Positions 1 through 64,000 of a stretch of DNA of 64,000 nucleotides are shown one piece after another. Positions within the stretch are counted from its first letter, which is position 1, and each line of letters starts with the position of its first letter. The notes beneath the pieces were generated by a model. The model was not told where the DNA came from and did no database searches. It saw nothing but the letters and a program-made list of their open reading frames with translations. Made by a program: the position numbers and the translations under genes. Source of the stretch: a virus; IMG/VR virus record IMGVR_UViG_3300013005_000034, positions 9,652 through 73,651 of that record; one strand, given 5' to 3'.

Positions 1-243
1 TATTTGTTGAGGATGTAACCGAAAGTAACTTTCATCCCTCGCAAGTAAATGAAATAATAAATGAAATAAATGATAAACACGATTATTCATTTACAATAGC
101 AGAATCAAAATCAGTAAAAAAACAAACTATATCTTTAATCAAATACCATTTGAGAAAAGTTGAAAAAGAGTTAAGTTATTTTAGAAGGCATCAGGAGTGT
201 TACCAAAAGGCACTTGATAGAGTTTCAACAACAGATTTAATCA

Positions 244-447
244 ATGAAAATGAATAATAAAAGACCTTACAGATTAAAAGGCAATAAGTATCAGTTAGTT
301 AATTTAAAGAAATTAACAGGGGAAGAAGTTTATTTGAGCAGAAACCAAGTTTTTGAAATAAACAACTTATTATTTGCCATAAAAGAAATTAACATAGAAA
401 TTAAAAACATAATCAAAGATGGCAAAAAAGGTACAAATAAAAGATGA
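244..447 (+). CDS. hypothetical protein
   Basis: ORF in the co-oriented early gene cluster; no motif recognised. Confidence 0.5.
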   Translation: MKMNNKRPYRLKGNKYQLVNLKKLTGEEVYLSRNQVFEINNLLFAIKEINIEIKNIIKDGKKGTNKR

Positions 448-652
448 TTTAATCACAAATGAAGAATACAAAACTTTGAATATTATCTTAAATAAGATTC
501 GTGTTCAGTTAAATTCCAAGATAAGCATTAGAGATACATTAGATGGCTTTATTATTATTCAAACTTACAATGATTCAGGAATAATTAGAAGTGAGGTGAA
601 AACAAATAGCATAAAAACTGGTGTTAATTTTCTATATAACAAAATTTATTAA
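419..652 (+). CDS. hypothetical protein
   Basis: ORF overlapping the upstream gene in a tight operon. Confidence 0.55.
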   Translation: MAKKVQIKDDLITNEEYKTLNIILNKIRVQLNSKISIRDTLDGFIIIQTYNDSGIIRSEVKTNSIKTGVNFLYNKIY

Positions 653-681
653 ATGAAATGTAATTTAAAATTATAATAAAA

Positions 682-846
682 ATGATAAAAGTAGGAAGTG
701 ATTTTAGCGGAGTTGGTGCTTTTAATCAAGCACTTATGAGATTAGGTATTGATTATGAAGAAGTATTTGCTTGTGAAAGTAAAAGAAAAGAAAAATTAAT
801 AATTAAATATGGAAAACTTAAAAAAAGAAATAGCCAAAAATATTAG
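682..846 (+). pseudogene. N-terminal remnant of a C5-cytosine DNA methyltransferase
   Basis: Not in ORF track; translates MIKVGSDFSGVGAFNQALMRLGIDYEEVFACE (motif I FxGxG and motif II), then runs into low-complexity sequence and stops at 54 aa. Confidence 0.7.
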
Positions 847-1018
847 GGCTAAAAGAAAAGAACTAAAATTAAAGCAACATCAAGTTGCCAAAGAATTAAA
901 TATTATACGAAATGCAGTAAGCAGATTGGAAAGTGGCAATCATTTAATTTCTATTGATGTGCTATATAAACTATGCAAGATATTTAATTGCGAATCCAAA
1001 GAAATACTTAAATTCTAA
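809..1018 (+). CDS. XRE-family helix-turn-helix regulator
   Basis: IRAKRKELKLKQHQVAKELNIIRNAVSRLESG matches the HTH_3 pattern. Confidence 0.85.
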   Translation: MENLKKEIAKNIRAKRKELKLKQHQVAKELNIIRNAVSRLESGNHLISIDVLYKLCKIFNCESKEILKF

Positions 1019-1022
1019 AAAC

Positions 1023-1199
1023 ATGAAACAAGAAAAAGAACAACAACAAGAACAACAATCAGCATTAGATTATTTTTGGAAACAAATAAGTAATAAATAC
1101 TTAGATAGCTATCAAAAAGAATTATTTACTAAATTTTATGAAAAGGCTAAGTTAATTGAAATAGAACAGCAAAAAAAAACACAATTAAAAATTAAATAA
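1023..1199 (+). CDS. small phage protein (QxAxxF...EKAKxxExxQ family)
   Basis: Likely start ATG 1023; shares motifs with 17851-18105 and 18389-18646. Confidence 0.55.
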   Translation: MKQEKEQQQEQQSALDYFWKQISNKYLDSYQKELFTKFYEKAKLIEIEQQKKTQLKIK

Positions 1200-1490
1200 A
1201 TGGAAGTAGGTCAAACATATTTAGGAAAAGAGATAAAAGAAAAGCACGAATTTAACGTGGAGGGTACTTTTGAAAGTTTTTACGCAGCTCGTACTTGGGC
1301 AGTAAATAGGGGTTATGAAATAGGCTCTATGGATGGTCGTAATCCAATAGCAATGATGAAAGGTTATGACTATGTTGCTAAATGGCATAACTTAAACAGG
1401 AAAGAACAACAATCTGTTCATGGAGTAATGATTTCAGATTATTTTAGAGAAAAGCCAGTAACAATATTAATTTTTGAAAATTCAAATTAA
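1200..1490 (+). CDS. hypothetical phage protein
   Basis: ORF abutting the upstream stop codon. Confidence 0.65.
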   Translation: MEVGQTYLGKEIKEKHEFNVEGTFESFYAARTWAVNRGYEIGSMDGRNPIAMMKGYDYVAKWHNLNRKEQQSVHGVMISDYFREKPVTILIFENSN

Positions 1491-1494
1491 TATT

Positions 1495-1644
1495 ATGAAA
1501 AAAACAACACTAATAGCAATCGCACTTTTATTGTTAATAATAATGATAACAAATGCAATTTTTAATAAAGACAAAAGTTCAGGATATATTATCGGGATTT
1601 GTGCAGGTCTATGTTTTGGTAGAATTTTAGCTGAAATAATATAA
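1495..1644 (+). CDS. small membrane protein
   Basis: 49-aa ORF not in track with two hydrophobic stretches. Confidence 0.45.
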   Translation: MKKTTLIAIALLLLIIMITNAIFNKDKSSGYIIGICAGLCFGRILAEII

Positions 1645-1669
1645 TGGAAACAAAATTTAATTAAAAAGA

Positions 1670-1852
1670 ATGAAAGACCAAAAATTTTTAATAGTAGAAA
1701 GCGCAAAAGAAGTGAATGATTATTTAGAAAAAGGATGGGAAGTAGTTTCGGTTACGCCTCAATCAGTTTCAGTTTCAGTAACTTCTTCTTCTTACGTTTA
1801 CAAAGAATTAGTAGGGAAGTTTGCAGTAGTAATTCAAAAGATAAAACAATAA
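1670..1852 (+). CDS. small protein, DUF4177-like
   Basis: EVNDYLEKGWEVVSV resembles the 'LNxLGxEGWELV' motif. Confidence 0.5.
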   Translation: MKDQKFLIVESAKEVNDYLEKGWEVVSVTPQSVSVSVTSSSYVYKELVGKFAVVIQKIKQ

Positions 1853-2430
1853 TGGAAAATATTATAAACACAGGATATTATATGCTAATAGTAGATGATT
1901 CAGAGATTAAAAAGGAAACCTATTGTTATGATTCTATAAACAATATTCTTGTTTTCTACAAAGGTAGCATGAAGAATATTGGATTTCAAAAAGTGATTAG
2001 TCATTTACCACTCAATAACTCACCAATACTTGAAAATGTACCTCTTTTACCACCACTTGAAGATGATAATATACATTTTGGAGATTTAAGAAATGTAGAT
2101 GTAGATTCTTTTATGAGTGGCTACAACAAAGCCGAAGAGAAGTATAATTTAACTTTAGATAAGTTGCTTGACTTATACATTGAAGAAAGCGGTTATGGTA
2201 TGGATATGTGGAGTAAAGAAGAAAATGCAACAATGAATATTGTAACTAAAATCATCCAATCCCTCCAACAACCAAAGATGCCTGTTGGGTTTAAGTGTGA
2301 AATAGAAGCAATGAACATAGATGAAATTAGAGAACAAGGAAAAGGTTTTTTAAATACTAATACAAAGAAATTAAAAACAATAACCAACTCACAAGGTCTT
2401 ACTCAATTAGTAGGGGAATACATTTATTAA
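1852..2430 (+). CDS. hypothetical protein, paralog of 17210-17830
   Basis: Start ATG 1852 overlaps the upstream TAA; shares blocks IVDDSEIK, HLPLNNSPILE, QPKMPV and NSQG..Q.VGEYIY. Confidence 0.7.
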   Translation: MENIINTGYYMLIVDDSEIKKETYCYDSINNILVFYKGSMKNIGFQKVISHLPLNNSPILENVPLLPPLEDDNIHFGDLRNVDVDSFMSGYNKAEEKYNLTLDKLLDLYIEESGYGMDMWSKEENATMNIVTKIIQSLQQPKMPVGFKCEIEAMNIDEIREQGKGFLNTNTKKLKTITNSQGLTQLVGEYIY

Positions 2431-2449
2431 CTAAAATCAAATAAAAAAA

Positions 2450-3478
2450 ATGAGAACATTAGCATCAATTCAAACAATAAAAGACATACAGCCAATAGAA
2501 AATGCCGATAGTATTGAGGTAGCAAGTATATTGGGTTGGAAAGTAGTAGTGTTGAAAAATCAATTCAAAGTTGGCGATAAGGTTGTTTATTGCGAAATAG
2601 ATAGTTTATTGCCAGATATTGAAATATTTTCGTTCCTAAAACCAAGAGGTATGAGAATAAAAACTATTAGATTAAAAGGTCAAATAAGTCAGGGGATTTG
2701 CTTTCCGCTATCCACCGTTGAGTATTTTGGCTTACTTCCCGAAGATATGATTGAAGGGCAAAATGTAACCGAAGCAATAGGTGTCGTTAAACACGAACCA
2801 CCTATCCCAGCTTGTTTAAGTGGAGTTATGAAAGGAAAGTTCCCTTCGTTCATTCCTAAAACAGATGAAACAAGAGTGCAAGTATTACAAAAACTATTAG
2901 ATAAATACGAGGGAACTAATTGCTACATTACCGAAAAAATTGATGGTAGTTCCGTTACCTATTACTTAAAAGATGGGGAATTTGGTGTTTGTAGTCGAAA
3001 TATGGAATTGTTGGAATCCGAAGAAAATACATTTTGGAAAATGGCAAGACAACTTAACATTGAAAACAAATTAAGGTCTTATGGAAAAAACATTGCTATA
3101 CAGGGTGAATCGTTTGGCGAAAAAATACAAGACAACAAACTAAAAATAAAAGGGCATAGGGTATTATTTTTCAATGCTTTTGATATTGACAGGTTTGAGT
3201 ATTTTAATTTTGAACAGTTTGCCTTACTAATGGCAAATTTAGGATTGGATAATGTTCCTATTTTAGATTTCAACTATAAACTATCTAACAGTATTGATAG
3301 AATTATTGAAATGTCAAAAATAAAAAGCACCTTAAATAAAGATGTTTGGGCGGAGGGAATAGTAATTAGACCTCACAAAGAACGTATTGATTTGATGCTT
3401 TCAAATGAAAATTTCAACAATGGTCGTGTAAGTTTTAAAGCAATAAACCCTGAATTTTTAATTAAGTATGGAGAATAA
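2450..3478 (+). CDS. ATP-dependent RNA ligase, DRB0094-like family
   Basis: N-terminal OB-like domain (LASIQ..I.PIENAD.IE...GW.VV), motif I EKIDGSS, QGE, EGIV and FKAIN. Confidence 0.88.
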   Translation: MRTLASIQTIKDIQPIENADSIEVASILGWKVVVLKNQFKVGDKVVYCEIDSLLPDIEIFSFLKPRGMRIKTIRLKGQISQGICFPLSTVEYFGLLPEDMIEGQNVTEAIGVVKHEPPIPACLSGVMKGKFPSFIPKTDETRVQVLQKLLDKYEGTNCYITEKIDGSSVTYYLKDGEFGVCSRNMELLESEENTFWKMARQLNIENKLRSYGKNIAIQGESFGEKIQDNKLKIKGHRVLFFNAFDIDRFEYFNFEQFALLMANLGLDNVPILDFNYKLSNSIDRIIEMSKIKSTLNKDVWAEGIVIRPHKERIDLMLSNENFNNGRVSFKAINPEFLIKYGE

Positions 3479-3968
3479 AAAAGTATTATTTCTTGACCAC
3501 GATGGAGTAATTTGTTTGGCTACGGAGTGGGGTAGTCGTTTTAAAAACAAAGAGGGTTTTGATTCTTTATTTGATAGATTCAATCAAAAGGCAATAAATG
3601 TTTTGAATGAAATAATTGATGAAACCGATTGCGAGATAGTTATTAGTTCTGATTGGAGATTTCATTGCTCATTATCAGAAATGCAACAACTATATAAAAT
3701 AAGAGGAATAGCAAAACCCCCTATGGCATATACTCGTTCTGATTTAGATTGGAAACTATTTTTAGATGTTAATCCCAATAATGAATTAGAAAAAACAAGA
3801 GTTATGGAGATATTAAGTTATGTAAAGGAATATAATTTAGTTAATTGGGTAGCAGTAGATGATATGGATTTAAGTTTATTAGGGAATTTCGTTCATACTC
3901 CAAAATCTATGGAGGGAATTAAGCAGTCAGGTGTAAAAGAAAAAATAATTAAATTTTTAAACAAATGA
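3468..3968 (+). CDS. HAD-family phosphatase (RNA-repair associated type)
   Basis: FLDHDGV, IVISSDWR and WVAVDD motifs; overlaps the RNA ligase gene. Confidence 0.8.
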   Translation: MENKKVLFLDHDGVICLATEWGSRFKNKEGFDSLFDRFNQKAINVLNEIIDETDCEIVISSDWRFHCSLSEMQQLYKIRGIAKPPMAYTRSDLDWKLFLDVNPNNELEKTRVMEILSYVKEYNLVNWVAVDDMDLSLLGNFVHTPKSMEGIKQSGVKEKIIKFLNK

Positions 3969-4130
3969 GATATAGAATAATGACAATTATATTGTTTTTC
4001 CCTTGCTGTTTGCTTGATTTTTTATTCTTATTAATCATTTATTTGCCTCTTTGGATAGTATGTGGAACTAAATTAACATCAAGGCAACCACTATTAGAAT
4101 GGATATTTGAACAATCAAATAATAAACACA

Positions 4131-4403
4131 ATGAAAACTAAAGAAGAAATAGAACAGTTGGCAGAAAAAGAATATAGAGAATATCCTAACAACCCTTTAG
4201 ATGAACCAGCATGGCATTATAACAAGGATATACATTGCCATAAAAAAAGAAAAGCATTTATCAATGGCTACACTCAATGCCAAGAAAATATTAGTGAAAT
4301 TTTAAAAAAAGCTATTGAATTTGGTTATCAATTAAGGAACAATAATAAACCTATAAATAGTGGAATTGATTGGGTAAATGAATTTAAAAAAACAAAAAAA
4401 TAA
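4131..4403 (+). CDS. hypothetical phage protein
   Basis: Likely start ATG 4131 (MKTKEEIEQLAE). Confidence 0.6.
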   Translation: MKTKEEIEQLAEKEYREYPNNPLDEPAWHYNKDIHCHKKRKAFINGYTQCQENISEILKKAIEFGYQLRNNNKPINSGIDWVNEFKKTKK

Positions 4404-4410
4404 TTTTATC

Positions 4411-4608
4411 ATGAATTGGGAAGCATTTAAAAAAATGACCTTTAAACAAAAGTTATTCACGATTTTTGTTGTTTGTCCAATATTTTTCATTTTTATTATC
4501 CCTTTGAGCAAAGCGGTTGCTAATAAAATCTATGAAAAAAAGAAATATAAAAAAGTAATCAAAAAAGGTTTGCTTTGGGATACTGAATACTTAATAGAAA
4601 AAGACTAA
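4411..4608 (+). CDS. small membrane protein
   Basis: One hydrophobic segment; likely start MNWEAF. Confidence 0.55.
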   Translation: MNWEAFKKMTFKQKLFTIFVVCPIFFIFIIPLSKAVANKIYEKKKYKKVIKKGLLWDTEYLIEKD

Positions 4609-4609
4609 T

Positions 4610-4864
4610 ATGAAAACTAAAGAAGAATTTATAGCAAACTACTTAGATAAAAGTAAAAGGTTGAAAAACCACAACTTACCTTATGGATTACAGTATCTCA
4701 TCTTAGTAGCACAGGTAGAAGAAGATGCCGAAAAGAAGTATAAATCTTACCTTAAAAAACAACAAAATAATGATATTATTTGTCCTAAATGCGGAGGAGA
4801 TAGTTGGAAGTTTAATGCTGTAAAAACAACTATTAAATATTGTAAATGTGGACATGATTTTTAA
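4610..4864 (+). CDS. small Zn-ribbon protein
   Basis: C-terminal CPKCG...CKCGH. Confidence 0.6.
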   Translation: MKTKEEFIANYLDKSKRLKNHNLPYGLQYLILVAQVEEDAEKKYKSYLKKQQNNDIICPKCGGDSWKFNAVKTTIKYCKCGHDF

Positions 4865-4887
4865 CTCACTAAACAAAAAAGATTAAT

Positions 4888-5118
4888 ATGACTAATGGAG
4901 AATATCAACATTTAACAAATGGTTTATTTACTAAACTTAATAGAATAAGCAAAGTATCTAAATATGCAAAGCAAGAAATTCACGATATTTTAAACGAAGA
5001 ATTAAGTGAGCAAGATATTGAAATGGCTCATTCTCGTTTTATTTCTATGATTGAACAAATTGATATATTATCAAGTGAAATTAAAGAGAATTATAAACTA
5101 TTAAACAAACAAGACTAA
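4888..5118 (+). CDS. hypothetical protein
   Basis: Ends NKQD* in the recurrent junction repeat. Confidence 0.6.
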   Translation: MTNGEYQHLTNGLFTKLNRISKVSKYAKQEIHDILNEELSEQDIEMAHSRFISMIEQIDILSSEIKENYKLLNKQD

Positions 5119-5119
5119 T

Positions 5120-5311
5120 ATGAAAAAAACAACATCTATAAAGAAAATATTATGCTTTTTAGGAATACACAAATTAGTATATTATCAAAAAGGACTACAT
5201 ACATCTATAATAGGTTGTACAAGATGCAACAAAACATATTTAGTAGGAGATGTAGAAATATATAATTGTGATTTTGAATTAAAACTAACAAGTAAAAACA
5301 AACAAGATTAA
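5120..5311 (+). CDS. small Zn-binding protein (DUF1660-like)
   Basis: LCFLGIHK...CTRC; ends NKQD*. Confidence 0.55.
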   Translation: MKKTTSIKKILCFLGIHKLVYYQKGLHTSIIGCTRCNKTYLVGDVEIYNCDFELKLTSKNKQD

Positions 5312-5334
5312 TAACAACTAAAAACAAATAACAA

Positions 5335-5622
5335 ATGAAAATACAGCCAAACAAAAAACTAAATAAGTTAAGCAAATTCGATTTAGAATATGTTTTTAAT
5401 TCAGCATTTCCAAAAATACCTAAAGAGGTAGATGAAATTATCATAGCTCACGAAGAAGATTATGTGTTAATAACTAAATTGGGTTGTACTTTAGTTCTAT
5501 TTAGCGATTATAGTATTGAGGTGTTTTCAAACATTATGCCTATTAGGGAAATTAATTTAGTTAATATAACAAACTCTCTAATTGATGTTAGAGCATTAAA
5601 AATCGAAAAAAATGAAAAGTAA
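5335..5622 (+). CDS. hypothetical protein
   Basis: ORF in operon. Confidence 0.55.
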   Translation: MKIQPNKKLNKLSKFDLEYVFNSAFPKIPKEVDEIIIAHEEDYVLITKLGCTLVLFSDYSIEVFSNIMPIREINLVNITNSLIDVRALKIEKNEK

Positions 5623-5998
5623 AGTAAATACTGAATACAAAAAGTGTAGTCATTGCGGAAGTGAAAACATGGTGTCTGATTACCACTATAAGAGTGAAGA
5701 ACTTTATGAGAGTTGCGATGTTTGCGGATTTTACTATTCCAAAATATTATTAAATAATATTGAGGATGGTAACTACCCTAATGATTGGAAACCTGAATAT
5801 AAAGAAACGAAAGGGCTAACTGGATTTGTATTTAAGATTTTCAGTTTTGATTTAGAGGGTTTTTCAGTATGCTTTTGTGAAAAAAAGGATTTAGAAGCAC
5901 TTATAGATAGTTTAGAGAATGACGAATCAGTAGATTTTTTTGGAGTTACATTTAAAGGTAAAAACGGATGTTACAAAACACAAATATTTAAACAATGA
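5612..5998 (+). CDS. Zn-finger protein
   Basis: CSHCG...CDVCG. Confidence 0.6.
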   Translation: MKSKVNTEYKKCSHCGSENMVSDYHYKSEELYESCDVCGFYYSKILLNNIEDGNYPNDWKPEYKETKGLTGFVFKIFSFDLEGFSVCFCEKKDLEALIDSLENDESVDFFGVTFKGKNGCYKTQIFKQ

Positions 5999-6276
5999 GA
6001 ATAGTATCAGAAATTATTAAAACAAACAGGTTGAAAAAAGGAATTTCAACAAAAGAATTTTCAAAGTATTTAGGAATATCTGAATCTATGCTTTCGAGAA
6101 TAGAGGCAGGAAATAGAAAAATTAGTTCTAATAAGCTAAATAAAGTAGCTAAATTTCTTGAACTCCCTGAAAGAGAAATTAAAGTTCATTATTTAATTGA
6201 TGACATAAAGAATAAATTTTCAAATGATAGTAATTTTAAAGAAGCAATTAAAAGATTAAGCCATGAACACAACTGA
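5995..6276 (+). CDS. XRE-family helix-turn-helix regulator
   Basis: RLKKGISTKEFSKYLGISESMLSRIEAGNR. Confidence 0.85.
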   Translation: MRIVSEIIKTNRLKKGISTKEFSKYLGISESMLSRIEAGNRKISSNKLNKVAKFLELPEREIKVHYLIDDIKNKFSNDSNFKEAIKRLSHEHN

Positions 6277-6601
6277 ACTACTTAATAAAATAAATTACAA
6301 TCCAAAACTTGTAGAAGAAATTATGAATTTCTTTGAGGGTAAGCATAGAATAAAAACATCTTTTGAAAAGTTTTGTAATAAACACTACATAGATGTTAGT
6401 CCTTCTATATTGTTTGATTTTTTTGATAGCATAAATATAAAAATAGCAATTTTACCTTTAAATAATACTGACTTTTGGACTTGTAGAATTTTTACTACCA
6501 ATGGTATTATAATTCTAAATGATTTCTACAATAGAAAAGATGCAATATTAGGCGGATTAGATAGAGCTTTATACATATATAGTAATGGATTTGAATTTTA
6601 A
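6263..6601 (+). CDS. hypothetical protein
   Basis: Overlapping operon ORF. Confidence 0.55.
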   Translation: MNTTELLNKINYNPKLVEEIMNFFEGKHRIKTSFEKFCNKHYIDVSPSILFDFFDSINIKIAILPLNNTDFWTCRIFTTNGIIILNDFYNRKDAILGGLDRALYIYSNGFEF

Positions 6602-6971
6602 TATGAAAACAAAAGATATATTATTGGCAATACAAGAATTTGAAAAAATTGATGATTTAATATGTTTCAAAGAAGAAATAAAATCCTTTAATGGTAAATC
6701 TCTTAGTATTAATAACCAAGTTTATTTACTTGATAATATAGAGGAATTGAAAAGATTATATATTAATGAAGTTTGCGAAAAAAGGAAATATACAAAAGAT
6801 AAGATTGAAAACATTAAAATTTTTGAATATAGAGTTGAAGATTTTATAGATATTTTATATTCCCACCTCATCAGCGAAAATCTAATAAGCATAATTTCTA
6901 ATGCTATTATAAGCGATATTACAACAAAAATTTTTAATGATATTATAAAAGAAAAAATAAACAATAAATAA
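6585..6971 (+). CDS. hypothetical protein
   Basis: Overlapping operon ORF. Confidence 0.55.
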   Translation: MDLNFNMKTKDILLAIQEFEKIDDLICFKEEIKSFNGKSLSINNQVYLLDNIEELKRLYINEVCEKRKYTKDKIENIKIFEYRVEDFIDILYSHLISENLISIISNAIISDITTKIFNDIIKEKINNK

Positions 6972-6978
6972 AAAACAA

Positions 6979-7203
6979 ATGGAACAATTAGAACAACAAT
7001 TAAATGAAAAAATGCTACAAATAGCAAAAGATTACATTCAGAGAAGAAATGATAAACCTTTTGAGCAATACGAGGAGGCAAATTATCTTAATGAAAAATA
7101 CCTTTCAGTAAAAAATGAATTTGAAAAGGAAGGCGATTTTTATATAATCTTAAATGAGTGCATAAAAGTAGTTTTAGGAAAAACAAAAAAAAATACAATA
7201 TGA
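6979..7203 (+). CDS. hypothetical protein
   Basis: ORF after an A-rich leader. Confidence 0.55.
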   Translation: MEQLEQQLNEKMLQIAKDYIQRRNDKPFEQYEEANYLNEKYLSVKNEFEKEGDFYIILNECIKVVLGKTKKNTI

Positions 7204-7355
7204 AAATTAAAAAAAGAAAAATTAAAAACCCTTGTACTATTTGTGGTAAAGAAGTTCGTTGGGGAATTGATGGATGCCCTATTGTTGAAAAAGGCAAAGA
7301 TTTTGAAACTTTATTGGGTGGAGTAAAAGGTATGAAGCATTATGAGTGCAAATAA
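7200..7355 (+). CDS. small Zn-binding protein
   Basis: CTICG...HYEC; likely start ATG 7200. Confidence 0.5.
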   Translation: MKIKKRKIKNPCTICGKEVRWGIDGCPIVEKGKDFETLLGGVKGMKHYECK

Positions 7356-7366
7356 AATTTTTAACA

Positions 7367-7415
7367 TAACGGTTTGCAAATAGGCAATCGTTTTAATGTT
7401 GCTTATTTGCTGTTA
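7367..7415. repeat. attC-like hairpin site 1
   Basis: TAAC-GGTTT-GCAAATAGGCAA...TTGCTTATTTGC-T-GTTA. Confidence 0.8.
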
Positions 7416-7453
7416 GCACCAATACGGATTATTAACAACAAAAATTAAATAAG

Positions 7454-7840
7454 ATGAAAGAATTTAAAAAAGAAAATTTAGAATTTTACTTACCTGATAC
7501 ATTTAAAGGATTAAGTAAAGATTATTTACTTGAATGTATCTTCAATGATGAGATACAGAAAAAATGGAATCCTGATGTTGGAGATATTATTATTGGTTGC
7601 ACTGGCAATATTTTTGTAATTGGGGTTAAAGAAACATTACATGAAAGTATTGGTGGGGCGAGATATTATTTTGGTGGTGGCTCTTGTAATAGAGATGGTG
7701 GTAATATATTAGACAGCACATTTTGTTATACCGCAAATGAATCAGGTAAGTTTTATCACACATTAAAAGGTGAAATTCAAAATATTTATCATTCGTGTAT
7801 TAGAGATTTTAGATACGTTCCTTATCCACACGAAAGGTAG
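7454..7840 (+). CDS. cassette-borne hypothetical protein
   Basis: Flanked by perfect 14-bp IR GTTAGCACCAATAC (7412-7425) / GTATTGGTGCTAAC (7840-7853). Confidence 0.75.
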   Translation: MKEFKKENLEFYLPDTFKGLSKDYLLECIFNDEIQKKWNPDVGDIIIGCTGNIFVIGVKETLHESIGGARYYFGGGSCNRDGGNILDSTFCYTANESGKFYHTLKGEIQNIYHSCIRDFRYVPYPHER

Positions 7841-7849
7841 TATTGGTGC

Positions 7850-7898
7850 TAACGGTTTGCGTATAAAAAATCGTTTTAATGTTTTTTATACGCTGTTA
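7850..7898. repeat. attC-like hairpin site 2
   Basis: TAACGGTTTGCGTATAAAAAATCGTTTTAATGTTTTTTATACGCTGTTA; one mismatch to 14333-14381. Confidence 0.85.
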
Positions 7899-7924
7899 TA
7901 TTTAGTTTTTTAAAACTTTTACAA

Positions 7925-8110
7925 ATGAAAAATATAGAAGAAGCAATACAACTTAACTCAATAGATGAAATTGAGGAAGAAATAAGACAACGAAAGGAAT
8001 TAAGAGCAACGATGGTTGGTCAATTATATCCAAGAATATTAACTGACGAGATTTATAAACTCAATGAAAAGTTGTGGAATATAAGACACTCAAAAGTTTT
8101 AAAAACTTGA
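7925..8110 (+). CDS. cassette-borne hypothetical protein
   Basis: Flanked by 23/26 IR at 7895-7920 / 8092-8117. Confidence 0.7.
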   Translation: MKNIEEAIQLNSIDEIEEEIRQRKELRATMVGQLYPRILTDEIYKLNEKLWNIRHSKVLKT

Positions 8111-8113
8111 ATA

Positions 8114-8228
8114 TAACCGCTAACAGATATATGTAGTTTTAACACAATATTTAATAATATGGAAGAAAGTAAAAATTTAGAACAAAATTTGAATAAGAGT
8201 AATGAAAAATTACATATATCTAATGTTA
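8114..8228. repeat. attC-like hairpin site 3 (long loop)
   Basis: TAAC...AGATATATGTAGTTTT / AAAATTACATATATCT...GTTA. Confidence 0.75.
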
Positions 8229-8407
8229 GTTGTAGTTTATCATACCAACCAAGTTATGTTGAAACTGTTTGTGAAGGTGTGTTTTTCAGAATTAAAGCAC
8301 CATTGATATTCAGTGCTGATGTTTTAGCTTATGCTGGTATATTTTCTTTGTTAGACAAAAAACACACCTTTGAATATTATTGCTTAAAATATCTATCTGA
8401 AAGATAA
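8159..8407 (+). CDS. cassette protein whose N-terminus is encoded inside the att-like site
   Basis: ATG 8159 lies in the loop of site 3 and the ORF reads KLHISNVSCSL across GTTA; 16/17 IR at 8225-8241 / 8403-8419. Confidence 0.7.
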   Translation: MEESKNLEQNLNKSNEKLHISNVSCSLSYQPSYVETVCEGVFFRIKAPLIFSADVLAYAGIFSLLDKKHTFEYYCLKYLSER

Positions 8408-8415
8408 ATTACAAC

Positions 8416-8540
8416 TAACGGTTTGCGTGTATAAGAAGTGGCGGATTAGAACTCCAAAACTTTCAGCAAACGCAGAACTTAATTAGAATTACAAAACATT
8501 AAATAACCAAGAAACCCGCCATTTTTTATACACGCTGTTA
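8416..8540. repeat. attC-like hairpin site 4 (long loop)
   Basis: TAACGGTTT-GCGTGTATAAGAAGTGGCGG / CCGCCATTTTTTATACACGC-TGTTA. Confidence 0.8.
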
Positions 8541-8570
8541 GTGGCTGGGCTTTTCACAAATTGAAACAAA

Positions 8571-8747
8571 ATGAACAAAATATTGATATGTGTATTATTG
8601 CAAATCGTTCTTTTTATTCCATTTTATTTGATATGGAGAAATGATTGTAAAACGATAGGTAAAGACAACTTGGCTGTTAGCTTACAAGAACGATTTTTGT
8701 ATTGGCTAATATTTTGTCCAATTTGGTTGGTTGGTGTGTTGGATTAG
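8571..8747 (+). CDS. cassette-borne small two-TM membrane protein
   Basis: 58-aa ORF not in track (MNKILICVLLQIVLFIPFYLIW...); 13/15 IR at 8537-8551 / 8746-8760. Confidence 0.7.
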   Translation: MNKILICVLLQIVLFIPFYLIWRNDCKTIGKDNLAVSLQERFLYWLIFCPIWLVGVLD

Positions 8748-8756
8748 CCTTGCCAC

Positions 8757-8845
8757 TAACTTACTTCTTTACGCTACAATTAAGGAAATAAAAAGTTATT
8801 AACAATTGCATAATTAAATAAAATAATTACTAATTTTGACCACAA
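8757..8845 (+). repeat. 89-bp array-terminal element (candidate attI-like site plus Bacteroidota promoter), copy 1
   Basis: 82/89 identical to 15443-15531; starts with TAAC; contains GTTATTAAC and TAATTTTG (8831-8838). Confidence 0.8.
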
Positions 8846-9100
8846 ATGATACTAAAGTTTAAATACGGTTTTGAATACAATGATTTTCTTTATGGATGGA
8901 ACAATAAAGAATTATACAGATTGCCCTCTAAGAGTGGCAATAAATCTTATGGATTAAAGAAATTAGATTCTATTGTAGTTGGTAACTCAATTGGATATAG
9001 AATTAAACAACAAAAGTTCTCTTTAAAACAACTTAAAGATAGAACGATATTCATAGACAAAGAATATCAAGTTATTAGCGATACAGTTGATATACCTTAA
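8846..9100 (+). CDS. hypothetical protein, weakly similar to 12605-12853
   Basis: ELYRL...GYRI...FS pattern resembles EIYQL...YYRI...YS. Confidence 0.6.
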   Translation: MILKFKYGFEYNDFLYGWNNKELYRLPSKSGNKSYGLKKLDSIVVGNSIGYRIKQQKFSLKQLKDRTIFIDKEYQVISDTVDIP

Positions 9101-9151
9101 AAAATCACAAACAAACAATAAACCAAAACACAAATCAAAATCACAAACAAC

Positions 9152-10345
9152 ATGAAAAGACAAACCACCCTCGCAGAATTGGTAACGGAGTTGAAAGACC
9201 AAAATCTGCAAAAAAAAGATTTCGTAGTTCCTGCAAATCTTTTATCAATGGAAAATGGAAAATTAGTAGTGAACAATTATAGTTCAAACGATTCTCTACA
9301 AAAGATACTTACAGAAGTAGGTATTCAATCAGAGGATTCCAATAAACTAATTTTAAATTGCTTACCTGTAATTCATCAAAACTTATCAGATAAATGCGAT
9401 ATTCCTCGTAAATACTATAATCGTATTCAAGGACTAAAAGACCAAACACTAATTGATACAAATGTTACTCATTGGTTAAAATCCATGAAAGGAAATGTTT
9501 TTTTAAGAACATTTATTGACAAAGATGAACAAAATGGATTCGCAAGAGCATTACTTTCAGATAGATATAACGTAATTGATAACTTTGATGTTTTATTAGC
9601 TACACTTGAAGCAGTTAAGAATAGTGGATTAAACTTAAAGATTGAAGATAACGGTTGTGATTTATCAGAATCTAAAATGTATGTAAGATTTGTTGCTCCT
9701 GAAATTGAAATTAACGCACCCGATTTATTAAAAAACTACAAAAATCCAAAAGGTAATAGTAATGTAGGTGATGGTATTATTACTGGATTTGTTGTTACTA
9801 ATAGCGAAATAGGGCAAGGTTCATTTAATATCAGTCCAAGAGCTGTTATATTAAAGTGCCAAAACGGAATGGTATTTAAAAATGATGCCTTTGGTAAAAT
9901 TCACTTAGGTTCAAAAATGGAACAATATTCTCAAATTGATTGGAGCGAAGAAACTAAAAGAAAAAATTACGAGTTAATTCAGGCGCAAGTAAAAGATGCG
10001 GTTAAGAAATTCACAAGCGAAGATTTTTTAGCACAAAAAATAAGTGAATTAAACGAATATGCTGAAATTGAATTAAAACATCCTATTGAAACAGTTAAGA
10101 ATGTTAGCAAATTATTAAACATTACCGAAGAAAAAGAAAAAAGTATTCTTGACTTCTTTATGAGAGGTGGCGATTTTAGTTACATGGGAGTAAGTCAGGC
10201 ATTAACATTCTTTGCTCACGAAACAAAAGATGCAGACGAAGCTCACGATTTAGAAACAACAGCTATTGAAATTTTACCAAAAATTAAAGAGTTGGATAAA
10301 CCCTCTGTTTCAAAATCAGTTAAAACTCAAATGAGTTTAAATTAA
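9152..10345 (+). CDS. DUF932/DUF945-like phage protein
   Basis: RALLSDRY..IDN, ITGFVVTNSEIG.GS...P....L.CQNGM and HLG motifs. Confidence 0.72.
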   Translation: MKRQTTLAELVTELKDQNLQKKDFVVPANLLSMENGKLVVNNYSSNDSLQKILTEVGIQSEDSNKLILNCLPVIHQNLSDKCDIPRKYYNRIQGLKDQTLIDTNVTHWLKSMKGNVFLRTFIDKDEQNGFARALLSDRYNVIDNFDVLLATLEAVKNSGLNLKIEDNGCDLSESKMYVRFVAPEIEINAPDLLKNYKNPKGNSNVGDGIITGFVVTNSEIGQGSFNISPRAVILKCQNGMVFKNDAFGKIHLGSKMEQYSQIDWSEETKRKNYELIQAQVKDAVKKFTSEDFLAQKISELNEYAEIELKHPIETVKNVSKLLNITEEKEKSILDFFMRGGDFSYMGVSQALTFFAHETKDADEAHDLETTAIEILPKIKELDKPSVSKSVKTQMSLN

Positions 10346-10362
10346 TAATTTAGGAAATAAAA

Positions 10363-10386
10363 AAAGGGGGAAATCACGCCCCCTTT
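10363..10386 (+). terminator. stem-loop, probable intrinsic terminator
   Basis: AAAGGGGG-aaatcacg-CCCCCTTT after the stop codon. Confidence 0.55.
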
Positions 10387-10499
10387 CTAAACCAAAGACA
10401 CTATGTCAAAATAACACTAACGCCACAATAGGCGATACTAAATTATAAATTAAATAAACAATTAATTAATTTTTATATTATACAACTAAATTGTAAAAA

Positions 10500-11387
10500 A
10501 TGAACATCAGTCAATCACTACTAAAATCCCTATTAGATTATCGTAATGGAAAAGAATGTGGATTAATATTTAAGGCAAAGTATATAGATGGAAGATACGA
10601 TTTATTTCCTCCCTCCGATGCACAAAATGTAGGTGCATGGTTTGAATATATGGCTACTGGTAGCATACCTAAAAATGGTATAGTGCCAAAAGCAGAATAT
10701 ATGAAAAGAGGTAAAGATGAAAATGGCAACCCTGAACTTACTGCCGATTATCGCTTAATGAGAGAACATATAGATAATTTCAAAAAGAATATGGAGAGTT
10801 ACTCATTAGATATTATTACAGCAGGAGAAGATATTAAAGTTTTATATCCTAATTCTTTAGAAGAATATGGAGAAGAAGTTTATTTAACAGGAACTCTTGA
10901 TGTAAGAGCAAGAGCAAATAAAGATATTTTTGCTAAATACCAAGATACTATCGTTAAGGTAGCTTCAAAAGATGAAGAAGTTATTATTGATATTAAAACG
11001 ACTGGATTGTTAGACGATAAATGGTCGGAAATGGGCTGGGAGATTAATAATCTATCAAATAAAATTAAACTTGTTACTCAACCTGTTCACTATAAATTTA
11101 TTGAGTATTTAAAAACAGACAAAGATGTACCTTTTATATTTATGTTGTTCAATTCTAAAAACTCAAAAGATGCAAGAATTATTGATTTTAAAGTTGATAG
11201 TTCATCTTTTGAAGAACATAAAGCGTTTATTGAATCGGGAGTTGAAAATATGTTGCATTTGAGAAAATATGGTTTCAAAGCGTTGCCATCACTTGAAAAA
11301 TGTTCAAAATGTCCTTTGAATACTGATTGTAAGTTTAAAGCAGAAATTTCGCCAATAACTATATTTTATTTTGCTCATCAGGTTTAA
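10500..11387 (+). CDS. PD-(D/E)XK exonuclease, Cas4/AddB-like
   Basis: GTLDV...IIDIKT core; N-terminal Cys plus C-terminal CxxCP-x4-C as possible Fe-S ligands. Confidence 0.75.
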   Translation: MNISQSLLKSLLDYRNGKECGLIFKAKYIDGRYDLFPPSDAQNVGAWFEYMATGSIPKNGIVPKAEYMKRGKDENGNPELTADYRLMREHIDNFKKNMESYSLDIITAGEDIKVLYPNSLEEYGEEVYLTGTLDVRARANKDIFAKYQDTIVKVASKDEEVIIDIKTTGLLDDKWSEMGWEINNLSNKIKLVTQPVHYKFIEYLKTDKDVPFIFMLFNSKNSKDARIIDFKVDSSSFEEHKAFIESGVENMLHLRKYGFKALPSLEKCSKCPLNTDCKFKAEISPITIFYFAHQV

Positions 11388-11392
11388 TATAT

Positions 11393-11400
11393 TATGTTTG
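11393..11400 (+). promoter_or_regulatory. Bacteroidota-type -7 promoter element
   Basis: TATGTTTG matches TAnnTTTG upstream of the GIY-YIG gene. Confidence 0.55.
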
Positions 11401-11404
11401 TATC

Positions 11405-11520
11405 GCACAATTCAACTAAAATGAAATTACAAAAAAAATATTTAAAAAAAACCTTTAAGCAAGTAGGAATCCTCTATTTTTAGTTGATTGTGCAACCTAC
11501 TTGCGAGAAGGGATTTTTAA
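11405..11520 (+). promoter_or_regulatory. structured 5' leader with a 20-aa uORF
   Basis: 11405-11421 is complementary to 11478-11493 and 11459-11467 to 11496-11504; uORF at 11421-11483. Confidence 0.5.
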
Positions 11521-11522
11521 TC

Positions 11523-12335
11523 ATGGAAACATCATTAATTATTGAAATTTCATCTTTGCCTTGTATAGATGATAAAAGAGGGCGTTATAGAACAATAGAA
11601 TTATATCCAAAAATTAGTGGAATTTATAAAATAACATCTCCTAATGGCTCTATTTATATTGGTTTATCAAATGATATTTATTATAGGATTTATAGTTGTT
11701 ATAAGAAATTAAGATGTAAGGCTCAACATAAAATATATAATTCTTTAATTAAATATGGTATTGATAATCATAAATTTGAAATTATTCATATTGTTGAAAA
11801 TTTTGAAGAATATGAGAAAATTAAAATTTTAAGAAAATTAGAAATAGCTTATATACAAAAATATAATTCATTTTATGGAAATAATAATTTTGGAATGAAT
11901 TTAACAAAAGGAGGCGAAATAATTGAATTAACAGATGAAACTAAAAAAATAATGAATGATAAGAAAAAAGGTAGGATTGTTTCCCAAGAAACAAGAGAAA
12001 AGTTAAGGAAAATAAATTTAGGTAAAAAATTATCACAAGAACATAAAGATAAAATTAGTATATCTCATAAAGGAAAAATTGTTTCAGAATTAACAAAAAA
12101 AAGATTAAGTGAATCTCACAAAGGAGAAAAACATAGTTTTGAACGAATACAAAAAAAAATTGGAAGTAAACAAAATCCTGAAACAATAAAAAAAAGAATT
12201 GATAAGATTAGCGGTATTAATCATTGGACAAAAAAATATGGCGGTCATTCAGAGCAAACAAAGATAAAAATAAGTATATCACTCAAAGAAAGGCATAAAA
12301 AAATGTCTAATAAGAATGAAAAAAACACTAATTAA
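11523..12335 (+). CDS. GIY-YIG homing endonuclease with NUMOD3 repeats
   Basis: SGIYKIT...IYIG, MNLTKGG and repeated SxETxxKIS.xxKG; likely start ATG 11523. Confidence 0.88.
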   Translation: METSLIIEISSLPCIDDKRGRYRTIELYPKISGIYKITSPNGSIYIGLSNDIYYRIYSCYKKLRCKAQHKIYNSLIKYGIDNHKFEIIHIVENFEEYEKIKILRKLEIAYIQKYNSFYGNNNFGMNLTKGGEIIELTDETKKIMNDKKKGRIVSQETREKLRKINLGKKLSQEHKDKISISHKGKIVSELTKKRLSESHKGEKHSFERIQKKIGSKQNPETIKKRIDKISGINHWTKKYGGHSEQTKIKISISLKERHKKMSNKNEKNTN

Positions 12336-12627
12336 AAGAAAAAAATTAAGTAAGAGTTTAAGAATAAAAATATTTGAGAGGGATAATTATGAATGTCAGT
12401 TGTGCTATGACAATTTAATAGATAAAAAAGATTTAAGAGTAATAGACCATAAAATACCTCTTTCAAAAGGAGGCAGTAACTCAATATCAAATCTTTGGCT
12501 ACTTTGTAATGATTGTGATAAAAGAAAGAAAAATAAATTGTTTCCTGAATTGATGAAACAATACATAAAGGGTAAGTTAAATTATCTTTCTAATTTAAGA
12601 TTTAATGGAAATCGTTATAATAAGTGA
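12316..12627 (+). CDS. HNH endonuclease
   Basis: RDNYECQLC...DHKIPLSKGG.N...NLWLLCNDC. Confidence 0.85.
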   Translation: MKKTLIKRKKLSKSLRIKIFERDNYECQLCYDNLIDKKDLRVIDHKIPLSKGGSNSISNLWLLCNDCDKRKKNKLFPELMKQYIKGKLNYLSNLRFNGNRYNK

Positions 12628-12853
12628 ATATGAAAATTTACCTTACATAGTTAAAAGCGAGAATGGAGAAATATATCAGTTAAGTTATTATGATACTAAA
12701 AAAAGAATTAAAAAATACAAAATATTAATACCTAAAGAGCATAACGGAAGTATGTATTATAGAATTAATAGTGAGAGATATTCAGATTATAGATTAAAAA
12801 CAATTGAGATTAAAGTTTATAAAAGAATTAACCTAAATAAAATAAAAAAATGA
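12605..12853 (+). CDS. hypothetical protein
   Basis: Operon ORF; weak similarity to 8846-9100. Confidence 0.55.
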   Translation: MEIVIISEYENLPYIVKSENGEIYQLSYYDTKKRIKKYKILIPKEHNGSMYYRINSERYSDYRLKTIEIKVYKRINLNKIKK

Positions 12854-13140
12854 AACCATTAAAAATCAAAGGAGTTAAATTAAAAAAAGGAGAAGAATTA
12901 TTACATTATTATCCTTTTTGTTATTGCATAGCAAAATCTACTGAAAGTAGTGCTTTATTTGTAATACCTCCACAAAATAAAGGAACTGTTGCAGATAATG
13001 GTTATTTAAGCGTTTGTTTTGATTATAAATTATGTAAAGATGTAAAAGTAGGAGATTGGTGCGAAGTAGGTTATATAAGTGATTATAGTAAAGGAGAAAA
13101 TAAAGTGCTTAAAATATTAAAATCTAAAAAAAATAAATAA
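12850..13140 (+). CDS. hypothetical protein
   Basis: ATGA overlap with the upstream gene. Confidence 0.55.
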   Translation: MKPLKIKGVKLKKGEELLHYYPFCYCIAKSTESSALFVIPPQNKGTVADNGYLSVCFDYKLCKDVKVGDWCEVGYISDYSKGENKVLKILKSKKNK

Positions 13141-13372
13141 TATGAATAAAAAAATTAATATTATAGGAATCATTATTTTTTTATTTTCTCTTTCATATTT
13201 AACAATATACACTATGATTATTGATTTATATTATGGTATATCTATGGGATTAATTTCAATTTTATTTATAATAATTATATTAAAAAGTAAAAAAAAGAAA
13301 AATGAATAAGTATGGAAAATAAAAATACTTTCTATGGGATTGAAATATTTAAAAACTAAAAAAAATAAAAAT

Positions 13373-13410
13373 AAATAAAAACAAACAAAATGAAAACAAC
13401 AAAAACAAAA
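13373..13410 (+). repeat. 38-bp direct repeat, copy 1
   Basis: AAATAAAAACAAACAAAATGAAAACAACAAAAACAAAA, identical to 15554-15591. Confidence 0.7.
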
Positions 13411-13434
13411 ACAAAAATGAAAACAACAAAAAAA

Positions 13435-13662
13435 ATGGAACACAAAAATTTGAATACAAAAGAAACCGCCAATAGCGATTTAGGTGCTGTTAGCGGTAGT
13501 TTGAGGGAACAATCTCTTGAATGGTTTTTCGCAAAAAGTGAAATTGAGAAACACGATTTAAAAGACAAACACTTTCCAAACACACCAATACAGCATAGTA
13601 GGCAATGGGGATTTCATTTCACTTTTGGTCAAATTGAGGAAATGTATGTTAAAGAACGGTAA
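13435..13662 (+). CDS. cassette protein starting within an att-like site remnant
   Basis: MEHKNLNTKETANSDLGAVSGSL reads across GCTGTTA; 14/15 IR at 13489-13503 / 13663-13677. Confidence 0.7.
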   Translation: MEHKNLNTKETANSDLGAVSGSLREQSLEWFFAKSEIEKHDLKDKHFPNTPIQHSRQWGFHFTFGQIEEMYVKER

Positions 13663-13740
13663 CAAATTACCGCTAACGGTTTGCAAATATATTTCAGTTG
13701 CGGTAAAAATAATAATAACTTAATTAAATAAATAAAAAAA

Positions 13741-14295
13741 ATGGAAAACACAAAAAAAGCATACAAAGAAATATTTAAAGTCTTAAATAAATATAAAGAT
13801 GTTATTGTTATTGATATTAAAACATTAGAGGAAAAATCAAAACTCCATTTATTTGGATTAGAATTAAAAGAAGTTTACGGACTTGAAATCAATGAGAAAC
13901 GTATCAATAATATGCAATATCAGGAATTAAAAGACAACGTATATCTAACTTTTATTGATAGCGAAACGAGAACTATAAGCTGGGAAGATAATGGCAAAAA
14001 ACCAAAAGGAGAAAGTTTGATTAAGTTTAGTTATCCAACAGGAGCTTACATTTTTGGTGGAGATTATCCTACTGATTTTTTCCAAAAGTTTTTTTTAGAA
14101 TTGAAATCATTTAATCCCGATTATTGCGATAGCGCCAATAAAAGCCTGTATTTTAAATTGGAAAATGCAAAAGAAATATTTAATAGTTATGATTCAATAA
14201 TAAAAAAATATTACGAATTAAACAAAGAAGATATTAAACAAAGACAGATTTTAAAAATGAAAGCCGATTTAGAAAAATTAGAAGCAAGTAAGTAA
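13741..14295 (+). CDS. cassette-associated hypothetical protein
   Basis: Lies between half-site 13674 and complete site 14333. Confidence 0.7.
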   Translation: MENTKKAYKEIFKVLNKYKDVIVIDIKTLEEKSKLHLFGLELKEVYGLEINEKRINNMQYQELKDNVYLTFIDSETRTISWEDNGKKPKGESLIKFSYPTGAYIFGGDYPTDFFQKFFLELKSFNPDYCDSANKSLYFKLENAKEIFNSYDSIIKKYYELNKEDIKQRQILKMKADLEKLEASK

Positions 14296-14332
14296 CGCAC
14301 CCACAGGCGGGGAGGGTTTTAAAACTTGTACC

Positions 14333-14381
14333 TAACGGTTTGTGTATAAAAAATCGTTTTAATGTTTTTTATACGCTGTTA
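14333..14381. repeat. attC-like hairpin site (array 2)
   Basis: 48/49 identical to 7850-7898. Confidence 0.85.
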
Positions 14382-14484
14382 TAACCAGTAGGGATTATTA
14401 AGTACAAATGCTCATTCGGAGAAGTAAACAAAAAATTAAAACAAAAAAAGTGTAGGGAATAATTAATCAATTAAATAATAAAAA

Positions 14485-15357
14485 ATGACAACAGAAAAAC
14501 AATTTGGCGACTTATCACATTTTGCAAAAAGAGATGTAGAACTTTTTAGAAGTTCAGACCAAAACGAAACCGCTATCTATTTTACGGAATTAGAAGATAA
14601 GCAAAGAGAAACTGCGAAAGCGTTTTTTGAAATACTGCGATTTGGCTTGGATGGTGGCGACCATCAAATATATGTTCGTTTCCCAAATACTGACCATTTT
14701 GTAGAAATGATTGGTGGTGGATTTGGTTCAGGTAGAGGGTATATGAAAGTAGCTGATGGTAAAAATGTTTGGGAGGATAAAAACAAAGCACCATTTAGAA
14801 TCTATTCACATAATAAGGATTTACTTTTCATAATTGGTAGAACTGATTGGACTGGAGAATTTAATTTTATGACAAAAGTTGCAAGTTATGATAAAGGAAA
14901 TCCATTCAATCATCCTTATCCTAATGAAACATTTGTGAATTTCAAAGAGATTGAAAAAGCACTTTCAATGAAATATTTAAAGATACCTGAAAGTATAAGA
15001 AAGATTGAATATTGCTACAAAACTAAAGATACAACACCAAAATATTTTGTAGTGGATTATCCAGCTTACAATTTCAAATATGACAACCATAGATTTTTTG
15101 TGATTGAAAATGAACATATAAAAGAATTTGGGATTAAAAACTTTGTAAGATACAAAGATGGTGGAACAACTATCATTACTGTAACCGATGAAAACGGAAT
15201 TGAACACAAATTCTTTTCACCAACATCATTGCCTGAAAAAACGCTTTGTGAAAAGTGGGATAAAACTGAATTGATAGAAGCAAGTGAAACTGAAAAGCAA
15301 AAACTTACAGAACTTTTGAATTTGAATGTAGAACCAAATATAGTTGACAAAGAATAA
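14485..15357 (+). CDS. cassette-borne hypothetical protein (290 aa)
   Basis: 14/15 IR at 14378-14392 / 15432-15446, plus inner perfect 21-bp IR at 14429-14449 / 15381-15401. Confidence 0.75.
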   Translation: MTTEKQFGDLSHFAKRDVELFRSSDQNETAIYFTELEDKQRETAKAFFEILRFGLDGGDHQIYVRFPNTDHFVEMIGGGFGSGRGYMKVADGKNVWEDKNKAPFRIYSHNKDLLFIIGRTDWTGEFNFMTKVASYDKGNPFNHPYPNETFVNFKEIEKALSMKYLKIPESIRKIEYCYKTKDTTPKYFVVDYPAYNFKYDNHRFFVIENEHIKEFGIKNFVRYKDGGTTIITVTDENGIEHKFFSPTSLPEKTLCEKWDKTELIEASETEKQKLTELLNLNVEPNIVDKE

Positions 15358-15442
15358 TCATTTAGTCATTTGTGTGTGGATTTTTTTGTTTTAATTTTTT
15401 GAACGATAAAGTTAATTCGGAGCAGTCCACACCTATTGGTTA

Positions 15443-15531
15443 TAACTTATTTATTTGCGCTACAATTAAGGAAATAAAAAGTTATTAACAATAGTATAAT
15501 TATGTAAAATAATTACTAATTTTGACCACAA
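15443..15531 (+). repeat. 89-bp array-terminal element, copy 2
   Basis: 82/89 identical to 8757-8845; TAATTTTG at 15517-15524. Confidence 0.8.
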
Positions 15532-15553
15532 TACAGAAAATAAGAAGCACGAG

Positions 15554-15591
15554 AAATAAAAACAAACAAAATGAAAACAACAAAAACAAAA
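15554..15591 (+). repeat. 38-bp direct repeat, copy 2
   Basis: Identical to 13373-13410. Confidence 0.7.
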
Positions 15592-15597
15592 TAAAAA

Positions 15598-16413
15598 ATG
15601 AAAACAAAAATGAAAACAAAAATTGTAACATTAGCAATCGCATTAGTATTAATTTTAACATCATGCGGAACACTTGTAGAGCCTAACTATGGTGGTGTAT
15701 TAATGCAAAATTATGGAAAGAATGGTAAATCAGATTTTACCGAAGTTCAGGGGAGGGTATCAACTTGGGGTATGGGAACGGAATTGTATCAAGTGCCTAT
15801 GTGGGAGCAAAGAGGACAAGTAGATGATACATTACATTTAATTTCTGCCGATAATAACGAAATTGAAGCATACCCTAAATATTCATATCAGGTAAACAAA
15901 GGTCGTTTAGTTGATGTAGTATTTGATAATAGACAATTAGGAAAGGGAAAAGAATTTTTATCATCTGTTGAAAGTAATTCTTTAGAACCAAGAATTTATG
16001 ATATTATAAAAGAAGAAAGCCGTAAATATATTACTGATACCCTTATGTCTATTGGTGGTGCTTTAAAGTTTGAAAAGGATTGTGAGGCATTAGTTAGAAA
16101 AGCATTTGAAGATAAAGGTTTCAAACTATTAACTTTTGTCGCTCAACTTAAATATTCCGATAAAGTTCGAGAAAAGATTGACCAAAGATTAGAGGTTAAT
16201 ACAAACATATCGGTTATTGACCAACAAATAGCAGAACAAAAGAAAAAGAATGAATTGGAAAAGTTAAGAACAGAGTTTATTCTTATTCAAAATCAGGCAT
16301 TAACACAAGCATACCTACAAAACAAATGGCTTGACAAATGGGATGGTAAGTTAAGCACTTATAGTTCAAATGGTAATATGCCTATTCCAATGATTAATGC
16401 AAATCAAAAATAA
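15598..16413 (+). CDS. SPFH/band-7 domain lipoprotein
   Basis: Lipobox LTSC, V.P.Y.GV motif and C-terminal coiled coil ending WLDKWDG.L. Confidence 0.75.
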   Translation: MKTKMKTKIVTLAIALVLILTSCGTLVEPNYGGVLMQNYGKNGKSDFTEVQGRVSTWGMGTELYQVPMWEQRGQVDDTLHLISADNNEIEAYPKYSYQVNKGRLVDVVFDNRQLGKGKEFLSSVESNSLEPRIYDIIKEESRKYITDTLMSIGGALKFEKDCEALVRKAFEDKGFKLLTFVAQLKYSDKVREKIDQRLEVNTNISVIDQQIAEQKKKNELEKLRTEFILIQNQALTQAYLQNKWLDKWDGKLSTYSSNGNMPIPMINANQK

Positions 16414-16420
16414 AATCATA

Positions 16421-16639
16421 ATGAAAAAAATATTTAAAATAGCCATAATCTTTTGTGTTATGGCTTTATGTTCCTGCGATTGCGAAGAACATAAATATAG
16501 AATAATATCAAATGGGGATGTTTATTTCTCAAATGAATACAAAAAAGAAGGCGACTGCATAAAGTTTACCAATTACGACAATGGTAAACTAACAATATGC
16601 GGTAACTATTCAATAGTAGAAACAATTTCAACACAATAA
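16421..16639 (+). CDS. small lipoprotein
   Basis: Signal peptide with LCSC lipobox. Confidence 0.55.
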   Translation: MKKIFKIAIIFCVMALCSCDCEEHKYRIISNGDVYFSNEYKKEGDCIKFTNYDNGKLTICGNYSIVETISTQ

Positions 16640-16641
16640 CA

Positions 16642-17205
16642 ATGAAAAATACAAAAAAACAAAAAACAAACTATCCATTGTATTATAAATACATAGGGGT
16701 TACAACAACAGAGGGTTTTACTAAAGATAGAATTTATAAAATTATAAATCGAGAACATTTAGAAACACCTTGCAATTTCATAGATGATTATGGCAAAAAA
16801 AATGGACATTCAGGCAATAATCATAAATATTTTAAACCATCAACATTAAAAGCATTTATGCAACAAGAATCTTTAAATAAAAAAACAAGTATGAAAACAA
16901 CAAAAAAAACATTAGTAAATACAGATACTAATGGAGCAAAGAAAAACGTAAAAGATATTCAGTTTTTCGGAGATGGCGATACTTTTAAATTAATTAGCAA
17001 AGCATCATCTGTTAAAGAAGGTTGGATGAAATCAACCAAAGCAATGCAAATTGATACTGTTGGTTGTGTTGTTCAGGTTACTACACAGCAAGGTAATAAT
17101 ATTGCCGAAGCAGTTACTTTCGTTCCTAATGTAAAAATAAAGGAAACAAAAGATAAAGAGGGTAAAGTTATTTCAAGAAAACTAATAGCAATATATAATA
17201 TTTAA
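16642..17205 (+). CDS. two-part phage protein; C-terminal half resembles a common phage domain
   Basis: Internal ATG 16891 precedes KASS..EGWMKSTKAM....GCVVQVTTQQ. Confidence 0.6.
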   Translation: MKNTKKQKTNYPLYYKYIGVTTTEGFTKDRIYKIINREHLETPCNFIDDYGKKNGHSGNNHKYFKPSTLKAFMQQESLNKKTSMKTTKKTLVNTDTNGAKKNVKDIQFFGDGDTFKLISKASSVKEGWMKSTKAMQIDTVGCVVQVTTQQGNNIAEAVTFVPNVKIKETKDKEGKVISRKLIAIYNI

Positions 17206-17209
17206 AACA

Positions 17210-17830
17210 ATGGAACACAAAATTTTAAACACAGGAGATTATCTGATAATAGTAGATGACTCAGAGATTAAAGAAGGTGATTGGATTAAACCAAACGCTT
17301 ATAACACAATTATTAAAGCAACAAAAGTTCATACAACAGAATTTGTTCGAAGTGGTGTATTAAATGATTGTAAAAAAATCATAGCACACTTACCACTCAA
17401 CAACTCACCAATACTTGAAGGTGTAATTCTTTTACCACCACTTGAAGATGAGGTTGATAAATTTGAATCCTTTTTAGATAGAGAAATAGAATTAGGATTA
17501 AATACAAAAGAAACTATTGATAGAATAAAATGGTATTATCAACAATATTTCAAATCCAAACAGAAAAATTACACAGAGGAGGATTTGATGAAGGCGATTG
17601 ATATGGCAAGAGAATACACTCCAGATGTAGTTGGATTTACAAAAGATGAAATCATACAATCCCTTAATCAACCCAAGATGCCTGTTAAGTTTGTGTGCGA
17701 GATGAAAAAAGATTATAGAAAAAATGATGATGGTGAACCAATAGGTTTACCTGTGCATGAAACTTATAAACCTAAAACAACAACCAACTCACAAGGTATT
17801 ATTCAATGGGTAGGGGAATATATTTATTAA
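17210..17830 (+). CDS. hypothetical protein, paralog of 1852-2430
   Basis: Shares conserved blocks with 1852-2430. Confidence 0.7.
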   Translation: MEHKILNTGDYLIIVDDSEIKEGDWIKPNAYNTIIKATKVHTTEFVRSGVLNDCKKIIAHLPLNNSPILEGVILLPPLEDEVDKFESFLDREIELGLNTKETIDRIKWYYQQYFKSKQKNYTEEDLMKAIDMAREYTPDVVGFTKDEIIQSLNQPKMPVKFVCEMKKDYRKNDDGEPIGLPVHETYKPKTTTNSQGIIQWVGEYIY

Positions 17831-17850
17831 ACAACTAAAAACAAATAAAT

Positions 17851-18105
17851 ATGAAAAAACAAACAGCAGTAGAATGGTTCATTGAGCAATTAACTAAAAA
17901 TCCTCTACCTCAAAGTAAAGATGAATTTATAGATGGAGATTTAGTAGATATTATAAATAAAGCCAAAGAAATGGAAAAGCAGCAGATTATTGATGCTATT
18001 GTGGATACTCAAAAAGAGTATATTATCCAAGCAAGTTGTTATCCACCACAATTTATTCTTGACAAAGCTTTTAATTATTATAAAGAAACATTTAAACAAG
18101 ATTAA
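17851..18105 (+). CDS. small phage protein (KQTAVEW...KAKEMEKQQI family)
   Basis: Motifs shared with 18389-18646; ends KQD*. Confidence 0.65.
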   Translation: MKKQTAVEWFIEQLTKNPLPQSKDEFIDGDLVDIINKAKEMEKQQIIDAIVDTQKEYIIQASCYPPQFILDKAFNYYKETFKQD

Positions 18106-18123
18106 TAACTAAAAATAAACAAA

Positions 18124-18366
18124 ATGGAAAAAGATGAAATGAAGTGTTTAAGTTGCAATAAAGTAATTAAAGCACGAAACTTAAAAAGACATAGTAAGGT
18201 AAAACTACACTTGAAAAATGTAGAAAAGAAAGTTAATATTATGAAAGAGTATTCATACGAACAGGTTTGCTCACATACAGATAAGTATTTTGTGGGCGGA
18301 GTTTTTGGTGGGTATTGGTGTCCAAAATGTAATAGAAATGTAGATAGTGAAATTAAACAAGATTAA
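18124..18366 (+). CDS. small Zn-finger protein
   Basis: CLSC...H...H and CSH...CPKC; ends KQD*. Confidence 0.6.
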   Translation: MEKDEMKCLSCNKVIKARNLKRHSKVKLHLKNVEKKVNIMKEYSYEQVCSHTDKYFVGGVFGGYWCPKCNRNVDSEIKQD

Positions 18367-18388
18367 TAACAACTAAAAACAAATAAAA

Positions 18389-18646
18389 ATGGAAACTAAA
18401 AAACAATCAGCAGTAGAATTTGCAGTGGAACAATTAGAAAAATTTATCCCTGAAGGTAATCAAATAGCTATTGATGCTATTTTAGAAAAAGCCAAAGCAA
18501 TGGAAAAACAACAAATTATGGGTCGAAAATATACAGAAAGACAACTTGATGATGCTATTAGTTACGGTATAAATAATGGCAGAAAAGGTGATGTTACTAT
18601 AACAGATATAGATAATTTTATCAACTCACTAAACAAACAAGACTAA
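18389..18646 (+). CDS. small phage protein (KQSAVEF...KAKAMEKQQI family)
   Basis: Paralog of 17851-18105; ends NKQD*. Confidence 0.65.
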   Translation: METKKQSAVEFAVEQLEKFIPEGNQIAIDAILEKAKAMEKQQIMGRKYTERQLDDAISYGINNGRKGDVTITDIDNFINSLNKQD

Positions 18647-18695
18647 TAACAACTAAAAACTAAAAACAAACAAGATTAATAAATAACAAAATAAC

Positions 18696-18944
18696 ATGAA
18701 AAACAACAAAAAACAAACAGAATGTCCTATGAATGAGAACGTATATGAAAATTGTGCAATAGGTAACAATTATAATGTAGATGGAACAAATTTTGAAATT
18801 CCTGAAGTATGGAATCCAACTTTTCAGTTAAGATGGAATAGAAAATTTATTCGCCAAACTTATCTTAACACATTAGAGCAACTTTGGATTAATAGTAATA
18901 CAGGTAGTGCAGAATGGAGAGATATACCACAAGTAGAAAATTAA
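18696..18944 (+). CDS. hypothetical protein
   Basis: PTFQLRW...LEQLW....G..EWRDIP. Confidence 0.6.
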   Translation: MKNNKKQTECPMNENVYENCAIGNNYNVDGTNFEIPEVWNPTFQLRWNRKFIRQTYLNTLEQLWINSNTGSAEWRDIPQVEN

Positions 18945-18960
18945 TTAAAAAATAAAAAAA

Positions 18961-19227
18961 ATGATTCAAAAATTTAGAAAAAAGCCAGTAGTAATTGAGG
19001 CAATTCAATTTACAAGACATAATTGGCAAGAAGTAAAACAGTTTACAAATAATACAGCTCGTGATTTAGTAAATATGACAAAAATTGAAGATAATTGGAC
19101 TTGTATTATTCCAACTCTTGAGGGTGAACATATAGCAACGGAGGGAGATTGGATTATCAAAGGAGTTAATAATGAATTTTATCCCTGTAAACCTGATATT
19201 TTTGAAAAAACTTACGAATTAGCATAA
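18961..19227 (+). CDS. conserved phage protein
   Basis: FRKKPVVIEAIQF...TLEG.....GDWIIKG...EFYPCKPDIF.KTY is a motif I recognise from many phages. Confidence 0.75.
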   Translation: MIQKFRKKPVVIEAIQFTRHNWQEVKQFTNNTARDLVNMTKIEDNWTCIIPTLEGEHIATEGDWIIKGVNNEFYPCKPDIFEKTYELA

Positions 19228-19250
19228 TACAAAAAATCAAACTAATAAGA

Positions 19251-19478
19251 ATGGAAGATAAATTATTTGAAACCGACTACACAAAAGAATTTTACAAGAT
19301 TGAAATTACTGTTTGTGAAAATGGAAATCTTTTTGGAGTAACGCAAATTGATAAAAACCATAAAATAACTTATGATTCAGTTATCGGAACTCTTGAAATT
19401 GTAAAAAACAATTATATCCAAAAACAAAGCGAGGAGAATAGAAAATTATATAATAAAACAAAAAAAGTAAAAAAATAA
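19251..19478 (+). CDS. hypothetical protein
   Basis: Operon ORF. Confidence 0.55.
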   Translation: MEDKLFETDYTKEFYKIEITVCENGNLFGVTQIDKNHKITYDSVIGTLEIVKNNYIQKQSEENRKLYNKTKKVKK

Positions 19479-19853
19479 ATGGAGGCAGCAACAATTTGGA
19501 CACCAAGCACAATAAAAGAGTGGCTGGAAGAAAGAATAGAATTTACAAATACAATTTTAAATTTAGCAGAAGTGATAGACGACAACCAAAAGGCACAAAT
19601 GGTTTCTGATTTTACTCTTGCTAATCAAAACTTTACTTATTGCTTAAAACTATACGATGAAAGAAGTAATGATGAGAATTTACGTTTATTCAAAAATTTG
19701 GCATTAAAATTACTTTTTGATATTTCTTACGAATTTGATAAGCAAGAAAATAAATGTGTTACTATTCATGGAATTACTTTTCCAACCAATGAAAAGTCAG
19801 ATTCTTTACCGCAGAGATTTTGGGATAATCAAAAAAGTGGAGAGATGCTTTAA
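19479..19853 (+). CDS. hypothetical protein
   Basis: Operon ORF. Confidence 0.55.
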   Translation: MEAATIWTPSTIKEWLEERIEFTNTILNLAEVIDDNQKAQMVSDFTLANQNFTYCLKLYDERSNDENLRLFKNLALKLLFDISYEFDKQENKCVTIHGITFPTNEKSDSLPQRFWDNQKSGEML

Positions 19854-20069
19854 GTAATATTTATAATCAAATTATTTCACTATAATAAAAAATAAAAAAT
19901 GGAATTAAAAATTTTCAAAATCGTAATTTTTTTAGCGTTATTTATTTTCGCTATTAACTTATCAATTAAAATATTCAACACTTATGATGCTTGGCTTGGT
20001 ATAGGTATGGGCATAGTGAGTTTTGGTTTTATAATTGTAATCATTAAGCAAATTGGAAAACTATTTTAA

Positions 20070-20580
20070 TATGAAAGAATTAATTACAATAGCCTTATTT
20101 TTATCAAGCATTATAGTTGGCGCACAAACTCCATTAGAAGATAGATACGATGTGTTTGATAGCATTTCTAATGATGGAATTGAATTTATACCTAAATACG
20201 AAGGAGCATTTGTTGATTCTGAAAACAGGAGTGATACAATTGTTGTTTATCCTTACATTTGTTACTATGAGTTTGAAGGATTTAAAATCGAAGGGATTTG
20301 GTTTCATTTTTTAAATAAGTTTGAGAAAGTTAAAAATGCTGATTTTGTTTTTGAAAAAGAAACAATCTCTTTACATACTTGCAAATCTCAAAATCAAACT
20401 AAATTTAATAAAAAATATATCATGTCAGCAAAAAGCAAGGTTAAGCCAAATGCTTTTTTAACGCCATTATACATGATTAACTTTAATAGTAAAACTTATA
20501 TTCCTGTAAATAATTGCGATGTCTATTTTATATATATGCTTAATGTAATTGAAGATTTAAAGTCTAACTGGTTAAAATAG
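20070..20580 (+). CDS. secreted hypothetical protein
   Basis: Signal-peptide-like MKELITIALFLSSIIVGAQ; start position approximate. Confidence 0.55.
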
Positions 20581-20620
20581 GGAATTAAAAAACAAAAAAA
20601 CAACTAAAAAACTAAAAAAA

Positions 20621-21505
20621 ATGACACTATTAAGCGAACAATTTAACGAAAAACCAACAGTAAACTATGATTTAAAAGTAAACTCTGTTGAAGTTTTTGA
20701 GGCAGACACAAGAGCAAACATTGACATTCAGGTTAGCACAGCAAAAAAATACAAGAGGCATTTACCAACAGTTCTTGAAAATATATTATTTCTTGCAACC
20801 CAAGACAAAGAAACAGCAGAAAATTGTTTCTATGCTTTAAAAAGAGATGGCAAAGTAATTCGTGGAGCAAGTATAAGATTAGCCGAAATTATTTCTAATT
20901 GCTATGGTAATTTGAGAGCAAGTGCAAGAATTATTGCTAATGATGGAAAGTTAGTAACTGCACAAGGACTTTGCTGGGATTTAGAAAACAATGTAGCATA
21001 TTCGGTAGAAGTTAGAAGAAAGATAACCAATAAAGATGGAAAACCTTTTAGTGAGGATATGCAAGTCGTTACATCAAATGCAGCTTGTGCTATTGCTATT
21101 CGTAATGCAGTATTCAAGTGTATTCCTTTAGCTTTAACCAGTAGAGTTCAGGATAAGATTAAGCAAGTAATGATGGGAGAGGAAAAAGATTTTTCTACTA
21201 TTAGAAAAAATGCAGTTGATTATTTTGAAAAACAAGGAGTTGGTGTAAAAAATATACTTGCTTTATTTGAGAAAAAATCAGTAGAAGAACTAACGAGAGA
21301 AGATGTTTTTGATTTAAGAGGTATAGCAACAGCGATAAAAGATGGCGATACTACTATTGAACAAGCATTTTCAGTAGCTCCAAAATCAAATCCATTCGGT
21401 AAGGCATCAAAGATTTTATCTATTCCACAAGATGAAAAAGAAGAAGAAATTTTAGTGGTAAAAGAAGAACAAGTTAAAATTGAATTAGATGATAATACCA
21501 AATGA
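20621..21505 (+). CDS. putative recombination / single-strand annealing protein
   Basis: QVSTAKKY.R...CFY...R.GK.I.G.SIRLAE...YGN pattern with an acidic C-terminal tail; function inferred. Confidence 0.5.
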   Translation: MTLLSEQFNEKPTVNYDLKVNSVEVFEADTRANIDIQVSTAKKYKRHLPTVLENILFLATQDKETAENCFYALKRDGKVIRGASIRLAEIISNCYGNLRASARIIANDGKLVTAQGLCWDLENNVAYSVEVRRKITNKDGKPFSEDMQVVTSNAACAIAIRNAVFKCIPLALTSRVQDKIKQVMMGEEKDFSTIRKNAVDYFEKQGVGVKNILALFEKKSVEELTREDVFDLRGIATAIKDGDTTIEQAFSVAPKSNPFGKASKILSIPQDEKEEEILVVKEEQVKIELDDNTK

Positions 21506-21719
21506 GGATTTTCTTTCTGAAAACAAATCTGAATATCAGGAATACGAAAAATTAAATGCTTATCAAAAGAAATGTTTGAGTGCAACAAACTATTGGCGAG
21601 TTATGAGTGGTTTAAAAGAAATTAAAGTTCCTGCCGAAGATGTTGATTATTACAAATATTTTAACAGAAGTTGTTTTGATAAATACAATAAAAAGGTAAA
21701 GTATGCCAAATTCGTTTGA
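21489..21719 (+). CDS. hypothetical protein
   Basis: Overlapping operon ORF. Confidence 0.5.
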   Translation: MIIPNEDFLSENKSEYQEYEKLNAYQKKCLSATNYWRVMSGLKEIKVPAEDVDYYKYFNRSCFDKYNKKVKYAKFV

Positions 21720-22203
21720 AAAATACCTATCAATTGAAGATTTAGAACATATTCGGGTAGTTAATTACATAAAAGACAAACTACCCGAAATTGTTGCATT
21801 TCATGTTCCCAATGAGGGAAAGAAGTCGCCTTTTGAACGCTATAAACATAGTTTGATGGGCGCACTAAAAGGTTGCCCTGACTTTGCTTTTATGTTTCCT
21901 AAATACAAATCTTTAGATTCAAAAGAAATACTTTATCATGGATTTTTTATTGAATTAAAAGCTCCCGAACATAGCAAAGTTGTTTTAAAAGGCAAAGATG
22001 CAGGTAAATTAGTTAAAAGAAAAGGTAAGTTAAGTCCTGAACAAAAGGAAGTTTTGGATAAACTGACTAATATAGGTTATTATTCGGTTTGTTGTTTTGG
22101 TTCGGAGGATGCTATAAAAGTAATCAATGAATACTTTGCTGAATATTTAGAGTTGAAAAAAAAATTAAGGTTAAAAGAAATTTTTAAAAATAAAATTGAT
22201 TAA
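21703..22203 (+). CDS. VRR-NUC domain nuclease
   Basis: FHVPNEG...G.PD...FIELKA...LS.EQ. Confidence 0.8.
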   Translation: MPNSFEKYLSIEDLEHIRVVNYIKDKLPEIVAFHVPNEGKKSPFERYKHSLMGALKGCPDFAFMFPKYKSLDSKEILYHGFFIELKAPEHSKVVLKGKDAGKLVKRKGKLSPEQKEVLDKLTNIGYYSVCCFGSEDAIKVINEYFAEYLELKKKLRLKEIFKNKID

Positions 22204-22220
22204 TATTGCTAAAAGTAAAA

Positions 22221-22493
22221 ATGGAAATTTTTAGATTAAACCACGATGAAATTCCCGAAGAATATTTTGTAATTCGAGTAGATAATTCATACCAATACCT
22301 ACATTTTGAAAATAATAGTTTCTTTTTTAAAGAAAGATTTCATGGCTGCTTTGTTACTTCAAATGAAATAGCTGATGAAATAATAAATCATATAAAAGAT
22401 ATTTCAGAAAGTAAACAGAAAATAAAAAAAGTGAAATTTAATAATGCTTATAAAAAGCATGGTATTTTAGAGAAACAAGTTTTTTACAATTAA
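22221..22493 (+). CDS. hypothetical protein
   Basis: Likely start ATG 22221. Confidence 0.5.
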   Translation: MEIFRLNHDEIPEEYFVIRVDNSYQYLHFENNSFFFKERFHGCFVTSNEIADEIINHIKDISESKQKIKKVKFNNAYKKHGILEKQVFYN

Positions 22494-22505
22494 AATTTAT
22501 TTAAA

Positions 22506-23216
22506 ATGATTAGAGTAACTAAACCCGAAAAGTGGAAAGATACTTTCTTTCTTAATCTGAAACCTATTGAAAAATTAGTTTTCATTTACATTTACGAAAA
22601 CTGCGATGATGCAGGTTTTTTTGATATTAACTTTAGTAGAATGACAACTGATATAGGAATTGATAATAAAACTATATCTGAATCATTAAACAAGTTAGAG
22701 AAAACATACTTAACCAGTGTTGATGCTGATAGGATTTGGTTAAAGAAATTTTTATTACACCAAAATAGATTACCATTAGATTTATCTTCGACAGAGGGTA
22801 ACTTTATAAAGTTTCAAATTGAAAGTAATATCATTAAATTCAATAATCCAAAAGATTTTCAAGATATTCTAAATAACATTAAAAAGAAAACAACAAAAGT
22901 TAAATCAGAATTTATAAAACCATCTATTGAACAAGTTGTAGAAAGTTTTAGAGCAGGAGAATGGTCTTTTGTTCCTGAATATGAAATTGTTTCTATTTTT
23001 GATTATTACGAAAGTGTTGGTTGGAAAGTAGGAAAAAAACCTATGGCTGATTGGAAAAAAGCATTTATAGGTTGTTTTAGGAGAGGTATGAGTAAAAATA
23101 AATACAAACAAAATGACAACAAGTCAGCACCAAGCAAAATGGATATGATTATTAAAGGAAATGAAAAGATTAATGGATTTGACTTTAACACCTTATTACA
23201 AAAGGAAAAGCCCTAA
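22506..23216 (+). CDS. phage replication initiator-like protein
   Basis: N-terminal wHTH-like W.D..F..L...EKL.F.Y...CD.AG; C-terminal F.KPS...FDYYES.GWKVGK.PM.DWK. Confidence 0.7.
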   Translation: MIRVTKPEKWKDTFFLNLKPIEKLVFIYIYENCDDAGFFDINFSRMTTDIGIDNKTISESLNKLEKTYLTSVDADRIWLKKFLLHQNRLPLDLSSTEGNFIKFQIESNIIKFNNPKDFQDILNNIKKKTTKVKSEFIKPSIEQVVESFRAGEWSFVPEYEIVSIFDYYESVGWKVGKKPMADWKKAFIGCFRRGMSKNKYKQNDNKSAPSKMDMIIKGNEKINGFDFNTLLQKEKP

Positions 23217-23279
23217 ATTAATAGGGCTAATCTGAATAAAAATACAAACTAATTGAAACATGAAAATCGTTGCTAATTT

Positions 23280-24182
23280 ATGGAAAACAATCAAATAATC
23301 CAAACAGAAAACACAAATATTCAAATAAAAACTTTAGATAATACTTTAGTTTATGGAGATTTAACATTAAACGACATTAAGAATAGTTCAATTTCCAAAG
23401 CTAATAAGGAAATTATTATATCTAAATTTGGAGAAAAGCAAATAAAACATTTAGACCCAAACTATGCAGGAGAGAAATTAAAAACTGCTATTAACCTTAC
23501 AATATTTGAATCAGGATTTAAAGTAGATAATATTTCTGAACTTATACTAATGATTATTAAAGATATATTTACAGATTTCAGTCATCTTACTATTTCGGAG
23601 TGTAGTATAGCTTTTAGGAATGGAGTAAGAGGTTTGTTAGGTGATTTTATGGGTTTATCGGTTAGGACTTTTTACAATTGGTTAATTACATATAATGAAA
23701 CAATAAAAGCCGAAGCGATAAAACAACTTCAATATATCAGAAAAGAAAAAGTAATAACCGATGAAGATAAAGAAAGAATAAAATGGGAATGGTTAAATAC
23801 TTTTATTAAAGATTTTGAATTATATAAAAAAGAAGGAGTTATTGAGCAATTAGATTTTAATAATGGTTTTTATGAATATTGCGTAAAAACTGGAATAGGA
23901 TATTTGACTATTAAAGAAAAACTTGAAATTAAAGAGTTAGCTAAAAAAAGAATATTAAGTGCTAATAATGTTTTAAACGCAAAAAATTCAGATGAAAGGA
24001 AATCTTTTAAATCAATAGTAAGTTCGATAGCCAATAATACATATAATAAAACTGCTGAAATTCAAATTGTTTCAGAATCTAAAAGAATTGCTCTTAAAAT
24101 AATTTACGATAAATTAATTGAAAAGGAAATTGATTTACGAAAAGCTGTAATTGAATACGAAGAAAAAGAAAAGGCGAATTAA
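23280..24182 (+). CDS. putative helicase loader / replication accessory protein
   Basis: Follows the initiator; F..LT..E...AF..G..G..G.F.GL...T...W pattern. Confidence 0.5.
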   Translation: MENNQIIQTENTNIQIKTLDNTLVYGDLTLNDIKNSSISKANKEIIISKFGEKQIKHLDPNYAGEKLKTAINLTIFESGFKVDNISELILMIIKDIFTDFSHLTISECSIAFRNGVRGLLGDFMGLSVRTFYNWLITYNETIKAEAIKQLQYIRKEKVITDEDKERIKWEWLNTFIKDFELYKKEGVIEQLDFNNGFYEYCVKTGIGYLTIKEKLEIKELAKKRILSANNVLNAKNSDERKSFKSIVSSIANNTYNKTAEIQIVSESKRIALKIIYDKLIEKEIDLRKAVIEYEEKEKAN

Positions 24183-24191
24183 TTTCGCCTT
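24171..24191. terminator. bidirectional intrinsic terminator at the convergence of the two arms
   Basis: AAGGCGAA-ttaat-TTCGCCTT with an A-rich 5' flank and T-rich 3' flank between convergent stop codons. Confidence 0.8.
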
Positions 24192-24519
24192 ATTTTTTTT
24201 TGTTACCTAATCCTTTCCAAAATTTGCACCAAGCATCGTAATCTACATCACCTCTTACCCAAGAGCAAATACCTGCTTTTCTCAATGGCTGAACATAATA
24301 ATATTTACAATTACCACAAAATACATTAGGGTATGGAGTTGGGTCTGCATACTTTGAATCTTTTTTACTCATTTTGTAAGGTGGAGTTCCTTTGCCATCT
24401 CCTAACACAAACCATAAGAAAGGATTTTTGCTCATATATTCCTCTCCCATTTTTCTGTAAGCATCCCAAGCTGTTTTAATCCATTCGGGAGCATTTTTTA
24501 AAGCATCTGTATAATCCAT
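24190..24519 (-). CDS. HiPIP-like iron-sulfur protein
   Basis: Y......CGNCKYY...CSWVRG.V...AWCKFW Cys/aromatic pattern. Confidence 0.6.
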   Translation of the reverse strand: MDYTDALKNAPEWIKTAWDAYRKMGEEYMSKNPFLWFVLGDGKGTPPYKMSKKDSKYADPTPYPNVFCGNCKYYYVQPLRKAGICSWVRGDVDYDAWCKFWKGLGNKKK

Positions 24520-24520
24520 T

Positions 24521-24697
24521 TTACTTTATTTTACTTTTTTCTATTTCGTTTTTTAAATGTTTTCTTTGTTTCATTGTTAAATCAATCAAAAGCAAAGTTG
24601 ATACAATTGTTAAAACAATAGATGCTATTGCTAAACCTCTTTCCCCTTTAAACCCTTGACCTGTATAATTTTGCATAGGACTTCTGTTAATTGTCAT
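24521..24697 (-). CDS. small single-TM protein
   Basis: 58-aa ORF not in track; LAIASIVLTIVSTLLLI. Confidence 0.55.
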   Translation of the reverse strand: MTINRSPMQNYTGQGFKGERGLAIASIVLTIVSTLLLIDLTMKQRKHLKNEIEKSKIK

Positions 24698-24714
24698 TTT
24701 ATTTTCTATTAATG

Positions 24715-25116
24715 TTATTTGCTTTTTAATAAGTTGCTTAAAATTTCGTGCGCTTTATCATCAACAAGTTGTTTCCAATCTTCCTGACCTGTTTTTATTT
24801 GATTTCTTATATTGGTAGCAGAAATATTTGCTATTTCTCCGCTAACTTTAATTTCTTTTACTTCATATCCTACACCACGCCCATAATTTACAGAAGCTAT
24901 ATCAGGAATGATAATTACTTTAACTAATTCATTACCCTCATATATTTTTTCCCAAATACTTTTAACTTCTTCGGCTGTCAATGGATTACTTTCGTCTGTT
25001 GCTACATCACGAATAGCTATCATAATTGGCAAACCTTTGTTAAGGTATTCATTGAAAATTGTTTGGTGTCCTTTGTGTGGGCTTTGGTATCTACCAATAA
25101 ATAAATTATATTTCAT
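24715..25116 (-). CDS. HxGH nucleotidyltransferase (cytidylyl/adenylyltransferase-like)
   Basis: FIGRYQSPHKGH, YGRGVGY and ISAT.IR motifs. Confidence 0.75.
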   Translation of the reverse strand: MKYNLFIGRYQSPHKGHQTIFNEYLNKGLPIMIAIRDVATDESNPLTAEEVKSIWEKIYEGNELVKVIIIPDIASVNYGRGVGYEVKEIKVSGEIANISATNIRNQIKTGQEDWKQLVDDKAHEILSNLLKSK

Positions 25117-25141
25117 AGTGTTTTAGTTTTTGTAAATATAA

Positions 25142-25807
25142 TTATTTTTTATTAATTACCTGACTACCAATATATCCTGCACCCAATCCTATTGCAAAAT
25201 TAACCCACATCTTTTCATACCACTTCTTTTTTGGCTCATAAACATAACCACTTATATTTGAAGTTACTATGTATGGATTTGAGTTATTTACATCAACAAC
25301 TAATTTATTTTTTAATTTTAAAAACCCCTCTCTTTTTTCTCCAATAACAATTTTTGATTCATTAGGTATTTTTAAACTATCTATTGTTAAACCAGTATTT
25401 GAAACTTTAGTATAAAATTGAAAATCTTTATTAATCTTATTTGCTGAAAACGGTTTAAAGTCGCAAGGTATAATTCTATCAAACGGAACTACTATTTCTT
25501 TTATTATTGTAGTTTCCCTTAAAGTTACAGCACCATTTATAACTTTAAATTGTTTTATCCAATCCATTAATGTATCATTTGTTGCAAGTAAAGTTCTCAT
25601 TTGTTTTTGAGAATTTAATGATAACGCTCTATTTGTGTTTATTTCAAGACCAAGTTTTGTTTTATAAACTTGCGCTTCTGTTTTATAATTTGAAATATCA
25701 TCAATCAAATCATCTACCTTTTTTTGATTACAACCCTCTCTGAATAATAAAACTATAAGAATTATTATTATAAAAAAAGAATATATTTTATTTAAGTCAA
25801 ATCTCAT
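25142..25807 (-). CDS. membrane protein, spanin-like lysis accessory
   Basis: N-terminal TM, coiled coil and C-terminal KKKWYE plus TM; lysis-gene context. Confidence 0.5.
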   Translation of the reverse strand: MRFDLNKIYSFFIIIILIVLLFREGCNQKKVDDLIDDISNYKTEAQVYKTKLGLEINTNRALSLNSQKQMRTLLATNDTLMDWIKQFKVINGAVTLRETTIIKEIVVPFDRIIPCDFKPFSANKINKDFQFYTKVSNTGLTIDSLKIPNESKIVIGEKREGFLKLKNKLVVDVNNSNPYIVTSNISGYVYEPKKKWYEKMWVNFAIGLGAGYIGSQVINKK

Positions 25808-25808
25808 T

Positions 25809-26126
25809 TCAATTATTTTTAACTCTACTTGCGTACATATTCATTAATGACTTGAACAAACTTTGAGTTTGATAACCTGCTAAAACGGCAGTAGCTTTAT
25901 TGATAGGGAATATGTCTTTTAAACTGCTATCTGTTAATACAACTAAAATAACAGGTATCATAATTAAACTTGCAACTATTGTATATATGTTCTTTTTAAC
26001 ATGACTTTTTAGTTTAAAGTCGGGAGTTTGATTTAAGTCAGCAACCTTTAATAGAATGTGAATAGCCATTCCTGCGTAAGCAAGTAACCAATGTATTAAA
26101 TCTATTCCTAAAAAAATTTTGTCCAT
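25809..26126 (-). CDS. putative holin
   Basis: 105 aa with 2-3 TM segments, near the endolysin. Confidence 0.55.
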   Translation of the reverse strand: MDKIFLGIDLIHWLLAYAGMAIHILLKVADLNQTPDFKLKSHVKKNIYTIVASLIMIPVILVVLTDSSLKDIFPINKATAVLAGYQTQSLFKSLMNMYASRVKNN

Positions 26127-26131
26127 TTTGT

Positions 26132-26368
26132 TTATTTGTTTTGTTTTATAATATAAGGGGGATATATTCTAACTATACCACCATCACTATTTTTATAACA
26201 TAAAGTATCACTATCAAAACTTATACTATCCGTATTCCAAATAGCATATTTCAAACCAACTTTTGTATCAACCCAACCTGAAATTTGATATTTATAATCT
26301 CCTTCTTTACAAAAGTTTAATGTCAAAGTTAAAAAACAAAGCGTTAGTATTTTAATTAAATTATACAC
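26132..26368 (-). CDS. small secreted/lipoprotein
   Basis: Signal peptide with Cys; GTG start. Confidence 0.5.
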   Translation of the reverse strand: MYNLIKILTLCFLTLTLNFCKEGDYKYQISGWVDTKVGLKYAIWNTDSISFDSDTLCYKNSDGGIVRIYPPYIIKQNK

Positions 26369-26385
26369 TTCAAGATATTAGTGAA

Positions 26386-27558
26386 CTACCCACCCACGCC
26401 ACAGGCGATGGGATGGGCTTCAAGGGTTAACGCTCCAACTAACGTTGGCAACTTACCTTGATTTTTCCTATCCGTTCCAGATAAGATATTTTTTAATGCA
26501 AATGATTTAATATTTATGGCAGCATTCAAATCCCTCGAAACTACTTCACCGCACTTCGGACAAGTCCATTCTCTATCTTTTAGAGTTAGGTCTTTGTTTG
26601 TGTATCCACAGTTTGCGTGTAGTTTGCTTGATGGCTCAAATCTGCCAATTTTTAGAATGTTTTTACCGTGCCATTCTGCTTTGTATTCTAACATAGTTAC
26701 AAAAGTTGACCACCCTGCATCACTTATTGATTGTGCAAGTTTGTGGTTCTTTACCATATTAGAAACTGCTAAATCTTCTATTGCTAAACTATCGTGGTTC
26801 TTGATTAGTTCGCTTGAAGTTTTATGTAAGAAGTCTTTTCTTTGGTTAGCTACTTTTTCGTGTAGTATAGCCAACTTATGTTTTGTTCTTTTTCCTTTGT
26901 GCTTTGAGTATTTTCGTTGCACATACTTTAATTTACTTTGTGCTTTACGAACGAATTTAGGATTATCAAATTCCTGTCCATCAGATGCAACAAGGTATGT
27001 TTTAATTCCTAAATCTATTCCAACGGTTGTGCTTTCTTTAATCGGTGCTTTTGGTTTAATTGCTTCACCAGTTTCACAAAGTATAGAAACAAAATATTTA
27101 CCTGTTGGAGTTCTGCTAATTGTGGCTTGCCTTATTTCTCCTTTGATTTGTCGGTGCAGAACAATATCAATTCCTTTTTTAAATTTAGGAATAACAAGTT
27201 TACCATCTTCTAAAGATACATTTTGTGGTATATTGAAACTACCACCGTTTGATTTCTTTTTAAAATTAGGGAAACTGTTTTGTCCTTTAAAAAAAGCTGT
27301 ATATGCTTTGTCTAAGTTAGTAATTGATTGTTGTAAGGATTGGCTGTTTATTTCTTTAAGCCATTCACATTCAGTTTTAAGGTCTTTTAATTGGCTATGT
27401 AAGGCAAAGCAACTTAAATTAACTTTATTTCCAGCCCAAGCCATCTGTTTACATTCTAAGGCTAAATTAAACACAAAACGACTTGCTCCAATATGCTTAT
27501 TCAGCAAAATGGATTGTTCCTTTGTAGGAGATAAACGATATTTAAAAGCCTTTAGCAT
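26386..27558 (-). CDS. tnpB: RNA-guided endonuclease TnpB
   Basis: KAFKYRL.P HTH; RuvC motifs GIDLG / IEDL / RDLNAA; Zn ribbon CPKCG. Confidence 0.93.
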   Translation of the reverse strand: MLKAFKYRLSPTKEQSILLNKHIGASRFVFNLALECKQMAWAGNKVNLSCFALHSQLKDLKTECEWLKEINSQSLQQSITNLDKAYTAFFKGQNSFPNFKKKSNGGSFNIPQNVSLEDGKLVIPKFKKGIDIVLHRQIKGEIRQATISRTPTGKYFVSILCETGEAIKPKAPIKESTTVGIDLGIKTYLVASDGQEFDNPKFVRKAQSKLKYVQRKYSKHKGKRTKHKLAILHEKVANQRKDFLHKTSSELIKNHDSLAIEDLAVSNMVKNHKLAQSISDAGWSTFVTMLEYKAEWHGKNILKIGRFEPSSKLHANCGYTNKDLTLKDREWTCPKCGEVVSRDLNAAINIKSFALKNILSGTDRKNQGKLPTLVGALTLEAHPIACGVGG

Positions 27559-27574
27559 CAATTATAAATATGTA

Positions 27575-27582
27575 CAAATATA
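27575..27582 (-). promoter_or_regulatory. Bacteroidota-type -7 promoter for tnpB
   Basis: TATATTTG on the - strand. Confidence 0.55.
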
Positions 27583-27663
27583 CAAAAGTTTAAAGAAACA
27601 ACAACATTTATTTAAAATAATTATCAACATTTAATAGATAAGGTCGCTTTCATCCCACCCACG

Positions 27664-28305
27664 CTAAAAAGCGATGAGTGGGCTTTTGCTCCCATTCTGT
27701 AAAGAATAATATTTTTTAGTTAGAGTAATACGTTCAGCAAGTCCGTTCACTCCTCCATTAATCTTTTTAGTTACTGCCGTAATTGTTGCATCATCAATTC
27801 CTTTATCACAAATACTCCATAAACCATTTTTATCAAAAAAGTAAAATGCTGATTCAAATGCAAATTCAGTCGCAACTAAATCAGGATTCGCCATAATTTC
27901 AGGCTTATTCAAAAACTTTGAAAATGCTTCAAAATTTGATTTCCCAGTAAGCTGCAATGCTCCTCTACCTCTAAATTTGAAACCTTCTCCACTTGCTTCA
28001 TCTCCATTACCCATTCGACTTGCGTAAACTCTATTAGCTATTCTTTCAGGTTTCCTTTCATATCCCTGCGCTTCAGTTAAAGTTTTAAAATATTTAGGGA
28101 ATGTTTTTAGTAAACCTTGTGCTGAATAATTTAAGTTTTCAGAAAAAACTTTGAAATGACCAGTTTCGTGAGAAGTCTGTCCAAAAAAATGCGCTGCCCT
28201 TATTGGCGACATTTTATAAAAATTCATTGCTGCTTTTAGAGTTCCTACTCCCAAAACCCCATCGGCTATTGTGCCAATTTTTGTTTGTAGAATTTTTAAA
28301 CTCAT
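27664..28305 (-). CDS. glycoside hydrolase family 19 endolysin
   Basis: AHFFGQTSHETG.F...ENLNYS, FRGRG.LQLTG..N and VT.KINGG.NGL..R motifs; N-terminal ADG..G..T PG-binding-like motif. Confidence 0.88.
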   Translation of the reverse strand: MSLKILQTKIGTIADGVLGVGTLKAAMNFYKMSPIRAAHFFGQTSHETGHFKVFSENLNYSAQGLLKTFPKYFKTLTEAQGYERKPERIANRVYASRMGNGDEASGEGFKFRGRGALQLTGKSNFEAFSKFLNKPEIMANPDLVATEFAFESAFYFFDKNGLWSICDKGIDDATITAVTKKINGGVNGLAERITLTKKYYSLQNGSKSPLIAF

Positions 28306-28994
28306 TTTTTCTCGTTTTTAATCACAACAAAATACTTTGGTGCTTTTGCCAAATCTATTTTACCATCAGAAGTTAAAGGAACTTTTGTCATTGTAACAGA
28401 ATTTCCTACATTACCTCCTATTGTTTCCGCTATACCATTCTTAATTCCAACAACAATATCCGTATGAGAACTAAAAGAACCTGTCGTATCATAATTAACT
28501 CCACTTTGTCTTGCAAAACCAACTAAATCACCAACTTGCAATTTTACCTCATTAGGCTTATATCCTTTGAATGGTTTATCATTATTTAATTTTCTATTCT
28601 TAATACTATCAACAATATAAGTTGAATGAGATGGCGAATATTTCCAATCGCTACCTGCACCCGATTTTTTCATAAGATAAGAAATGAAAGCTGCACTCCA
28701 CGCTTCATCAGTCATTTGTCTATCAGACCAATTTTTTACTCCTGCACCCTCTCTCCAATATTCTCTTAATCTTTCCATTGTTGATGGGTCGCCCTCTTTT
28801 ATTTGACCATTTTTCCAATAGTTCCATTCTGAAATGGCTGTATCTTTTAGTTTATTTACAAAATCTGAAATCATTTGATAGCCCTCCGATAATTTACTTT
28901 TAATTGATTTTCTATATATAACAATTAATGTTATGGCAGTTATACCTAACATTCCTGCTATAATCCATTTTTCTTTATTTGTTAGTGCCTTCAT
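28302..28994 (-). CDS. TM-anchored DUF2272/CHAP-like cell-wall amidase
   Basis: N-terminal TM; AWSAAFISY, SH.DIV and IGGNV.NSV motifs. Confidence 0.75.
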   Translation of the reverse strand: MKALTNKEKWIIAGMLGITAITLIVIYRKSIKSKLSEGYQMISDFVNKLKDTAISEWNYWKNGQIKEGDPSTMERLREYWREGAGVKNWSDRQMTDEAWSAAFISYLMKKSGAGSDWKYSPSHSTYIVDSIKNRKLNNDKPFKGYKPNEVKLQVGDLVGFARQSGVNYDTTGSFSSHTDIVVGIKNGIAETIGGNVGNSVTMTKVPLTSDGKIDLAKAPKYFVVIKNEKK

Positions 28995-29214
28995 TTAGTT
29001 TTTTTGTTTCTAAATAGTTTTTTGCATTATAATACAAGGTACAACCACCTATGACAACAAGCGATAAACTTAACCATGTAGGTAAAACTTTTCTATATTG
29101 TATTCCTCCATATATTAAAATAGGTGCAATAACGTAAACATCAATAAGTCGGATATTCTGACTTTTTTGCATTTCTTTTACAGTTGTCTGTATTTGTTCT
29201 TTAATTTCCATCAT
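28975..29214 (-). CDS. small two-TM membrane protein
   Basis: KSQ.IRLIDV motif with two hydrophobic helices. Confidence 0.6.
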   Translation of the reverse strand: MMEIKEQIQTTVKEMQKSQNIRLIDVYVIAPILIYGGIQYRKVLPTWLSLSLVVIGGCTLYYNAKNYLETKKLNEGTNK

Positions 29215-29816
29215 AAAGTATTATCAATGCTCTTTCCTATTTCTTTATAAATTGGCAAATTTGAATGAGGGTCTTTTACTGAACCGATTGCAGGATTTAT
29301 AATTTTAACTCCCTCGTTTTCAAATTTTTTATAATAGGCATTAACTTTTGTTTCGGTTACATCTTTGTTTCCTCCCCAACCCCAAGAACCTTTTACTACA
29401 AAAAGTTTTGAATTAGGAAAAACTCTTTTTAGTTCATTAACTAAGCCATTAATATCTTCGTTAGCATTAAAACCACCATTTGTTCCTATGTTAATTACAA
29501 CATTTTTAATGTCTTTTGTGATTGGATATTTAGATACAGCATCTTTTAACCACTTCAAACCCATGCCACCTTTCCACAAAACATTTTCGCTACCAACACT
29601 CCCAAGCATTTGAACTTTACTTGATTGTTTTTTTATGAATGGTGTTTGGCTATCTCCAATTATAATACTTCTTCCGCTAACTAATTCATCTTTATTTTCT
29701 TCTTTATCAGTTATTGATTTATCTTTCGTTACAAAATAATAGATTGCACCTCCAATAACTAAAATTGATGCGCCTATACCTAAACCTATTAATAATTGTT
29801 TAGTATTATCTTTCAT
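29211..29816 (-). CDS. TM-anchored SGNH/GDSL-like hydrolase
   Basis: N-terminal TM; IGDSQ, IGTNG and D.H motifs. Confidence 0.65.
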   Translation of the reverse strand: MKDNTKQLLIGLGIGASILVIGGAIYYFVTKDKSITDKEENKDELVSGRSIIIGDSQTPFIKKQSSKVQMLGSVGSENVLWKGGMGLKWLKDAVSKYPITKDIKNVVINIGTNGGFNANEDINGLVNELKRVFPNSKLFVVKGSWGWGGNKDVTETKVNAYYKKFENEGVKIINPAIGSVKDPHSNLPIYKEIGKSIDNTL

Positions 29817-30562
29817 TTTAATTTTATAGTTTTTGATTTAATGAGATAAAAACCTAAACCAGTTAAGCCAACTAATATTATTACAATAGGCATCCAATTT
29901 CTTTTTGTAAATTGAGCTGTTTCTATTACTATATCTTTAAATTTTTTTTTAGCTTCTTCTATTGAGTAAGGAAAATAATCAAGTGAAAACACAGGATTTG
30001 ATAGTGCTTTCATTGTATAATCTTTTGGAGTTCTAATACCTGCATTTGCTCTTTGAACATTTTCAGGAAATACATAGTTAGGATTACTAACTGATACAGG
30101 ATAAAATATAGTCATAAACAATTGTCCTTGCGTAAAGCTATCAGGTACTTTGCCATTTACTAATACTTTTCTTAAACCTCTACTCAAAAAGCCATCTACA
30201 TATTCCATTTGCTCCTTGAAAGACATTTTTCTTAATTTATCAGTTCCAACAGCATCACTACCATCGGCTTTTGCATAATACATAGTTTTACCTCCAATCT
30301 TTGTCATAAATTGAATTAAACCAGTTGCACCTATGCTATTTGTTATTTCGGGATTGAAAGTTCCTGCCGATTCGTGTCGGAATAAGTTGATTAACCACTC
30401 AAAAGGCAAACCATACTTATCGGCTACATCTGAAACTTTTTGTAAATCTGTTTTTGTTACGTTGTAAATGGGATAACCTCCATACTTATAACCTTGCTTT
30501 ATTCGGTTTTGTATGTAGTCGTATGCTTTATTTATAGATTCTTGCCTATTATAAACACTCAC
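29813..30562 (-). CDS. lytic transglycosylase/lysozyme-like protein with C-terminal TM
   Basis: HES.GTF.P...N..GATGLIQF; C-terminal hydrophobic anchor. Confidence 0.75.
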   Translation of the reverse strand: MSVYNRQESINKAYDYIQNRIKQGYKYGGYPIYNVTKTDLQKVSDVADKYGLPFEWLINLFRHESAGTFNPEITNSIGATGLIQFMTKIGGKTMYYAKADGSDAVGTDKLRKMSFKEQMEYVDGFLSRGLRKVLVNGKVPDSFTQGQLFMTIFYPVSVSNPNYVFPENVQRANAGIRTPKDYTMKALSNPVFSLDYFPYSIEEAKKKFKDIVIETAQFTKRNWMPIVIILVGLTGLGFYLIKSKTIKLK

Positions 30563-30570
30563 TTTTACTA

Positions 30571-30744
30571 TTATTTATAACCTTCGTCTTTTAATTTTCT
30601 TAAAGATAGACGATTTACTTTAATTGACAAAGAAAAAGCATAAACACTTAATCCAAAAATTAAAACCCCCATAGTAAAACCTATAATTTTACCTGCCTTG
30701 CCTCCATTTTGCTTAACTTGTTGTATTGCTATTTCGGGTGTCAT
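30571..30744 (-). CDS. small single-TM protein
   Basis: 57-aa ORF not in track. Confidence 0.5.
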   Translation of the reverse strand: MTPEIAIQQVKQNGGKAGKIIGFTMGVLIFGLSVYAFSLSIKVNRLSLRKLKDEGYK

Positions 30745-30746
30745 TA

Positions 30747-31112
30747 TTATTTTCTTTTACCGTTCATTTCAATAAGAATTTTCATCATTTCCTCTTGGCT
30801 TTTTCTTATTTCTTTAATATCACTATTCAGATTGTCTATCTGCTCTTTATTTGAAGTCGTGTAAATTCCTGTTTCCGAAAGATTAATCTTTATTTCAGAA
30901 ACATCTTTTTTTAGTTCTTTTATATCGTTTGCTGTTTCTGTTTTGTTCTCATTTAATTCCGATATGTTATTAACAGTATTGTAATAAAAACTATAAGATG
31001 TTAAAAATGCTCCTATTATTGTTACTACTAATGCGCCAAGAATTGTTTTGATAAGATGATTCTGTAATGATTTAAAAGTCAATCTTTCATCAATTTCAAC
31101 GGATTTGCTCAT
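30747..31112 (-). CDS. TM plus coiled-coil protein
   Basis: Hydrophobic helix followed by heptad repeats. Confidence 0.6.
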   Translation of the reverse strand: MSKSVEIDERLTFKSLQNHLIKTILGALVVTIIGAFLTSYSFYYNTVNNISELNENKTETANDIKELKKDVSEIKINLSETGIYTTSNKEQIDNLNSDIKEIRKSQEEMMKILIEMNGKRK

Positions 31113-31193
31113 ATTGTAAAGTTTTTTTTTTCAAAAATAATTAAAAAAAACTATTGTATTATAATTTTTAAACTTTACGTTTTTTTTGTAAAA

Positions 31194-32030
31194 TCAAAAA
31201 TAGTCGAAAGCATCATAAAACCATTTGAAGTTTGCTTTTACGTTTGATGAGATTGCAGTACCCAATAACTCATCGTAATCTTTTTTTAATGGTTGTATGT
31301 TTGGTTTAATTGTATGGTCGCCATATATTCCAAAATCTGAAATTCTATCATTTTCAACGGTCATCTGCTTTATATTATTGTAATCTAATTCACAATAAGG
31401 TTCATCTATAAACTCATAAACTTTTTTCATTGTTTCTTCGGGCTTCTTACTAAATTCCTCTGCACGAATAACAAGCATATTCTTTATTGTTTTAGTTTGA
31501 ATGGCATTGAATATCCTTTTTAGTGCTATTCCGAGTGGGGGGTCGCTTAACCAATGATTAACTCTTTGTTCAATTGTTATAAATTGTTGTTGCGAAGGAT
31601 TATCCCTGATGTCTAATATAGATGGATTTTCTCTCCACTTTTTTTCAAAAGATGATAATACTGAACGAATATCCCTTACCATAACTATAATTTTAGCATC
31701 AGGATTTATTTCCCATAAAAAAGGTGCGTAATGAACCCAACCTCTGCTTTTATCCAAGTAAATTTCAGCATCCTCTTTTTGTTTGCACATATATTCAGCA
31801 TAGCCTTTCATTCCCTCTCTACAAAAGTTTAAAAAACTTTCGTGCATAATATCTTCGGTTAATGCTGATTTGACTTCGGGAGTTGAAGAATAGTTGCCAC
31901 GACTTGAATAAATGTATTCCAATAGGGGTGAAGTTTCACCTCCAACTATTCTTGGATTATTAGCAAGGGTGTTGCACATAAGAGTTGTCATCGCTCTTGG
32001 CAAACCAGTAGTATATATTATTTTTTTCAT
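31194..32030 (-). CDS. sulfotransferase
   Basis: GLPRAMTTL PAPS-binding loop, DKSRGW and MVRD....SF motifs. Confidence 0.8.
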   Translation of the reverse strand: MKKIIYTTGLPRAMTTLMCNTLANNPRIVGGETSPLLEYIYSSRGNYSSTPEVKSALTEDIMHESFLNFCREGMKGYAEYMCKQKEDAEIYLDKSRGWVHYAPFLWEINPDAKIIVMVRDIRSVLSSFEKKWRENPSILDIRDNPSQQQFITIEQRVNHWLSDPPLGIALKRIFNAIQTKTIKNMLVIRAEEFSKKPEETMKKVYEFIDEPYCELDYNNIKQMTVENDRISDFGIYGDHTIKPNIQPLKKDYDELLGTAISSNVKANFKWFYDAFDYF

Positions 32031-32070
32031 AGTGTTTGATTTTTATTGATTCTTTGGTTTATGAAAATAG

Positions 32071-32105
32071 AAAAGTTTGCCACTAATTTAGTAGCAAACC
32101 TTTTT
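32071..32105 (-). terminator. stem-loop terminator
   Basis: GTTTGC(C)ACTA / TAGTAGCAAAC with A/T tails. Confidence 0.5.
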
Positions 32106-32115
32106 ATTTAATTTT

Positions 32116-32430
32116 TTACTTTGCAGGTGCAGGTTCAGCATCATGCAAAGTTTTAAACTCTGCTTTTAAAGCATCTAACTTTGCACTATCAACATCAGCA
32201 AATTTTACAGAAAAACTACCCTCTTTTTCTTTTGATAAATAAGATACTTTATGTGAATCAAAGATATTAATTGCATGATAATCTTTATCCTGAACATCAG
32301 CAGGTTTTTTAGATTTAATGTCATCTACTACCGCTTGTAATTTTGTAAATTTACTTTTATCTGTTTTGTAATTTACATCTTTGGAGATAATTTGTGCTTC
32401 TCCGTAACTGAAAATGTGAATTGTACTCAT
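32116..32430 (-). CDS. hypothetical protein
   Basis: Clean ORF with A-rich leader. Confidence 0.65.
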   Translation of the reverse strand: MSTIHIFSYGEAQIISKDVNYKTDKSKFTKLQAVVDDIKSKKPADVQDKDYHAINIFDSHKVSYLSKEKEGSFSVKFADVDSAKLDALKAEFKTLHDAEPAPAK

Positions 32431-32464
32431 TTTGTTTTTTTATTTTTATTATTTATTTTAATTG

Positions 32465-33382
32465 TTACTGAACAATATTTTTTAATCCTTGATTGGATAA
32501 TGAATCTAATATTCTTTCTGTGCTGAACAATTTAGTTCCCTCTTTGAAAGGACATTGGTATATGTTTCCTGAAATATCATAAGGTTCAAGAAAACTATCT
32601 CCTAATACATCAATTTCATCCTCTACTTCGGTAACAATATTATCGTGAATAGGATAACCTAAAATTTCAGGACTATTTCTTACCCACAATACAGTTGATG
32701 GCTTATCTAAAGCACAAGCAATATGTTGGCAAACAGAATCTATTAATAATCTTTTATCAGAAAATTTCACTAAAATCATTAATTCTCTTAAATTCCCTTT
32801 AAATTGCTCAACATTAGGTAAAGCAAGTTGGTCATCTCTGCGAACTTGTATAATTCTATGTGTATTTCTAAATTTATCTACCACTTCGTTTGCAGTTCCA
32901 TAAGGCATATCTCTCATCCAAGAAAATTTAATATCTTGAACAGCACCACCATTACTCTGAACTAAAAAGTATGGTTGATTAAATAAACCATATTTGTTAA
33001 TGCAATAATCTATTTCTCTTTGGTTGAAATAAACTTGTGGTCTTTCGCCATCGTATTTAACTCCAACAAGTGAACACCAAATATCAATTAAATGTTTCTT
33101 TTTAAGAATATAGTCATTTGTTGAATATGGCTCTAATCCGAAAATTTTAATGTTTTCTCTATCTTTTACAAAATCTAAATAGAAATTTTCAGTATTGCCA
33201 AACGTATAAATTCTATAAACATCAGGATTATACATCCAAATTTCTTTATAGGCAGTTACAACAATAATTTTAGCTTTTTCGTTTGATTTTTTAAGTGCAT
33301 TTACGACTGCTGTGGCTAATACGTTTTTACCTGCACCTCCGTTTATTGTGAAAACATAGATTTGCTCATCTTTATTTAACAT
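32465..33382 (-). CDS. glycosyltransferase (GT9/heptosyltransferase-like)
   Basis: GGAGKNVLATAV N-terminal motif; IDS..QH.A.AL.KPS.VLW. Confidence 0.72.
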   Translation of the reverse strand: MLNKDEQIYVFTINGGAGKNVLATAVVNALKKSNEKAKIIVVTAYKEIWMYNPDVYRIYTFGNTENFYLDFVKDRENIKIFGLEPYSTNDYILKKKHLIDIWCSLVGVKYDGERPQVYFNQREIDYCINKYGLFNQPYFLVQSNGGAVQDIKFSWMRDMPYGTANEVVDKFRNTHRIIQVRRDDQLALPNVEQFKGNLRELMILVKFSDKRLLIDSVCQHIACALDKPSTVLWVRNSPEILGYPIHDNIVTEVEDEIDVLGDSFLEPYDISGNIYQCPFKEGTKLFSTERILDSLSNQGLKNIVQ

Positions 33383-33402
33383 AGTTGTATGGTTTTAAGA
33401 TA

Positions 33403-33410
33403 CAAATATA
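33403..33410 (-). promoter_or_regulatory. Bacteroidota-type -7 promoter element
   Basis: TATATTTG; equivalent motifs at 38632-38639, 41459-41466 and 45109-45116. Confidence 0.55.
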
Positions 33411-33457
33411 ATGTTTTTTTTAGGTTTAAAATATACTAACAATTCATTAGTTATTTT

Positions 33458-34330
33458 TTAATATATCTTATTTAATACAAAAATATCACTATAAATTGAG
33501 TTTCCTACATTCGCTGAACCCCATTGTGCAGTTACATCTAAAGTATTAGGAATGGTAGTATCAAATGTAGTGTTATTAATAGTATAAAATCCATAACCCT
33601 CTTGTGTTCCACTTGCTAATTTAAGAATGTGCATATTACCAAAAGTAACTATTGATGCTACTCCTGCTCCTCCAATAGTTCTTATTGTAAAATTTATATT
33701 TAACTGCCAAACTTGGTTTGTAATGTTAGGCATTACTAATGGATTAGATTGAGCCAATACTGTGCTTCCTGCCTTAACTCTAATTGTAAGTGTTTCATTA
33801 TTTTGTGCGGACATTAATCCTCCAAATATTGCAACAAAACTATCTGCTACTGAAAATCCATTTGCAGGTACAGACAAAGTTCCAACTCCGCCATTTATTA
33901 AAGTTCCCTCTGTCGTTGTTGCTGTTATTGGGGTGCTATCTGATGTTTGCGCAAACAAACCATAATTCGTTGCAGGTATTGGAGGCGGTATAATACCCCC
34001 TTGTAAAGTCCATGTATTTGATGAAGTTTTAATTAGTTCACACATACAATATTGAGATGCTAAACTCAATATGCCTGACTGACTATTTATTGTAACTCCT
34101 AAACTTGCTAAAATAGATGTTTGTCCTACTCCTGATTGTAAAACATATATTCTTGTGCCAATTAGAAAATCAACCGAACTATCATTGGGTATAGTAACTG
34201 TATTGGCAGTTGCTAAATCCATAATAATTAATTTTGATGGGTCGAAAATACCAAGAACATAATTACTTATTTGATTATTTATATGTAGATTTTGAGTTTC
34301 GTTAAACTCTATTCCATTAAATATTGGCAT
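33458..34330 (-). CDS. fibre/spike-associated structural protein
   Basis: N-terminal domain paralogous to 41533-41922 (ANTVTIPND..VDF..GTR.YVLQ.G.GQT); beta-rich C-terminal domain. Confidence 0.6.
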   Translation of the reverse strand: MPIFNGIEFNETQNLHINNQISNYVLGIFDPSKLIIMDLATANTVTIPNDSSVDFLIGTRIYVLQSGVGQTSILASLGVTINSQSGILSLASQYCMCELIKTSSNTWTLQGGIIPPPIPATNYGLFAQTSDSTPITATTTEGTLINGGVGTLSVPANGFSVADSFVAIFGGLMSAQNNETLTIRVKAGSTVLAQSNPLVMPNITNQVWQLNINFTIRTIGGAGVASIVTFGNMHILKLASGTQEGYGFYTINNTTFDTTIPNTLDVTAQWGSANVGNSIYSDIFVLNKIY

Positions 34331-34345
34331 TTTTTATAATAAATT

Positions 34346-37300
34346 TTATATTGATTTTGTCATATTAGGGTCGCCAACTAAATATTTAGGTACTGAATAT
34401 GTCATTTGATTTTGAACACTTGGGTCATTTTTAGCAATTCCATTAGGGGATTGATTATTATATCTTGTACCTCTCGCATTAGTAGAACTCTTTTTTGTAT
34501 TAGTGAGCATCAATAATTGTTGAGGTCTTGATAATGTGCAATTATTTACATTAACAAACTTTGCTATTTTCTCAAAATTATCAGTAAACGCTATTGTATA
34601 ATTAGTTGTTGATGTTGAAGAAATAATTGTTTGCAATTCAGGTGAGCCATTAAAAAACTCATTCATTGTTATAGTGTTACCTGCTGTTATAACTACATCA
34701 TCAAAGTTTATTTTATTGCAATTAACAAATGTTGAATTACCTGTTATGTTTAAAGTTGAGTTTTTTGTATTTACTTTACCATTTCTATATGTAAAAGTAT
34801 TTGCTCCAGCAAAATAAACATTTCCACTTAATGTTAAAACACCACTTGTATTTATTGTAAAATTTGCACTTATTGATTGATTTGCAACAGTTTGATTTGT
34901 AGTCCATGTTCCTGAGCCTACATAATATATTTGCACTGTTCCACCAAAAGGTGCTAACAAATTTGAATTACCTATTCTAATATTTCTTGAAATATATAAA
35001 TTTGCACTATTCATTGTCGTACCTGTACCAGCGGTAAAAGCATTAGTTAATAAATCATTTGTGTAAATATTAGTATTATTAAAATTAAGATTAAATGCGT
35101 TACCATTACTCGGTTGTGGTTGTAAAACATTACAGATTATAGAGCCATTTCCTGCATAAGTAGTTGTTGAAGCAACACCTCCATTAGTTAAAGAAAAAGT
35201 GTTTAAAATACTTAAATCACTTGTTAATGTAAATGTTCTTGCTGTTCCACCACTACTTGTTAATGCAATATTATACCATGACATACCTGCTGTATCTAAA
35301 TTTACTGAAAACCAAGTATTTGTATTGCTTAATAAAATATTAAGAGTGTTTGAATTTGTAGAAGAATCAACTGTTCCTGAAATATAAGTTATTGTATTTA
35401 CGGAGTAATAAATATTAGCACCTAAAGTTAAAGTTCCTGATGTGTTTATATTTATGTTTTTTAATATGTATCCAGCAGCAGTATGATTCCAAGTTCCTGT
35501 TCCCGTAAAGTTTATTATAGATGAACCAACAATACTTGGAGTAGTTGTAACTAATAATCCACCTACATTTATATCACTATTATTGATTGTCATGCTTGTA
35601 CCACCTCCTGATAATGTTAAAGTTCCTGATAATGTAAAATTGTTTGTTAATGTAAATGTTGGGTTAGTTCCACTAAAAGTTGCATTATTCCAAACTATAC
35701 CATCTGTAACAAATGTTGTACTTGCATTTGAATTTAATCTTGAATTATTAGTTGTAGTATCAACAGTTCCTCCTGATGCTACAAATGTTAATGTTCTTGT
35801 TCGATAATAAACATTAGCACCAATAGTTAAAACTCCACTTGTTTTATCTATTATAAGGTTATTTGATAAATATTGAGTTGATGAATGTGTCCAAGATTGG
35901 CTTCCTGTACCATTAATTCTAATAGTGGAAGTGCCTGTGGTTTCACCATTATTTGCTATTAGTAAGTTTCCTGACACATTTATATTAAATAAACCATTTA
36001 TAGTACAAGCTCCACCACCTGAACTTGTGGTAAAATTCCCCCCAACATTAAAATCACTATTTAAAGTTATGGTAGGTGTACCAGCAGTAATTGAAACATT
36101 ACCCCATGTCATACCACTTGTATTAAATGTGCAAGTATTTCCAGCAATATCTAAAGTAGAACCTGAAGTGTTTACTGTTCCATTTAGATAAGTTAAAGTT
36201 TTACCACCTGTTAAATAACCATAAGTAACAGTACCACTTATAGTAATAGTTCCTAATGTATCTATTGTTAAATTATTAACTATTCTTCCAACTTGACCAA
36301 CTGTTCTTGACCATGTTCCTGTACCACTCATAGTGATTAAAGTTGTACCATCAATAACACCATTAGCAGTTATATTTATATTTCCTGTTATAAAAATAGT
36401 GTTTGAATTAAATATGTGAGTACCTGTGTTGGTTAATGAATAATTGGTAATTGTAATGTTGTTTGGCAATGTAGTTGTGCCTCCACCAGCAGATGTACCT
36501 GTTATTAAACTACCTGTTGGATTAAATAAATTTCCTCCTGTTGAAAAACCTAAAGTGCTTGAATTGTTAATTGTTAATATACCTATTATATTCCAATCAC
36601 TTGTTAAAGTTATGGTAGTAGCAACACTTGAACTAAAAGTTACATTATTCCAATTTATACCATTGGTATTAAGAGTGGTTGAAGCTGATATATTTAAAGT
36701 AGAACTTCCTGCATTTACAGTTCCTCCACTTGCAACATAAGTTAATGTTCCTGTATTATAAGTTAATGTTCCTGATAAATTAAGAACACCACTTGATTTA
36801 TCTATTGTTAAGTTATTTCTAATCTGATGATTACCACTTGCCGTTAATGTTTGGGTAGCTGTACCAGTTATTTTTATAGCAGCACTACCTGTATAAGTGC
36901 CATTATTGAAAATAGTAATATTTCCAAATGCTTGAACTTCTTGTGTAGGGTCAAAAACATTATTTCTTGTTATTACAGGACTTGTAGTAGAAGATAATGT
37001 TAATAAAGCATTTATTTTAAAAGTATCTAATAAATTAACTTGTGGTGATGTAGCACCAATAGTTATTGGTATATCCCAATTTGTATTTGCTGTTGTTATA
37101 CTTTGTGTTGTTGTACCACCTATAATTATCCCACCTGTTCCTGCATAACTAAAAACTGATGCGCTTCTTGTTAGATTTCCAGTTATTGTAAGATTAGCAC
37201 TAAAAGTTATAGTGTTTGTGTAACCACTAAAATTTATATCAACACATTGACGAGAGTTTGAAACTGTAACTTGCCCTGATGTTCCATTTAAAATAACACT

Positions 37301-37387
37301 ATCAGTAGTTAAAGGCGCAACACCCCCTACCCAAGTAGAGCCATCATTCCAATTACCACCACCTGCTGCTGCTGTAATAGTAGCCAT
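34346..37387 (-). CDS. large beta-helix-like adhesin/fibre protein
   Basis: 1013 aa, T/N/G/S-rich; GNW....TW.GG..P...D start; recurring G..W.N.T motif. Confidence 0.65.
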   Translation of the reverse strand: MATITAAAGGGNWNDGSTWVGGVAPLTTDSVILNGTSGQVTVSNSRQCVDINFSGYTNTITFSANLTITGNLTRSASVFSYAGTGGIIIGGTTTQSITTANTNWDIPITIGATSPQVNLLDTFKINALLTLSSTTSPVITRNNVFDPTQEVQAFGNITIFNNGTYTGSAAIKITGTATQTLTASGNHQIRNNLTIDKSSGVLNLSGTLTYNTGTLTYVASGGTVNAGSSTLNISASTTLNTNGINWNNVTFSSSVATTITLTSDWNIIGILTINNSSTLGFSTGGNLFNPTGSLITGTSAGGGTTTLPNNITITNYSLTNTGTHIFNSNTIFITGNINITANGVIDGTTLITMSGTGTWSRTVGQVGRIVNNLTIDTLGTITISGTVTYGYLTGGKTLTYLNGTVNTSGSTLDIAGNTCTFNTSGMTWGNVSITAGTPTITLNSDFNVGGNFTTSSGGGACTINGLFNINVSGNLLIANNGETTGTSTIRINGTGSQSWTHSSTQYLSNNLIIDKTSGVLTIGANVYYRTRTLTFVASGGTVDTTTNNSRLNSNASTTFVTDGIVWNNATFSGTNPTFTLTNNFTLSGTLTLSGGGTSMTINNSDINVGGLLVTTTPSIVGSSIINFTGTGTWNHTAAGYILKNININTSGTLTLGANIYYSVNTITYISGTVDSSTNSNTLNILLSNTNTWFSVNLDTAGMSWYNIALTSSGGTARTFTLTSDLSILNTFSLTNGGVASTTTYAGNGSIICNVLQPQPSNGNAFNLNFNNTNIYTNDLLTNAFTAGTGTTMNSANLYISRNIRIGNSNLLAPFGGTVQIYYVGSGTWTTNQTVANQSISANFTINTSGVLTLSGNVYFAGANTFTYRNGKVNTKNSTLNITGNSTFVNCNKINFDDVVITAGNTITMNEFFNGSPELQTIISSTSTTNYTIAFTDNFEKIAKFVNVNNCTLSRPQQLLMLTNTKKSSTNARGTRYNNQSPNGIAKNDPSVQNQMTYSVPKYLVGDPNMTKSI

Positions 37388-37400
37388 AACTTATAATTTA

Positions 37401-37817
37401 TTAATAATCTCCTGCAAAAGCACAAGCATCAATGTTATCTGCTATTGTTGCCCAATTAGTAGAAGTAACTGAAATTTTTTCTCCTGTCTTTAAAATTATT
37501 GGTTGGTCGAAAGTGTAAATAGCAGTTGCTCCTAAGTTAGTTGCGGATTTTAATGTTCCAGCAGGAAATAAAACTTGTCCTATAAGTCGTATTGTTGCTC
37601 CTGTTGTTAAGAACATATTTACTCTTGTCGCAGTTGAGGCAGTTGTTGAAGCACCAGAGTTATTAAACCTGATGCCATCTACTCTTGCGCCATTTGCACC
37701 TGCTGTTACTACATCAACAAGTGTTCCTCCTCCGCTATTATCACTATTAGCGGCTGCTATTCTCGCAGGTGTAAAATTACCTTGAAGGATAAATATGGGT
37801 GTGGTGTTTACTGGCAT
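37401..37817 (-). CDS. small beta-rich structural protein
   Basis: N..PIF...TAG.NG.RVD.I...GDY pattern seen in fibre-region proteins. Confidence 0.6.
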   Translation of the reverse strand: MPVNTTPIFILQGNFTPARIAAANSDNSGGGTLVDVVTAGANGARVDGIRFNNSGASTTASTATRVNMFLTTGATIRLIGQVLFPAGTLKSATNLGATAIYTFDQPIILKTGEKISVTSTNWATIADNIDACAFAGDY

Positions 37818-37820
37818 CGA

Positions 37821-38084
37821 TTAAATTATTTGAGGGGGTTTGTTTTCGTTTTGATAATCTATTAGTTCTTGTTCGCTAAACTCTTTTACAGTTATAGCAA
37901 CATTATTGTTCTGCACTATTCTATTTATGTGTATTCCTTGAATACCAATAGGAGTTGCAGCTCCTTTAATTTCATAAGAGTAATACACTCCATCATCTCC
38001 CATATAGTCGCAAAGATATACAACTTCATCAGGTAATGGAACACTCTCAATTATATGCCCATCAGGCGCAGGATATGTCATCAT
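37821..38084 (-). CDS. hypothetical protein
   Basis: Operon ORF. Confidence 0.55.
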   Translation of the reverse strand: MMTYPAPDGHIIESVPLPDEVVYLCDYMGDDGVYYSYEIKGAATPIGIQGIHINRIVQNNNVAITVKEFSEQELIDYQNENKPPQII

Positions 38085-38111
38085 TTTTTATGTATTTTTT
38101 ATTTTTAAAAT

Positions 38112-38615
38112 TCAAATATAATTATAGTAATTGAATAAATTAACAGCAGGTGGAGCATAATTTTCAAATTTATTATCCACATATTCCTTTACTGCATTTT
38201 GTGTAGGATATAGAGTATTACTATTTCCTAAATTAATATCTGTTGATTTATTAGCAACATTTTCAGGGGTAAACCCTAAAGCATTTTGTTTTTCATTAAA
38301 AGTATTCCAATCAGTTGAAGATAAATAACCATCAGTCGTGTTATTTGATTGTGAAATACTAATATCGGGAGTATCACCCCCACTTGAAGATAAAGGTTCA
38401 GTTGCAGTAACATCAGTAACAGTTCCGCTTCCTCCTCCACCTCCTAATACTAACCAATTTGTGCCATTTGAATAATAATATTCTCCATTCCAATAAACAA
38501 TTCGCTTGGTATTAGAACTTGCAGGGCTTTGCGTTATATCCAAAGTATCAGCCTTTAGATTAACCACTTGGTTACTCTGCAAATCTACATTAACAAAAAA
38601 TTTTCTTTCAGACAT
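38112..38615 (-). CDS. short fibre protein
   Basis: GTVT.V...PL.SSGG.TP.IS, DGYLSSTDW.TFN.KQ and YPTQNAVK.YVD fibre motifs. Confidence 0.7.
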   Translation of the reverse strand: MSERKFFVNVDLQSNQVVNLKADTLDITQSPASSNTKRIVYWNGEYYYSNGTNWLVLGGGGGSGTVTDVTATEPLSSSGGDTPDISISQSNNTTDGYLSSTDWNTFNEKQNALGFTPENVANKSTDINLGNSNTLYPTQNAVKEYVDNKFENYAPPAVNLFNYYNYI

Positions 38616-38692
38616 TATTATTTATTTAACACAAATATATAAAAAACGAAAAAAACTAAATCAATTTAATAATTAAGTTTTTTTTTTAAAAT

Positions 38693-38718
38693 ATCCCCTC
38701 TATATTTCAAGAGGGGAT
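38693..38718 (-). terminator. intrinsic terminator
   Basis: ATCCCCTC / GAGGGGAT stem after the 38729 stop codon. Confidence 0.7.
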
Positions 38719-38728
38719 TATTTAATTT

Positions 38729-40801
38729 TTATTTAGAAACACCTACACTTACAGATGCAGGAGGAGCAATGTTAGATTTTAATATAATTGTATTAACATT
38801 ATAAAGTTCAACTGCAAATTCTACTAAATTACCTGAAACATAAGCAGATACTTTTGGAGAAGCAGATTCAATGTTATGAGCTACTTGTAAAGAGTAATAA
38901 CCTTTTACAGCATCATAAGTCCAATCAGTATCAGCAAATGTTCCACTAAATACAGCGTTACCTAATTGAGTATCTACATAGTTCTTAGTAGCAGCATCTT
39001 GAGCAGATGTTGGTTCAGGTAAGTTGTTAATAGTATTAGTATTTTGGAAGTCTAAGTTAGAAACAACATTTATAGTATCACTAACGTCTATACTGGAAAG
39101 TAAATTTGTATGAACTTCATTTCCTTTTATTTGTTCTGCATTATAAATAACATTATTACCCATGTCAATATTACCTGACATAGTACCACCTGCTAAGTCT
39201 AATTTAAGAGCAAGACCAGCATCCGCATAATCTTCTGCATTTCCCTGAGCAAGTGCAGCAGTGTCATCTACATATTTTTTAGGAGTTGCATCAGCTACAT
39301 TGATAGGAGTAGGTAAATTAGTAATAGCATTACCATTAGCATCTAATGAATCTACTAAAGATGCTGATGTTAATCCTACGCTACTAATGTTATTTCCATT
39401 AGCATTGATACTATTGTTCAAAGATATATCTTGACCAGCTATACCACTTAAACTTGCAGCAGCTATATCATTAACATTACTAATATCATAACCTCCCATG
39501 TCAATACTACCCGACATAGTACCACCTGCTAAATCTAACTTAGTAGCAGCTAAACCATCTGTATAAGAATTAGCATTTGATTGTGCAGCATCAGCTTTTG
39601 CAGTAGCATCAGCAGAAGCAGTTGCTTCAGCATTTGATTGTGCAGTTGAAGCAGCAGTATCTACATAAATCTTACTGGCAGCATCATTATCAGCAATTGG
39701 GTTTGCTAAATCCGTTACAGAATTACCACCCATCTCAATATTGCCCGACATAGTACCACCTGCTAAATCTAACTTAGTAGCAAGACCAGTGTCAGTGTAA
39801 CTATTAGCATTTGATTCTGCTGTATTAGCAGCATTTGTAGCAAATGTTTCAGCATTACTTTGAGCTGTGTTAGCAGCAGTTGTAGCAAAACTTTCAGCAT
39901 TTGATTGTGCAGCATCAGCTTTTGCAGTAGCATCAGCAGAAGCATTTGCCTCAGCATTTGATTGTGCAGTTGAAGCAGCATTATCTACATAATCTTTGTT
40001 AGCTGCATCACCTCCGTTTACTGGAGCAGGTAAATTAGTAATAGCATTACTATTAGCATCTAAAGCATTTGCTAATTTAGCATCATGAATAGGTGAAGCA
40101 TTAGTATATATATCTCCACCTTCATTTACTGTTAAACCATTAGTATTAACACCACCAGCAATAAAAGAATTAACATTACTAATATCATTACCATCCATAT
40201 CAAGACTGCCACTCATTACTTGACTGCCATTTCTTGATAATTTATCATCTGTTAAACCACTAATTGAATTATTAATGTCAGCAAGTTGAGAAGAAGCAGC
40301 AAAAGTAGCAGGAGTTAATACAACTGCACCACCTTCTGTTCCAGCATCAACCTCAGCTTGTGTAGCTAATCTTACAATACCATCTACTGAATCAGTAGCA
40401 ATAACTACATTACCTTGAATAATTAACCAATCACCAATAGAAGCACCAGCAGCATCAACTTTAGCAATTAAAGAATCACCAACTTGAACTGATTCTCCTA
40501 AGAAAGAACCTGCTGTTTCTACAACCCAAAAGAAACCTTTTAAAGCTGAACCATCTGTAATGTCTGGAGTGTTTGTTGACGCATCATAACCTGTTTGTAA
40601 AATCAAACCACCTGTTACTGCTGAAATATCAGACAAGTCAGCTACTTGTTGAACACTTGAACCATTATAGTATTCTAATCTTGTTCCATTGTACTGAAAT
40701 GAACCACCTTTGGTCATATCAGAGTTCGAACCAATCGTTGCGTTGTTTAACGCATTGCCTTGTAGATTAATATCTACAAAAAACTTTTTGTCTACTGCCA
40801 T
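38729..40801 (-). CDS. fibre protein with stalk/neck repeats
   Basis: Repeated KLDLAGGTMSG.I.MG, L..P....DAA.K.YVD and AQSNA coiled-coil units; GIVRLATQAEV. Confidence 0.75.
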   Translation of the reverse strand: MAVDKKFFVDINLQGNALNNATIGSNSDMTKGGSFQYNGTRLEYYNGSSVQQVADLSDISAVTGGLILQTGYDASTNTPDITDGSALKGFFWVVETAGSFLGESVQVGDSLIAKVDAAGASIGDWLIIQGNVVIATDSVDGIVRLATQAEVDAGTEGGAVVLTPATFAASSQLADINNSISGLTDDKLSRNGSQVMSGSLDMDGNDISNVNSFIAGGVNTNGLTVNEGGDIYTNASPIHDAKLANALDANSNAITNLPAPVNGGDAANKDYVDNAASTAQSNAEANASADATAKADAAQSNAESFATTAANTAQSNAETFATNAANTAESNANSYTDTGLATKLDLAGGTMSGNIEMGGNSVTDLANPIADNDAASKIYVDTAASTAQSNAEATASADATAKADAAQSNANSYTDGLAATKLDLAGGTMSGSIDMGGYDISNVNDIAAASLSGIAGQDISLNNSINANGNNISSVGLTSASLVDSLDANGNAITNLPTPINVADATPKKYVDDTAALAQGNAEDYADAGLALKLDLAGGTMSGNIDMGNNVIYNAEQIKGNEVHTNLLSSIDVSDTINVVSNLDFQNTNTINNLPEPTSAQDAATKNYVDTQLGNAVFSGTFADTDWTYDAVKGYYSLQVAHNIESASPKVSAYVSGNLVEFAVELYNVNTIILKSNIAPPASVSVGVSK

Positions 40802-40869
40802 TTTTTTTTGTTTTTTATTTTTTTTATTTATATTCCCTCACCATGAGGAAAATGTTTTTTTATTTTAAA

Positions 40870-41439
40870 TCAGTTACAATACACATATCCCGTTATTGCT
40901 GAATTAAATTCAACTTTAACAGTATTATTATTTAACCAAGTTATATTACCAATTATCTCTTGAAAATCATTATCTACAATCTGAACCGCACATCTTTTAT
41001 CTAAATTATGATTTACCACCCAACTACTTGCATTTGTAATTTGTTGATATACAAAATTTTTATCATTTCCTCCACCACCACCTGATGTAGTGTAAGTGAA
41101 ATTTGCGTTCCACAAGGTATCTGAAATAGGTTTTACAGTAACATTTCCATTATTTTGATTTATAACCAAATTAGAAATGTTATTAGAAAAAATTTCACCT
41201 GAATTTGTGCTAATAGTTATATTATTAACAGATGCGTTATTTGATATATCTGTAACGGTTAAATTGAATATGCTACCGCCTAAATTAAATCCTGACCTCG
41301 AATTAAAGTTTATAATATCGCTTATTTTAGGGAGTATTAGATTAATAGCACCCGAAGATGTATCACATAATATATTGACATCCGAAACAGATACATTTTG
41401 TGTACCTGCGTTTACTATTCGTGAATAAGGAAAAGTCAT
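40870..41439 (-). CDS. fibre adaptor-like protein
   Basis: DTS.G.I...LP and NNAS.NNITI motifs; C-terminal W.V.HNL domain. Confidence 0.6.
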   Translation of the reverse strand: MTFPYSRIVNAGTQNVSVSDVNILCDTSSGAINLILPKISDIINFNSRSGFNLGGSIFNLTVTDISNNASVNNITISTNSGEIFSNNISNLVINQNNGNVTVKPISDTLWNANFTYTTSGGGGGNDKNFVYQQITNASSWVVNHNLDKRCAVQIVDNDFQEIIGNITWLNNNTVKVEFNSAITGYVYCN

Positions 41440-41532
41440 TATTCTAAACTACTTTCAACAAAGTTAAGATAAAAAAAAATTGATTTTATAACTTTATCCT
41501 ATACGATAATTTAGTAAATATTGACAACAATA

Positions 41533-41922
41533 CTACTCGAAATTGTAATAGTTGAAAAGTGCATCAGAAGTGGAATTTCCTCCACCACCTGCCGTAATAC
41601 CTCCTTGTAAAGTCCAAGTATCAGCAGCTATTTTTATTAACTCACACATAGCGTATTGAGCAATTAAATCTAAAACACCGCCTTGACTATTTATTGTAAC
41701 TCCAACTCCACCATTTATAGAAGTTTGACCTGCACCTGCTTGGAGAACATATACTCTTGTTCCTAATAGAAAATCTACTGTCGCATCATTTGGAATAGTA
41801 ACCGTATTTGCACTACCTACATTCATTATAATCAAAGTAGAAGTATCAGTTTTTTGCAAAACATAACTTGCTACTTGATTATTAAGTTTTAAATTCTCGG
41901 TTTGTAAAAATTCTAAAGACAT
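41533..41922 (-). CDS. fibre-associated protein, paralog of the 33458-34330 N-terminus
   Basis: High similarity to that N-domain; C-terminus LFNYYNFE. Confidence 0.65.
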   Translation of the reverse strand: MSLEFLQTENLKLNNQVASYVLQKTDTSTLIIMNVGSANTVTIPNDATVDFLLGTRVYVLQAGAGQTSINGGVGVTINSQGGVLDLIAQYAMCELIKIAADTWTLQGGITAGGGGNSTSDALFNYYNFE

Positions 41923-41937
41923 TTTTTATTTTTTAAA

Positions 41938-44370
41938 TTACCAAGCGACTTCTTCAAAATAAACACTTGCTACAATTCTAAAAGTTGAGCCATTTGCTGT
42001 TGTTGGAGCAACCATTGTTAATTGTAAATCATTACTTCCACCAACTGCGTAAGTTAAATCAGATGTACTCATAGTTGCATCTGATTGATTTGCAACTCTT
42101 GTTTGTACGCCACTTATACTTGAAGTTCCACCAACACGTTTAAAGAAAAATGTATCAGTTGCATATTTAACATCTCCAACAATAACTGTACCTGTACCAA
42201 CTGATGTTGCAACCATAACCCACTTAACCATTACGTTCCAAGCTCTATTATTTCCGTTTGGTAAAATTGTTTGAGAAGTACCATCAAGATATAATATAGA
42301 TGTTCCTGCTGAATTTAATGTAGCTAATTTTCTTGCAATAACTTTTGAAGATTGAGCATCACCAACAGATGCGAAAAATCCACTTGAATAAGCGTTTTGA
42401 GAATATAAATAAGAGTAACCACCGTAGCCACCACTAATTGTAGAATAAGTACACGAAGCTGTGTTTAGATAACCACCACCTATTGTAGAAGTACAACCCG
42501 ATGAATTATTGCAATAACCTCCACTTATTGTTGAATAATTGCCTGATGCTGTATTAAAATATCCAGCTCCAATGAATGAACCAATACCCGATGCGTTATT
42601 ATTATATCCACCGCTTATAGTCGAATACTGTTGTGTTGTCAAATTTTGAAATCCACCTCCAATAGTTGAATATTTACCTGCATTACAAATTGTTGGTGCT
42701 ACTGAAAAACAATTATTTGTGCTATCCCAAGTACCTCCTGTCGTATTATTTCCAACGCCACCTGATACTGTTGCTCCTACGGAATAACATCCACTTGTTG
42801 AATTACAAATATTATTACATTGACCACCTCCAACAAAAGAATAGAAACCTTGTACTAAATTCGCATAACCTCCACTAATTGTTGAAATAATCCCTGATGC
42901 TGTATTACAAATACCACCCGATATAGTGCTTATCTCACCCGAAGCCACGTTATTTGCTCCGCCACCTATTGTACCGCAAGAGCAACTCGCTGTATTTCCA
43001 TTACCACCCGATATTGTCGTGTTTGCTGCCGATGCTATATTACCTTCACCGCCACCTATAACACTTGCAATTCCTGAAACTGTATTGCCATAACCACCAC
43101 TAATAGTCGAACGATAAATAGTAACCGAATTAGCTGAACCTCCACCTATCGTTGATGTATAACAAGAAATTATATTGTTATAACCACCCGAAATTGTAGA
43201 AAATGCTGCTATATTTGATACGCCACCATCTACACAATTTGCATAACCACCCGATATTGTATTAGATGATGTACTACATTGAATAAGGTTTTTATATCCC
43301 CCCGAAACTGTATTGTTCCCTACAATATATGTTTTTCCACCAGTATAAGGAGTTGAATTAGTACATATACAATTTTGATAACCACCGCCTATAACATTAG
43401 GTAAACAAGCAACTATTTCACAATATGGAGTTGCTGCACATATTTTATTTTGAAAACCACCAAAAATTGAAGAGTATTTATAATCTATAAGATTTGAATC
43501 CCCTCCTCCTATTGAAGAATATAAACCCGATGCAGTATTTTGACGACCTCCGTTAATTGTTGAGTAATTTGCTGACGCTGAATTATTACGACCACCTGCA
43601 ATGTTTGAATAATTACCCGATGAAGTATTTGCGAATCCACCTGCAACTGTTGAAAAACAAGCACTTGAAATATTCCCACTTCCACCACCTATGGTAGCAT
43701 AATTAGCGGATGAAGTATTACAATATCCACCACTTATGGTAGTGTAATTACAACTTGAATTATTATTTCGACCACCACTTATTGAAGAATATACACCCGA
43801 TGCTGTATTCCCACATCCTCCACCTATTGTAGCATAGTTTTGATTTGAAGTATTATTAGCTCCTCCCCCTACATTAGCAAATAAACTTGATGCTGTGTTA
43901 AAACAGCCACCACTAATTGTAGTATAAGGTTTAGTTGCTGAATTAGAATAACCTCCACTAACGATTGTATAATCACAACTTGATATATTGTTATATCCGC
44001 CACTAATAGTTGAGTAAACACCTGATGCAGTATTTCCACGACCTCCGCCAATGGTTGATAGATTACATGATGCTATATTATTATATCCTCCACTAACTGT
44101 TGTATAATCACAAGATGCAGTGTTACCTCTACCGCCACTTACAGTTGAGGAATAGTTTGATGATGTATTCTGATACCCTCCTCCAACGCTTGAATAATTA
44201 CCCGATGCAGTATTATTAACTCCTAAAGCTGTTGAATAAATTCCCGAAGAACTATTACTATTCCCACAACGATATGAACTACCTGAACCTGCTCCAAGCA
44301 AAATAACAGCATTTCCACCGCCACCGCCTCCACCCGAAGTTCCTGTCCATCCAAAATTTGAAATTTCCAT
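41938..44370 (-). CDS. beta-roll repeat adhesin/fibre protein
   Basis: Dozens of ~15-aa N.AS..YSTI.GG repeats; Cys-rich. Confidence 0.72.
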   Translation of the reverse strand: MEISNFGWTGTSGGGGGGGNAVILLGAGSGSSYRCGNSNSSSGIYSTALGVNNTASGNYSSVGGGYQNTSSNYSSTVSGGRGNTASCDYTTVSGGYNNIASCNLSTIGGGRGNTASGVYSTISGGYNNISSCDYTIVSGGYSNSATKPYTTISGGCFNTASSLFANVGGGANNTSNQNYATIGGGCGNTASGVYSSISGGRNNNSSCNYTTISGGYCNTSSANYATIGGGSGNISSACFSTVAGGFANTSSGNYSNIAGGRNNSASANYSTINGGRQNTASGLYSSIGGGDSNLIDYKYSSIFGGFQNKICAATPYCEIVACLPNVIGGGYQNCICTNSTPYTGGKTYIVGNNTVSGGYKNLIQCSTSSNTISGGYANCVDGGVSNIAAFSTISGGYNNIISCYTSTIGGGSANSVTIYRSTISGGYGNTVSGIASVIGGGEGNIASAANTTISGGNGNTASCSCGTIGGGANNVASGEISTISGGICNTASGIISTISGGYANLVQGFYSFVGGGQCNNICNSTSGCYSVGATVSGGVGNNTTGGTWDSTNNCFSVAPTICNAGKYSTIGGGFQNLTTQQYSTISGGYNNNASGIGSFIGAGYFNTASGNYSTISGGYCNNSSGCTSTIGGGYLNTASCTYSTISGGYGGYSYLYSQNAYSSGFFASVGDAQSSKVIARKLATLNSAGTSILYLDGTSQTILPNGNNRAWNVMVKWVMVATSVGTGTVIVGDVKYATDTFFFKRVGGTSSISGVQTRVANQSDATMSTSDLTYAVGGSNDLQLTMVAPTTANGSTFRIVASVYFEEVAW

Positions 44371-44389
44371 TTAATAAGTTTTAATAAGT

Positions 44390-44662
44390 TTAACGAGCAA
44401 TTATTTCAATAGTTCCGCCAGTCGCATCAATTATAAATTCACTAATGTATTTAGATTGTTCTGAACTTACTGTTACAGGCTCACCAACTACAAGTGGAAT
44501 TGGAGCTGAACTTATAGCGCCTAAAGGCTTTGTTCCTGAATATGTACCTGCACCTGCTGTTAATTTTAAAGCAACTGCTGTAATACCAAATTCTTCATTT
44601 ATAGTTAAAGTACCTGCTGATAAAACGTAGGTAAATATTGGTTGTTTCTTATCAAAACTCAT
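44390..44662 (-). CDS. small beta-rich structural protein
   Basis: Clean ORF upstream of the fibre genes. Confidence 0.6.
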   Translation of the reverse strand: MSFDKKQPIFTYVLSAGTLTINEEFGITAVALKLTAGAGTYSGTKPLGAISSAPIPLVVGEPVTVSSEQSKYISEFIIDATGGTIEIIAR

Positions 44663-44688
44663 TTTTATTTTATTTTTTCATAAAGCGA

Positions 44689-45051
44689 TTAAATATAGTC
44701 ATCTAAATTTAATGGCTTTACTGGGTTTGTTTCTTTAAATAAATAAAGTAACGGTTCACAATCATCAGTTTTTGTGTAAATTCTTACATTTACTAAAGGT
44801 TCAGGTATTGAATTTTTTTTGGAAATAGTATCAATAATTGTATTTAACTTATTTCCTACCATAAAAGCAACTATTGAATTTAAGTTCAATGCTGTTGCGA
44901 TGTTGGTTTGCTCTAAAATTTCCGAATTTTTCATAATCTCGTATTTAAGATTATCATTTGGTTTAGAAATTTTAATTCTCAATTCCTTCTCGCTGATTTT
45001 GTGTTTGCTACTCAATGAACGAATTGCGTTTTTTAGTGTTTCCTTAATCAT
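44689..45051 (-). CDS. hypothetical protein
   Basis: ORF downstream of the promoter at 45109-45116. Confidence 0.6.
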   Translation of the reverse strand: MIKETLKNAIRSLSSKHKISEKELRIKISKPNDNLKYEIMKNSEILEQTNIATALNLNSIVAFMVGNKLNTIIDTISKKNSIPEPLVNVRIYTKTDDCEPLLYLFKETNPVKPLNLDDYI

Positions 45052-45122
45052 AGTGTCTAATTTAGTTTGATTTGATTTTTATTTTGATTTTCTTTGGTTT
45101 TCACTTGACAAATTTAACAAAT

Positions 45123-45647
45123 TTAATCACATTTTTTAGCGTTTGGATTAGGTGTTAATAATTCTTGCAATGTAACATCTTCCTCAAAAGGTATTTCTTT
45201 TAATGAAATTCCTCCTGTTTTTGCTGAAAAATATCCTTTTGTTGTTATTACAAGTTTTTCTTTGTCATAAATTATTGGTGCTATATTGGTTAAACCTGCT
45301 CTTAATAAATCTTTTGGATTAAACTCAAAGTCAAGTTTAATTGTAGTAGACGATTTGCTATAAAGCGTTTGTTTTTCTATCTTTTTAATCTTAGTTATAA
45401 ATAATTTATTTACATAAATATTAAAATTTAGATTTGAGATTTCTATTGTTAAATCACTTTCATTTACAATTTTAAAAAACAAAGTAATTTTTACGTTATC
45501 TAATCCTAATGTATGAATGATACCACCCGAAATAGTATAACAAGCATCTTTTAATAAGTTGAATTGATTTTTAAAGTATGCAATTAAACTAATTAAAGCT
45601 AAAGATATACCCCCTATTATTAATCCGTTTCTTAATCCTTTATTCAT
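45123..45647 (-). CDS. TM-anchored LEA_2/WHy-like protein
   Basis: N-terminal TM; K(I)VN.S...I.I....F.IYVN...I beta-sandwich pattern. Confidence 0.6.
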   Translation of the reverse strand: MNKGLRNGLIIGGISLALISLIAYFKNQFNLLKDACYTISGGIIHTLGLDNVKITLFFKIVNESDLTIEISNLNFNIYVNKLFITKIKKIEKQTLYSKSSTTIKLDFEFNPKDLLRAGLTNIAPIIYDKEKLVITTKGYFSAKTGGISLKEIPFEEDVTLQELLTPNPNAKKCD

Positions 45648-45685
45648 TTTTTAATTTTTTATCGAATGTTGCAAATATCGTGATT

Positions 45686-47233
45686 TTACATATCATTTTT
45701 AATCTGATAAAAGAAATCTTTTACCGAAACTTTTGATAATGGCACTAAATTATCAAATTTATTTCCATTAATCGGCTTAACTTTATTTCTAAATAAATCA
45801 AAATTATCAGTTTTTGTTAAAAGTTTTGATTTTTCAAGCTGTTGCTGAACTAAAATCAACTTAACTGACGATTGACCCTGAATAGTAAAGTTTGAAAGAG
45901 AAGTATTTGCATCTAAAGTAAAACCCCTATTACCAAAATCAATTTTTGATACTGATGCTTGGAACTGATTAACATTCAAAGACAAAGCAGGGAATTTAGG
46001 ATAGTAAAAAGCCTTACCATTTGCATCTTTTGTTGTTGCGTATATTACCTGATTTATGTTAGCAATGTTATTTGAATATAACATAAATTGCTTAACATTA
46101 ACAGGGTTGTATAGTAAATCTCTTACAAAGTCGTTATAATTAAAGCTACCACCTATGTATGTTGTTGTGGTTACAGCAGGGGAAACAAATCCCGATGTAT
46201 TATTTGAGTTATTAGCAGTATATAAAGTGTTGCTTAAATTGTTATACGCAGAAGCTATTGGGCTACCTGCCATACTTATAGTTGATGCTACTGAATTAGT
46301 TATTGCATTTATTTCAACAATCGTATTTGAAAAAAAACAAGCAACATATATTATATTTAATTGAGAATTGTATGACAAATCAAAAGGGGAAGCACCAATA
46401 GGTATTGTAGCTATTACTGTATTAGTGTTACAATCTATAACTGAAATATCATTACTGCCATTATTGCTTACATACATACAGTTATTAAATGGGCAATATT
46501 GAATATATATAGGTGAAGCACCAACGGGTATTGGTAAACCAACAACCGTATTACTAAAACAATCTATTACATAAACGCCATTCGTTAATGTATCAGGGAT
46601 ATACATAGCGTTATTTGTAGTGTTATATTCTATTCTCAATGAACTTGTAGCTAATGGTATTGTAGATATAATTGTATTTGTATTACAATCTAAAATACCA
46701 ATAACACTTGATATAAGTTGAGATACTACATAAATAGTATTATTTGTAGTGTTTAAAGCTAAACCATTTGTTCCAAAAAAAGGCAATAAAATTGTGGTAA
46801 TGTCTAAATTAGTTGCGCAATCAACAACTCTAATTTGATTATTATTAAGATATATATAAATAGTATTGTTAATACTATTATATAATACTTCTTGAGGTAT
46901 TCCTATTGTTGCGGTAGAAGTAAATATTACTGAATTTGTATTACAATCTATTACGTTAAAATCATTAGAACTTTGATTTATAACATACATAGTATTGTTC
47001 GTGGTATTGTAGGCTATATCTAATGGATTAGTTCCAACAGTAATAGGAGTTCCAACAACACTCGGAGGTAAAGTTGGTGCAGGTACGGTTTGAACATTTG
47101 TCAAAGTTGTTGTATTAAATAAATCATAACTTACAGGCAAACCAGTAGCATTAACTAAATCAAATTCAGTCAAATAATACTGATTTTGATTTATGCCATA
47201 CTTTTCTCCCTCTGTTTTATTAATTATACTCAT
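45686..47233 (-). CDS. structural protein with inserted YVTN-type beta-propeller
   Basis: Repeats G..P....Y...NN..YV.N..SN...VID; flanking segments homologous to 54977-55759. Confidence 0.72.
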   Translation of the reverse strand: MSIINKTEGEKYGINQNQYYLTEFDLVNATGLPVSYDLFNTTTLTNVQTVPAPTLPPSVVGTPITVGTNPLDIAYNTTNNTMYVINQSSNDFNVIDCNTNSVIFTSTATIGIPQEVLYNSINNTIYIYLNNNQIRVVDCATNLDITTILLPFFGTNGLALNTTNNTIYVVSQLISSVIGILDCNTNTIISTIPLATSSLRIEYNTTNNAMYIPDTLTNGVYVIDCFSNTVVGLPIPVGASPIYIQYCPFNNCMYVSNNGSNDISVIDCNTNTVIATIPIGASPFDLSYNSQLNIIYVACFFSNTIVEINAITNSVASTISMAGSPIASAYNNLSNTLYTANNSNNTSGFVSPAVTTTTYIGGSFNYNDFVRDLLYNPVNVKQFMLYSNNIANINQVIYATTKDANGKAFYYPKFPALSLNVNQFQASVSKIDFGNRGFTLDANTSLSNFTIQGQSSVKLILVQQQLEKSKLLTKTDNFDLFRNKVKPINGNKFDNLVPLSKVSVKDFFYQIKNDM

Positions 47234-47619
47234 TCGTATATTTTTGAAATTATTTCAAGAAATTTTTTGTTTTCTTCTTCCGTTCTATTTATTAGTGTCT
47301 TATAAATTATATCGTAAAAACTTTTAACATCTTCAAATTTCATTTTCTCGATGGTTTCTTTTTTATCAACTAATTTACTTAAATCATAACCAAACTGAAT
47401 AGGTTGTTCGAGATATTTAATCCCCTCAAAGAACTCATCAAGGTTATTTATGTTTTTGTACCTCTCTCTTAATTCATTTAACTTTTGTTCGTCTTTACTT
47501 TTATTTCTTTTATCAATAAAGTATTTTACAGCAAAATATCCTCCGACTAAAATTGTTGGAAGAACAACCCATGCTGTTACTTTTGTTGCCTTACTATTTA
47601 AAATATTTTTAAAGTTCAT
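47230..47619 (-). CDS. single-TM protein
   Basis: VVLPTILVGGYFAVKYF followed by a basic patch. Confidence 0.6.
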   Translation of the reverse strand: MNFKNILNSKATKVTAWVVLPTILVGGYFAVKYFIDKRNKSKDEQKLNELRERYKNINNLDEFFEGIKYLEQPIQFGYDLSKLVDKKETIEKMKFEDVKSFYDIIYKTLINRTEEENKKFLEIISKIYE

Positions 47620-48275
47620 TAAATTAAAATATCTAATAATCCGTTTGTACCTACTAATTTTGTTATATAAGCAGATGGCTCTTTAGGTAAAATTGAAACC
47701 AAATCCTCTACACTACCTTTATGATTAATAGTTTTTTTAGCTATTTTACCATAACGACCTGCATTATAAATTACTGCAACTTTATCTAAACGAGGAACTC
47801 CGTTTTCAGTAAACTCATCGGCTAATTGCTTAATTATTATACTACCTATCAGAATGTTTAATTCAGGATTAAATAATTCTTTTTTACCAATCCACGTTTT
47901 ACCTGTACTTTTTTGATTCTTTTTTAGTTTTTCAAGATTTTTCATCTTGCTACCTAAATGCTTTTTCAATATTTCTTCTTCATCGTTGCTTAATCTACCA
48001 CTTGATTTTTCGTAAACTAAGGCATCTGATGCTGTCGCCAAACCAACCTGCATAATCCCGATGGCATAAACAGTTTCAGCAGTTTCCTTTCCACCTGATT
48101 CAATGAAAATGAAACTTTTTATTATTTCATCATTCAATCCAGTAATTTTAGAAATATTATTAATTATTTTACCATACTTAGTTACTATGACATCTTCAAT
48201 TTTATCCTTAATCAAAGGAATTTGTTTAGCTTCATAGAATTTTAAAGTTGTTGCAGGTATTTTTAATTTTGCCAT
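47619..48275 (-). CDS. SLT-domain lytic transglycosylase
   Basis: IESGG, A.GIMQV, NI.IG and YNAG motifs. Confidence 0.82.
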   Translation of the reverse strand: MAKLKIPATTLKFYEAKQIPLIKDKIEDVIVTKYGKIINNISKITGLNDEIIKSFIFIESGGKETAETVYAIGIMQVGLATASDALVYEKSSGRLSNDEEEILKKHLGSKMKNLEKLKKNQKSTGKTWIGKKELFNPELNILIGSIIIKQLADEFTENGVPRLDKVAVIYNAGRYGKIAKKTINHKGSVEDLVSILPKEPSAYITKLVGTNGLLDILI

Positions 48276-48279
48276 GATT

Positions 48280-48444
48280 TTATTCTCTTACAAATTGTAT
48301 TTTACTTTGTTTTGATTCTGCTGTTACTTTATTTTCATCTATGTTAGGTTCATTTTTTGAAAATTTCTTATAAAGAAAATATCCTCCTACCGCAAGTGCT
48401 AAACCACCCACAACATATAAAATAGTTTTTGTTGTATTGTTCAT
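48280..48444 (-). CDS. small single-TM protein
   Basis: 54-aa ORF not in track; ILYVVGGLALAVGGYFLYKKF. Confidence 0.55.
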   Translation of the reverse strand: MNNTTKTILYVVGGLALAVGGYFLYKKFSKNEPNIDENKVTAESKQSKIQFVRE

Positions 48445-48447
48445 AAT

Positions 48448-48972
48448 TTAAACTAATTGATTACTTAATGTGTTTTTTATTGGATTCGCTAAAGGACTTT
48501 TTGTCAAATCTACAACTTCTTTTATAACTTTAAACTCTACTCTCCTATTTTTTTCTCTACCTTCTTCGGTTGAATTATCTGCAATAGGTTTTGTACTACC
48601 AAATCCATCTGCTTCAATTCTTGTAGGTTTTATACCTTTATCTTCTAAATATTTCTTAACAGAGTTTGCTCTTGCTTTAGATAGCTTTAAATTATAATCA
48701 GCCGAACCTTTATTATCAGTATGACCTTCTAATTTTAAATTCCACTCTTTTTCTCTTAAAACATTTACTATTTCATCTAAAAAAGGAAATGAACTCGGTT
48801 TGATAACATCTTTGTTAAATTCAAACTGCAAATTATCATAAGCATCTTTGAAAACTTTTTCAGGACTTAAATTAGGTTTTGGTTTTGGCTTTCTTCTAAA
48901 TGCTAAATACAACCCAAACGCTAAAGCAACTACTACTGCTCCCCCAATAATTAATTTATTCTTATTATTCAT
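48448..48972 (-). CDS. TM-anchored OmpA-family peptidoglycan-binding protein
   Basis: EGHTDN.G...YN..LS..RA.SV and GFG...P...N....GR.KNRRVE motifs. Confidence 0.88.
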   Translation of the reverse strand: MNNKNKLIIGGAVVVALAFGLYLAFRRKPKPKPNLSPEKVFKDAYDNLQFEFNKDVIKPSSFPFLDEIVNVLREKEWNLKLEGHTDNKGSADYNLKLSKARANSVKKYLEDKGIKPTRIEADGFGSTKPIADNSTEEGREKNRRVEFKVIKEVVDLTKSPLANPIKNTLSNQLV

Positions 48973-49415
48973 TTTTTACTTTTTAATATAAACAATCCTA
49001 CCGTTACACCTAATAATAATCCACCTAAACTATACATTATTTTATTCTTTCCAAATCTTTCAGCAACAAAATAAGCTAATATTCCACCGCCTAAACCTGT
49101 AATACTTGGTATTGTGTAATTATTTTTTTTATCTCCCTCAATACTTGAAGTTTTTTCAAAATATTGTTTAAAGTTTTCTTTTGCTCCCGAATAAATTTTT
49201 TGCTCTTTATTTGTGTTTGCAAATTTAATTACACGAAAACGATATATTATTTGATTTCCCTTTTTAACTTTCTGAATAACATAAATAGCATCTCCCTCAT
49301 TGAGAACGCCATCAGTATTCCCATTAGGGAGTAAAAGTTCAAGTTTTTTTACAACTTCATAAACTTTTTTCCTCCCTTTACGAATTACTTCATTATCGGA
49401 AAAGTTAGAATACAT
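48969..49415 (-). CDS. membrane protein with two C-terminal TM helices
   Basis: Gly-rich hydrophobic helices. Confidence 0.6.
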   Translation of the reverse strand: MYSNFSDNEVIRKGRKKVYEVVKKLELLLPNGNTDGVLNEGDAIYVIQKVKKGNQIIYRFRVIKFANTNKEQKIYSGAKENFKQYFEKTSSIEGDKKNNYTIPSITGLGGGILAYFVAERFGKNKIMYSLGGLLLGVTVGLFILKSKK

Positions 49416-49416
49416 T

Positions 49417-50067
49417 TTATATTGCAGTTATTACATCAGCCCAATTAACCCAAAATTCAAACATAGCCTTATCGTTTATATCTTTAGGATAAGAAGATAT
49501 GTTTTTAAATTTTGCTACAATTTTATTTTTTAATGGGTCTTTCTTTAAATCAATTAAAACGCCAACATATTGACCTTGTTCAAAATTGCCTCTACCATCT
49601 CCGCCACCTTTAATATAAGGCTTTGTAGTGTATTCTGATGTAAAAGAATTTATTAATTTTTTAGCAATAAATCTTTTATCTTTGTATTTTGATAATTCAT
49701 TTGGCAAATTAATCTGTTCTGCTAATTTTTTAACATCATCTTTATAAGCAGAGCCAAATTCTTTATAAGCTGCTCTAATTGTTGAGTTATCAGGTTTACC
49801 TATTGGGTCTAATTTATCTCCATTAAAACGCCAGTCAGGATAATTTTTATTCATCCATACACGAAAAGCATCTCCTTGTTCTTGGTTAAATCCTGTTGAA
49901 TCATAAGAAGTTGTTGAAGTTGTTGTAGTTGTTTCATTTGTGCCTTTTCCTTCTTCTTCTTTTTTTGGCTCATTAGTAAGTTTATTTTTATTTCTCATCC
50001 ACCAAAATACACCACCGCCTATTAATAATGCCGATGCAATTCCAATCCAAATTACTTTTTTGTTCAT
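49417..50067 (-). CDS. single-TM protein
   Basis: Likely start MNKKVIWIG; GDAFR.W.N..YP motif. Confidence 0.6.
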   Translation of the reverse strand: MNKKVIWIGIASALLIGGGVFWWMRNKNKLTNEPKKEEEGKGTNETTTTTSTTSYDSTGFNQEQGDAFRVWMNKNYPDWRFNGDKLDPIGKPDNSTIRAAYKEFGSAYKDDVKKLAEQINLPNELSKYKDKRFIAKKLINSFTSEYTTKPYIKGGGDGRGNFEQGQYVGVLIDLKKDPLKNKIVAKFKNISSYPKDINDKAMFEFWVNWADVITAI

Positions 50068-50086
50068 TTTGCTATATTTTAATAAA

Positions 50087-50275
50087 TTATTCTTGAATTT
50101 TTTGCATAGCTTCCTTAAAAGCATAAATCGCAATTAGAGTTGTTAATGCACCAACTGCAATTACACCTGCGCTTTTGCCTTTAACTCCATTGATTAAAGC
50201 ATTAATTCCACCATAACCAACTACTAAACTTCCTACGATTACAGTTGCATCTGTTACTTTTCCTAAAGTTCTCAT
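50087..50275 (-). CDS. small two-TM protein
   Basis: Two hydrophobic helices. Confidence 0.55.
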   Translation of the reverse strand: MRTLGKVTDATVIVGSLVVGYGGINALINGVKGKSAGVIAVGALTTLIAIYAFKEAMQKIQE

Positions 50276-50305
50276 TTTGTTTTTATTTTATTTGTTTTTT
50301 ATTTA

Positions 50306-50809
50306 TTAAAGCGTTATTCCAATTTTCTTCAAATGCTCTCTTAAAACTTTACCAGTAGTTAAATAATCTGTTTGTTCTTTTAACAATTCAGGTAGAGGAT
50401 ATTTTTCACTAATTTGCCCAAAAGAACCACAATAACTAATATCTCTAACATCAAATTCTTTAACTAAATAATACCAATCAATAGGAGCTTTTACTAATTT
50501 GATTATTGAACTTACAACCATTGCTTCGGTAGTTATTGCCTCACATCCATCAAATTGTTTTTGTATGTAATTTGCTAATGAACTATATGCTGAAATATTG
50601 CTATCACTAAGTTTTTTACCTTCTTTTTTCAATTTTTCATACATAGATTTAGCATCTTTAACGGTAGCTTTTACCTCTTGCGTTTCTTCAATGTCTTTTA
50701 TTTTTCTATAAATTTTATAACCAATAAAACCTATACCACCTACAATTACTACTGCTATTGTACCTTTTGCCCATTGAGGCAATTGAGTGAAATATTCTCC
50801 TGTTTTCAT
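50306..50809 (-). CDS. single-TM protein
   Basis: LP.WAKG.IAV...GG..F.GYK. Confidence 0.6.
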   Translation of the reverse strand: MKTGEYFTQLPQWAKGTIAVVIVGGIGFIGYKIYRKIKDIEETQEVKATVKDAKSMYEKLKKEGKKLSDSNISAYSSLANYIQKQFDGCEAITTEAMVVSSIIKLVKAPIDWYYLVKEFDVRDISYCGSFGQISEKYPLPELLKEQTDYLTTGKVLREHLKKIGITL

Positions 50810-50810
50810 A

Positions 50811-51170
50811 TTAAATTATTGCCTTGTTTAAATTTTCCCAAATAGAATTACCCTCAATAGTATTTCCTTCGTCAATAATTAGTTTCTTTCCACCATCAAG
50901 ATAAGTTCCTTTTTTTAAATATCCAGTTATTCCTTTTGTAGTAATAGAAAATCTATTATTATTGAAAAAAGCAGCTTGATTTTTACCGTTATTAAAATCA
51001 ACCATAACTGTATCTTTAGCTGAATTAATCAGTTTTGCTCCCCCTAAATTATCTGCAACATCATCAAAGTTTTTCTTATCAGAATTTCTATATATTAAAA
51101 AATAATAAACTGCACCTATTAATCCTAATGTCGCTGCAACTGCGATTATCCCTTTTGTATTTTTATTCAT
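50811..51170 (-). CDS. single-TM protein
   Basis: N-terminal TM. Confidence 0.6.
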   Translation of the reverse strand: MNKNTKGIIAVAATLGLIGAVYYFLIYRNSDKKNFDDVADNLGGAKLINSAKDTVMVDFNNGKNQAAFFNNNRFSITTKGITGYLKKGTYLDGGKKLIIDEGNTIEGNSIWENLNKAII

Positions 51171-51597
51171 GACCTTTTTGTTCTAATTTATAATAAGGCT
51201 TCAAAAAGCATTTAACATATTTTTTTCCACTTATGAAGTCATAAGGATATTTAGGCTCACGACCTAAAGCTATTCTCATATCTTCCATGCTCATTTCAAC
51301 TACCGTTTCGCCTCCATGCTCAAATTTCTTTTTTAAATTATCGTCAGAATGTTTTTTATCATCTCTTGATTCGTGATAAATTTGTTTTACATCATCAGGA
51401 TAATTCCCATCACTATCTTTTTTAAATTTTTCAATTTCAGATTTCAATGGTCTTTTAAATCTTAATTTTTTACCTTTTTTGTTTAAAGTTCCATCTTTTT
51501 TAGTAAGAGCATCAATTCCATCTGTTTTGAAACGATAACCAGTTGGTTTTGCTTTTACTGCCTTATCTTTAGCACTTGCTTTTTTCTTCTTTGCCAT
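51163..51597 (-). CDS. basic protein with FEHGG linker and shared C-terminal tag
   Basis: Lys-rich N-terminus; C-terminus LGREPKYPY..I.G....KCFLKPYYKL. Confidence 0.7.
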   Translation of the reverse strand: MAKKKKASAKDKAVKAKPTGYRFKTDGIDALTKKDGTLNKKGKKLRFKRPLKSEIEKFKKDSDGNYPDDVKQIYHESRDDKKHSDDNLKKKFEHGGETVVEMSMEDMRIALGREPKYPYDFISGKKYVKCFLKPYYKLEQKGHE

Positions 51598-51619
51598 TTT
51601 TATTTTGGGTTTTTGAAAA

Positions 51620-53791
51620 TTAAATTTTATAAAAATTTCTTAAATATGCTTTTTCTAAAACTAAACTACCTATAACTTGTTTTGGATAGTTTGGTTCATG
51701 TCCTAATATTTTTGTTAATTTACATATACAGATTTCGCCATTCTGTAAATTTTCACGAACTAACATTTCAGCAGATTTAGAAAATTCTTTTGATGCTGAT
51801 TTTAAATCATCTTGGTATTCGATTCCACCGCCTGTTTCTTTGTAGTATTCTTTAGGTTTAACTTCATAGTGTAATTTTAAATTTGGTTTATTTAATTTTA
51901 CAGACAATATTTCCCTTTCTTTAATAGCTTCATAAGGTGTATTATGTATTGAAATAATTTTATTTGTTTTATTATCTATAACGTATGATATTGATGGCTT
52001 ATATAACTGCCAACTTTCATCGTACTTTGCGTTGGGATTTCCAATAAACGTATCGCCTACTTTATAATTCCCAACCCCACCGCCATTGGCGTATCTTTTA
52101 GGAATTGTATCAAAATAATCTTGCATATAAGTTGCCATTCCATCTATGTAATATTCAAAACTATTATATCCATTTTTTTCTAATTTTGATATTTTAGAAT
52201 AACCTCTTTTTATGCTTTTTGCAAATTCTTCTGCTTCTTTTAAATTATCTGTCCAAAAAGATTTTGATTTAGGGTTGTTTTCTAATTCATTTACATAACC
52301 TACCTGATATTTACTTATACCATGACCAACCCCACCGCCATTGGCGTATTCCATAACTTCTGGAAATAAATCTAATCCTTTTTTTGTAAATTTCCATTTT
52401 GAAGTGTCAATATCTTCAATAGTATTCGCTTTTATTGTATTCCATCTATTCCCTAATACATCAACAATATTAATGTAAAATTTTCCCGTTTTTGGTTCAA
52501 AGTAGTAACTATTATCTTTATATTCAGCTATTAAAATTTTACTTTCAACCCCACCGCCATTTTTAAATCTCTTTAATTTCCAATTATAAAATTCATCTAA
52601 TATGTATTTTTCAGCATTTTCCCAATCTTCGGGTACATTTTGTCCCCATTCAATTTCGTCATTCATCCTACTTGATGATGGTGCTTCAATAATATAACCA
52701 TCATAATCAAGAATTGATGCGCCTTCGCTATCTTCTGTTTCAAAAGAGAAATCATAACGACCAAGCCTTCTATCCGTATTGTCAGAAAAATCAATATTTT
52801 TAATTATTTCCTTGTTTGACAAAACCATTCCTCCCATTTCATATCCATTATCGGCAAGGCTATAATAATTATCTGAATTTGGAACTATTATCATGCTATC
52901 TAAAACGGTTACATTAAACATTTTTAATGCAGTTTTAACTTGTTGATATAATTTAATATCTGCTTCGCTCGGTCTATTATTTCCGCTTGGATGATTGTGT
53001 GCTAAAATTACACCTTTAGATAATGTTTTTAAAGCTAAAGCACCAATCATTTCAACATCAACTAAAGTAGAATTAATTGCGCCTTTTGTATGTTCATAAT
53101 ATCCTATTGGCTCATTTGCATTGTTTAAAAACAATACGTTCAATTCTTCACGAACATTTATGCTTTCTTTATTCCAAAGTTGTTTAAAAATTTCGTAAGC
53201 ATCTCTTGAACTACCAATTTTTGTTTTTTCAATGCCAAAATCTTGACGAACAAGTGTAATATCAATAAGTGCAATATCAATTTCGCTAATCTTTTGATTA
53301 TTAGGCTCATTTATAACAATAGGAGTTTCTGAACTTAAATCAGGATATTTCATTATTCCGCCAGTAGCAAATTTTTTTTGACTTGCTCTATTGCCAATTT
53401 TATAATCTAAATGATGATATAAGTTATCAATATCATTAGCTGATATAGCTAATTTATTCTCTTGCCATGACATTAACTTAGAACCGCCTTTAATCATTTC
53501 AATTAACTTGTTAGCGTATTTTGAAATTGATAAAAGTTGTTTTTTAAATATCATTCCTCCCTCATCAAATTTTTCCCAGCCCTCTAATGAGTGTGCAACA
53601 TCGGAAACATTTTGTTCAATACGAGTAAGTTTCATCTTTACCCATTCTTCTAAATTACTTTCTTCGGTTACGATAATATCTAATTTAACAGCATACTCAT
53701 AAATCATATCAAGATTTATTAATGCCATTTTTTTATCAAAATCAAATACATCAAAAACTCCACCTAAATCGTATTTATCCCAATGTTTCAT
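51620..53791 (-). CDS. multidomain putative polyprotein containing a RadC-like JAB domain
   Basis: EE..VLFLN...HNHPSG...PS.AD...VLD; eight GG linkers; shared C-terminal tag. Confidence 0.78.
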   Translation of the reverse strand: MKHWDKYDLGGVFDVFDFDKKMALINLDMIYEYAVKLDIIVTEESNLEEWVKMKLTRIEQNVSDVAHSLEGWEKFDEGGMIFKKQLLSISKYANKLIEMIKGGSKLMSWQENKLAISANDIDNLYHHLDYKIGNRASQKKFATGGIMKYPDLSSETPIVINEPNNQKISEIDIALIDITLVRQDFGIEKTKIGSSRDAYEIFKQLWNKESINVREELNVLFLNNANEPIGYYEHTKGAINSTLVDVEMIGALALKTLSKGVILAHNHPSGNNRPSEADIKLYQQVKTALKMFNVTVLDSMIIVPNSDNYYSLADNGYEMGGMVLSNKEIIKNIDFSDNTDRRLGRYDFSFETEDSEGASILDYDGYIIEAPSSSRMNDEIEWGQNVPEDWENAEKYILDEFYNWKLKRFKNGGGVESKILIAEYKDNSYYFEPKTGKFYINIVDVLGNRWNTIKANTIEDIDTSKWKFTKKGLDLFPEVMEYANGGGVGHGISKYQVGYVNELENNPKSKSFWTDNLKEAEEFAKSIKRGYSKISKLEKNGYNSFEYYIDGMATYMQDYFDTIPKRYANGGGVGNYKVGDTFIGNPNAKYDESWQLYKPSISYVIDNKTNKIISIHNTPYEAIKEREILSVKLNKPNLKLHYEVKPKEYYKETGGGIEYQDDLKSASKEFSKSAEMLVRENLQNGEICICKLTKILGHEPNYPKQVIGSLVLEKAYLRNFYKI

Positions 53792-53821
53792 TATTTTATT
53801 TTTTTTTTAATCTTACGTTTT

Positions 53822-54736
53822 TCATTTATTTTTTATATTTTCCCAATAAAGTTTTCTTACATCACTCATAATTTTTTTTGTTGCTTCGCTATGTTTTTTT
53901 CCAAAAAATGTATTTTTCTTATTAGATAATCTCAATTTTGCCATTTCACTTAATTTCTTTTTAGTTTCATCTGTCATAAATATTTTTCTTCCAGAAATTC
54001 TTTTTTTAATGTGTTCTGGAGATTGTTTTTTTCCTAATTTTGACAATCTCATATTTATTTTAGCCTGTTCGCTCATGGGCTTTTTCATATTTATAGTTTG
54101 AGCCTCTGTCATTTTTTTTCCTTTATTCCATGGTGTTTTTCCCTTTAGTGATTCGCTTATTTTTTTCTTACATTCATCACTTAAATTAATACCCCTTAAT
54201 TTACTTGGCTTACCAATTTTTGATAAACTCATTTTTAATATTGATTCTTTAGAATGATGTTTTCCAGTTATAAAAGGTTTAACCCCTTTTTTAGACAAAC
54301 TCATTTTTAATCTTGATTCTTTACTCTTTTTTTTACCTAATGAAGATAATCTCATTTTTAATTTTGATTCTTCACTATGTTTTCCGTTAGCACCACCACA
54401 TTCTCTTAAATTTAAACCAAACTCTCTATCAGTTGATTTATATATATTTGAATAATATATTTCTAAATAATTTAATTCTTCTTCTTTACAAATATGTATT
54501 ATTTCAAACTTATGATTCTCTATGCCATATTTTAATAAAGAATTATATAAATAAATTTGTTTTTTACAATGTAATTTTTTATAAATATAAAATCTACTAT
54601 ATAAATCATTAGATTGACCTATATAAACTTTATTGCTTGGAGATGTAATTTTATAAATACCAATCAACGCATTTTCTATATCTTTATTACAAGATATAGA
54701 AGATATATCAACAATGGTATTTTGTATTTTTTTCAT
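53822..54736 (-). CDS. GIY-YIG homing endonuclease with NUMOD3 repeats
   Basis: GIYKITSPS.KVYIGQS; HSEE(S/T)K.KM repeats; likely start ATG 54736. Confidence 0.88.
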   Translation of the reverse strand: MKKIQNTIVDISSISCNKDIENALIGIYKITSPSNKVYIGQSNDLYSRFYIYKKLHCKKQIYLYNSLLKYGIENHKFEIIHICKEEELNYLEIYYSNIYKSTDREFGLNLRECGGANGKHSEESKLKMRLSSLGKKKSKESRLKMSLSKKGVKPFITGKHHSKESILKMSLSKIGKPSKLRGINLSDECKKKISESLKGKTPWNKGKKMTEAQTINMKKPMSEQAKINMRLSKLGKKQSPEHIKKRISGRKIFMTDETKKKLSEMAKLRLSNKKNTFFGKKHSEATKKIMSDVRKLYWENIKNK

Positions 54737-54737
54737 A

Positions 54738-54887
54738 TTACAATTTCCCTTGTTTGCGTAAAACCTCACAAGCCTTCTTAACCGCATCTGAATATTTTTT
54801 CACTTTGCCTGTCGCCCAAATTGCTTTTGCTTCTTTTTGAATCATTTCCATTCTCGATTTGTTTGCGTTTTTTGTTGATTTTGCCAT
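54738..54887 (-). CDS. small basic protein (possible DNA-binding core protein)
   Basis: 49-aa ORF not in track: MAKSTKNANKSRMEMIQKEAKAIWATGKVKKYSDAVKKACEVLRKQGKL. Confidence 0.6.
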   Translation of the reverse strand: MAKSTKNANKSRMEMIQKEAKAIWATGKVKKYSDAVKKACEVLRKQGKL

Positions 54888-54976
54888 GATTTTTTGTTTT
54901 GGTTGTAAATTTAACTAATTAACTACTATTTATTTAATTTAAAAACAATTTTATTTTTAAACATTCTTTCTAACAA

Positions 54977-55759
54977 TCAAGAGTTAGTGTACTCTTTTAG
55001 AATAGAAAAATCAAAAGGTTTTACCGCTAATTCTTTTTGCCCCTTAAACATATTTTGCTTAAATGGACTTCCTACTGTATAATCATTCAATACTAAATCT
55101 TTTTCACTCCACTTTCTTAACTTGTTAGGACAAACACATGGAGCAGATGATAACATATTTGATTTGTCTATTTGCTTGTAAATTAACAATAAACCTATTT
55201 CTGAATTTGCTTCTACAAAAAATTGCCTAAACCATTGATTAACTCCTAAAATACAATTAGCAGTATCAAAATTAACTTGCCCTATCCAATTTTGAAATTG
55301 ATTTACTCCTATTGATAAACTCGGAAATACTGGAAATATTCTTCTATTACCATTTGCATCTTTGTATAAATGCTGAATTACTTGATTTAAGTTTGATTGA
55401 TTTTTAGAATAAAAATAAATTCTTCTTACCCAAGCAGGAGAATATACAAAATCTCTTACTGTTTCGTTATAATCTTCACTACCGCCAATCCAAAAAACAG
55501 GCGTTATAGGTGGAGGCAAAGGAGTAGGAGGAATTGGACTTCCTGAAACAATAGGTGGCTGAATATATCCATTAGGAGTATTTGGAACATTATATTGCTC
55601 CACAACAAAAGGCTGAAATAAATCAAAATATACATCTGAACTTGTTGGGTTGTTAATAGTGAAAAGCATTTCATCGTAATCACCATCTAAACCGTATTTT
55701 TCAGCTACACTTTTTTTTATTTTAACCTTTTCAATTTCAGGCTGCCAACAAGATTCCAC
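54977..55759 (-). CDS. putative structural beta-sandwich protein, paralog of the 45686-47233 scaffold
   Basis: Shared IGGS..YN..VRD..Y.P..V, KDANG and LS..VNQFQ motifs. Confidence 0.65.
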   Translation of the reverse strand: MESCWQPEIEKVKIKKSVAEKYGLDGDYDEMLFTINNPTSSDVYFDLFQPFVVEQYNVPNTPNGYIQPPIVSGSPIPPTPLPPPITPVFWIGGSEDYNETVRDFVYSPAWVRRIYFYSKNQSNLNQVIQHLYKDANGNRRIFPVFPSLSIGVNQFQNWIGQVNFDTANCILGVNQWFRQFFVEANSEIGLLLIYKQIDKSNMLSSAPCVCPNKLRKWSEKDLVLNDYTVGSPFKQNMFKGQKELAVKPFDFSILKEYTNS

Positions 55760-55760
55760 A

Positions 55761-56591
55761 TTATTTTTTTAGTGATTGAGATGTCATTGTCTTATTTTCC
55801 AATTCCCCTGATTCAAATTTTTTCATAAAGTCATCCAAAATCAAATATCTTTTTTTATTTAATTCGTTATTAGCACCTTTAAATACTTTTAGAAAAGCAT
55901 ATTGTGCCTCTATCATTGGATAGCCTAAAGATAAATAAATGTTTAGAGCATTAATATCAGCAGAAACTTCATCGCTAATTTCTCTGCCTATTTTTGGATT
56001 CATGTATTTATGAGAAAATTCATGTAATAAAATAACTAACCTCATAGGAATACTATATTTTTCAAAATCTGATTTTGAAATTTCAATAATACCAGTATTA
56101 TGTCCTATTCTTGCAGGTGTTGAAACATACTCTCCCGTTTTTCTATTTCTAATTTTGTTATAATAGTCAATGCAAAACTTACCATCATTAGAGCGATATA
56201 TACTTGGTTTTCTATCTCCTGCCGAAATAACACTTGCATTTGCGGAAAATTCTTTTGCAAATTTCACGAAGTTATGAATGTCTTTATCCGCCCAAAGAGG
56301 GTATGTTTTTAATTCTTGTGCATCAAATTTAACAATTGAAAAAGATTTATCCTCATCATTTGGAGTATTTCCTTTTTTAGTATTGAAAATTGAAAAAACT
56401 AATAATCTTGGTGTTTGAGGGAATTTTAATTCATATTCCTGATAACCATTTACTGTTCCTTTTCTACTTATATAATAAGTATTTGGCTTACTAAAATCTT
56501 TTGCAACAACACTAATTTCTTCGGGAGATTTTGTTTCTATTCCTAAAATTATAGTAAAAGGCAATCCATTACTCGGTATAGTAAAATTCAT
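55761..56591 (-). CDS. zincin-like metalloprotease
   Basis: LLHEFSH (HExxH) plus downstream E..AD. Confidence 0.7.
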   Translation of the reverse strand: MNFTIPSNGLPFTIILGIETKSPEEISVVAKDFSKPNTYYISRKGTVNGYQEYELKFPQTPRLLVFSIFNTKKGNTPNDEDKSFSIVKFDAQELKTYPLWADKDIHNFVKFAKEFSANASVISAGDRKPSIYRSNDGKFCIDYYNKIRNRKTGEYVSTPARIGHNTGIIEISKSDFEKYSIPMRLVILLHEFSHKYMNPKIGREISDEVSADINALNIYLSLGYPMIEAQYAFLKVFKGANNELNKKRYLILDDFMKKFESGELENKTMTSQSLKK

Positions 56592-56595
56592 TTTT

Positions 56596-57039
56596 TTATT
56601 TTCTTAATTTTTTAACTAAAAATATACCACCAACAACTAAAGCTAAACCACCAACAATTGCTACTGTAATTCCAACTGCTTTAGGCATACCTAAGAATTT
56701 ATCACTAACTTGAATGTTTTCAGTTGGTATTTCTTCTTTTTTTCCCAATTCTGCTTTTTGTTTTTCCAACTCTGATTTTTGTCTTTCTAATTCAGAGTTA
56801 GATTCTCTATCTTTTGATTTTTCCAAATCATATTTTTCTTGTACTTTTCTTGAACAATCTTCCCATTTTGTTTTTTTAGATTTTGAAAACCAAATCTTTC
56901 TTTTCTTTCCACAATTAAATTGTATTAATCTTGCAACTTCATCTTTTCTACTGTCTTTTTTAGCAGAAGATTCAGCAATTTTACCTACTCCTTTTGAAGC
57001 AAATCCAACACCCCTTGATATTAGTCCTACAATTGCCAT
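56596..57039 (-). CDS. C-terminally anchored membrane protein (KFLGMPKA family)
   Basis: 35-aa anchor DKFLGMPKAVGITVAIVGGLALVVGGIFLVKKLRK. Confidence 0.72.
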   Translation of the reverse strand: MAIVGLISRGVGFASKGVGKIAESSAKKDSRKDEVARLIQFNCGKKRKIWFSKSKKTKWEDCSRKVQEKYDLEKSKDRESNSELERQKSELEKQKAELGKKEEIPTENIQVSDKFLGMPKAVGITVAIVGGLALVVGGIFLVKKLRK

Positions 57040-57749
57040 TATTTTCTTAGTTTTTTAACTAAAAATATTCCACCAACAACTAAAGCTAAACCACCAACAA
57101 CTGCTACCGTAATTCCAACTGCTTTAGGCATACCTAAGAATTTATCACTATCTTCCATTTTTCTACTTGTTGTGTCTATTCTTTGTCTTTCTAAATCTAT
57201 TTTTTGTCTTTCTAAATCTATTTTTTGTTTTTCCAAATCTAATCCGCTTTCTTTACCTTGAGATTTTTCCAAATTGTATTTGTCTTGAACTTCTGAAATA
57301 CATTTTTGATATGCTTTCTTTTTGTCGCCACATTTACCACCAAATACACATTTTGGTTTTTTACCGCATCTAAGTTTTGCTAATCTTTCTATTTCAAGTT
57401 TATTAGAATCTTTAGTTGCTGATGCTTGTGCTACTTTACCAATACCTTGTGCAGTATCTCCAACTCCTTTTGCAATTTGTCCTGCTTCCGCATTTGAATA
57501 ATAATAATCCCCATTCGCACTTAAATAATATCCGTATGGAGTTGATTCATAAACTTCATTTCCTGCCATAAAATAATTAGGGACTACTGGATTTCTAAAG
57601 TTATTCATTTCATCAAACGCAGGGTATCTTGCCGAACCCCCAAAACTATCTTCTAATCTATCGCCTTGTGGCAATAAAGTTGGAACATAGTCCACTAAGT
57701 TTGAAAAACTTTGGTCTAATTTATTTGTATTTGTTAAATCTAACGCCAT
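57039..57749 (-). CDS. C-terminally anchored membrane protein (KFLGMPKA family)
   Basis: Same anchor; N-terminus LDLTNTNKLDQSFSN; CGKKP motif. Confidence 0.72.
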   Translation of the reverse strand: MALDLTNTNKLDQSFSNLVDYVPTLLPQGDRLEDSFGGSARYPAFDEMNNFRNPVVPNYFMAGNEVYESTPYGYYLSANGDYYYSNAEAGQIAKGVGDTAQGIGKVAQASATKDSNKLEIERLAKLRCGKKPKCVFGGKCGDKKKAYQKCISEVQDKYNLEKSQGKESGLDLEKQKIDLERQKIDLERQRIDTTSRKMEDSDKFLGMPKAVGITVAVVGGLALVVGGIFLVKKLRK

Positions 57750-57760
57750 GATTTTTTATT

Positions 57761-59896
57761 TTATACTAATTTATAATAAGGTCTTAAATAACATTTTTCG
57801 AGTTTAATTGCACCTACAATTTGATAAGGGTAATTAGGTTTGCAACCAATAATTTCAGTTAATTTTTCGCAAGATATTTCGCCATTGAAAAGATTTGATT
57901 TTACCATTTCTTCTATGCTATCCAATTTAATTGATTCTTTTCTTTTTTTCAATTCCTCTTTTAGAGTTTGAATATCATCTTCTGTATTTTCAAATCTTGA
58001 AAGATTAATAATAGCATCGGTTAAAGCATCATTAGAGTATTCTGAAAAATTGCCAACACTACCGCCTATTTCATAAATATTATTTGAGTACAATACATAA
58101 GAGTTTGTGTTCCCGTATCTTTCCATTAATCCACTACCTTCAAACTCTTTTCTTTTAATTTCATTCAAAGTATTGAAATAAGGGCTAACTACTTGTATTC
58201 TATTATCACTATAAGTTTTTGATGCAGTTACTCCATCATAGTTTTTATTTATATAATCTATTTTCTTTTGTAGATTTGAAATATCTTCCTCTTTAGATTG
58301 TTTTTGTCTTTCTATAATTATTTCAATTGCTCTTTTTGCTACTAAAATTCTTTCATTAATCCACTTATAAGCTAAAGGTCTTGCGTATTGAGGTTTAAAT
58401 CCACTTCCGATAATTTTTGAAGGTCTAATTTCTTTATTATCAAGTTGTAATTTTAAATCTTGATATTCCCTTATTTCTTTTTCAAATTTTTCAATAGTAG
58501 GTTTAGTTGCCCACCTTGATTCATCTGTATAGAAATTAGCTTGTTTTTCAATATCATTCATATCTATTTCTCCAACCCCACCGCCATTAGCGTATTTATT
58601 TTTAAATTCTTTTTCAGCTTTTTTTATAGCATATTCAAATGTTTGTGCGCCTAAAACTCTACCCATAGGTTTGCCATTAATTGCAACTTCCCACATATCA
58701 CTACCTCCAACTCTTTGAACAGAGATATTGTCTTTTTTGAAAACCTTATCTTTTGTAAAAGGTCGCTCAATCCCACCACCATTAGCGTATTTCTTTCCGT
58801 TTTTAGCATCTTCTAAAAGAATATTAAGATTTTCTCTTGAAGTTTCTATATCTCCATCACCATCACTACCCATATCATTATCAACTTCAAATTGTTCTTG
58901 CAAAACATCTTCTTTTTGTTCTTTTGATAATTTTTGGTATATGTTATATGCTTCAATAGATTGGTCTTGTAGCATTTCCAATAATTTCAATTTCCAGTTA
59001 AAATCATCATTAATGAAATTAGATTTTGCATATAAATCATTTATCTTGTTTTCAATTTCTCCTCCATCTCTATACCAATCGCCAAACCAACCCTCTTTTT
59101 TGTATTCTTTCCATTCACGCTTTCTTTTATATTTTTGTTCGTGTGGTTCTTGCGACTTGAACAAATTATCTCTGCCTGAATTTATTCCACCGCCTTTAGC
59201 GTATGTTCCTTTTTCATAAAAATCAATATCAATTACTTTTTGCATATTTTCATTTGGATATACTCCTACATCAAACATTTTTCCTACAAAATAATTACGA
59301 GCTTGTTCTTCGGTTGTAGTTGAGCTTACATTAGTTTCATAATTATATTTTGAGTCTGCGAATTTAACTCTTACCATTCCTAAAGATTTAGTGTAGTCAT
59401 TCATTTCGCCTCCATTTTCGTATTCTTCAAAATCCTTTAATTGATTTAAAGATAACTCAATAGGTCTTAATCCATAAGGTTCTGCATCTAAACCATAATC
59501 AAAAGTATAACCTAATTGTTCTAAATCTCCTTCTAATTTTTTCAGGTTATCATAATCCCATTCATTTCCACCCATTTCGTAATACATATTAAAAATAGAT
59601 GAAACATTTTCAGGCATTAATTCATAATATTGAAATAAATCAACAAATTGAGAATCTACCATTCTATTTAAAACAGCATTTTTAATGCTTTCAGGAACGC
59701 TATCTAATTTAGTTCCTAAATGTTCGCCCATTTCAACTTCTGTATAATCTCCAATATACTGATTAAATCCCTCTCCACCCTCACTCATTCCATAAACCGC
59801 CCCATCAGGAGTAAAAACGGTATATCTATCGTAAGTTTCTCCGTTATTATCATAAACTTTCGTTATTTCTAATATTCTTTTATCGAGATTATTCAT
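57761..59896 (-). CDS. multidomain putative polyprotein
   Basis: YDN.GET.DRYT domain; six or seven [YF]xxGG motifs; shared C-terminal tag. Confidence 0.75.
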   Translation of the reverse strand: MNNLDKRILEITKVYDNNGETYDRYTVFTPDGAVYGMSEGGEGFNQYIGDYTEVEMGEHLGTKLDSVPESIKNAVLNRMVDSQFVDLFQYYELMPENVSSIFNMYYEMGGNEWDYDNLKKLEGDLEQLGYTFDYGLDAEPYGLRPIELSLNQLKDFEEYENGGEMNDYTKSLGMVRVKFADSKYNYETNVSSTTTEEQARNYFVGKMFDVGVYPNENMQKVIDIDFYEKGTYAKGGGINSGRDNLFKSQEPHEQKYKRKREWKEYKKEGWFGDWYRDGGEIENKINDLYAKSNFINDDFNWKLKLLEMLQDQSIEAYNIYQKLSKEQKEDVLQEQFEVDNDMGSDGDGDIETSRENLNILLEDAKNGKKYANGGGIERPFTKDKVFKKDNISVQRVGGSDMWEVAINGKPMGRVLGAQTFEYAIKKAEKEFKNKYANGGGVGEIDMNDIEKQANFYTDESRWATKPTIEKFEKEIREYQDLKLQLDNKEIRPSKIIGSGFKPQYARPLAYKWINERILVAKRAIEIIIERQKQSKEEDISNLQKKIDYINKNYDGVTASKTYSDNRIQVVSPYFNTLNEIKRKEFEGSGLMERYGNTNSYVLYSNNIYEIGGSVGNFSEYSNDALTDAIINLSRFENTEDDIQTLKEELKKRKESIKLDSIEEMVKSNLFNGEISCEKLTEIIGCKPNYPYQIVGAIKLEKCYLRPYYKLV

Positions 59897-59952
59897 TTAT
59901 TTATTTTTTTTATAAAATTAAAAAAAGTAACTAATATAAATTAGTAAAATAA

Positions 59953-60816
59953 TTATTTTCTTAGTTTTTTTACTAAAAATATTCCACCAACAACTAAAGC
60001 TAATCCACCAACAACTGCTACTGTAATTCCAATTGCTTTAGGCATACCTAAGAATTTATCATTGATAGTTTCAATTTCTTTTTCTATTGTTTTTTCAACA
60101 GTAGATTTATCAATAGTTTCGGAATCTTTTTCTTTTACATCAGACTTATCTGATTTTTTAGGAGTTAATCCTTCTAAACTTTTAACTGATTTTGGTATAG
60201 AAACAGATGTAACTGTCGCTTTAGGCTGCGTACTTGCAGTAACAACATTAGGTGCAACTGTTGTATTTACAGGAGCAGTTACAGGCTTTGGAATAGGAGC
60301 TAAACCTTTGGCTTGTAATTTTAATTGAGCAAGTCCTCCTGATTTTTTAAATTCTCTCCATTTCTTTCTCCAACCCCATTTAATTATACCTTTGTTTGTA
60401 GCCCTACATTTCTCCCAAGATTCTATATTTTTTCTTTGTTCTGCTCTTTTAACAGCTTGATTTCTATTAGTCGCACAACAATCTTTATTGTAGTTTTTAG
60501 ATTTTGAACAATCCCAAAGACATATCACATTAGGGTATTTAATATCTGGATTTAATGGTTTGATACCACATTCCCCAATAGATATTTTAGCTTTACCATA
60601 TTGCGCTTTAAGTTCTAATTTTTTATTTTTAACTAAAGCTCTATACTTTGGTAATTCTTCCTCTGAAACGCCTTCCTCATCTGATGGTTCGGAATCAGTA
60701 TTTTCTTCATCCTCATATTCTTTATCATCTTCGCCATCCGCACTGGAATAAACACCATTAGTGTTTAATATGCTTTCATCAAGACCATCTGCATTTAATA
60801 AGTCTAAATCTCTCAT
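59953..60816 (-). CDS. C-terminally anchored membrane protein (KFLGMPKA family)
   Basis: N-terminus DLDLLNADGLDES; anchor present. Confidence 0.72.
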   Translation of the reverse strand: MRDLDLLNADGLDESILNTNGVYSSADGEDDKEYEDEENTDSEPSDEEGVSEEELPKYRALVKNKKLELKAQYGKAKISIGECGIKPLNPDIKYPNVICLWDCSKSKNYNKDCCATNRNQAVKRAEQRKNIESWEKCRATNKGIIKWGWRKKWREFKKSGGLAQLKLQAKGLAPIPKPVTAPVNTTVAPNVVTASTQPKATVTSVSIPKSVKSLEGLTPKKSDKSDVKEKDSETIDKSTVEKTIEKEIETINDKFLGMPKAIGITVAVVGGLALVVGGIFLVKKLRK

Positions 60817-60848
60817 TTTTAAAAAAATTTTGTTAATAAATTATTTAT

Positions 60849-60874
60849 TGCTCACCTTATTAACAAGGCGAGCA
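60849..60874 (-). terminator. intergenic stem-loop
   Basis: TGCTCACCTT / AAGGCGAGCA. Confidence 0.5.
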
Positions 60875-60918
60875 TTTTATATTTTATTGTAAATCAAACA
60901 ATTATACTATATTAATAT

Positions 60919-61104
60919 TTATTTTGGAATGTTTGTCCATCCTTTTCCTTGTAGCCAATCTAAACAAGGTTTATTTGAACGGTTTTTGTTACAAACTTCT
61001 CCTGCTGCATTTGATTTGGTTTCTCCCTTAGATTTTTTCCATAAGTAGTAACCTATACCTGCTACTGCTACTGCTCCTAATCCGATTAATAAATTTTTTT
61101 TCAT
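60919..61104 (-). CDS. small single-TM protein
   Basis: N-terminal TM; SNAAG motif. Confidence 0.6.
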   Translation of the reverse strand: MKKNLLIGLGAVAVAGIGYYLWKKSKGETKSNAAGEVCNKNRSNKPCLDWLQGKGWTNIPK

Positions 61105-61136
61105 AATTTTTACTTTTTAATTGTTTTTATTGTTTT

Positions 61137-62126
61137 TTATTTTCTTAATTTTTTAACTAAAAATATTCCACCAACGATTAATGCTAAACCGCCTACAATT
61201 GCTACCGTAATTCCAATTGCTTTAGGCATACCTAAGAATTTATCTTCTGCATCATCGCTATCATCTTCTTCTTTTGATTTATCTGTCGCACCACCTGCAT
61301 CATCTTCTGAAGCTGTTTTTTCAACTTCGTTTATAATATCATTATTTGCTTCTGATTCAGATGGCTCGTTACCTGCATCTTCTTTTTTATCACTATCAAA
61401 TTCTTTACCATCGGGAGAGCCTTCTTCAAAAGGATTTTCATCAGCTCCCTCTTTTTTAAATACACCTTTAAGCCATGCGAAAAATGCTCTAATTCCTTTT
61501 ACTTCTTCTTCTTGCGAAGGAACTTCTTCTACATCTCCTTCGGCAGATAATGTTCCCTCTACATAACTATATTCATCACCATCTTGACTATAATAAATAT
61601 TACAATCAGGTGCAAAATATGAATAGAAATCTAAACCATTATTCCCATCTGCTGATTTATAAGGCATTTTTAAAAATCTTTTTTTACTGCCCTCTATAAT
61701 TGCATTTTTAATTTCATCTTCGCTGCCTCCAAGATTTTTCCACTTAGAAACTAATTTACTATAAATAGATTTAGAAGAATTAACGAATTTAGCCTTGTAT
61801 TTTCTTTGCTTTACAACATCAGTATTACCAACAGCAGGATATAATTTAGATGCTACACCATGAATATTATTTTTAATATTAAATAATATTCCTTTTCTCA
61901 TAACTCTACGGAAATTGTTACGAAAATTCTTACCTGCTTTACCTACTTTATCTTTTAAATTAGTAGTTACCTTTTTTATTTTGTCCTTAATTTTATCTTT
62001 ACCTTTTTTAATCTTATCCTTTATTTTATCTTTGCCTTTTTTGAATTTATCTCTTAGCTTTTTTCCAATAGCATCAGAATATTCTTCTCCCAAAAGGTCT
62101 GAATTTATTAAATCTAAATCTTCCAT
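61137..62126 (-). CDS. C-terminally anchored membrane protein (KFLGMPKA family)
   Basis: N-terminus DLDLINSD.L; basic region followed by acidic region; anchor present. Confidence 0.72.
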   Translation of the reverse strand: MEDLDLINSDLLGEEYSDAIGKKLRDKFKKGKDKIKDKIKKGKDKIKDKIKKVTTNLKDKVGKAGKNFRNNFRRVMRKGILFNIKNNIHGVASKLYPAVGNTDVVKQRKYKAKFVNSSKSIYSKLVSKWKNLGGSEDEIKNAIIEGSKKRFLKMPYKSADGNNGLDFYSYFAPDCNIYYSQDGDEYSYVEGTLSAEGDVEEVPSQEEEVKGIRAFFAWLKGVFKKEGADENPFEEGSPDGKEFDSDKKEDAGNEPSESEANNDIINEVEKTASEDDAGGATDKSKEEDDSDDAEDKFLGMPKAIGITVAIVGGLALIVGGIFLVKKLRK

Positions 62127-62146
62127 TTTATTTATTTTTAATTAAT

Positions 62147-62671
62147 TTATTTTCTTATTTTTTTTACTAAAAATATTCCACCAACTATTAAAGCTAAACC
62201 ACCAACAACTGCTACTGTAATTCCAATTGCTTTAGGCATACCTAAGAATTTAGCTGATTCTTCTTTTTCAGGTGCTAATCTTTCTGTGCTTGGTGGTGGA
62301 GGTGCTGTTTCAGTTTTTGTTTCTGATTTTATAACATTTTGAGTGCAAGTTTCATATTTTTCTCTCCTTTTTTTACCTGCTTTCCCTAAAGACAAAACAC
62401 CAATAGGTTTTCTGCCACAAACTGATTTAATCTTTTGTTCAATTTCTGATTTAGGTTTACCTTTTATTAAACCTGCTGCAATACTGGTAGCTTGTTTTAC
62501 TAATTCAGGATTTTCTTTAGCAAATTCACCTACTTTTTTAGCAGCTTCAGCTGCATCACCATTTGAAAAATTTTCTCCATTTGCTCCACAGCAATATGAA
62601 TAATTATCCCCGATAGCATTTGAAATACTTTCGTCAAGACCATTAGCGTTTAATAATTCTAAATCTACCAT
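62147..62671 (-). CDS. C-terminally anchored membrane protein (KFLGMPKA family)
   Basis: N-terminus DLELLNANGLDESISNA; CGRKP motif; anchor present. Confidence 0.72.
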   Translation of the reverse strand: MVDLELLNANGLDESISNAIGDNYSYCCGANGENFSNGDAAEAAKKVGEFAKENPELVKQATSIAAGLIKGKPKSEIEQKIKSVCGRKPIGVLSLGKAGKKRREKYETCTQNVIKSETKTETAPPPPSTERLAPEKEESAKFLGMPKAIGITVAVVGGLALIVGGIFLVKKIRK

Positions 62672-62700
62672 TTTTTTTTTATTTTAATTAATTTTTGTTT

Positions 62701-63141
62701 TTAAACTTTTGTAGTTGCCGAAACATTTGGATTTACTGATGAACTACTTGTTGCACCACCATTTGTTCCTGCTCCTCCCCCTATGCTTATTGTTTTTTTG
62801 TTATTAAAAAATTTTTTATATAATAAATATCCTCCAACAGCCAAAGTTATTCCTACAATACCATAAAATAATAAAGGCTTCATTCCTAATATTTTATCGT
62901 CTTTTTCTTCCTCTTTTTGTTCAAGCCTTTTTGAAAAAGATTGTTTTTCAAAGTTTGGAGTTTCGTAAGATTCATTTTCTTCTTCATCTTCAATTACCTT
63001 TTCAACATCTTCTTTTATTGGTTGAGGATTTTTAGCTCTTTGTGCTGTTTTTTGAATCCTTTCAGTTTTTAAAGAATTTTTTAAATTACTACTATTTGAT
63101 ACTGTTTCGTCAAGTAGATTTGCATTTGCTAATTGTGTCAT
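62701..63141 (-). CDS. membrane protein, divergent family member
   Basis: LANANLLDETVSN; KILGMKP-TM. Confidence 0.65.
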   Translation of the reverse strand: MTQLANANLLDETVSNSSNLKNSLKTERIQKTAQRAKNPQPIKEDVEKVIEDEEENESYETPNFEKQSFSKRLEQKEEEKDDKILGMKPLLFYGIVGITLAVGGYLLYKKFFNNKKTISIGGGAGTNGGATSSSSVNPNVSATTKV

Positions 63142-63175
63142 TTTTCTTTGATTTGTTTTTGGTTTATTTATTTAT

Positions 63176-63886
63176 TTATTTTTTGAATTTTTTCCACATA
63201 AAGAATCCTACTGATAATGCTACAAGAACACCACCTCCAATTAATAATATTTTTCTATTTTTAGATTTAGATTCACTTTCATCTTTCAATCTATTTTGCT
63301 CTGCTAATTTTACTTCCTCTGACTTTGCTTTAGCCTCTGCCTCCGCTTTTTGTAATTGAAATTTTTTCTCAGCATCTTCTGCTTCTTTTTTAGCTTTTGC
63401 TCTTTCAGCAGCACTTTTATTTTCGGCATCAACTTGTGCTTGTTTTGCTTTCAAAGTATCAGCTTGTAATTTTTCAAGTTCAGCAATTTTATTTTTTTTA
63501 AAATCAGGTAATTCAGGAAAATAGTAGTAATTACCCTCTATATCTCCTTTTGTAAAACCTTTATCCTTTGGGTATGGGATTAATTTGTTTCTATCCACCT
63601 TTTTACCTCCTCCCAAATCAACTATTTCTTTTTCTCCTAAAGGAACATTTCCGTCTTTATCAATTCTAATTCCATATAATACAGTTCCATCAATAAATTT
63701 TTTAAATAATCTCTTTCTTTTACCATTCCAAATTGATTCTAAATAAAATCCATCACCTAAATCTTTAACACTTTTTTCGCTTTTTACAACAGAAGCCTCT
63801 GTTTCTACTTTTTCTTTTGCAACTCCTCCTGCTTGACTAAAACTTTCATCAAGACCATTAGCGTTTAATAATTCTAAATTGTTCAT
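63176..63886 (-). CDS. C-terminally anchored coiled-coil membrane protein
   Basis: N-terminus NLELLNANGLDESFS; C-terminal TM. Confidence 0.68.
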   Translation of the reverse strand: MNNLELLNANGLDESFSQAGGVAKEKVETEASVVKSEKSVKDLGDGFYLESIWNGKRKRLFKKFIDGTVLYGIRIDKDGNVPLGEKEIVDLGGGKKVDRNKLIPYPKDKGFTKGDIEGNYYYFPELPDFKKNKIAELEKLQADTLKAKQAQVDAENKSAAERAKAKKEAEDAEKKFQLQKAEAEAKAKSEEVKLAEQNRLKDESESKSKNRKILLIGGGVLVALSVGFFMWKKFKK

Positions 63887-64000
63887 TTTTTTATTTATTT
63901 ATTTTACTATATTGGTTAAAATATCAGCTAATCTATTTATTATTACATCATAGAATACTTTAAAATCAAATTCTGAAACTTTATAATTTAATAGTATAGC

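Follow-up and report, generated by a model that had tools for sequence, protein, structure and literature searches.

Candidate translation starts inside attC-like hairpins of an integron-like cassette array in a phage

Two short open reading frames of a phage gene array appear to begin inside a hairpin and to run through its terminal GTTA into the gene behind it. This raises the question of whether a recombination site supplies the start of translation to the gene that follows, and whether the site moves together with that gene or is re-paired with others. Both frames lie in a stretch of 64,000 nucleotides (the window), which is part of a 73.6-kb phage record that is 62% complete; the phage comes from a lake, and its host is probably a member of the Bacteroidota. 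The window carries arrays of small gene cassettes (GTTA-N6-G...T-N6'-TAAC) alternating with covarying hairpins (TAAC...GTTA), and this organisation is the attC logic of integrons. As a whole, the observations are best explained if both frames are cassette genes of an integron-like array whose leaders and bodies are re-paired by exchange at the core, a reading to which we assign a probability of about 0.7.

Two reading frames and the sites in which they appear to begin

The arms of site 3 (8125-8140 and 8206-8221; 16 nt, 94% complementary and 65 nt apart by the repeat finder) enclose a loop of 65 nt (8141-8205) that contains the ATG at 8159, and are preceded by TAAC at 8121-8124 and a second TAAC at 8114-8117. 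The right arm is translated as KLHIS and is followed by AAT and by GTTA at 8225-8228, so that a leader of 22 codons, drawn from the loop and the right arm, passes through the junction ...KLHISN VSCSL..., with GTT read as valine, into a body of 59 residues. The hairpin is recovered when 8106-8241 is folded as single-stranded DNA; its folding energy is ordinary (z of -1.2, with 19 of 200 shuffles equally stable), and the reality of the site is judged by family evidence. Its arms and leader are found again in two related contigs (L117 and L118), and a third (L116) keeps the leader and right arm with the left arm gone. The two ends of cassette 3 are inverted copies of one another over 17 nt (94%, repeat finder).

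The leader, right arm and GTTA of the half site are homologous to complete hairpins in other contigs, and no left arm is present before 13489 in the window. The sequence 5' of it is A-rich and holds extra in-frame ATGs at 13390 and 13417; the frame 13390-13662 is the same as that of the ATG at 13435, and its junction reads ...ETANSDLGAV SGSL... through GCTGTTA. The original prediction had both frames starting within a recombination site and reading through its core in frame. For the frame 8159-8407 the sequence and the arms agree with this, while for 13435-13662 the in-frame passage through GCTGTTA stands and a full site does not, the remnant being a half site. The predicted lack of an in-frame methionine soon after the core is also borne out, as the first frame has no methionine beyond its start and the sole one past the junction of the second lies six residues before the C-terminal end.

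Table 1. Sites, reading frames and cassettes of the window discussed in the text
Feature	Position	Strand	Description
S1, short-loop hairpin	7367-7415	+	TAAC GGTT stem, loop TCGTTTTAATG, stem, GTTA
S2, short-loop hairpin	7850-7898	+	Shares 85.5% identity with an element between genes of Polaribacter phage P12002L
Site 3, long-loop attC-like hairpin	8114-8228	+	From sequence, repeat finder, folding and relatives
ORF, 82 aa	8159-8407	+	ATG in the loop of site 3
Cassette 3	8225-8419	+	Left box GTTAGTTGTAGT, right box ATTACAACTAAC (8408-8419)
S4, long-loop hairpin	8416-8540	+	Stem of about 22 pairs, loop of 65 nt
Half site	13435-13492	+	Leader ATG 13435, right arm about 13467-13487, T, GTTA 13489-13492
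ORF, 75 aa (90 aa from 13390)	13435-13662	+	Leader MEHKNLNTKETANSDLGA, V, body SGSLREQSLEWFF...
Cassette behind half site	13489-13677	+	Left box GTTAGCGGTAGT, right box ATTACCGCTAAC (13666-13677)
S5, truncated site	13674-13712	+	TAAC GGTTTGC..., right arm lost; read by eye
S6, short-loop hairpin	14333-14381	+	Followed by cassette 14378-15446 (ORF 14485-15357)

The same arrangement, a start in the site with read-through into the cassette, recurs in three further cases of the record just 5' of the window and in dozens of cases among related phage contigs. S4 has no read-through frame, and the cassette behind it (8537-8760, ORF 8571-8747) starts with its own ATG. The flanks of S5 pair locally (TTACCGC with GCGGTAA; exact motif at 13673). 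Blocks of homology to relatives start and stop at the cores, as in the 100% identity over 7367-7415 and over 7850-7898 with unrelated flanks; S1, in particular, is identical from TAAC to GTTA in L056 and L087.

Site architecture and the probable enzyme of exchange

The attC sites of integrons are imperfect hairpins of roughly 57-141 nt with two paired regions, a spacer that stays unpaired and a terminal loop that varies. In the present record the sites measure 49-125 nt, their loops span 9-79 nt, and the two paired regions are separated by an unpaired, asymmetric spacer (GGTTT vs T). TAAC and GTTA are invariant in all 17 aligned short-loop sites and are present at every site of the window, so that, on the coding strand of the cassettes, each site runs 5' to 3' from AAC to GTT as in attC; the remainder of the 7-base consensus GTTRRRY is lost (for example, GTTAGTT and GTTAGCG). 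In the inner stem, 10 of the 12 pairs have changed on both sides with 96.6% of cells paired, a covariation reached by none of 500 shuffles. Rfam gave no match for the window array.

Each gene module starts with GTTA-N6-G and ends with T-N6'-TAAC, the two ends being inverted copies of each other. Crossover at G|TT is recognised in attC arrays by cassettes whose first bases complement the inverse core of their own distal end and not the preceding site. The same rule is observed here, since 61.5% of 161 cassettes show N6 complementarity of at least 5/6 from one side of the gene to the other, whereas the two flanks of one site reach it in only 3.4% of 263 cases (random pairs, 3.8%). In the outer box, 97 of 99 cassettes have a non-Watson-Crick pair at position 11 (G/T 78, C/T 15, T/T 4), and many inner stems carry a G-G mismatch; these are at most candidate counterparts of the extrahelical bases by which the recombining (bottom) strand of attC is distinguished.

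Of 55 related records, 14 encode a small Xer/IntI-like tyrosine recombinase beside such arrays, a PF00589 protein of 263-289 aa being present in all five records picked as site-rich and in nine of the 50 others, and co-oriented sites lie directly upstream of its gene in 13 of 15 cases. These array-linked proteins combine PF00589 with a PF13495 N-terminal domain. When compared with NCBIfam TIGR02249, NF040815 and TIGR02224/5 and with PDB 2a3v, 4a8e, 5hxy and 1a0p, they score best against the models of archaeal XerA/integron integrase, XerC/D and IntI, with all scores against the integron integrase and Xer models lying under the curated cut-offs. The match to TIGR02249 falls into two pieces that skip model positions of about 181-238, as does that to 2a3v (IntI4) into two pieces, and the IntI-specific insert therefore appears to be absent. 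Neither this IntI-specific domain nor an integrase at the array head next to attI, both of which belong to the integron platform, was found; the phage gene lies downstream of its array, co-oriented with it. The present record holds no tyrosine, serine or Y1 recombinase in its six frames, and the recombinase is absent from 41 of the 55 relatives and from 16 of the 21 that are at least 90% complete. Exchange is probably catalysed by the Xer/IntI-like enzyme or, in the present phage, by one that a host or co-infecting element would supply in trans.

This patchy distribution of the recombinase (41 of 55 relatives and the present record being devoid of it) is what would be expected if the hairpins were regulatory stem-loops, combining a terminator with a promoter or start module and shuffled by general recombination or by template switching from one repeated hairpin to another, without any dedicated recombinase, in the manner of the promoter-early stem-loops of T4-type phages; the in-frame leader fusions would then be a by-product. 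Hairpins that are 100% identical over 49-52 nt in many unrelated contexts, loops with a conserved A-rich element at fixed spacing to the ATG, and a PDDEXK-like nuclease with a conserved 397-aa neighbour in the record are in keeping with such a view. It is nevertheless unlikely, as it explains neither the inverted gene ends nor the near-invariant mismatch at position 11, and it does not sit well with breaks that fall at the 4-nt cores rather than within the repeats or with a recombinase that adjoins the arrays. Moreover, recombination of phage attC sites by IntI1 is described in section 3.4 of PMC9892861, where P12002L_attC2, one of two P12002L attC sites tested, was inserted into attI1 at G|TT.

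Re-pairing of leaders and bodies, and the probable position of the start

If modules are exchanged at the core, a given C-terminal part is expected with differing N-terminal leaders, and this is what is found for both bodies of the window. The 8159 body occurs with three leaders in all, the similarity breaking at GTTA: MEESKNLEQNLNKSNEKLHISN in the window, MKNIKLAENTVDSNVKLHISG in P0001 (body 100% identical) and MDNNNKKDELNNTDKKLHISD in P0002 (95% identical). The 13435 body likewise follows three leaders, including MNNKEIENGFKGAV in L119 (90% identity) and MNTEKTNLENEKPALSKGAV in L120 (66% identity), and one further homologue (L121) has its own start and no site. Conversely, the leader MEESKNLEQNL... 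of the frame 8159-8407 precedes four bodies (in the window, L116, L117 and L118) and MEHKNLNT.ETA... of the frame 13435-13662 precedes eight. A third leader, MS.E..NGNFAKP(M/V), is joined to an MT-A70 methylase in the present record, to an unrelated frame in L042/L044 and to a 442-aa synthetase-like frame in L027. The suggestion that exchange at GTT creates new N-terminal fusions is thus upheld by these comparisons, while the main inference, that the hairpin travels with its downstream gene, is not supported as a rule. L015 is a counter-example, in which the hairpin 8416-8540 and the cassette 8537-8760 are kept as one block from TAAC 8416 to TAAC 8760; the direct comparison of linkage of genes to the upstream and to the downstream hairpin is one of three independent pairs.

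The block shared with L015 speaks for that main inference, under which a hairpin and the gene behind it would move as one fixed unit and the leader would be no more than the N-terminal part of the gene, folding by coincidence. KLHIS, encoded by the right arm, is retained in all three copies of the 8159 body, and half sites (in the window, L116, L123 and L126) keep the leader after loss of the left arm. However, the four and eight bodies behind the two leaders are unrelated to one another, the three leaders and hairpins of the 13435 body are equally unrelated, and MT-A70 homologues stand behind short-loop sites with an ATG of their own. The fixed unit is already contradicted for both families of the window and is altogether quite improbable.

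The prediction that the site supplies the start of the gene finds support in the positional conservation of loop ATG and leader, in bodies devoid of an ATG and in three enzyme domains that precede the next methionine. Among unique long-loop sites, 58 of 153 carry a frame that begins at a loop ATG and extends for at least 35 codons past GTTA; the same sites read on the opposite strand give 6 of 153, and none of 110 unique short-loop sites has such a frame. The leader runs on in frame into the cassette body (59-428 codons), the passage using frame 0 in 32 and frame 1 in 20 of 52 cases and never frame 2. The TAA of the next TAAC serves as the stop codon at about one third of the sites preceded by an open frame. 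In the MEH.NLN leader the distance from ATG to GTT is 18 codons in all eight copies, although the 36 nt upstream vary at 34 of 36 columns. Of 42 unique loop ATGs, 93% have an A at -12 (67-93% at -11 to -14), comparable to the A at -10 to -14 in 58-71% of 76 ordinary ORFs of the record. A Pfam domain starts ahead of the next in-frame methionine in three of the eight domain-bearing leader frames (15 scanned; Met starts only): N6_N4_Mtase from residue 37 with the next methionine at 116 (L032), a C5 methylase from residue 20 with the next at 113 (L033), and a domain from residue 21 with the next at 25 (L027). These features suggest that translation sets in at the loop ATG; among the sequencing runs listed for the stretch, none is recorded as RNA.

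The leader peptide itself seems barely constrained, as the variable columns of the loop part of MEH.NLN are distributed 7/4/7 over the codon positions, a weak coding pattern. In several cassettes an ATG sits directly at the core (GTT ATG or ATG TTA), and the leader may therefore be dispensable there. That the leader frames are untranslated, with synthesis beginning instead at a codon other than ATG within or behind the core and the open frames being a side effect of arm constraints, is very improbable: conserved nucleotides do dictate the junction peptide (GGTGCTGTTA giving GAV, CCGATGTTA giving PML or DV) and the codon signal is weak, but strand bias, fixed spacing behind variable sequence, the use of only two frames, a start context like that of real genes, domains ahead of any later methionine and retention of the ATG in half sites all oppose it.

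In the preferred reading, one subclass of hairpin carries, in a loop of 55-95 nt, a start context of the local type, an ATG and about ten codons, to which the right arm and core add about eight, with GTT read as valine or TTA as leucine. A cassette behind such a hairpin would need no start, as it would be read as leader plus body. Exchange probably proceeds via a folded single strand; as hairpin and gene modules swap at the 4-nt cores, leaders and bodies are re-paired. A bolder scheme, to which we give slightly less than even odds, is one of phage shuffling parallel to that of integrons, with the site acting as a portable first exon that is joined in frame, via the invariant GTT/TTA, to any start-less cassette behind it. 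The TAA of the next core would often be the stop, and a cassette could then consist of nothing but coding sequence between its two cores. The Xer-type enzyme, lacking the IntI insert, would be encoded at the array tail in some phages, and the others would rely on one supplied in trans.

Relation to integrons and other cassette systems

Integron cassettes are usually seen as promoterless genes with their own start codon; here the start codon and N-terminus would come from the recombination site itself. Site-specific exchange would then set not only the position of a gene but also whether and how it is translated, acting as an on/off and fusion switch, and gene callers or cassette catalogues that cut at GTT would mis-annotate such proteins. 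Under the integron-parallel scheme, accessory genes, anti-restriction methylases for example, could be traded between lytic phages and expressed at once. The compact recombinase and its structured sites would also be candidates for single-strand recombination outside classical integrons.

Close precedents for such leaders lie in class 1 integrons, for which the relevant passages of PMC8876359 describe ORF-11, ORF-18 and ORF-17 in attI1, short ORFs inside attC and fused cassettes. According to the same passages, ORF-11-type frames rescue cassettes without start signals of their own, and N-terminal fusions such as gcuF1-blaOXA-28 are documented. Like the ORF-11 type as described there, the phage leaders are short frames with their own start signals within the site that span the crossover, their sequel being set by the inserted cassette. 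ORF-11 and ORF-18, however, usually terminate at a stop codon that the inserted cassette brings and work through translational coupling, whereas the phage leaders regularly continue in frame. They also lie in the loops of attC-like sites all along the array, whereas those of the ORF-11 type lie in attI.

In the promoter-early stem-loop (PeSL) mobile regulatory cassettes of T4-type phages and the pdif modules of Acinetobacter plasmids, too, accessory genes lie between repeated short sites that presumably serve to shuffle them. The phage array resembles both in its repeated structured or inverted short sites around small accessory genes; we know of no cassette-specific inverted boxes, AAC/GTT cores or in-frame leaders in either.

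A cluster of at least two close attC sites without a nearby intI, as called by IntegronFinder or HattCI, is termed a CALIN. The window, with sites at 7367, 7850, 8114, 8416, 13674 and 14333 and no recombinase, fits a CALIN by architecture. If the present reading is true, such phage clusters would be a working platform for the expression of accessory genes, many of them DNA methyltransferases, rather than bacterial debris. Qi et al. 2023 (PMC9892861) describe CALINs in virulent phages, including Polaribacter phage P12002L; its abstract and section 3.4 are silent on start codons or leader frames in attC (the word 'translation' is absent from its text) and on a phage Xer-like recombinase beside the arrays. 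Like the array studied here, the P12002L cluster has AAC...GTT hairpins separating small cassettes that share one orientation, with several DNA methyltransferases among their genes. Its three-methyltransferase region, in which the element resembling S2 is located, contains three sites of the window's family; the recombination by IntI1 concerns this family at the level of the cluster.

Hairpin modules and gene cassettes

Two kinds of module, the hairpins bounded by the 4-nt cores TAAC and GTTA and the gene cassettes that run from GTTA to the next TAAC, alternate and re-assort at these cores. In one class of hairpin there are start signals, an ATG and a leader (the N-terminal part coded by the loop and the right arm) in frame with the core, and the cassettes behind such hairpins are without starts of their own.

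The coordinates originally given for the two open reading frames proposed to begin inside such sites are correct, the first of them starting in site 3, a long-loop hairpin. The arms of site 3 (8125-8140 and 8206-8221) form a 16-nt inverted repeat, 94% complementary and 65 nt apart, which is preceded by TAAC (8121-8124) and followed by AAT and GTTA (8225-8228). The hairpin was recovered on folding of 8106-8241, with an energy ordinary for its composition (z -1.2 on each strand); site 3 is therefore unconvincing when taken alone. About 16 sites were located in the record by eye and by script (genome 2599-6515, window 7367-8540 and 13466-14381), the short-loop ones reading TAAC GGTT(T) stem TCGTTTTAATG stem (T) GTTA. 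When 17 distinct copies were aligned, 3 of them belonging to the window and 14 to other phage contigs, TAAC and GTTA proved invariant and the 12-pair inner stem 96.6% paired, both sides changing in 10 pairs, a covariation reached by 0 of 500 shuffles. The two flanks of one site pair in 47% of cells, i.e. they are unpaired, and an RNA-level reading of the sites as RNase III-type processing stems was rejected on this ground. An Rfam scan of 7000-16000 (E up to 1) matched no family. In the viral collection, 114 stretches match the pattern TAACGGTTTGC-N25-55-GCTGTTA, most of them being hairpins of the TAAC...GTTA architecture. As the site detector demands a spacer G[GT][TC] and 12 or more stem pairs, tolerating no more than 2 mismatches, site 3 with its odd spacer and the half sites, from which the left arm is absent, escape it.

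The truncated site at 13674-13712 retains TAAC GGTTTGC together with a portion of the left arm, and its own flanks pair locally (TTACCGC...GCGGTAA), contrary to the rule at other sites. Lake metagenome contigs of two runs skip 66-67 nt within 8443-8512, exactly the loop of the long-loop site S4; this contig evidence suggests that short-loop and long-loop versions of the S4 hairpin may coexist in the population. The same element of ~80-90 nt follows the last TAAC of each of three arrays (8757-8845, 15443-15530 and 6804-6890 of the related locus L001). It (…GCGCTACAATTAAGGAAATAAAAAGTTATTAACAAT…) holds a weak hairpin and GTTA, and could be an attI-like site marking the array end or a promoter.

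Table. Location of the features discussed. Coordinates are those of the window unless marked genome (whole record); L-numbers are loci or contigs of related phages and other collections; a slash marks the junction of leader and body.
Feature	Location	ATG	Detail
Site 3, long loop	8114-8228	8159	
S2, short loop	7850-7898		
S4, long loop	8416-8540		
Leader-bearing site	genome 3117-3246	3189	...LADV/MQRD
Leader-bearing site	genome 4747-4872	4794	...RIADV/MRSA
Leader-bearing site	genome 5736-5854	5810	...FAKPM/LPAV..., MT-A70 methylase, Pfam domain from residue 25
Leader ORF	L032		N6_N4_Mtase from residue 37, next Met 116
Leader ORF	L033		C5 methylase from residue 20, next Met 113
Leader ORF	L027		class I synthetase-like from residue 21, next Met 25
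Cassette with cross-gene box	7412-7853		14/14 bases
Cassette with cross-gene box	8225-8419		
Cassette with cross-gene box	8537-8760		
Cassette with cross-gene box	13489-13677		
Cassette with cross-gene box	14378-15446		
TnpB (IS605 OrfB)	26386-27558, - strand		PF01385, PF07282, PF12323
Same site family, Bacteroidota assemblies	L223, L185, L190, L194, L213, L215		L223: complete Fluviicola chromosome

Start codons and leaders within the sites

ORF 8159 (8159-8407, 82 aa) begins in the loop of site 3, has KLHISN coded by the right arm and V by GTT, and contains no Met other than its start. The frame 13390-13662 reads ...ETANSDLGAV/SGSL... through GTTA 13489-13492 in the same frame relative to GTT as ORF 8159. 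Further leader-bearing sites of the record are listed in the Table. When 263 unique sites flanked by 150 nt or more on each side were surveyed, a loop ATG was found to open an ORF of at least 35 codons beyond GTTA at 58 of the 153 long-loop sites (6 of 153 on the other strand) and at none of the 110 short-loop sites. A tally of read-through frames, made without de-duplication on the 82 of 249 sites that have at least 35 open codons from GTTA, gave 32 in frame 0 (GTT), 20 in frame 1 (TTA) and none in frame 2. Loop ATGs are preceded by an A-rich block, with A at -12 in 93%, and in 67-93% over -11 to -14, of 42 unique sites with loops of 55-95 nt; this context resembles and exceeds that of the ordinary genes of the record, whose share of A over -10 to -14 is 58-71% (76 of 130 ORFs, those of 100 aa or more).

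A Pfam domain is present in 8 of the 15 long leader ORFs scanned, and in 3 it precedes the next in-frame Met, ATG starts being considered (Table). Homologues of the MT-A70 methylase in L026, L103 and L030 follow short-loop sites, and each possesses an ATG of its own, a few codons ahead of the conserved YxIIYADPAW; MT-A70 is thus known in start-less as well as self-starting cassette forms.

The same C-terminal part with different leaders, which the original prediction had proposed to look for, was found for both ORFs of the window. The body (the part of the cassette after GTTA) of ORF 8159 occurs in two database proteins, at 100% and 95% identity, which start MKNIKLAENTVDSNVKLHISG and MDNNNKKDELNNTDKKLHISD as against MEESKNLEQNLNKSNEKLHISN in the window, while its leader MEESKNLEQNL(N/D)KSNEKLHIS(N/D/E) heads three other bodies (L116, L117 and L118). 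The body of ORF 13435, the second frame started at ATG 13435, is found in L119 (90% identity, leader MNNKEIENGFKGAV) and L120 (66% identity, leader MNTEKTNLENEKPALSKGAV), and a homologue in L121 has its own start (MTETHHDPQVRESALEWFF...) and no site; the leader, MEH.NLN..ETANSDLGAV, heads seven other bodies (L042, L122-L127). Similarity within this MEH family stops directly after GTTA. Since the distance from ATG to GTT is 18 codons in 8 of 8 members and 34 of 36 upstream nucleotide columns are variable, 13435 is the conserved start; the in-frame ATGs 13390 and 13417 sit in unrelated, A-rich sequence.

The left arm is absent, with leader, right arm and core kept, in the window, L123 and L126, and likewise in L116 of the MEESKN family; these half sites argue that the leader is retained for coding. 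The arm variants of the MEH family (ANSDL versus AQLGI versions) differ by compensatory changes, indicating that pairing rather than the peptide is the main constraint, and the codon-position signal of the family is weak. The leader-in-site arrangement is real and general, and translation from the loop ATG is predicted on the strength of sequence. Of the sequencing runs listed for 7300-9300, none is recorded as RNA. If the loop ATG is the start in use, as it would seem to be, recombination would switch expression on and off and create N-terminal fusions.

A-rich stretches of low complexity at 13390-13434 and 15571-15620, with repeated in-frame ATGs (ATGAAAACAACAAAAACAAAA...), precede two ORFs; the former takes the place of the left half of the hairpin at 13435.

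Exchange at the cores and candidate recombinases

The six bases after GTTA complement the six before the next TAAC, across the gene, at 5 or more of 6 positions in 61.5% of 161 cassettes (those of the window are in the Table), the corresponding figures being 3.4% for same-site flanks (263) and 3.8% for random pairs. At box position 11, 78 of 99 cassettes have G in the left box and T in the right one, and only 2 have a Watson-Crick pair, a feature that points to a putative strand-specific fold. Homology to other contigs begins and ends at cores, and 100% identity amid unrelated flanks is seen at 7367-7415, 7850-7898 and genome 6464-6515. The cross-gene box rule and the homology breaks at cores together form the argument classically made for integron cassettes that cross over at G/TT. 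Among the matches listed for four lake metagenomes against 7000-9400, ~15 of 24 loose ends fall at TAAC/GTTA cores by hand count; 8 of the 10 contig flanks checked are absent from the record and two are paralogous sites of the same genome. As contigs break at repeats anyway, and two flanks are paralogous, these ends are at most consistent with exchange. Linkage of gene modules to the upstream versus the downstream hairpin comes down to 3 independent pairs after de-duplication, too few to inform.

Among 263 unique sites (related loci and G000), 231 are preceded by an open frame of 40 codons or more, and at 75 of these the TAA of the core is the stop of that ORF; stops peak a second time 10-13 nt ahead of the core, immediately outside the 12-nt box. 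ORFs of the record that stop at a core end at genome 3419, 5024, 6466 and 6807. This mirror image of the start arrangement supports a tight coding use of the cores.

At 8114-8124 two TAAC cores stand 7 nt apart (ATATAAC CGCTAAC). The second resembles the end of a GCGGTA-type right box (ACCGCTAAC), which is the type that partners the left box at 13489, and the doubled core may be the scar of a lost cassette.

Pfam and PHROGs searches of 78 and 122 ORFs of the record revealed no recombinase besides TnpB, and six-frame searches of the record for PF00589, PF01797 and PF00239 detected no tyrosine or serine recombinase and no Y1 transposase; completeness of the record by CheckV is 62%. TnpB seems unrelated to the TAAC/GTTA sites, having its own, different end palindromes, which are G+C-rich and contain GTGGGTGGG (flanks 26360-26440 and 27640-27700). 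Motifs like GTGGGTGGG or CCCAC also occur inside untranslated regions of cassettes (14296-14320; L001 4035 and 6530).

All 5 of the related records picked because their fetched loci held several sites encode a PF00589 protein of 263-289 aa (E 1e-34 to 5e-45), with its gene immediately downstream of the array and in the same orientation. A wider set of 50 records yielded a relative in 9, among them 5 of the 21 records that are at least 90% complete, giving 14 of 55 related records overall. Co-oriented sites lie just upstream, within ~1.5 kb, of 13 of the 15 recombinase genes, L142 and L143 being the exceptions. The array-linked recombinases match PF13495 and PF00589, and their best models are archaeal XerA/integron integrase, XerC/D and integron-integrase, all below cut-off, the last matching in two pieces with model positions ~181-238 skipped; among solved structures, XerA, IntI4 (two pieces) and XerD come closest. 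Model and structure matches, together with the skipped positions, place them as Xer/IntI-clade enzymes that appear to lack the IntI-defining insert. Most site-bearing phages, this one included, would have to rely on a recombinase in trans, if any is used. The catalyst of exchange would be a tyrosine recombinase, and exchange would probably proceed via a folded single strand, as for attC, which is argued by the strand asymmetry at position 11, the asymmetry of the spacer and the reported activity of IntI1.

Known systems, bacterial relatives and accompanying genes

Phage attC clusters, attI1 leader ORFs and occasional fused cassettes are already in print. Qi et al. (2023) reported attC clusters without integrase in virulent phages, including Polaribacter phage P12002L, remarked on their methyltransferase cassettes, and found IntI1 to insert P12002L_attC2 into attI1 at G/TTRRRY (PMC9892861), a study that employed a suicide-conjugation assay. 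The attI1 of integrons has leader ORFs at the crossover (ORF-11, ORF-18), and fused cassettes occur occasionally (PMC8876359). The short-loop site S2 has its match between genes of the three-methyltransferase region of P12002L, a region that holds three sites of the window's family. The literature searched describes no start codon with leader in an attC-like loop as a regular in-frame arrangement, no re-assortment of loop leaders with bodies and no compact recombinase at the tail of phage arrays.

A scan of bacterial genomes for the site pattern returned at least 120 stretches, chance expectation being hundreds of matches by our estimate, and 37 of the 80 examined hold a hairpin by the criteria applied. 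These loci are mostly from Bacteroidota assemblies; 6 of the 80 have at least 3 sites on one strand. When two recombinases were compared by tblastn with the 120 stretches listed, only 2 matched. The sites in Bacteroidota assemblies may be prophages, mis-binned phage contigs or chromosomal arrays.

The record is a single sequence of 73,651 bases, the window being its bases 9652-73651. It is of low G+C; early genes occupy the + strand and structural genes the - strand, and short stretches of its DNA match Polaribacter phage P12002L and Tenacibaculum phage Gundel_1. Between the arrays (11523-12627) lie a GIY-YIG homing endonuclease and then an overlapping HNH endonuclease, and a second GIY-YIG gene (53822-54787) is situated among the structural genes. 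At 2450-3968 an RNA ligase (PF09414 and an OB-fold domain) adjoins a HAD domain of the RNA-repair 'Swiss Army knife' type, a pair which suggests a tRNA or RNA repair module of the phage.

Follow-up and report, generated by a model that had tools for sequence, protein, structure and literature searches.

The 89-bp element that follows the hairpin-cassette arrays of a lake-water phage probably combines an old phage promoter with the border of integron-like cassette arrays on the backbone side. The window (the whole stretch of DNA analysed, 64,000 nt) is part of a 73.6-kb phage record, which is 62% complete and whose host probably belongs to the Bacteroidota. Integrons are bacterial gene-capture devices. 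We show here that TAAC, the first four bases of the element, is part of the last cassette and is where the cassette system crosses over; the next ~34 bases appear to resemble one half of a mini-hairpin module rather than an attI built for the purpose; and the right ~51 bases are shown, by sequence conservation, to be a promoter. The features are collected in Table 1.

Table 1. Features at the cassette arrays and element copies (window positions)
Feature	Position	Strand	Remarks
Hairpin module (TAACGGTTTGC...GCTGTTA), array 1	7367..7415	+	
Hairpin module, array 1	7850..7898	+	Core also in arrays 0 and 2; fold z -3.96
Relic of the recombinase-side site of the family (TAAC AGA TATATGTAG), in array 1	8121..8136	+	No recombinase gene after it
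Long hairpin module, 125 nt, array 1	8416..8540	+	With 58-aa ORF in L073 too; fold z -2.41
Last cassette of array 1 (58-aa ORF)	8537..8760	+	Bounds GTTAGTGGC...GCCACTAAC; leading complementary run 9
Element copy 1, ancestral	8757..8845	+	TAAC to about the predicted transcription start, directly before ATG of the conserved 84-aa gene
TAAC junction and left half of mini-hairpin module (TAACTTACTTCTTTACGCTAC)	8757..8777	+	L080:1491-1511 21/21; L152 95%
GTTATTAAC palindrome within invariant block AAAAGTTnTnAACAA	8795..8803	+	~40-47 nt upstream of start
-7 box TAATTTTG, copy 1	8831..8838	+	Start codon of 84-aa gene 7 nt after box
Conserved 84-aa gene	8846..9100	+	First gene of backbone block; 62-88% aa identical in G001, G002, L191
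Loop-less mini-palindrome module, left of array 2	13674..13703	+	
Hairpin module, array 2	14333..14381	+	
Last cassette of array 2 (290-aa ORF)	14378..15446	+	Ends match 15/18
Element copy 2	15443..15531	+	Ahead of phrog_200 lipoprotein gene; specific to studied phage
-7 box TAATTTTG, copy 2	15517..15524	+	Intergenic TAnnTTTG match

Three copies with sharp edges

An earlier note, written from the sequence, had described two copies in the window that start at TAAC right after an array and contain GTTATTAAC. Both descriptions were correct: the copies are equal at 82 of 89 positions in an ungapped alignment, and GTTATTAAC recurs in copy 2 at 15481-15489. A 35-mer common to copies 1 and 2 occurs twice in the window, and none of 100 shuffles reached two matches. 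A third copy (copy 0) was found at record positions 6805-6893, 2.8 kb upstream of the window. It agrees with the window copies at 69/89 and 70/89 positions, likewise starts with TAAC after a hairpin array, and carries TATATTTA where they have TAATTTTG. The three copies are 78-92% identical, border hypervariable regions and are followed by genes for an 84-aa protein (copy 1), a lipoprotein (copy 2) and a 144-aa protein (copy 0). Outside this genome, no other viral contig had the exact core, blastn of the element gave chance-level matches only, and megablast of 6900-16500 against named phages gave nothing.

Two further claims of the earlier note had to be amended. The TAATTTTG box is present in both window copies, but the element does not end in it, as the similarity extends 7 bases further (ACCACAA). 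Copy 1 and the third copy indeed lack a hairpin (DNA fold z -0.10 and +0.79, respectively), but copy 2 can form a modest stem (TAACTT.ATTTATT / AAATAAAAAGTTA), with z -2.94 and 1 of 200 shuffles folding equally well; genuine hairpin modules gave z -3.96 and -2.41.

Both edges are sharp in all three copies and coincide with a cassette border and a gene start. The right edge of the extra copies lies directly after CCACAA, with neither TAAC nor GTTA there, and the account that we favour has no mechanism for it. Because this edge has no TAAC, the reading of the element as an ORF-less cassette was ruled out. Elsewhere in the genome, 1842-2449 and 17203-17849 form another internal duplication (80-85%). 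Such duplications would allow the element to be a duplicated intergenic stretch without function, retained by chance, but this is very improbable given the sharp edges and a core that is kept at the same place across four phage lineages.

The left edge is a cassette border

The exact TAAC boundary that had been proposed was borne out in two independent comparisons, in both of which cassette homology stops there. Copies of the 58-aa cassette in other contigs (L119, 95%, and L073, 90% aa identical) lose homology right after CTAAC, and past this point its copies continue into a normal hairpin, into other DNA or into the element. The 290-aa cassette shares its leader (83% over 173 nt) and its trailer (94% over 81 nt) with an array 0 cassette that has a different ORF; in array 0 a hairpin core comes after this trailer, and in array 2 the element does.

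As in integrons, the start of a cassette is complementary to its own inverse core, not to that of its neighbour. The leading complementary run is 9-14 in six of eight cassettes, including all four that abut an element, compared with 4-6 in six control pairs taken across hairpins. All three of the last cassettes are complete and have complementary ends. As is expected of an attI, the element lies between the backbone and the first (newest) cassette, and the crossover falls within the G^TT / AA^C core (caret, crossover point).

The hairpin pattern TAACGKTTTG...GCTGTTA matched the record 8 times in the forward and 0 times in the reverse orientation, with 0 control matches. The modules are 49-125 nt long with compensating stems, and their foot-to-stem spacers are asymmetric (5 nt vs 1 nt). 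At the left end of array 2 (13674), where erosion had been suspected, we found a loop-less mini-palindrome, and decay is not clear. The suggestion that cassette genes rely on read-through is supported by the arrays, which contain no intergenic TAnnTTTG and no hairpin module that scores as an intrinsic terminator; nor is any site of the element terminator-like, and the hairpins were dismissed as terminators. No Rfam family matched 6800-16200 at E<=1, so the hairpins and the element are not accounted for by known RNA families. IS200/IS605-type single-strand transposition was considered because of the tetranucleotide-plus-hairpin layout and rejected, as neither the record nor five large hairpin-bearing records contain a Y1 transposase (PF01797).

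Arrays are polar and end at a recombinase gene in other phages

At least 118 viral contigs carry hairpins of this family. In a set of 180 hairpins, pairs with the same core shared only the right flank in 23 cases, only the left in 0, both in 14 and neither in 496, which supports the proposed array polarity, with the core staying with the right-hand gene. In other phages, arrays end at a recombinase gene on this same side: 80 loci had 29 hairpins upstream of the gene and 0 downstream (321 kb and 438 kb searched, respectively), with none on the opposite strand, and the cassette-end marker TTGC-N2-4-TAAC occurred 51 times upstream and 8 times downstream. Relatives of this recombinase family are present in at least 558 viral contigs, and in the 80 best-matching loci they stand only at one array end. 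The array-end proteins are small and Xer/IntI-like (264-289 aa), with invariant R..K..HxxR..H..Y catalytic residues. They scored 135-171 bits against TIGR02249 (cut-off 265), in two stretches that skip approximately profile positions 178-238; the IntI-specific insertion is absent, and among solved structures the best relative is an archaeal protein of the XerA type, with IntI4 behind it. At 72 of 75 loci a conserved site, [TC]AAC-N2-5-WTATR with consensus TAAC-TATTATATATA, precedes the recombinase gene, usually 46-56 nt ahead of the ATG; of 1600 random windows, 85 had it. Array polarity and the recombinase gene on the same side thus place the element at the attI-proximal end, with its promoter at the Pint position.

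Since 496 of the 533 same-core pairs share neither flank, exchange also occurs on the GTTA side or by another route, of which L119 is an example. This count would also suit general recombination of the kind described for PeSLs, the promoter-early stem-loop cassettes of T4-type phages, which, as far as the cited reports describe them, combine a terminator stem-loop and an early promoter in one unit and are thought to be driven by homologous recombination (PMC2839356, PMC4122927). Element copies and hairpin feet would then serve as short homology for an exonuclease and annealase, with no site-specific enzyme, and the TAAC edge would be the mere end of homology. Copies that are 78-92% identical at the borders of hypervariable regions, a PDDEXK exonuclease-like protein encoded just downstream, and two complete hairpin-bearing genomes in which no tyrosine recombinase was found fit this explanation. 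We nevertheless consider it improbable, because the element and ordinary hairpin modules share TAAC alone, which is too short for homologous exchange, and the junction is exact; because own-end complementarity and strict recombinase-side polarity are marks of site-specific circle insertion; and because the element has no stem-loop. A single repeat with both terminator stem-loop and promoter is not what the element presents.

An old promoter forms the right half

The promoter half, from AAAAGTTATTAAC through TAATTTTG to about +1, precedes the conserved 84-aa gene in three relatives and consists of the block AAAAGTTATTAACAA, a ~27-nt spacer, TTAC-TAATTTTG and ACCACAA. The promoter claim of the earlier note is supported because this core is kept at the orthologous place in all three related phages (L191, G001, G002). 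The columns AAAAGTT.T.AACAA ... TTAC ... A..TT ... CAC are invariant among the three copies and these sites, and the block AAAAGTTnTnAACAA is unchanged in six of six aligned promoters. The boxes of the orthologous promoters are TAATTTTG, TATTTTTG and TAAATTTG, and the copy 0 box agrees with TAnnTTTG at 7 of 8 positions. A 397-aa phrog_1362 protein and the PDDEXK exonuclease-like gene (family scan) follow the 84-aa gene.

Promoters of the Bacteroidota housekeeping sigma factor have a -33 TTTG and a -7 TAnnTTTG. The latter is present as TAATTTTG in both window copies, in copy 1 at a suitable distance from the gene start, and only 4 intergenic matches exist on the plus strand of the 34-kb plus-strand gene block, 2 of them in the element. 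Copy 1 alone has a -33 TTG, 21 nt upstream (expected about 19-21), and copies 0 and 2 have ATAGTA there. A sigma-70-type reading (TTAACA-17-AATAAT) fits too, and a scan for sigma-70 hexamers showed no enrichment (50 found vs 58.8 expected). With the start codon 7 nt past the box, the mRNA is predicted to be leaderless or nearly so; none of the RNA runs among those listed contains 8300-10300. Unlike Bacteroidota sigma promoters, the element carries a conserved, palindrome-containing upstream block, AAAAGTTATTAACAA, at about -45. In G002 the spacing between this block and the -7 box is different by 12 nt, which suggests an activator or UP-type site, and the GTTATTAAC palindrome is a candidate for such a site; the GTTATTAAC motif together with a -7 box also occurs in unrelated viral contigs and in G005. 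A fourth match to the promoter pattern, at record position 41799, lies in a minus-strand gene block and was taken as chance, as the control gave 2.

A check for empty copies found the promoter half without any cassettes in two relatives (G001 and G002), each of which has one promoter copy, the orthologous one only, and 0 hairpins, compared with 8 hairpins in the studied record. L191, the closest relative (88-90% identical), has an orthologous 88-nt element at L191:442-529, and its lipoprotein gene (83% aa identity) is preceded by neither element nor hairpins. The cassette beside the element differs between the studied phage and L191, whose contig ends 440 bases further on.

Is the border a dedicated entry site?

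The earlier note had regarded the element as the fixed platform where cassettes enter. This was not upheld: the element, TAAC-TTACTTCTTTACGC, lacks the recombinase-side site of the family and thus its recombinase-binding sequence, it does not lie directly beside an integrase gene, and its promoter half is free of cassettes in two relatives. The 73.6-kb record gave no PF00589 match at E<=1 and no tblastn match with the family recombinases. The element marks the end where arrays should grow, but a role of its own as a dedicated docking site is not supported.

Evidence for what the middle bases are comes from the mini-hairpin, which is present in full in 24 viral contigs. In all 8 loci with both kinds of module, the mini-hairpin stands to the right of the hairpins; 9 standard hairpins are upstream of it and 0 downstream. 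It caps arrays in other phages without a recombinase gene, and none of the 80 recombinase loci has it; in contig L175, each of two stretches terminates in a mini-hairpin. The right arm is absent from the element, and copies 0 and 1 have no structure. In L191 the left part is conserved more loosely (84% over 80 columns from element position 11), and the bases directly after TAAC differ (TTCCAAATTAGCG vs TTACTTCTTTACG).

A recombination site under selection would explain the conservation of the left part and its likeness to an array-capping module no less well than a remnant would. The first ~40 bases could be a functional attI-type site, where a Xer/IntI-like recombinase, supplied in trans from the missing genome part or from a co-infecting phage, preferentially inserts circular cassettes at TAA^C, with the promoter fused to it as Pint. 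The element is attI-proximal in four of four arrays (three in the studied phage, one in L191), its junction is exact and every adjacent cassette complete, the adjacent cassette has changed between two phages this similar, and the left part is kept in all three copies. Position alone proves nothing, because every array must end at some border between TAAC and backbone. That the related mini-hairpin caps recombinase-less arrays speaks for such a site, and that its right arm is missing here speaks against it. With the site of 72 of 75 recombinase genes so unlike the element, with no recombinase found in the record and with different bases after TAAC in L191, we hold a functional attI to be a serious but rather unlikely alternative to a border joined to an old promoter.

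Comparison with known systems

According to what PMC9892861 reports, phages hold only few attC clusters and integron fragments, and virulent phages include CALINs, attC clusters without an integrase (Qi et al. 2023, PMC9892861); one CALIN phage named there, Polaribacter phage P12002L, has hairpins of similar build to ours. The arrays resemble integrons and CALINs in having single-ORF cassettes between imperfect palindromes of 49-125 nt with conserved ...AAC / GTT... feet, and integrons in the mutual complementarity of cassette ends, in a polar array that ends, in other phages, at a tyrosine recombinase gene with an adjacent conserved site, and in a border promoter directed away from the cassettes, as Pint is. 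They differ from integrons in that the ORFs are inverted, with the hairpin 5' of the gene and the genes read towards the element or recombinase side, in the lack of the IntI-specific insertion, in the asymmetric hairpin spacers, and, in the studied record, in the lack of both recombinase and recombinase-side motif. With PeSLs, as these are described, they share short repeated regulatory sequences at the borders of hyperplastic small-ORFan regions of a lytic phage, where genes are inserted, deleted and swapped; unlike in PeSLs, promoter and hairpins do not form one unit, the junctions lie at a TAAC of 4 bases, the cassette ends are complementary, and other phages of the hairpin family have a dedicated recombinase family at array ends.

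In the account that we favour, the array would have the geometry of a canonical integron seen from the other strand, with its ORFs inverted, so that the element side would be the attI-proximal, growing one. The ~34 middle bases would be the leftover of a resident site where the first cassette entered, and new cassettes would be brought by a Xer/IntI-like recombinase from the missing 38% of the genome or from co-infecting phages. At the ancestral copy the promoter would start the next transcription unit at the ATG or a few bases before it. The composite may have been copied twice within the studied phage, so that three transcription units would each begin right after an array. The promoter copy that precedes an array would drive its cassette genes by read-through.

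Following one repeat led to a hairpin-cassette family, a recombinase family and a conserved recombinase-side site. For annotation, the TAAC just before the promoter can be taken as the border between flexible and fixed genome, and the predicted promoter of the element as the beginning of each transcription unit. Should the system work in the way its geometry indicates, it would account for the entry and exit of small ORFans in phage early regions, and recombination at hairpin sites would be possible without the IntI-specific domain. A more speculative idea, which we put forward tentatively and think less probable than not by a good distance, is that lake-water phages, whose hosts are probably Bacteroidota, run their own integron-type system with a small Xer-like recombinase devoid of the IntI insertion, and that those without a recombinase keep orphan platforms loaded in trans. 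An orphan platform would be, on this equally tentative idea, an entry site derived from a mini-hairpin and fused to a promoter, present here in three copies and served by recombinases from co-infecting phages; the cassettes, being inverted, would ride the phage's early transcripts. If this were true, accessory genes would flow between unrelated phages via a shared docking standard.

Copies of one element follow the three arrays

The virus record comprises 73,651 bases (rated 62% complete, G+C ∼28%), of which the window covers 9652–73651, with small genes on the + strand to about window position 24200 followed by larger genes on the − strand. The family matches are phage-like: an RNA ligase, a PDDEXK exonuclease-like protein, a GIY-YIG homing endonuclease, phrog_1362 and a phrog_200 lipoprotein. 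In three arrays, single small ORFs are separated by hairpin modules of 49 to 125 nt with the form TAACGKTTTGC...stem-loop...GCTGTTA; the pattern matched eight times on the + strand, and neither on the − strand nor with a reversed-pattern control. DNA near-identical to window 8300–10300 occurs in at least 15 runs labelled lake water metagenome from several studies, 2018–2025 (59–99% of sampled words), which suggests that the phage lineage is persistent and widespread in lakes; no RNA runs were among the sequencing runs matching this region.

One copy of an 89-base element directly follows each array. Copies 1 and 2, the two units reported in the earlier note, do repeat one another: they agree at 82 of 89 positions without gaps, begin with TAAC, carry GTTATTAAC and TAATTTTG and stop 7 bases past the TAATTTTG box. 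A 35-mer common to both occurs exactly twice in the window (two matches in 0 of 100 shuffles). A chance duplication is a highly improbable explanation of the element. Copy 0, upstream of the window, shares 69/89 and 70/89 positions with the other two, also starts with TAAC and has TATATTTA in place of TAATTTTG. The reported lack of a hairpin holds for copies 1 and 0, whose single-stranded DNA folds do not surpass those of shuffled sequences (z −0.10 and +0.79), but not fully for copy 2, which has a modest stem (z −2.94; genuine hairpin modules, −3.96 and −2.41).

Coordinates of arrays, element copies and recombinase genes
Feature	Location	Basis or content
Array 0	record 2599-6515	hairpin modules between small ORFs
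Array 1	window 7367-8540	hairpin modules between small ORFs
Array 2	window 13674-14381	hairpin modules between small ORFs
Element copy 0	record 6805-6893	
Element copy 1	window 8757-8845	
Element copy 2	window 15443-15531	
Recombinase gene	L198:10704-11573	
Recombinase gene	L199:3342-4157	
Recombinase gene	L200:2221-3024 (−)	
Recombinase gene	L201:2208-3008 (−)	
Recombinase loci	L202-L281 (best 80 loci)	profile search
L-numbers denote viral or metagenome sequences.

The left edge of the element

The 58-aa ORF preceding copy 1 has counterparts in contigs L119 and L073 (95% and 90% amino acid identity), and in a three-way alignment of this cassette homology holds through ...TTGCCACTAAC and is gone at the next base, TAAC being followed by an ordinary hairpin in L119, by other DNA in L073 and by the element in the studied phage. 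Likewise, the 81 bases preceding copy 2 are 94% identical to record 4028–4108 in array 0, where an ordinary hairpin core, in place of the element, comes after the same ...GGTTATAAC. The cassettes adjoining an element, three in the studied phage and one in its nearest relative L191, are all complete, and their first bases (GTTA plus an extension) are the reverse complement of their last bases (extension plus TAAC). These leading complementary runs measure 9–10 in the adjoining cassettes and 9–14 in six of eight cassettes overall, compared with 4–6 in six across-hairpin controls. These alignments mark the left edge as a genuine junction of recombination; that the element starts exactly at the TAAC of the last cassette is thus borne out by the loss of homology in both comparisons and by the completeness of the adjoining cassettes.

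The stop codon of several cassette ORFs is the TAA of the TAAC junction (record 3417–3420, 5022–5024, 6464–6466 and 6805–6807), and many other cassettes end in TAG-C-N-TTGC-NNN-TAAC. Two cassettes (window 14378–15446 and record 3462–4108) have unrelated ORFs of 290 and 151 aa between a common leader of ∼170 nt (83%) and a common trailer of 81 nt (94%). A perfect inverted match of 21 nt connects leader with trailer and would make the ORF part of the loop of one very long hairpin; the pair looks like a reusable cassette ‘chassis’.

The right half of the element

Two related phages, G001 and G002, are ∼80% identical to the studied phage in the amino acid sequence of the 397-aa protein, and a pattern search found no hairpins in either. 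In both, the core AAAAGTTnTnAACAA ... TTACTnnnTTTG occurs just once, immediately ahead of the homologue of the 84-aa gene. At the orthologous position, the metagenome contig L191 (88–90% amino acid identity) carries an 88-nt element downstream of a hairpin and a cassette; this element begins with TAAC and reads ...TTACTAATTTTGACCACAA|ATG at its end. The lipoprotein gene of L191 is preceded by neither element nor hairpins. Columns invariant in a six-way alignment are AAAAGTT.T.AACAA, TTAC, A..TT and CAC.

The −7 consensus of Bacteroidota promoters is TAnnTTTG. The 34-kb + block has 22 such words on its + strand, only four of them intergenic; two of these four are the element's, and none of the four lies inside any array. 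With its core conserved before the 84-aa gene in G001, G002 and L191 and an intergenic −7 box, the right half is, on sequence grounds, an old, ancestral predicted promoter, and the promoter claim of the earlier note is upheld at that level. Because copy 1 alone has a −33 TTG and the upstream block lies 12 nt farther away in G002, this block resembles a −33 element less than it does a candidate activator or UP-type site. Unrelated viral contigs also show the layout of GTTATTAACAA plus box, as does G005, another array-bearing genome, downstream of its array.

AAAGTTATTAACAA is followed 25–45 nt later by TTACTnnnTTTG before genes in unrelated viral contigs (L027/L031, L030/L043, L040/L046/L049, L041 and L198:12397-12785), as two tandem copies in one family, and AAAGTTATTAACAA may be bound by a common regulator of host or phage origin. 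The GIY-YIG gene (window 11484–12335) has its own intergenic TATGTTTG box; it lies between the exonuclease-like gene and a 103-aa gene in the studied phage and G001, and elsewhere in L191 and G002. At window 13343–13450 and 15539–15640, a 90-aa ORF and the lipoprotein gene, respectively, start in short A-rich tandem repeats (AAAACAAAAATGAAAACAAC-like) that include several in-frame ATGs. Paralogous genes at window 1735–2430 (231 aa) and 17210–17830 (206 aa) lie in DNA blocks 80–85% identical, with more paralogous small ORFs around 17851–18646; by these paralogues, the early region has undergone internal duplication.

Hairpin exchange and array-end recombinases

The strict hairpin pattern occurs in at least 118 viral contigs, where a small set of recurring cores is found next to many different flanks. 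Same-core pairs among 180 hairpins shared the right flank alone in 23 cases and the left flank alone in none (both flanks, 14; no flank, 496), which indicates that the core belongs with the right-hand gene and that the commonest detectable crossover is at TAAC|, while exchange on the hairpin's other side also occurs, for example in L119. Shuffling through homologous recombination, as at the promoter-early stem-loops of T4-type phages, would account for the many pairs without a common flank, but it leaves the 4-base junction, the complementary cassette ends and the polarity unexplained, and we regard it as improbable.

Tyrosine recombinase genes are present in three of five large hairpin-bearing records, 1–4 kb right of same-strand hairpins and each preceded by ...TAAC, and six further such cases were found. 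At least 558 viral contigs encode relatives detected with a profile built from nine array-end proteins. In the best 80 of these loci (321 kb searched upstream and 438 kb downstream), all 29 standard hairpins lay upstream on the same strand, with none downstream or on the other strand, and the cassette-end marker TTGC-N2-4-TAAC occurred 51 times upstream versus 8 downstream. Words like TAAC-TATTATATATA are found at 72 of 75 recombinase loci, mostly 46–56 nt before the ATG (85 of 1600 random windows). The array-end proteins (264–289 aa) match PF00589 plus PF13495 with invariant catalytic R, K, HxxR, H and Y, and fall under every NCBIfam cut-off, XerA_Arch being best. The integron-integrase model matches them in two stretches and skips the IntI insertion region; among solved structures the best relative is an archaeal XerA-type protein, then Vibrio IntI4. 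Growth from the right end, as first proposed, agrees with the flank counts and with hairpins lying only upstream in these 80 loci, but that the element is its dedicated platform is doubtful.

A probable border rather than an entry site

The element lies at the recombinase-side, attI-proximal end in all four arrays seen (three in the studied phage, one in L191). A mini-hairpin module present in 24 viral contigs, TAACTTACTTCTTTGCGCTAC-loop-TAGCGAC..., has a left half identical to the first 21 bases of the element. The mini-hairpin lies right of standard hairpins in 8 of 8 loci with both (nine hairpins upstream, none downstream) and directly 3′ of complete cassettes in three short cases; in L175 two stretches each terminate in one. 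It is absent from all of the best 80 recombinase loci, and together with its position this shows that recombinase-less phages do have a recurrent array cap, half of which the element carries. Inside array 1, TAAC AGA TATATGTAG (window 8121–8136) resembles the recombinase-side motif, of which by its sequence it is a probable relic, and is followed by an 82-aa ORF and no recombinase.

The fixed attI-like platform originally inferred agrees with these data in part. A literal attI site would agree with the conserved left part of the element, with the related mini-hairpin capping arrays and with the different adjoining cassette in L191. However, sequence comparison found no trace of the family's TAAC-TATTATATATA-type site in the element, and no recombinase was found in the studied record (62% complete) and no tyrosine recombinase in two complete hairpin-bearing genomes; we hold this reading to be doubtful. 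The account that we consider probable as a whole is that the element is a backbone border of the cassette arrays, composed of the last cassette's TAAC, a remnant of a resident mini-hairpin site and the ancestral promoter, and that this composite would have been duplicated twice within the studied phage. This account does not explain why copies 0 and 2 end so sharply on the right. All these readings of mechanism are inferred from sequence.

Relation to integrons

CALINs in virulent phages, Polaribacter phage P12002L among them, are already described in PMC9892861, which also gives the integron crossover consensus G|TTRRRY. In P12002L (L168, record 38900–39250), a cultured marine Flavobacteriia phage, similarly built hairpins (TAACGG...TTGTTA) lie between small ORFs, near HNH endonuclease and methyltransferase genes. 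No account of phage arrays terminating at a Xer-like recombinase beside a conserved site, nor of a repeated promoter-linked array cap, emerged from full-text literature searches. When the arrays are read on the opposite strand, the recombinase is directed away from the array with a conserved site ending G|TTA, and cassettes start TTA... and finish ...TAAC-core-G; the predicted promoter of the element is directed away from the cassettes, like the integrase promoter Pint. Read this way, the layout would be that of the canonical integron, with inverted ORFs as the single difference. On this reading, which would make the two equivalent, the recombinase and its TAAC-TATTATATATA site at the right end of arrays look like a phage integron-type platform with inverted cassettes.

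Follow-up and report, generated by a model that had tools for sequence, protein, structure and literature searches.

Integrons are regarded as bacterial devices, and their classical layout consists of a recombinase gene, an attI site and an array of attC sites, which are folded from the bottom strand and undergo crossover at the R' GTT. The integrase is regarded as needing a special insertion for these folded single-stranded sites. In chromosomal integrons, uniform attC sites beside unrelated ORFs are normal. The integration logic of CTX phage also relies on a folded hairpin, with two binding arms around an unpaired centre. To our knowledge, the attC clusters described in phages so far are a handful of scattered examples, and no cognate enzyme accompanies them.

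In our literature search, attC sites in phages appeared only in PMC9892861, and the search returned no description of the site family and recombinase considered here. The excerpts of PMC9892861 (Qi et al. 2023) present P12002L, one of the virulent phages with such clusters, as carrying a CALIN with two methyltransferases, whose sites were predicted with HattCI plus Infernal, and report that the bottom strand of attC2 was recombined into attI1 by IntI1. The IntI insertion is called essential for integron function in an excerpt of PMC8138268. A second system comes from T4-type phages, where short conserved stem-loops (PeSLs) lie on either side of small variable early ORFs in plastic regions, at the points where sequence has been inserted, deleted or swapped; the extracts of PMC2839356 and PMC4122927 treat PeSLs as promoter-terminator composites that are thought to recombine by homology.

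We analyzed a window of 64,000 nt from an uncultured freshwater phage that occurs in lake-water metagenomes and is represented by a 73.6-kb record. Conserved DNA hairpins lie between small early genes of this phage. They form array 1, with sites at 7367, 7850, 8121 and 8416, and array 2, with remnants at 13435 and 13674 and a complete site at 14333; the complete sites measure 49, 49, 108, 125 and 49 nt. Five exact copies of TAACGGTTTG are present in the window, all on the plus strand and all intergenic, and GCTGTTA occurs 17 times versus 6.9 expected, a number reached in 0 of 100 shuffles. No PF00589 recombinase was detected in the 73.6 kb, which make up ~62% of the genome; since the window holds none, arrays 1 and 2 are integrase-less and CALIN-like. 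Provided that the sites count as attC-type, at least two of them are located close together with no integrase nearby, as in a CALIN. A search for an exact 33-mer of the window among metagenome contigs gave 0 matches.

The hairpins are a real family. Each is an imperfect hairpin in which a conserved outer arm, AYTG-N4-TAAC, pairs with GTTA-N4-CAGT. The bulge that follows is asymmetric, with GGTTT 5' and a single base 3'. Beyond it, the inner stem-loop varies in sequence and length, and sites with the same arms range from 49 to ~130 nt overall. TAAC and GTTA were invariant in all 16 seed sites. Pairing in this seed reached 97.8% versus 32–54% in slid controls, and 9 of 12 inner-stem pairs had changed on both sides, with a covariation score reached by 0 of 500 shuffles. 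A first pattern scan of viral sequences returned mostly chance matches; as about half of its 119 loci were not hairpins, loci were filtered by fold energy. A model built for the family (R1), which is tuned to one sub-family and whose E-values are rough, gave 114 matches in 62 phage loci and matched in 27 of 27 whole records, nearly always on one strand per record. The R1 counts, strand mismatches, breakpoints and gene orientations reported here all come from loci recruited through the site pattern itself, and the only sample independent of this pattern consists of 16 loci anchored on the recombinase.

A sequence-only reading of array 2 had proposed that its first site kept the right arm alone, that the second kept the left arm alone and that the third was complete. 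The first site (13435–13492, plus strand) is indeed a remnant of a ~128-nt hairpin site, which ends in GCTGTTA at 13486–13492 and has kept the loop along with the 3' arm GCGATTTAGGTGCTGTTA. Four phage contigs (L143, L145, L146 and L148) contain complete sites of ~128 nt, whose loop and 3' arm match positions 13435–13495 at almost every base, and in 11 retrieved loci the 18-mer GCGATTTAGGTGCTGTTA (13475–13492) recurs unchanged as the 3' arm of a complete site. The 5' arm, which would contain the crossover point, is absent, and an A-rich repeat stands in its place. R1 gave this remnant 10 bits only. The second site (13666–13705, plus strand) agreed with the earlier description in one half. Nothing is missing from its 5' flank and arm, ATTACCGC-TAACGGTTTGCAAATA, and the first 16 nt of TAACGGTTTGCAAATATATTTCAGTTGCGG (13674–13703) are common with the site at 7367. 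However, a decayed 3' arm remains, with CAGTTG in place of GCTGTTA, and the apical stem-loop has been lost; thus, this is an internally deleted site and not a pure left arm. It can still pair as a short outer helix, ACCGC(T)AAC/GTTGCGGT, and scored 14 bits (E 0.35). Intact counterparts are located 3' of the homologous ORF in L140 and L141.

The third site (14321–14393, plus strand) is complete, with an R1 score of 81.3 bits. Its 49-nt core (14333–14381), which runs from TAACGGTTTG to GCTGTTA, is identical in 48 of 49 positions to 7850–7898 in array 1, as the sequence-only reading had noticed; the sole difference, C to T, turns a G-C pair into G-U, and identity is 98% over 52 nt. This hairpin and a downstream leader of ~120 nt are repeated at 3417–3583 of the record (L132), where blastn aligned 173 nt with the window at 82.7% identity.

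The same reading held that the sites are cassette boundaries and that the two arrays draw on one cassette pool, and homologues of two of the three array 2 ORFs support it, since they occur elsewhere between complete TAAC/GTTA sites. The refuting outcome named in that reading was thus not observed. The first ORF (13435–13662, plus strand) codes for 75 aa, or for 90 aa if it starts at 13390; its ATG at 13435 falls within the loop of the remnant, and the frame reads through the 3' arm. Two of its three full-length homologues have complete hairpins on both sides. The second ORF (13741–14295, plus strand, 184 aa) is a cassette-type gene with seven homologues in viral contigs, four of them between complete hairpins. 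Neither ORF had a Pfam or PHROG match. Nucleotide identity between the window and other phages ends at the site arms: L140, in which both flanking sites are complete, is 99.5% identical over exactly 13482–13679, and L133 is 93% identical over 13727–14340. The 290-aa ORF downstream of the intact hairpin (14485–15357, plus strand) has no assigned function in domain searches, and its inclusion in the pool was not supported: its single homologue, in L217, is 76% identical and is not flanked by any sites. Stepwise domestication of array 2, as proposed earlier, is plausible and undated; the data reveal two defective sites and no sequence of events that would make one cassette older than another. In a blastn search of 12000–17000 against cultured phages, the lipoprotein gene alone was matched (in Bacteroides phages). 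Synteny via this gene (15598–16413) yielded 21 loci; the four examined among the five closest share that gene alone, so array 2 could not be demonstrated to vary within an otherwise conserved neighborhood.

Array 1 contains four complete sites, all on the plus strand. The first two, 7355–7427 (core 7367–7415; 79 bits with R1, and a supporting fold) and 7838–7910 (core 7850–7898; 83.6 bits), are of the short type, and the 49-mer of 7850–7898 recurs identically in L009, L050, L064 and L070. The third, 8121–8228, was detected by a generic hairpin finder and DNA folding; it has a 16-bp AT-rich stem, and the ATG of the ORF at 8159–8407 lies inside its loop. Its 5' end matches TAACNNNNATATGTA, a motif otherwise located upstream of recombinase genes, which has one match of this type in the window versus 0.10 expected by chance. 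We considered 8114–8138 as an orphan attI-like site and rejected it, as hairpin finder and fold identify it as the 5' arm of this hairpin. The fourth site, 8416–8540, is a 125-nt hairpin with a 20-bp stem that includes G-U pairs (–38 kcal/mol, z –5.4) and is 88% identical to hairpins in L022 and L119.

Each array ends in a conserved element on the plus strand, at 8745–8846 and 15431–15530, and these two are paralogues. By alignment, the latter contains an outer half-site, ATTGGTTATAAC; the ~85 nt that follow are 88% identical to 8745–8846, and the element ends in TAATTTTG, which we take to be a Bacteroidota –7 promoter box. Folding did not support these elements as hairpins (z +1.1 for the copy at 8745–8822).

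Homology breakpoints in 226 mosaic locus pairs were used to define the mobile unit. A site was shared together with its downstream sequence in 22 alignments and together with its upstream sequence in 0. Another 20 alignments covered the hairpin only, 7 covered only upstream sequence and ended in the 5' arm, and 4 covered only downstream sequence and started in the 3' arm. The hairpin-only alignments represent 11 distinct sites, and each spans just one hairpin from TAAC to GTTA, at 75–90% identity and in otherwise unrelated contexts. These breakpoints link each hairpin to the ORF downstream of it and place the main crossover within TAACGGTTTGC, the 5' arm, which is conserved; at 22 to 0, the cassette unit is not an ORF with the site downstream of it. 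When L059 was compared with L041, it contained an extra 1.29-kb block of four cassettes with TAACGGTTTGC at both borders, between flanks that are 99.3% and 96.4% identical in the two. In two other pairs (L133 and the window, and L134 and L139) the ORF is common but the upstream hairpin is not. Because breakpoints also occur at the 3' arm and ORFs may be shared alone, a single fixed crossover cannot account for all cases. Taken as a set, the breakpoints point to recombination at the hairpins.

A PF00589 recombinase is encoded in 14 of 50 site-bearing records, including 6 of the 17 whose completeness reaches 90% or more; the other 11 near-complete genomes have sites and no recombinase. In 13 of the 14 records a site lies upstream of the gene on the same strand, mostly 0.2–2 kb away (within 3.6 kb in G016), and the order of array and then recombinase on one strand is found in roughly one quarter to one third of the phage records with sites. 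The enzyme is a compact tyrosine recombinase of 263–307 aa from the Xer/IntI clade. Between array and gene there is an attI-like motif, ATTG-N4-TAAC-N4-5-ATWTGTA, which has no hairpin fold and was present in all 16 recombinase-anchored loci, 45–70 nt upstream of the ATG. The 12-nt arm of the sites recurs without a hairpin before the recombinase gene in 16 of 16 independent loci. Around the gene in these loci, we detected 28 generic hairpins upstream on the same strand in 35 kb versus 2 downstream in 59 kb. Twenty control loci from hosts, which encode a ~380-aa recombinase, had 6 hairpins in 74 kb and lacked the motif.

The best NCBIfam match of the phage enzyme was NF040815 (XerA / 'integron integrase') at 163–216 bits versus a cut-off of 220. 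TIGR02249 aligned in two stretches, with profile positions ~180–238 skipped, and scored 128–195 bits versus a cut-off of 265; XerC and XerD models gave 126–187 bits versus ~330. The best PDB matches were, in order, XerA 4A8E, XerA 5HXY and IntI4 2A3V, followed by XerD, and the alignment to IntI4 was again in two stretches. The IntI-specific insertion in the catalytic domain is absent. Judged by these profile scores, the recombinase belongs to the Xer/IntI clade but to none of the named families. With tblastn, none of 50,697 records of cultured phages matched the recombinase at E up to 1e-30. Host homologues were considered as a trans-acting enzyme and rejected for want of supporting evidence: across 301 Flavobacteriaceae genomes, identity does not exceed 43%, and the best relatives have ~380 aa and no sites nearby.

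The reading that we favor, and hold to be rather probable, is that Bacteroidota phages (Flavobacteriales, Chitinophagales and relatives) carry an integron-like cassette system, in which the TAAC...GTTA hairpins serve as the sites of recombination. A cassette would consist of one hairpin and the ORF after it, the ORF often ending with the TAA of the next TAAC, and crossover would take place mainly in TAACGGTTTGC. The recombinase may act on the hairpins, with single-stranded DNA as the substrate. Arrays 1 and 2 would then depend on a recombinase supplied in trans by the unsequenced part of the genome, by a co-infecting phage or by the host. Loss of an arm would immobilize cassettes: in array 2, cassette 1 lacks the crossover arm and cassette 2 the stem-loop, so the block 13435–14332 is probably no longer excisable, and the site at 14333 is intact. 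Array 2 is best read as a recombinase-less, partly decayed array.

Several properties are shared with integrons and phage CALINs. The sites are attC-like imperfect hairpins with ...AAC and GTT... ends, and their length varies through the central part. Co-oriented sites are arrayed between single promoter-less ORFs, and in relatives a tyrosine recombinase of the Xer/IntI clade and a simple candidate attI site are present at one end of the array. One strand is selected for folding, and crossover is placed in the 5' arm of this strand. Both repeatedly carry DNA methyltransferases: among 144 ORFs directly downstream of hairpins, 23 code for DNA methyltransferases and one for Lar, so that most of the cargo with a known function is of this class. 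The differences are also clear. Unlike in integrons, the phage recombinase is small and has no IntI insertion, the bulge of the sites is strongly asymmetric (5 nt versus 1 nt), the arm is conserved over 12 nt, ORFs often begin inside the hairpin loop, and the sites appear to be phage-borne instead of chromosomal. An ORF followed in sense by its own attC is seen only if the site strand is flipped, with the ORFs then antisense. Read from the opposite strand, the arrangement would correspond to the classical integron layout, but cassette ORFs run from the hairpin toward the recombinase, antisense to a canonical cassette. The lack of the IntI insertion and the absence of a recombinase here and in 11 of 17 near-complete genomes count against an integron-like interpretation. 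In Xer/dif and CTX-type elements, the likeness is in the enzyme, which is closest to XerA, XerC and XerD, and in the logic of the folded hairpin. However, these phages have many sites per genome in cassette arrays versus one attachment site, no dif-like target was identified, and a minority of the phage genomes encode their own recombinase.

A more far-reaching version of the favored reading is possible, and we put it forward tentatively. Bacteroidota phages might run their own integron analogue, in which a minimal Xer-like recombinase without the IntI insertion shuffles cassettes of hairpin and ORF between co-infecting phages by recombining folded sense-strand hairpins with an attI-like site. 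Its identifiable cargo would be mostly anti-restriction methyltransferases, and it could be an independent invention of cassette recombination at single-strand hairpins or a relative of the integron ancestor. It would also be a phage-side counterpart of bacterial integrons that store anti-phage defense genes. The window belongs to a large and coherent site family in hundreds of uncultured and several cultured Flavobacteriia phages. A compact recombinase and an attI-like site are particular to this family, and its genes are oriented in reverse; this presumed gene-swapping system of Bacteroidota phages is large and mostly undescribed. If the recombinase acts on the hairpins, this would explain the shuffling of early-gene regions in these phages, show how they trade anti-restriction methyltransferases and offer a tractable test of hairpin recombination without the IntI insertion, which bears on the origin of integrons. 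Array 2 would then be a concrete example of cassette fixation via loss of the crossover-bearing arm.

An alternative, which we regard as unlikely but as the strongest of the competing explanations, is that the hairpins punctuate early transcripts at the RNA level. They would govern transcript processing or stability, or would promote translation by presenting the next start codon in the loop, and a sequence-specific RNA-binding protein would bind them; shuffling would be a by-product of recombination between short arms, as the extracts of PMC2839356 and PMC4122927 propose for PeSLs. The selected fold is that of the gene-sense strand: among 147 unique sites, there are 295 G-T mismatches (G-U in RNA) versus 66 A-C mismatches when the TAACG...TGTTA strand is read. 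The upstream gene has the orientation of the site in 109 of 122 cases and the downstream gene in 102 of 122, the stop codon of the upstream gene is the TAA of TAAC in 40 of 122, and long sites carry ATG codons in their loops. These strand data count for the favored reading; the sense co-orientation, the G-U excess and the start and stop codons in hairpins suit an RNA role equally well, and breakpoints at both arms and the near-complete genomes that lack a recombinase also agree with it. On the other hand, promoter and terminator elements like those of PeSLs were not found: no promoter part was detected beside the hairpins, the 3' flanks of the sites have no U-tract or consistent T-run, the window sites are not among the 6 terminator-like calls in 6800–16000, and no Rfam family matched window 6500–16500 at E up to 1. 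The arrays also differ from PeSLs in that a tyrosine recombinase and a cognate half-site accompany them. Furthermore, the strongest conservation is in the bases flanking the helix, and the recurrence of the 12-nt arm without a hairpin before the recombinase gene, the strong enrichment of hairpins upstream of this gene and the asymmetric linkage of 22 to 0 count against this alternative. One site of the family has been reported, in the excerpts of PMC9892861, to recombine as DNA.

A still less likely view takes the hairpins for selfish elements, small palindromes of the MITE or REP kind that insert between genes and are perhaps mobilized by the recombinase, and takes the ORFs for ordinary immobile phage genes. 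The 20 hairpin-only alignments and the presence of the same 49-mer three times in the window genome, beside unrelated ORFs, would fit such elements, although uniform sites beside unrelated ORFs are also the normal state of chromosomal integrons. The commonest shared unit, however, is a hairpin with its downstream ORF, and the hairpins that enclose homologous ORFs differ from phage to phage. The indel between the near-identical contigs L059 and L041 consists of four units of hairpin and ORF and not of a bare hairpin, and where ORFs start inside loops, hairpin and gene are physically fused. That the arrays are canonical integron cassettes (CALIN) taken from host chromosomal integrons and moved by host IntI is the least probable explanation. 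Like attC, the sites are hairpins of variable length that end in TAAC/GTTA, and attC tools predicted the P12002L sites, one of which IntI1 used (excerpts of PMC9892861). However, no array has an IntI-type integrase beside it, and the recombinase that does accompany arrays is without the IntI insertion. Relative to the site, ORFs run opposite to those of a canonical cassette, the strict site pattern matched only 8 contigs in a search of one genome for each of 185,579 species, and the distant, larger recombinases of the 301 Flavobacteriaceae genomes have no sites nearby.

The 8 contigs that matched the strict pattern were all derived from MAGs, in Bacteroidota-type bins and one Saccharibacteria bin. 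One of them has 34,585 bases, the same length as a fetched viral record. Among cultured phages, sites were also found in Tenacibaculum phages, Cellulophaga phages and Polaribacter phage P12002L, which shares the same site family. In P12002L, R1 detected two sites, at about 30.0 kb and 30.9 kb of NC_028924, one on either side of the methyltransferase gene gp36, and their position suggests that one of them is the published P12002L_attC2. The two sites are co-oriented according to R1, whereas the excerpts of PMC9892861 term the two attC sites of this phage divergent.

Five exact copies of TAACGGTTTG were detected in the window (at 7367, 7850, 8416, 13674 and 14333), all on the + strand and all between ORFs, and the motif GCTGTTA occurred 17 times, compared with 6.9 expected. 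Three of these copies belong to 49-nt hairpins (7367-7415, 7850-7898 and 14333-14381, all +) in which a TAACG/TGTTA outer helix encloses an inner stem of 12 bp and a loop of 11 nt. The copy at 8416 is part of a long hairpin (8416-8540, +; -38 kcal/mol, z -5.4) in which the same arms enclose a long loop on a 20-bp stem, and a looser hairpin finder added a diverged hairpin at 8121-8228. The sites at 7367-8540 are referred to as array 1, and the sites and ORFs at 13435-15531 as array 2. Both arrays end in an element of ~100 nt (88% identical between arrays), which starts with the outer half-site, is located directly before the next conserved genes and has TAATTTTG at its 3' end; this we take to be a Bacteroidota-type -7 box. 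A covariance model of the sites (R1) had 9 matches in the window's own record, 6 of them in the 9.6 kb that precede the window. A third and larger array, with at least eight hairpin sites, was observed immediately upstream of the window, in record bases 1-9800, numbered here from the record start (2587-2677, 3405-3477, 4093-4208, 4453-4535 and 4748-4872, and further 5010-5120, 5377-5497, 5736-5854 and 6452-6527). This array includes the third occurrence of the 49-nt hairpin and an MT-A70 DNA methyltransferase cassette (5810-6466).

Array 2 had been described, in a sequence-only reading, as a case of stepwise domestication in which loss of half-sites fixes cassettes. Its third site (14333-14381) is indeed 48/49 identical to an array 1 site (7850-7898), the single C to T change turning a G-C pair into G-U. 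The first site, said to keep only its right arm (at 13486), does so, and the remnant is larger than had been claimed: 13435-13495 matches, nearly base for base, the loop and 3' arm found in sites of ~128 nt that are complete in four loci (L143, L145, L146 and L148), and the 18-mer 3' arm has exact copies in 11 fetched loci. Its 5' arm is absent, with an A-rich repeat in its place that recurs at 15557-15604. This repeat (AAACAAACAAAATGAAAACAACAAAAACAAAA; 13356-13435 and 15557-15604, 96% over 48 nt) contains reiterated ATG-AAA-ACA codons and precedes two ORFs. The second site (13674), described as a left arm only, retains its 5' flank and shares with the 7367 site 16 nt covering arm and stem, but is better viewed as an internally deleted site: the apical stem-loop is gone, CAGTTG is found where GCTGTTA is expected, and the R1 score is 14 bits, compared with 79-84 bits for intact sites.

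Homologs of two of the three array 2 ORFs do occur with complete sites, and the outcome that would have refuted the sequence-only reading was thus not observed. For the 184-aa ORF (13741-14295), complete hairpins flanked four of the seven homologs on both sides (L133, L134, L138 and L139); one (L136) had a single hairpin ~480 nt upstream, and no flanking hairpins were found for those in L135 and L137. Two of the three full-length homologs of the 75-aa ORF had complete sites on both sides (L140 and L141) and the third (L142) had no sites, while six more matches to this ORF were confined to its hairpin-encoded N-terminus. The sole homolog of the 290-aa ORF was without sites. Nucleotide identity to the window was limited to 13482-13679 (L140, 99.5%) and 13727-14340 (L133, 93%), each block reaching from arm to arm of neighboring sites. 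With a hairpin and its downstream ORF as the unit (see below), array 2 can be divided into cassette A (13435-13676; a hairpin cut to loop and 3' arm, then the 75-aa ORF), cassette B (13677-14335; the internally deleted hairpin, then the 184-aa ORF) and cassette C (from the intact 14333 site; the 290-aa ORF). Because A is without the arm to which crossovers map (see below) and B is without a stem, A and B are probably fixed as one block, and the 14333 junction is probably the only one in array 2 that is still usable. The defects of A and B agree with fixation by half-site loss, whereas the relative ages and stepwise order proposed earlier were not supported.

An exact-pattern scan of IMG/VR, in which chance alone is expected to yield many matches, gave at least 119 loci, and among the matches listed about half were not hairpins. 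In the remaining loci the flanks were constant and the stems were wholly different yet mutually complementary. The 16-sequence seed of R1 showed 97.8% pairing with 9 of 12 inner pairs changed on both sides; its covariation score was reached by none of 500 shuffles, and slid controls paired at 32-54%. The TAAC...GTTA hairpins are a true structured family. R1, which is biased towards one sub-family, had 114 matches across 62 loci, most of our counts being taken from loci recruited through the site pattern itself, and the looser finder recovered diverged members beyond R1. Matches were present in all 27 whole records tested and were nearly always on one strand per record (9/9 in the window's record, 11/11 in G016, 6/6 in G001 and 6/6 in G037). 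Conserved bases reach past TAAC/GTTA, as AYTG-N4-TAAC and GTTA-N4-CAGT, and are able to pair. The family extends to cultured phages of marine Flavobacteriaceae: in Polaribacter phage P12002L one site lies on each side of the methyltransferase gp36 (49 and 51 bits), and two sites each were found in Tenacibaculum phage JQ (41 and 36 bits) and, with weaker scores, in Cellulophaga phage phi19:1 (23 bits).

Among 147 unique sites, read on the TAACG...TGTTA strand, transition mismatches (counted symmetrically) comprised 295 G-T and 66 A-C, so the fold is selected on this strand. It is the sense strand of the upstream gene in 109 of 122 contexts and of the downstream gene in 102, and in 40 of the 122 the TAA of TAAC is the stop codon of the upstream ORF. 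In long sites the ATG of the following ORF lies in the loop and the frame continues through the 3' arm (L140, L141, L133, L143-L148, and 8159 and 13435 in the window). Action of the hairpins at the RNA level, which may coexist with recombination, would account for the sense orientation, the G-U excess and the start and stop codon placement. However, the sites have no U-tract and no Rfam match, and such a role alone leaves the recombinase, the half-site motif and the 22:0 linkage described below unexplained.

To map exchange, alignments of at least 100 nt touching a site were classified in 226 mosaic locus pairs, related contigs included. The site together with >40 nt downstream was shared in 22 alignments, and upstream sequence together with the site in none; 20 comprised the hairpin alone from TAAC to GTTA, 11 crossed the site and both flanks, 7 coming from upstream stopped no more than 13 nt into the site, and 4 began in the 3' arm. 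The cleanest indel was between L041 and L059, whose flanks are 99.3% and 96.4% identical: L059 has an extra 1.29 kb consisting of four hairpin-plus-ORF units with TAACGGTTTGC at both borders, and the bases 5' of each TAAC go with the upstream partner. These data identify a hairpin and its downstream ORF as the usual unit and place the usual crossover in the 5' arm. The hairpin-only matches could also be explained by MITE-like elements, but these would account neither for the hairpin-plus-ORF indel nor for ORFs that begin in loops. Judging from the alignments, exchanges at the 3' arm occur too. A hairpin-encoded N-terminal peptide, MEHKNLNT..ETANSDLGAVS, was observed in L143, L145, L146 and L148 (about 3001-3058) and in the window (13435-13492), and the bodies of these ORFs past the GTTA arm are unrelated; 3'-arm exchange thus seems to create in-frame fusions to a common leader.

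A candidate enzyme is a 263-307-aa Xer/IntI-like tyrosine recombinase (PF00589). Of 50 site-bearing records, 14 encode it; among the 17 with a completeness of 90% or more, 6 do. No PF00589 gene was found in the entire 73,651-base record of the window (CheckV completeness 62%). In the L129 protein the catalytic R, K, HxxR, H and Y are present, as read by eye, and the KDR to LRHS spacing is only ~60 residues. The top NCBIfam model was NF040815 (XerA/"integron integrase"), under cut-off; TIGR02249 (integron integrase) matched in two pieces, skipping profile positions ~180-238, the IntI insertion. The closest solved structures were XerA (4A8E, 5HXY), IntI4 (2A3V, likewise in two pieces) and XerD. 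Thirteen of the 14 records have a same-strand site upstream of the recombinase, usually 0.2-2 kb away; the exception is G025, which is GC-rich and carries a tRNA-like sequence ahead of its integrase gene.

Since these records had been chosen through the site, a second sample was drawn via the recombinase (16 relatives, 56-71% identity). In all 16 loci an attI-like motif, ATTG-N4-TAAC-N4-5-ATWTGTA, was present 45-70 nt before the ATG; its left part equals the outer-arm half of a hairpin site, its right half differs, and it does not fold. TAACNNNNATATGTA, an exact form of this motif, occurred in 17 fetched loci, 15 matches being at the attI-like position before the recombinase. Same-strand generic hairpins numbered 28 in 35 kb upstream of the recombinase and 2 in 59 kb downstream, and of the 10 loci whose upstream sequence reached 700 nt or more, 9 had at least one. 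As controls, 20 chromosomal loci of the nearest Flavobacteriaceae homologs (at most 43% identity, ~380 aa) lacked the motif and had 6 hairpins in 74 kb, and the late region of the window had 1 hairpin in 40 kb. The recombinase family is abundant in metagenomes (4,556 proteins at E <=1e-20), and no match was found in 50,697 cultured phage records at E <=1e-30. Many viral contigs with the recombinase (L179-L182, L187 and L192-L194) break off 55-1200 nt upstream of it, several at a distance of 60-200 nt, and L181 starts exactly at the TAAC of the motif. Heterogeneity of the population from that point on would be in keeping with this, and assemblies may break where the cassette content varies. The 45.7-kb record G031 is 100% complete and has no PF00589 gene; here exact TAACNNNNATATGTA (L105 9185-9199, -) was observed downstream of its two hairpins, where it may represent either a further long hairpin or an orphan attI-like site.

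On the strand opposite the genes, the recombinase gene comes first, then a simple site with a GTTAGGT-like GTTRRRY and then co-oriented hairpins; the crossover lies in the R' arm of this strand, and the folded strand is the "bottom" strand. Integrons share this order, crossover in R' and a folded bottom strand. In contrast to integrons, the phage enzyme is without the IntI insertion, each cassette ORF is fused to its hairpin and faces the recombinase, and the system is located in phage early regions. Given this integron-like plan, the hairpins are most likely attC-like sites of a phage integron analog, with a recombinase that we infer to act on them. PMC9892861 reports IntI1-dependent recombination of a P12002L attC site; this is indirect support, as the site used there may differ from the P12002L sites detected here. 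Capture of the cassettes from host integrons is unlikely, because in one genome per species (185,579 species) the strict pattern matched only 8 contigs, all from MAGs (one from a Saccharibacteria bin, the others of Flavobacteriales, Chitinophagales or Saprospiraceae type); a fetched viral record equals one of the 8 in size (34,585 bases). The sites thus look phage-borne.

With regard to the cargo of these attC-like sites, 152 distinct ORFs lie directly downstream of hairpins and 144 were scanned with Pfam: 23 were DNA methyltransferases (15 N6_N4, 2 MT-A70 and 6 C5), 1 was Lar, 9 belonged to other families and 111 had no Pfam match. This content fits a counter-defense role.

The window, bases 9652-73651 of its IMG/VR virus record, has a GC content of ~28%; positions 1-24,200 carry small, tightly packed + strand ORFs, followed by genes on the - strand in which lysis, tail-like and other phage signatures are found. 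Its DNA was found in lake-water metagenomes from 2018-2025 (8 of 24 listed runs with at least half of the sampled words, 2 of which may themselves be the source). Where the early gene block switches to late, there is a TnpB/IS605 OrfB-type gene (26386-27561, -) with OrfB_IS605, Cas12f1-like TNB and HTH domains, overlapped on the opposite strand by a 372-aa ORF. The regions 2450-3968 (+), 11484-12627 (+) and 53822-54787 (-) hold an RNA ligase gene beside one for a HAD 'Swiss-army-knife' RNA-repair domain, and three homing-endonuclease-type genes (NUMOD3, HNH, and GIY-YIG plus NUMOD3). An 810-aa ORF (41938-44370, -) is built of a 45-nt (15-aa) repeat in ~19 or more copies; in the adjoining 690-aa ORF (38729-40801, -) there are several families of internal repeats, and it weakly matches the T7 tail-fiber N-terminal domain. 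Five - strand ORFs in the late region (56596, 57039, 59953, 61137 and 62147, within 56596-62295) have in common a 149-nt segment, 78-88% identical, at the low-coordinate end, which is the 3' end of each gene, and by this similarity they are a paralogous family.
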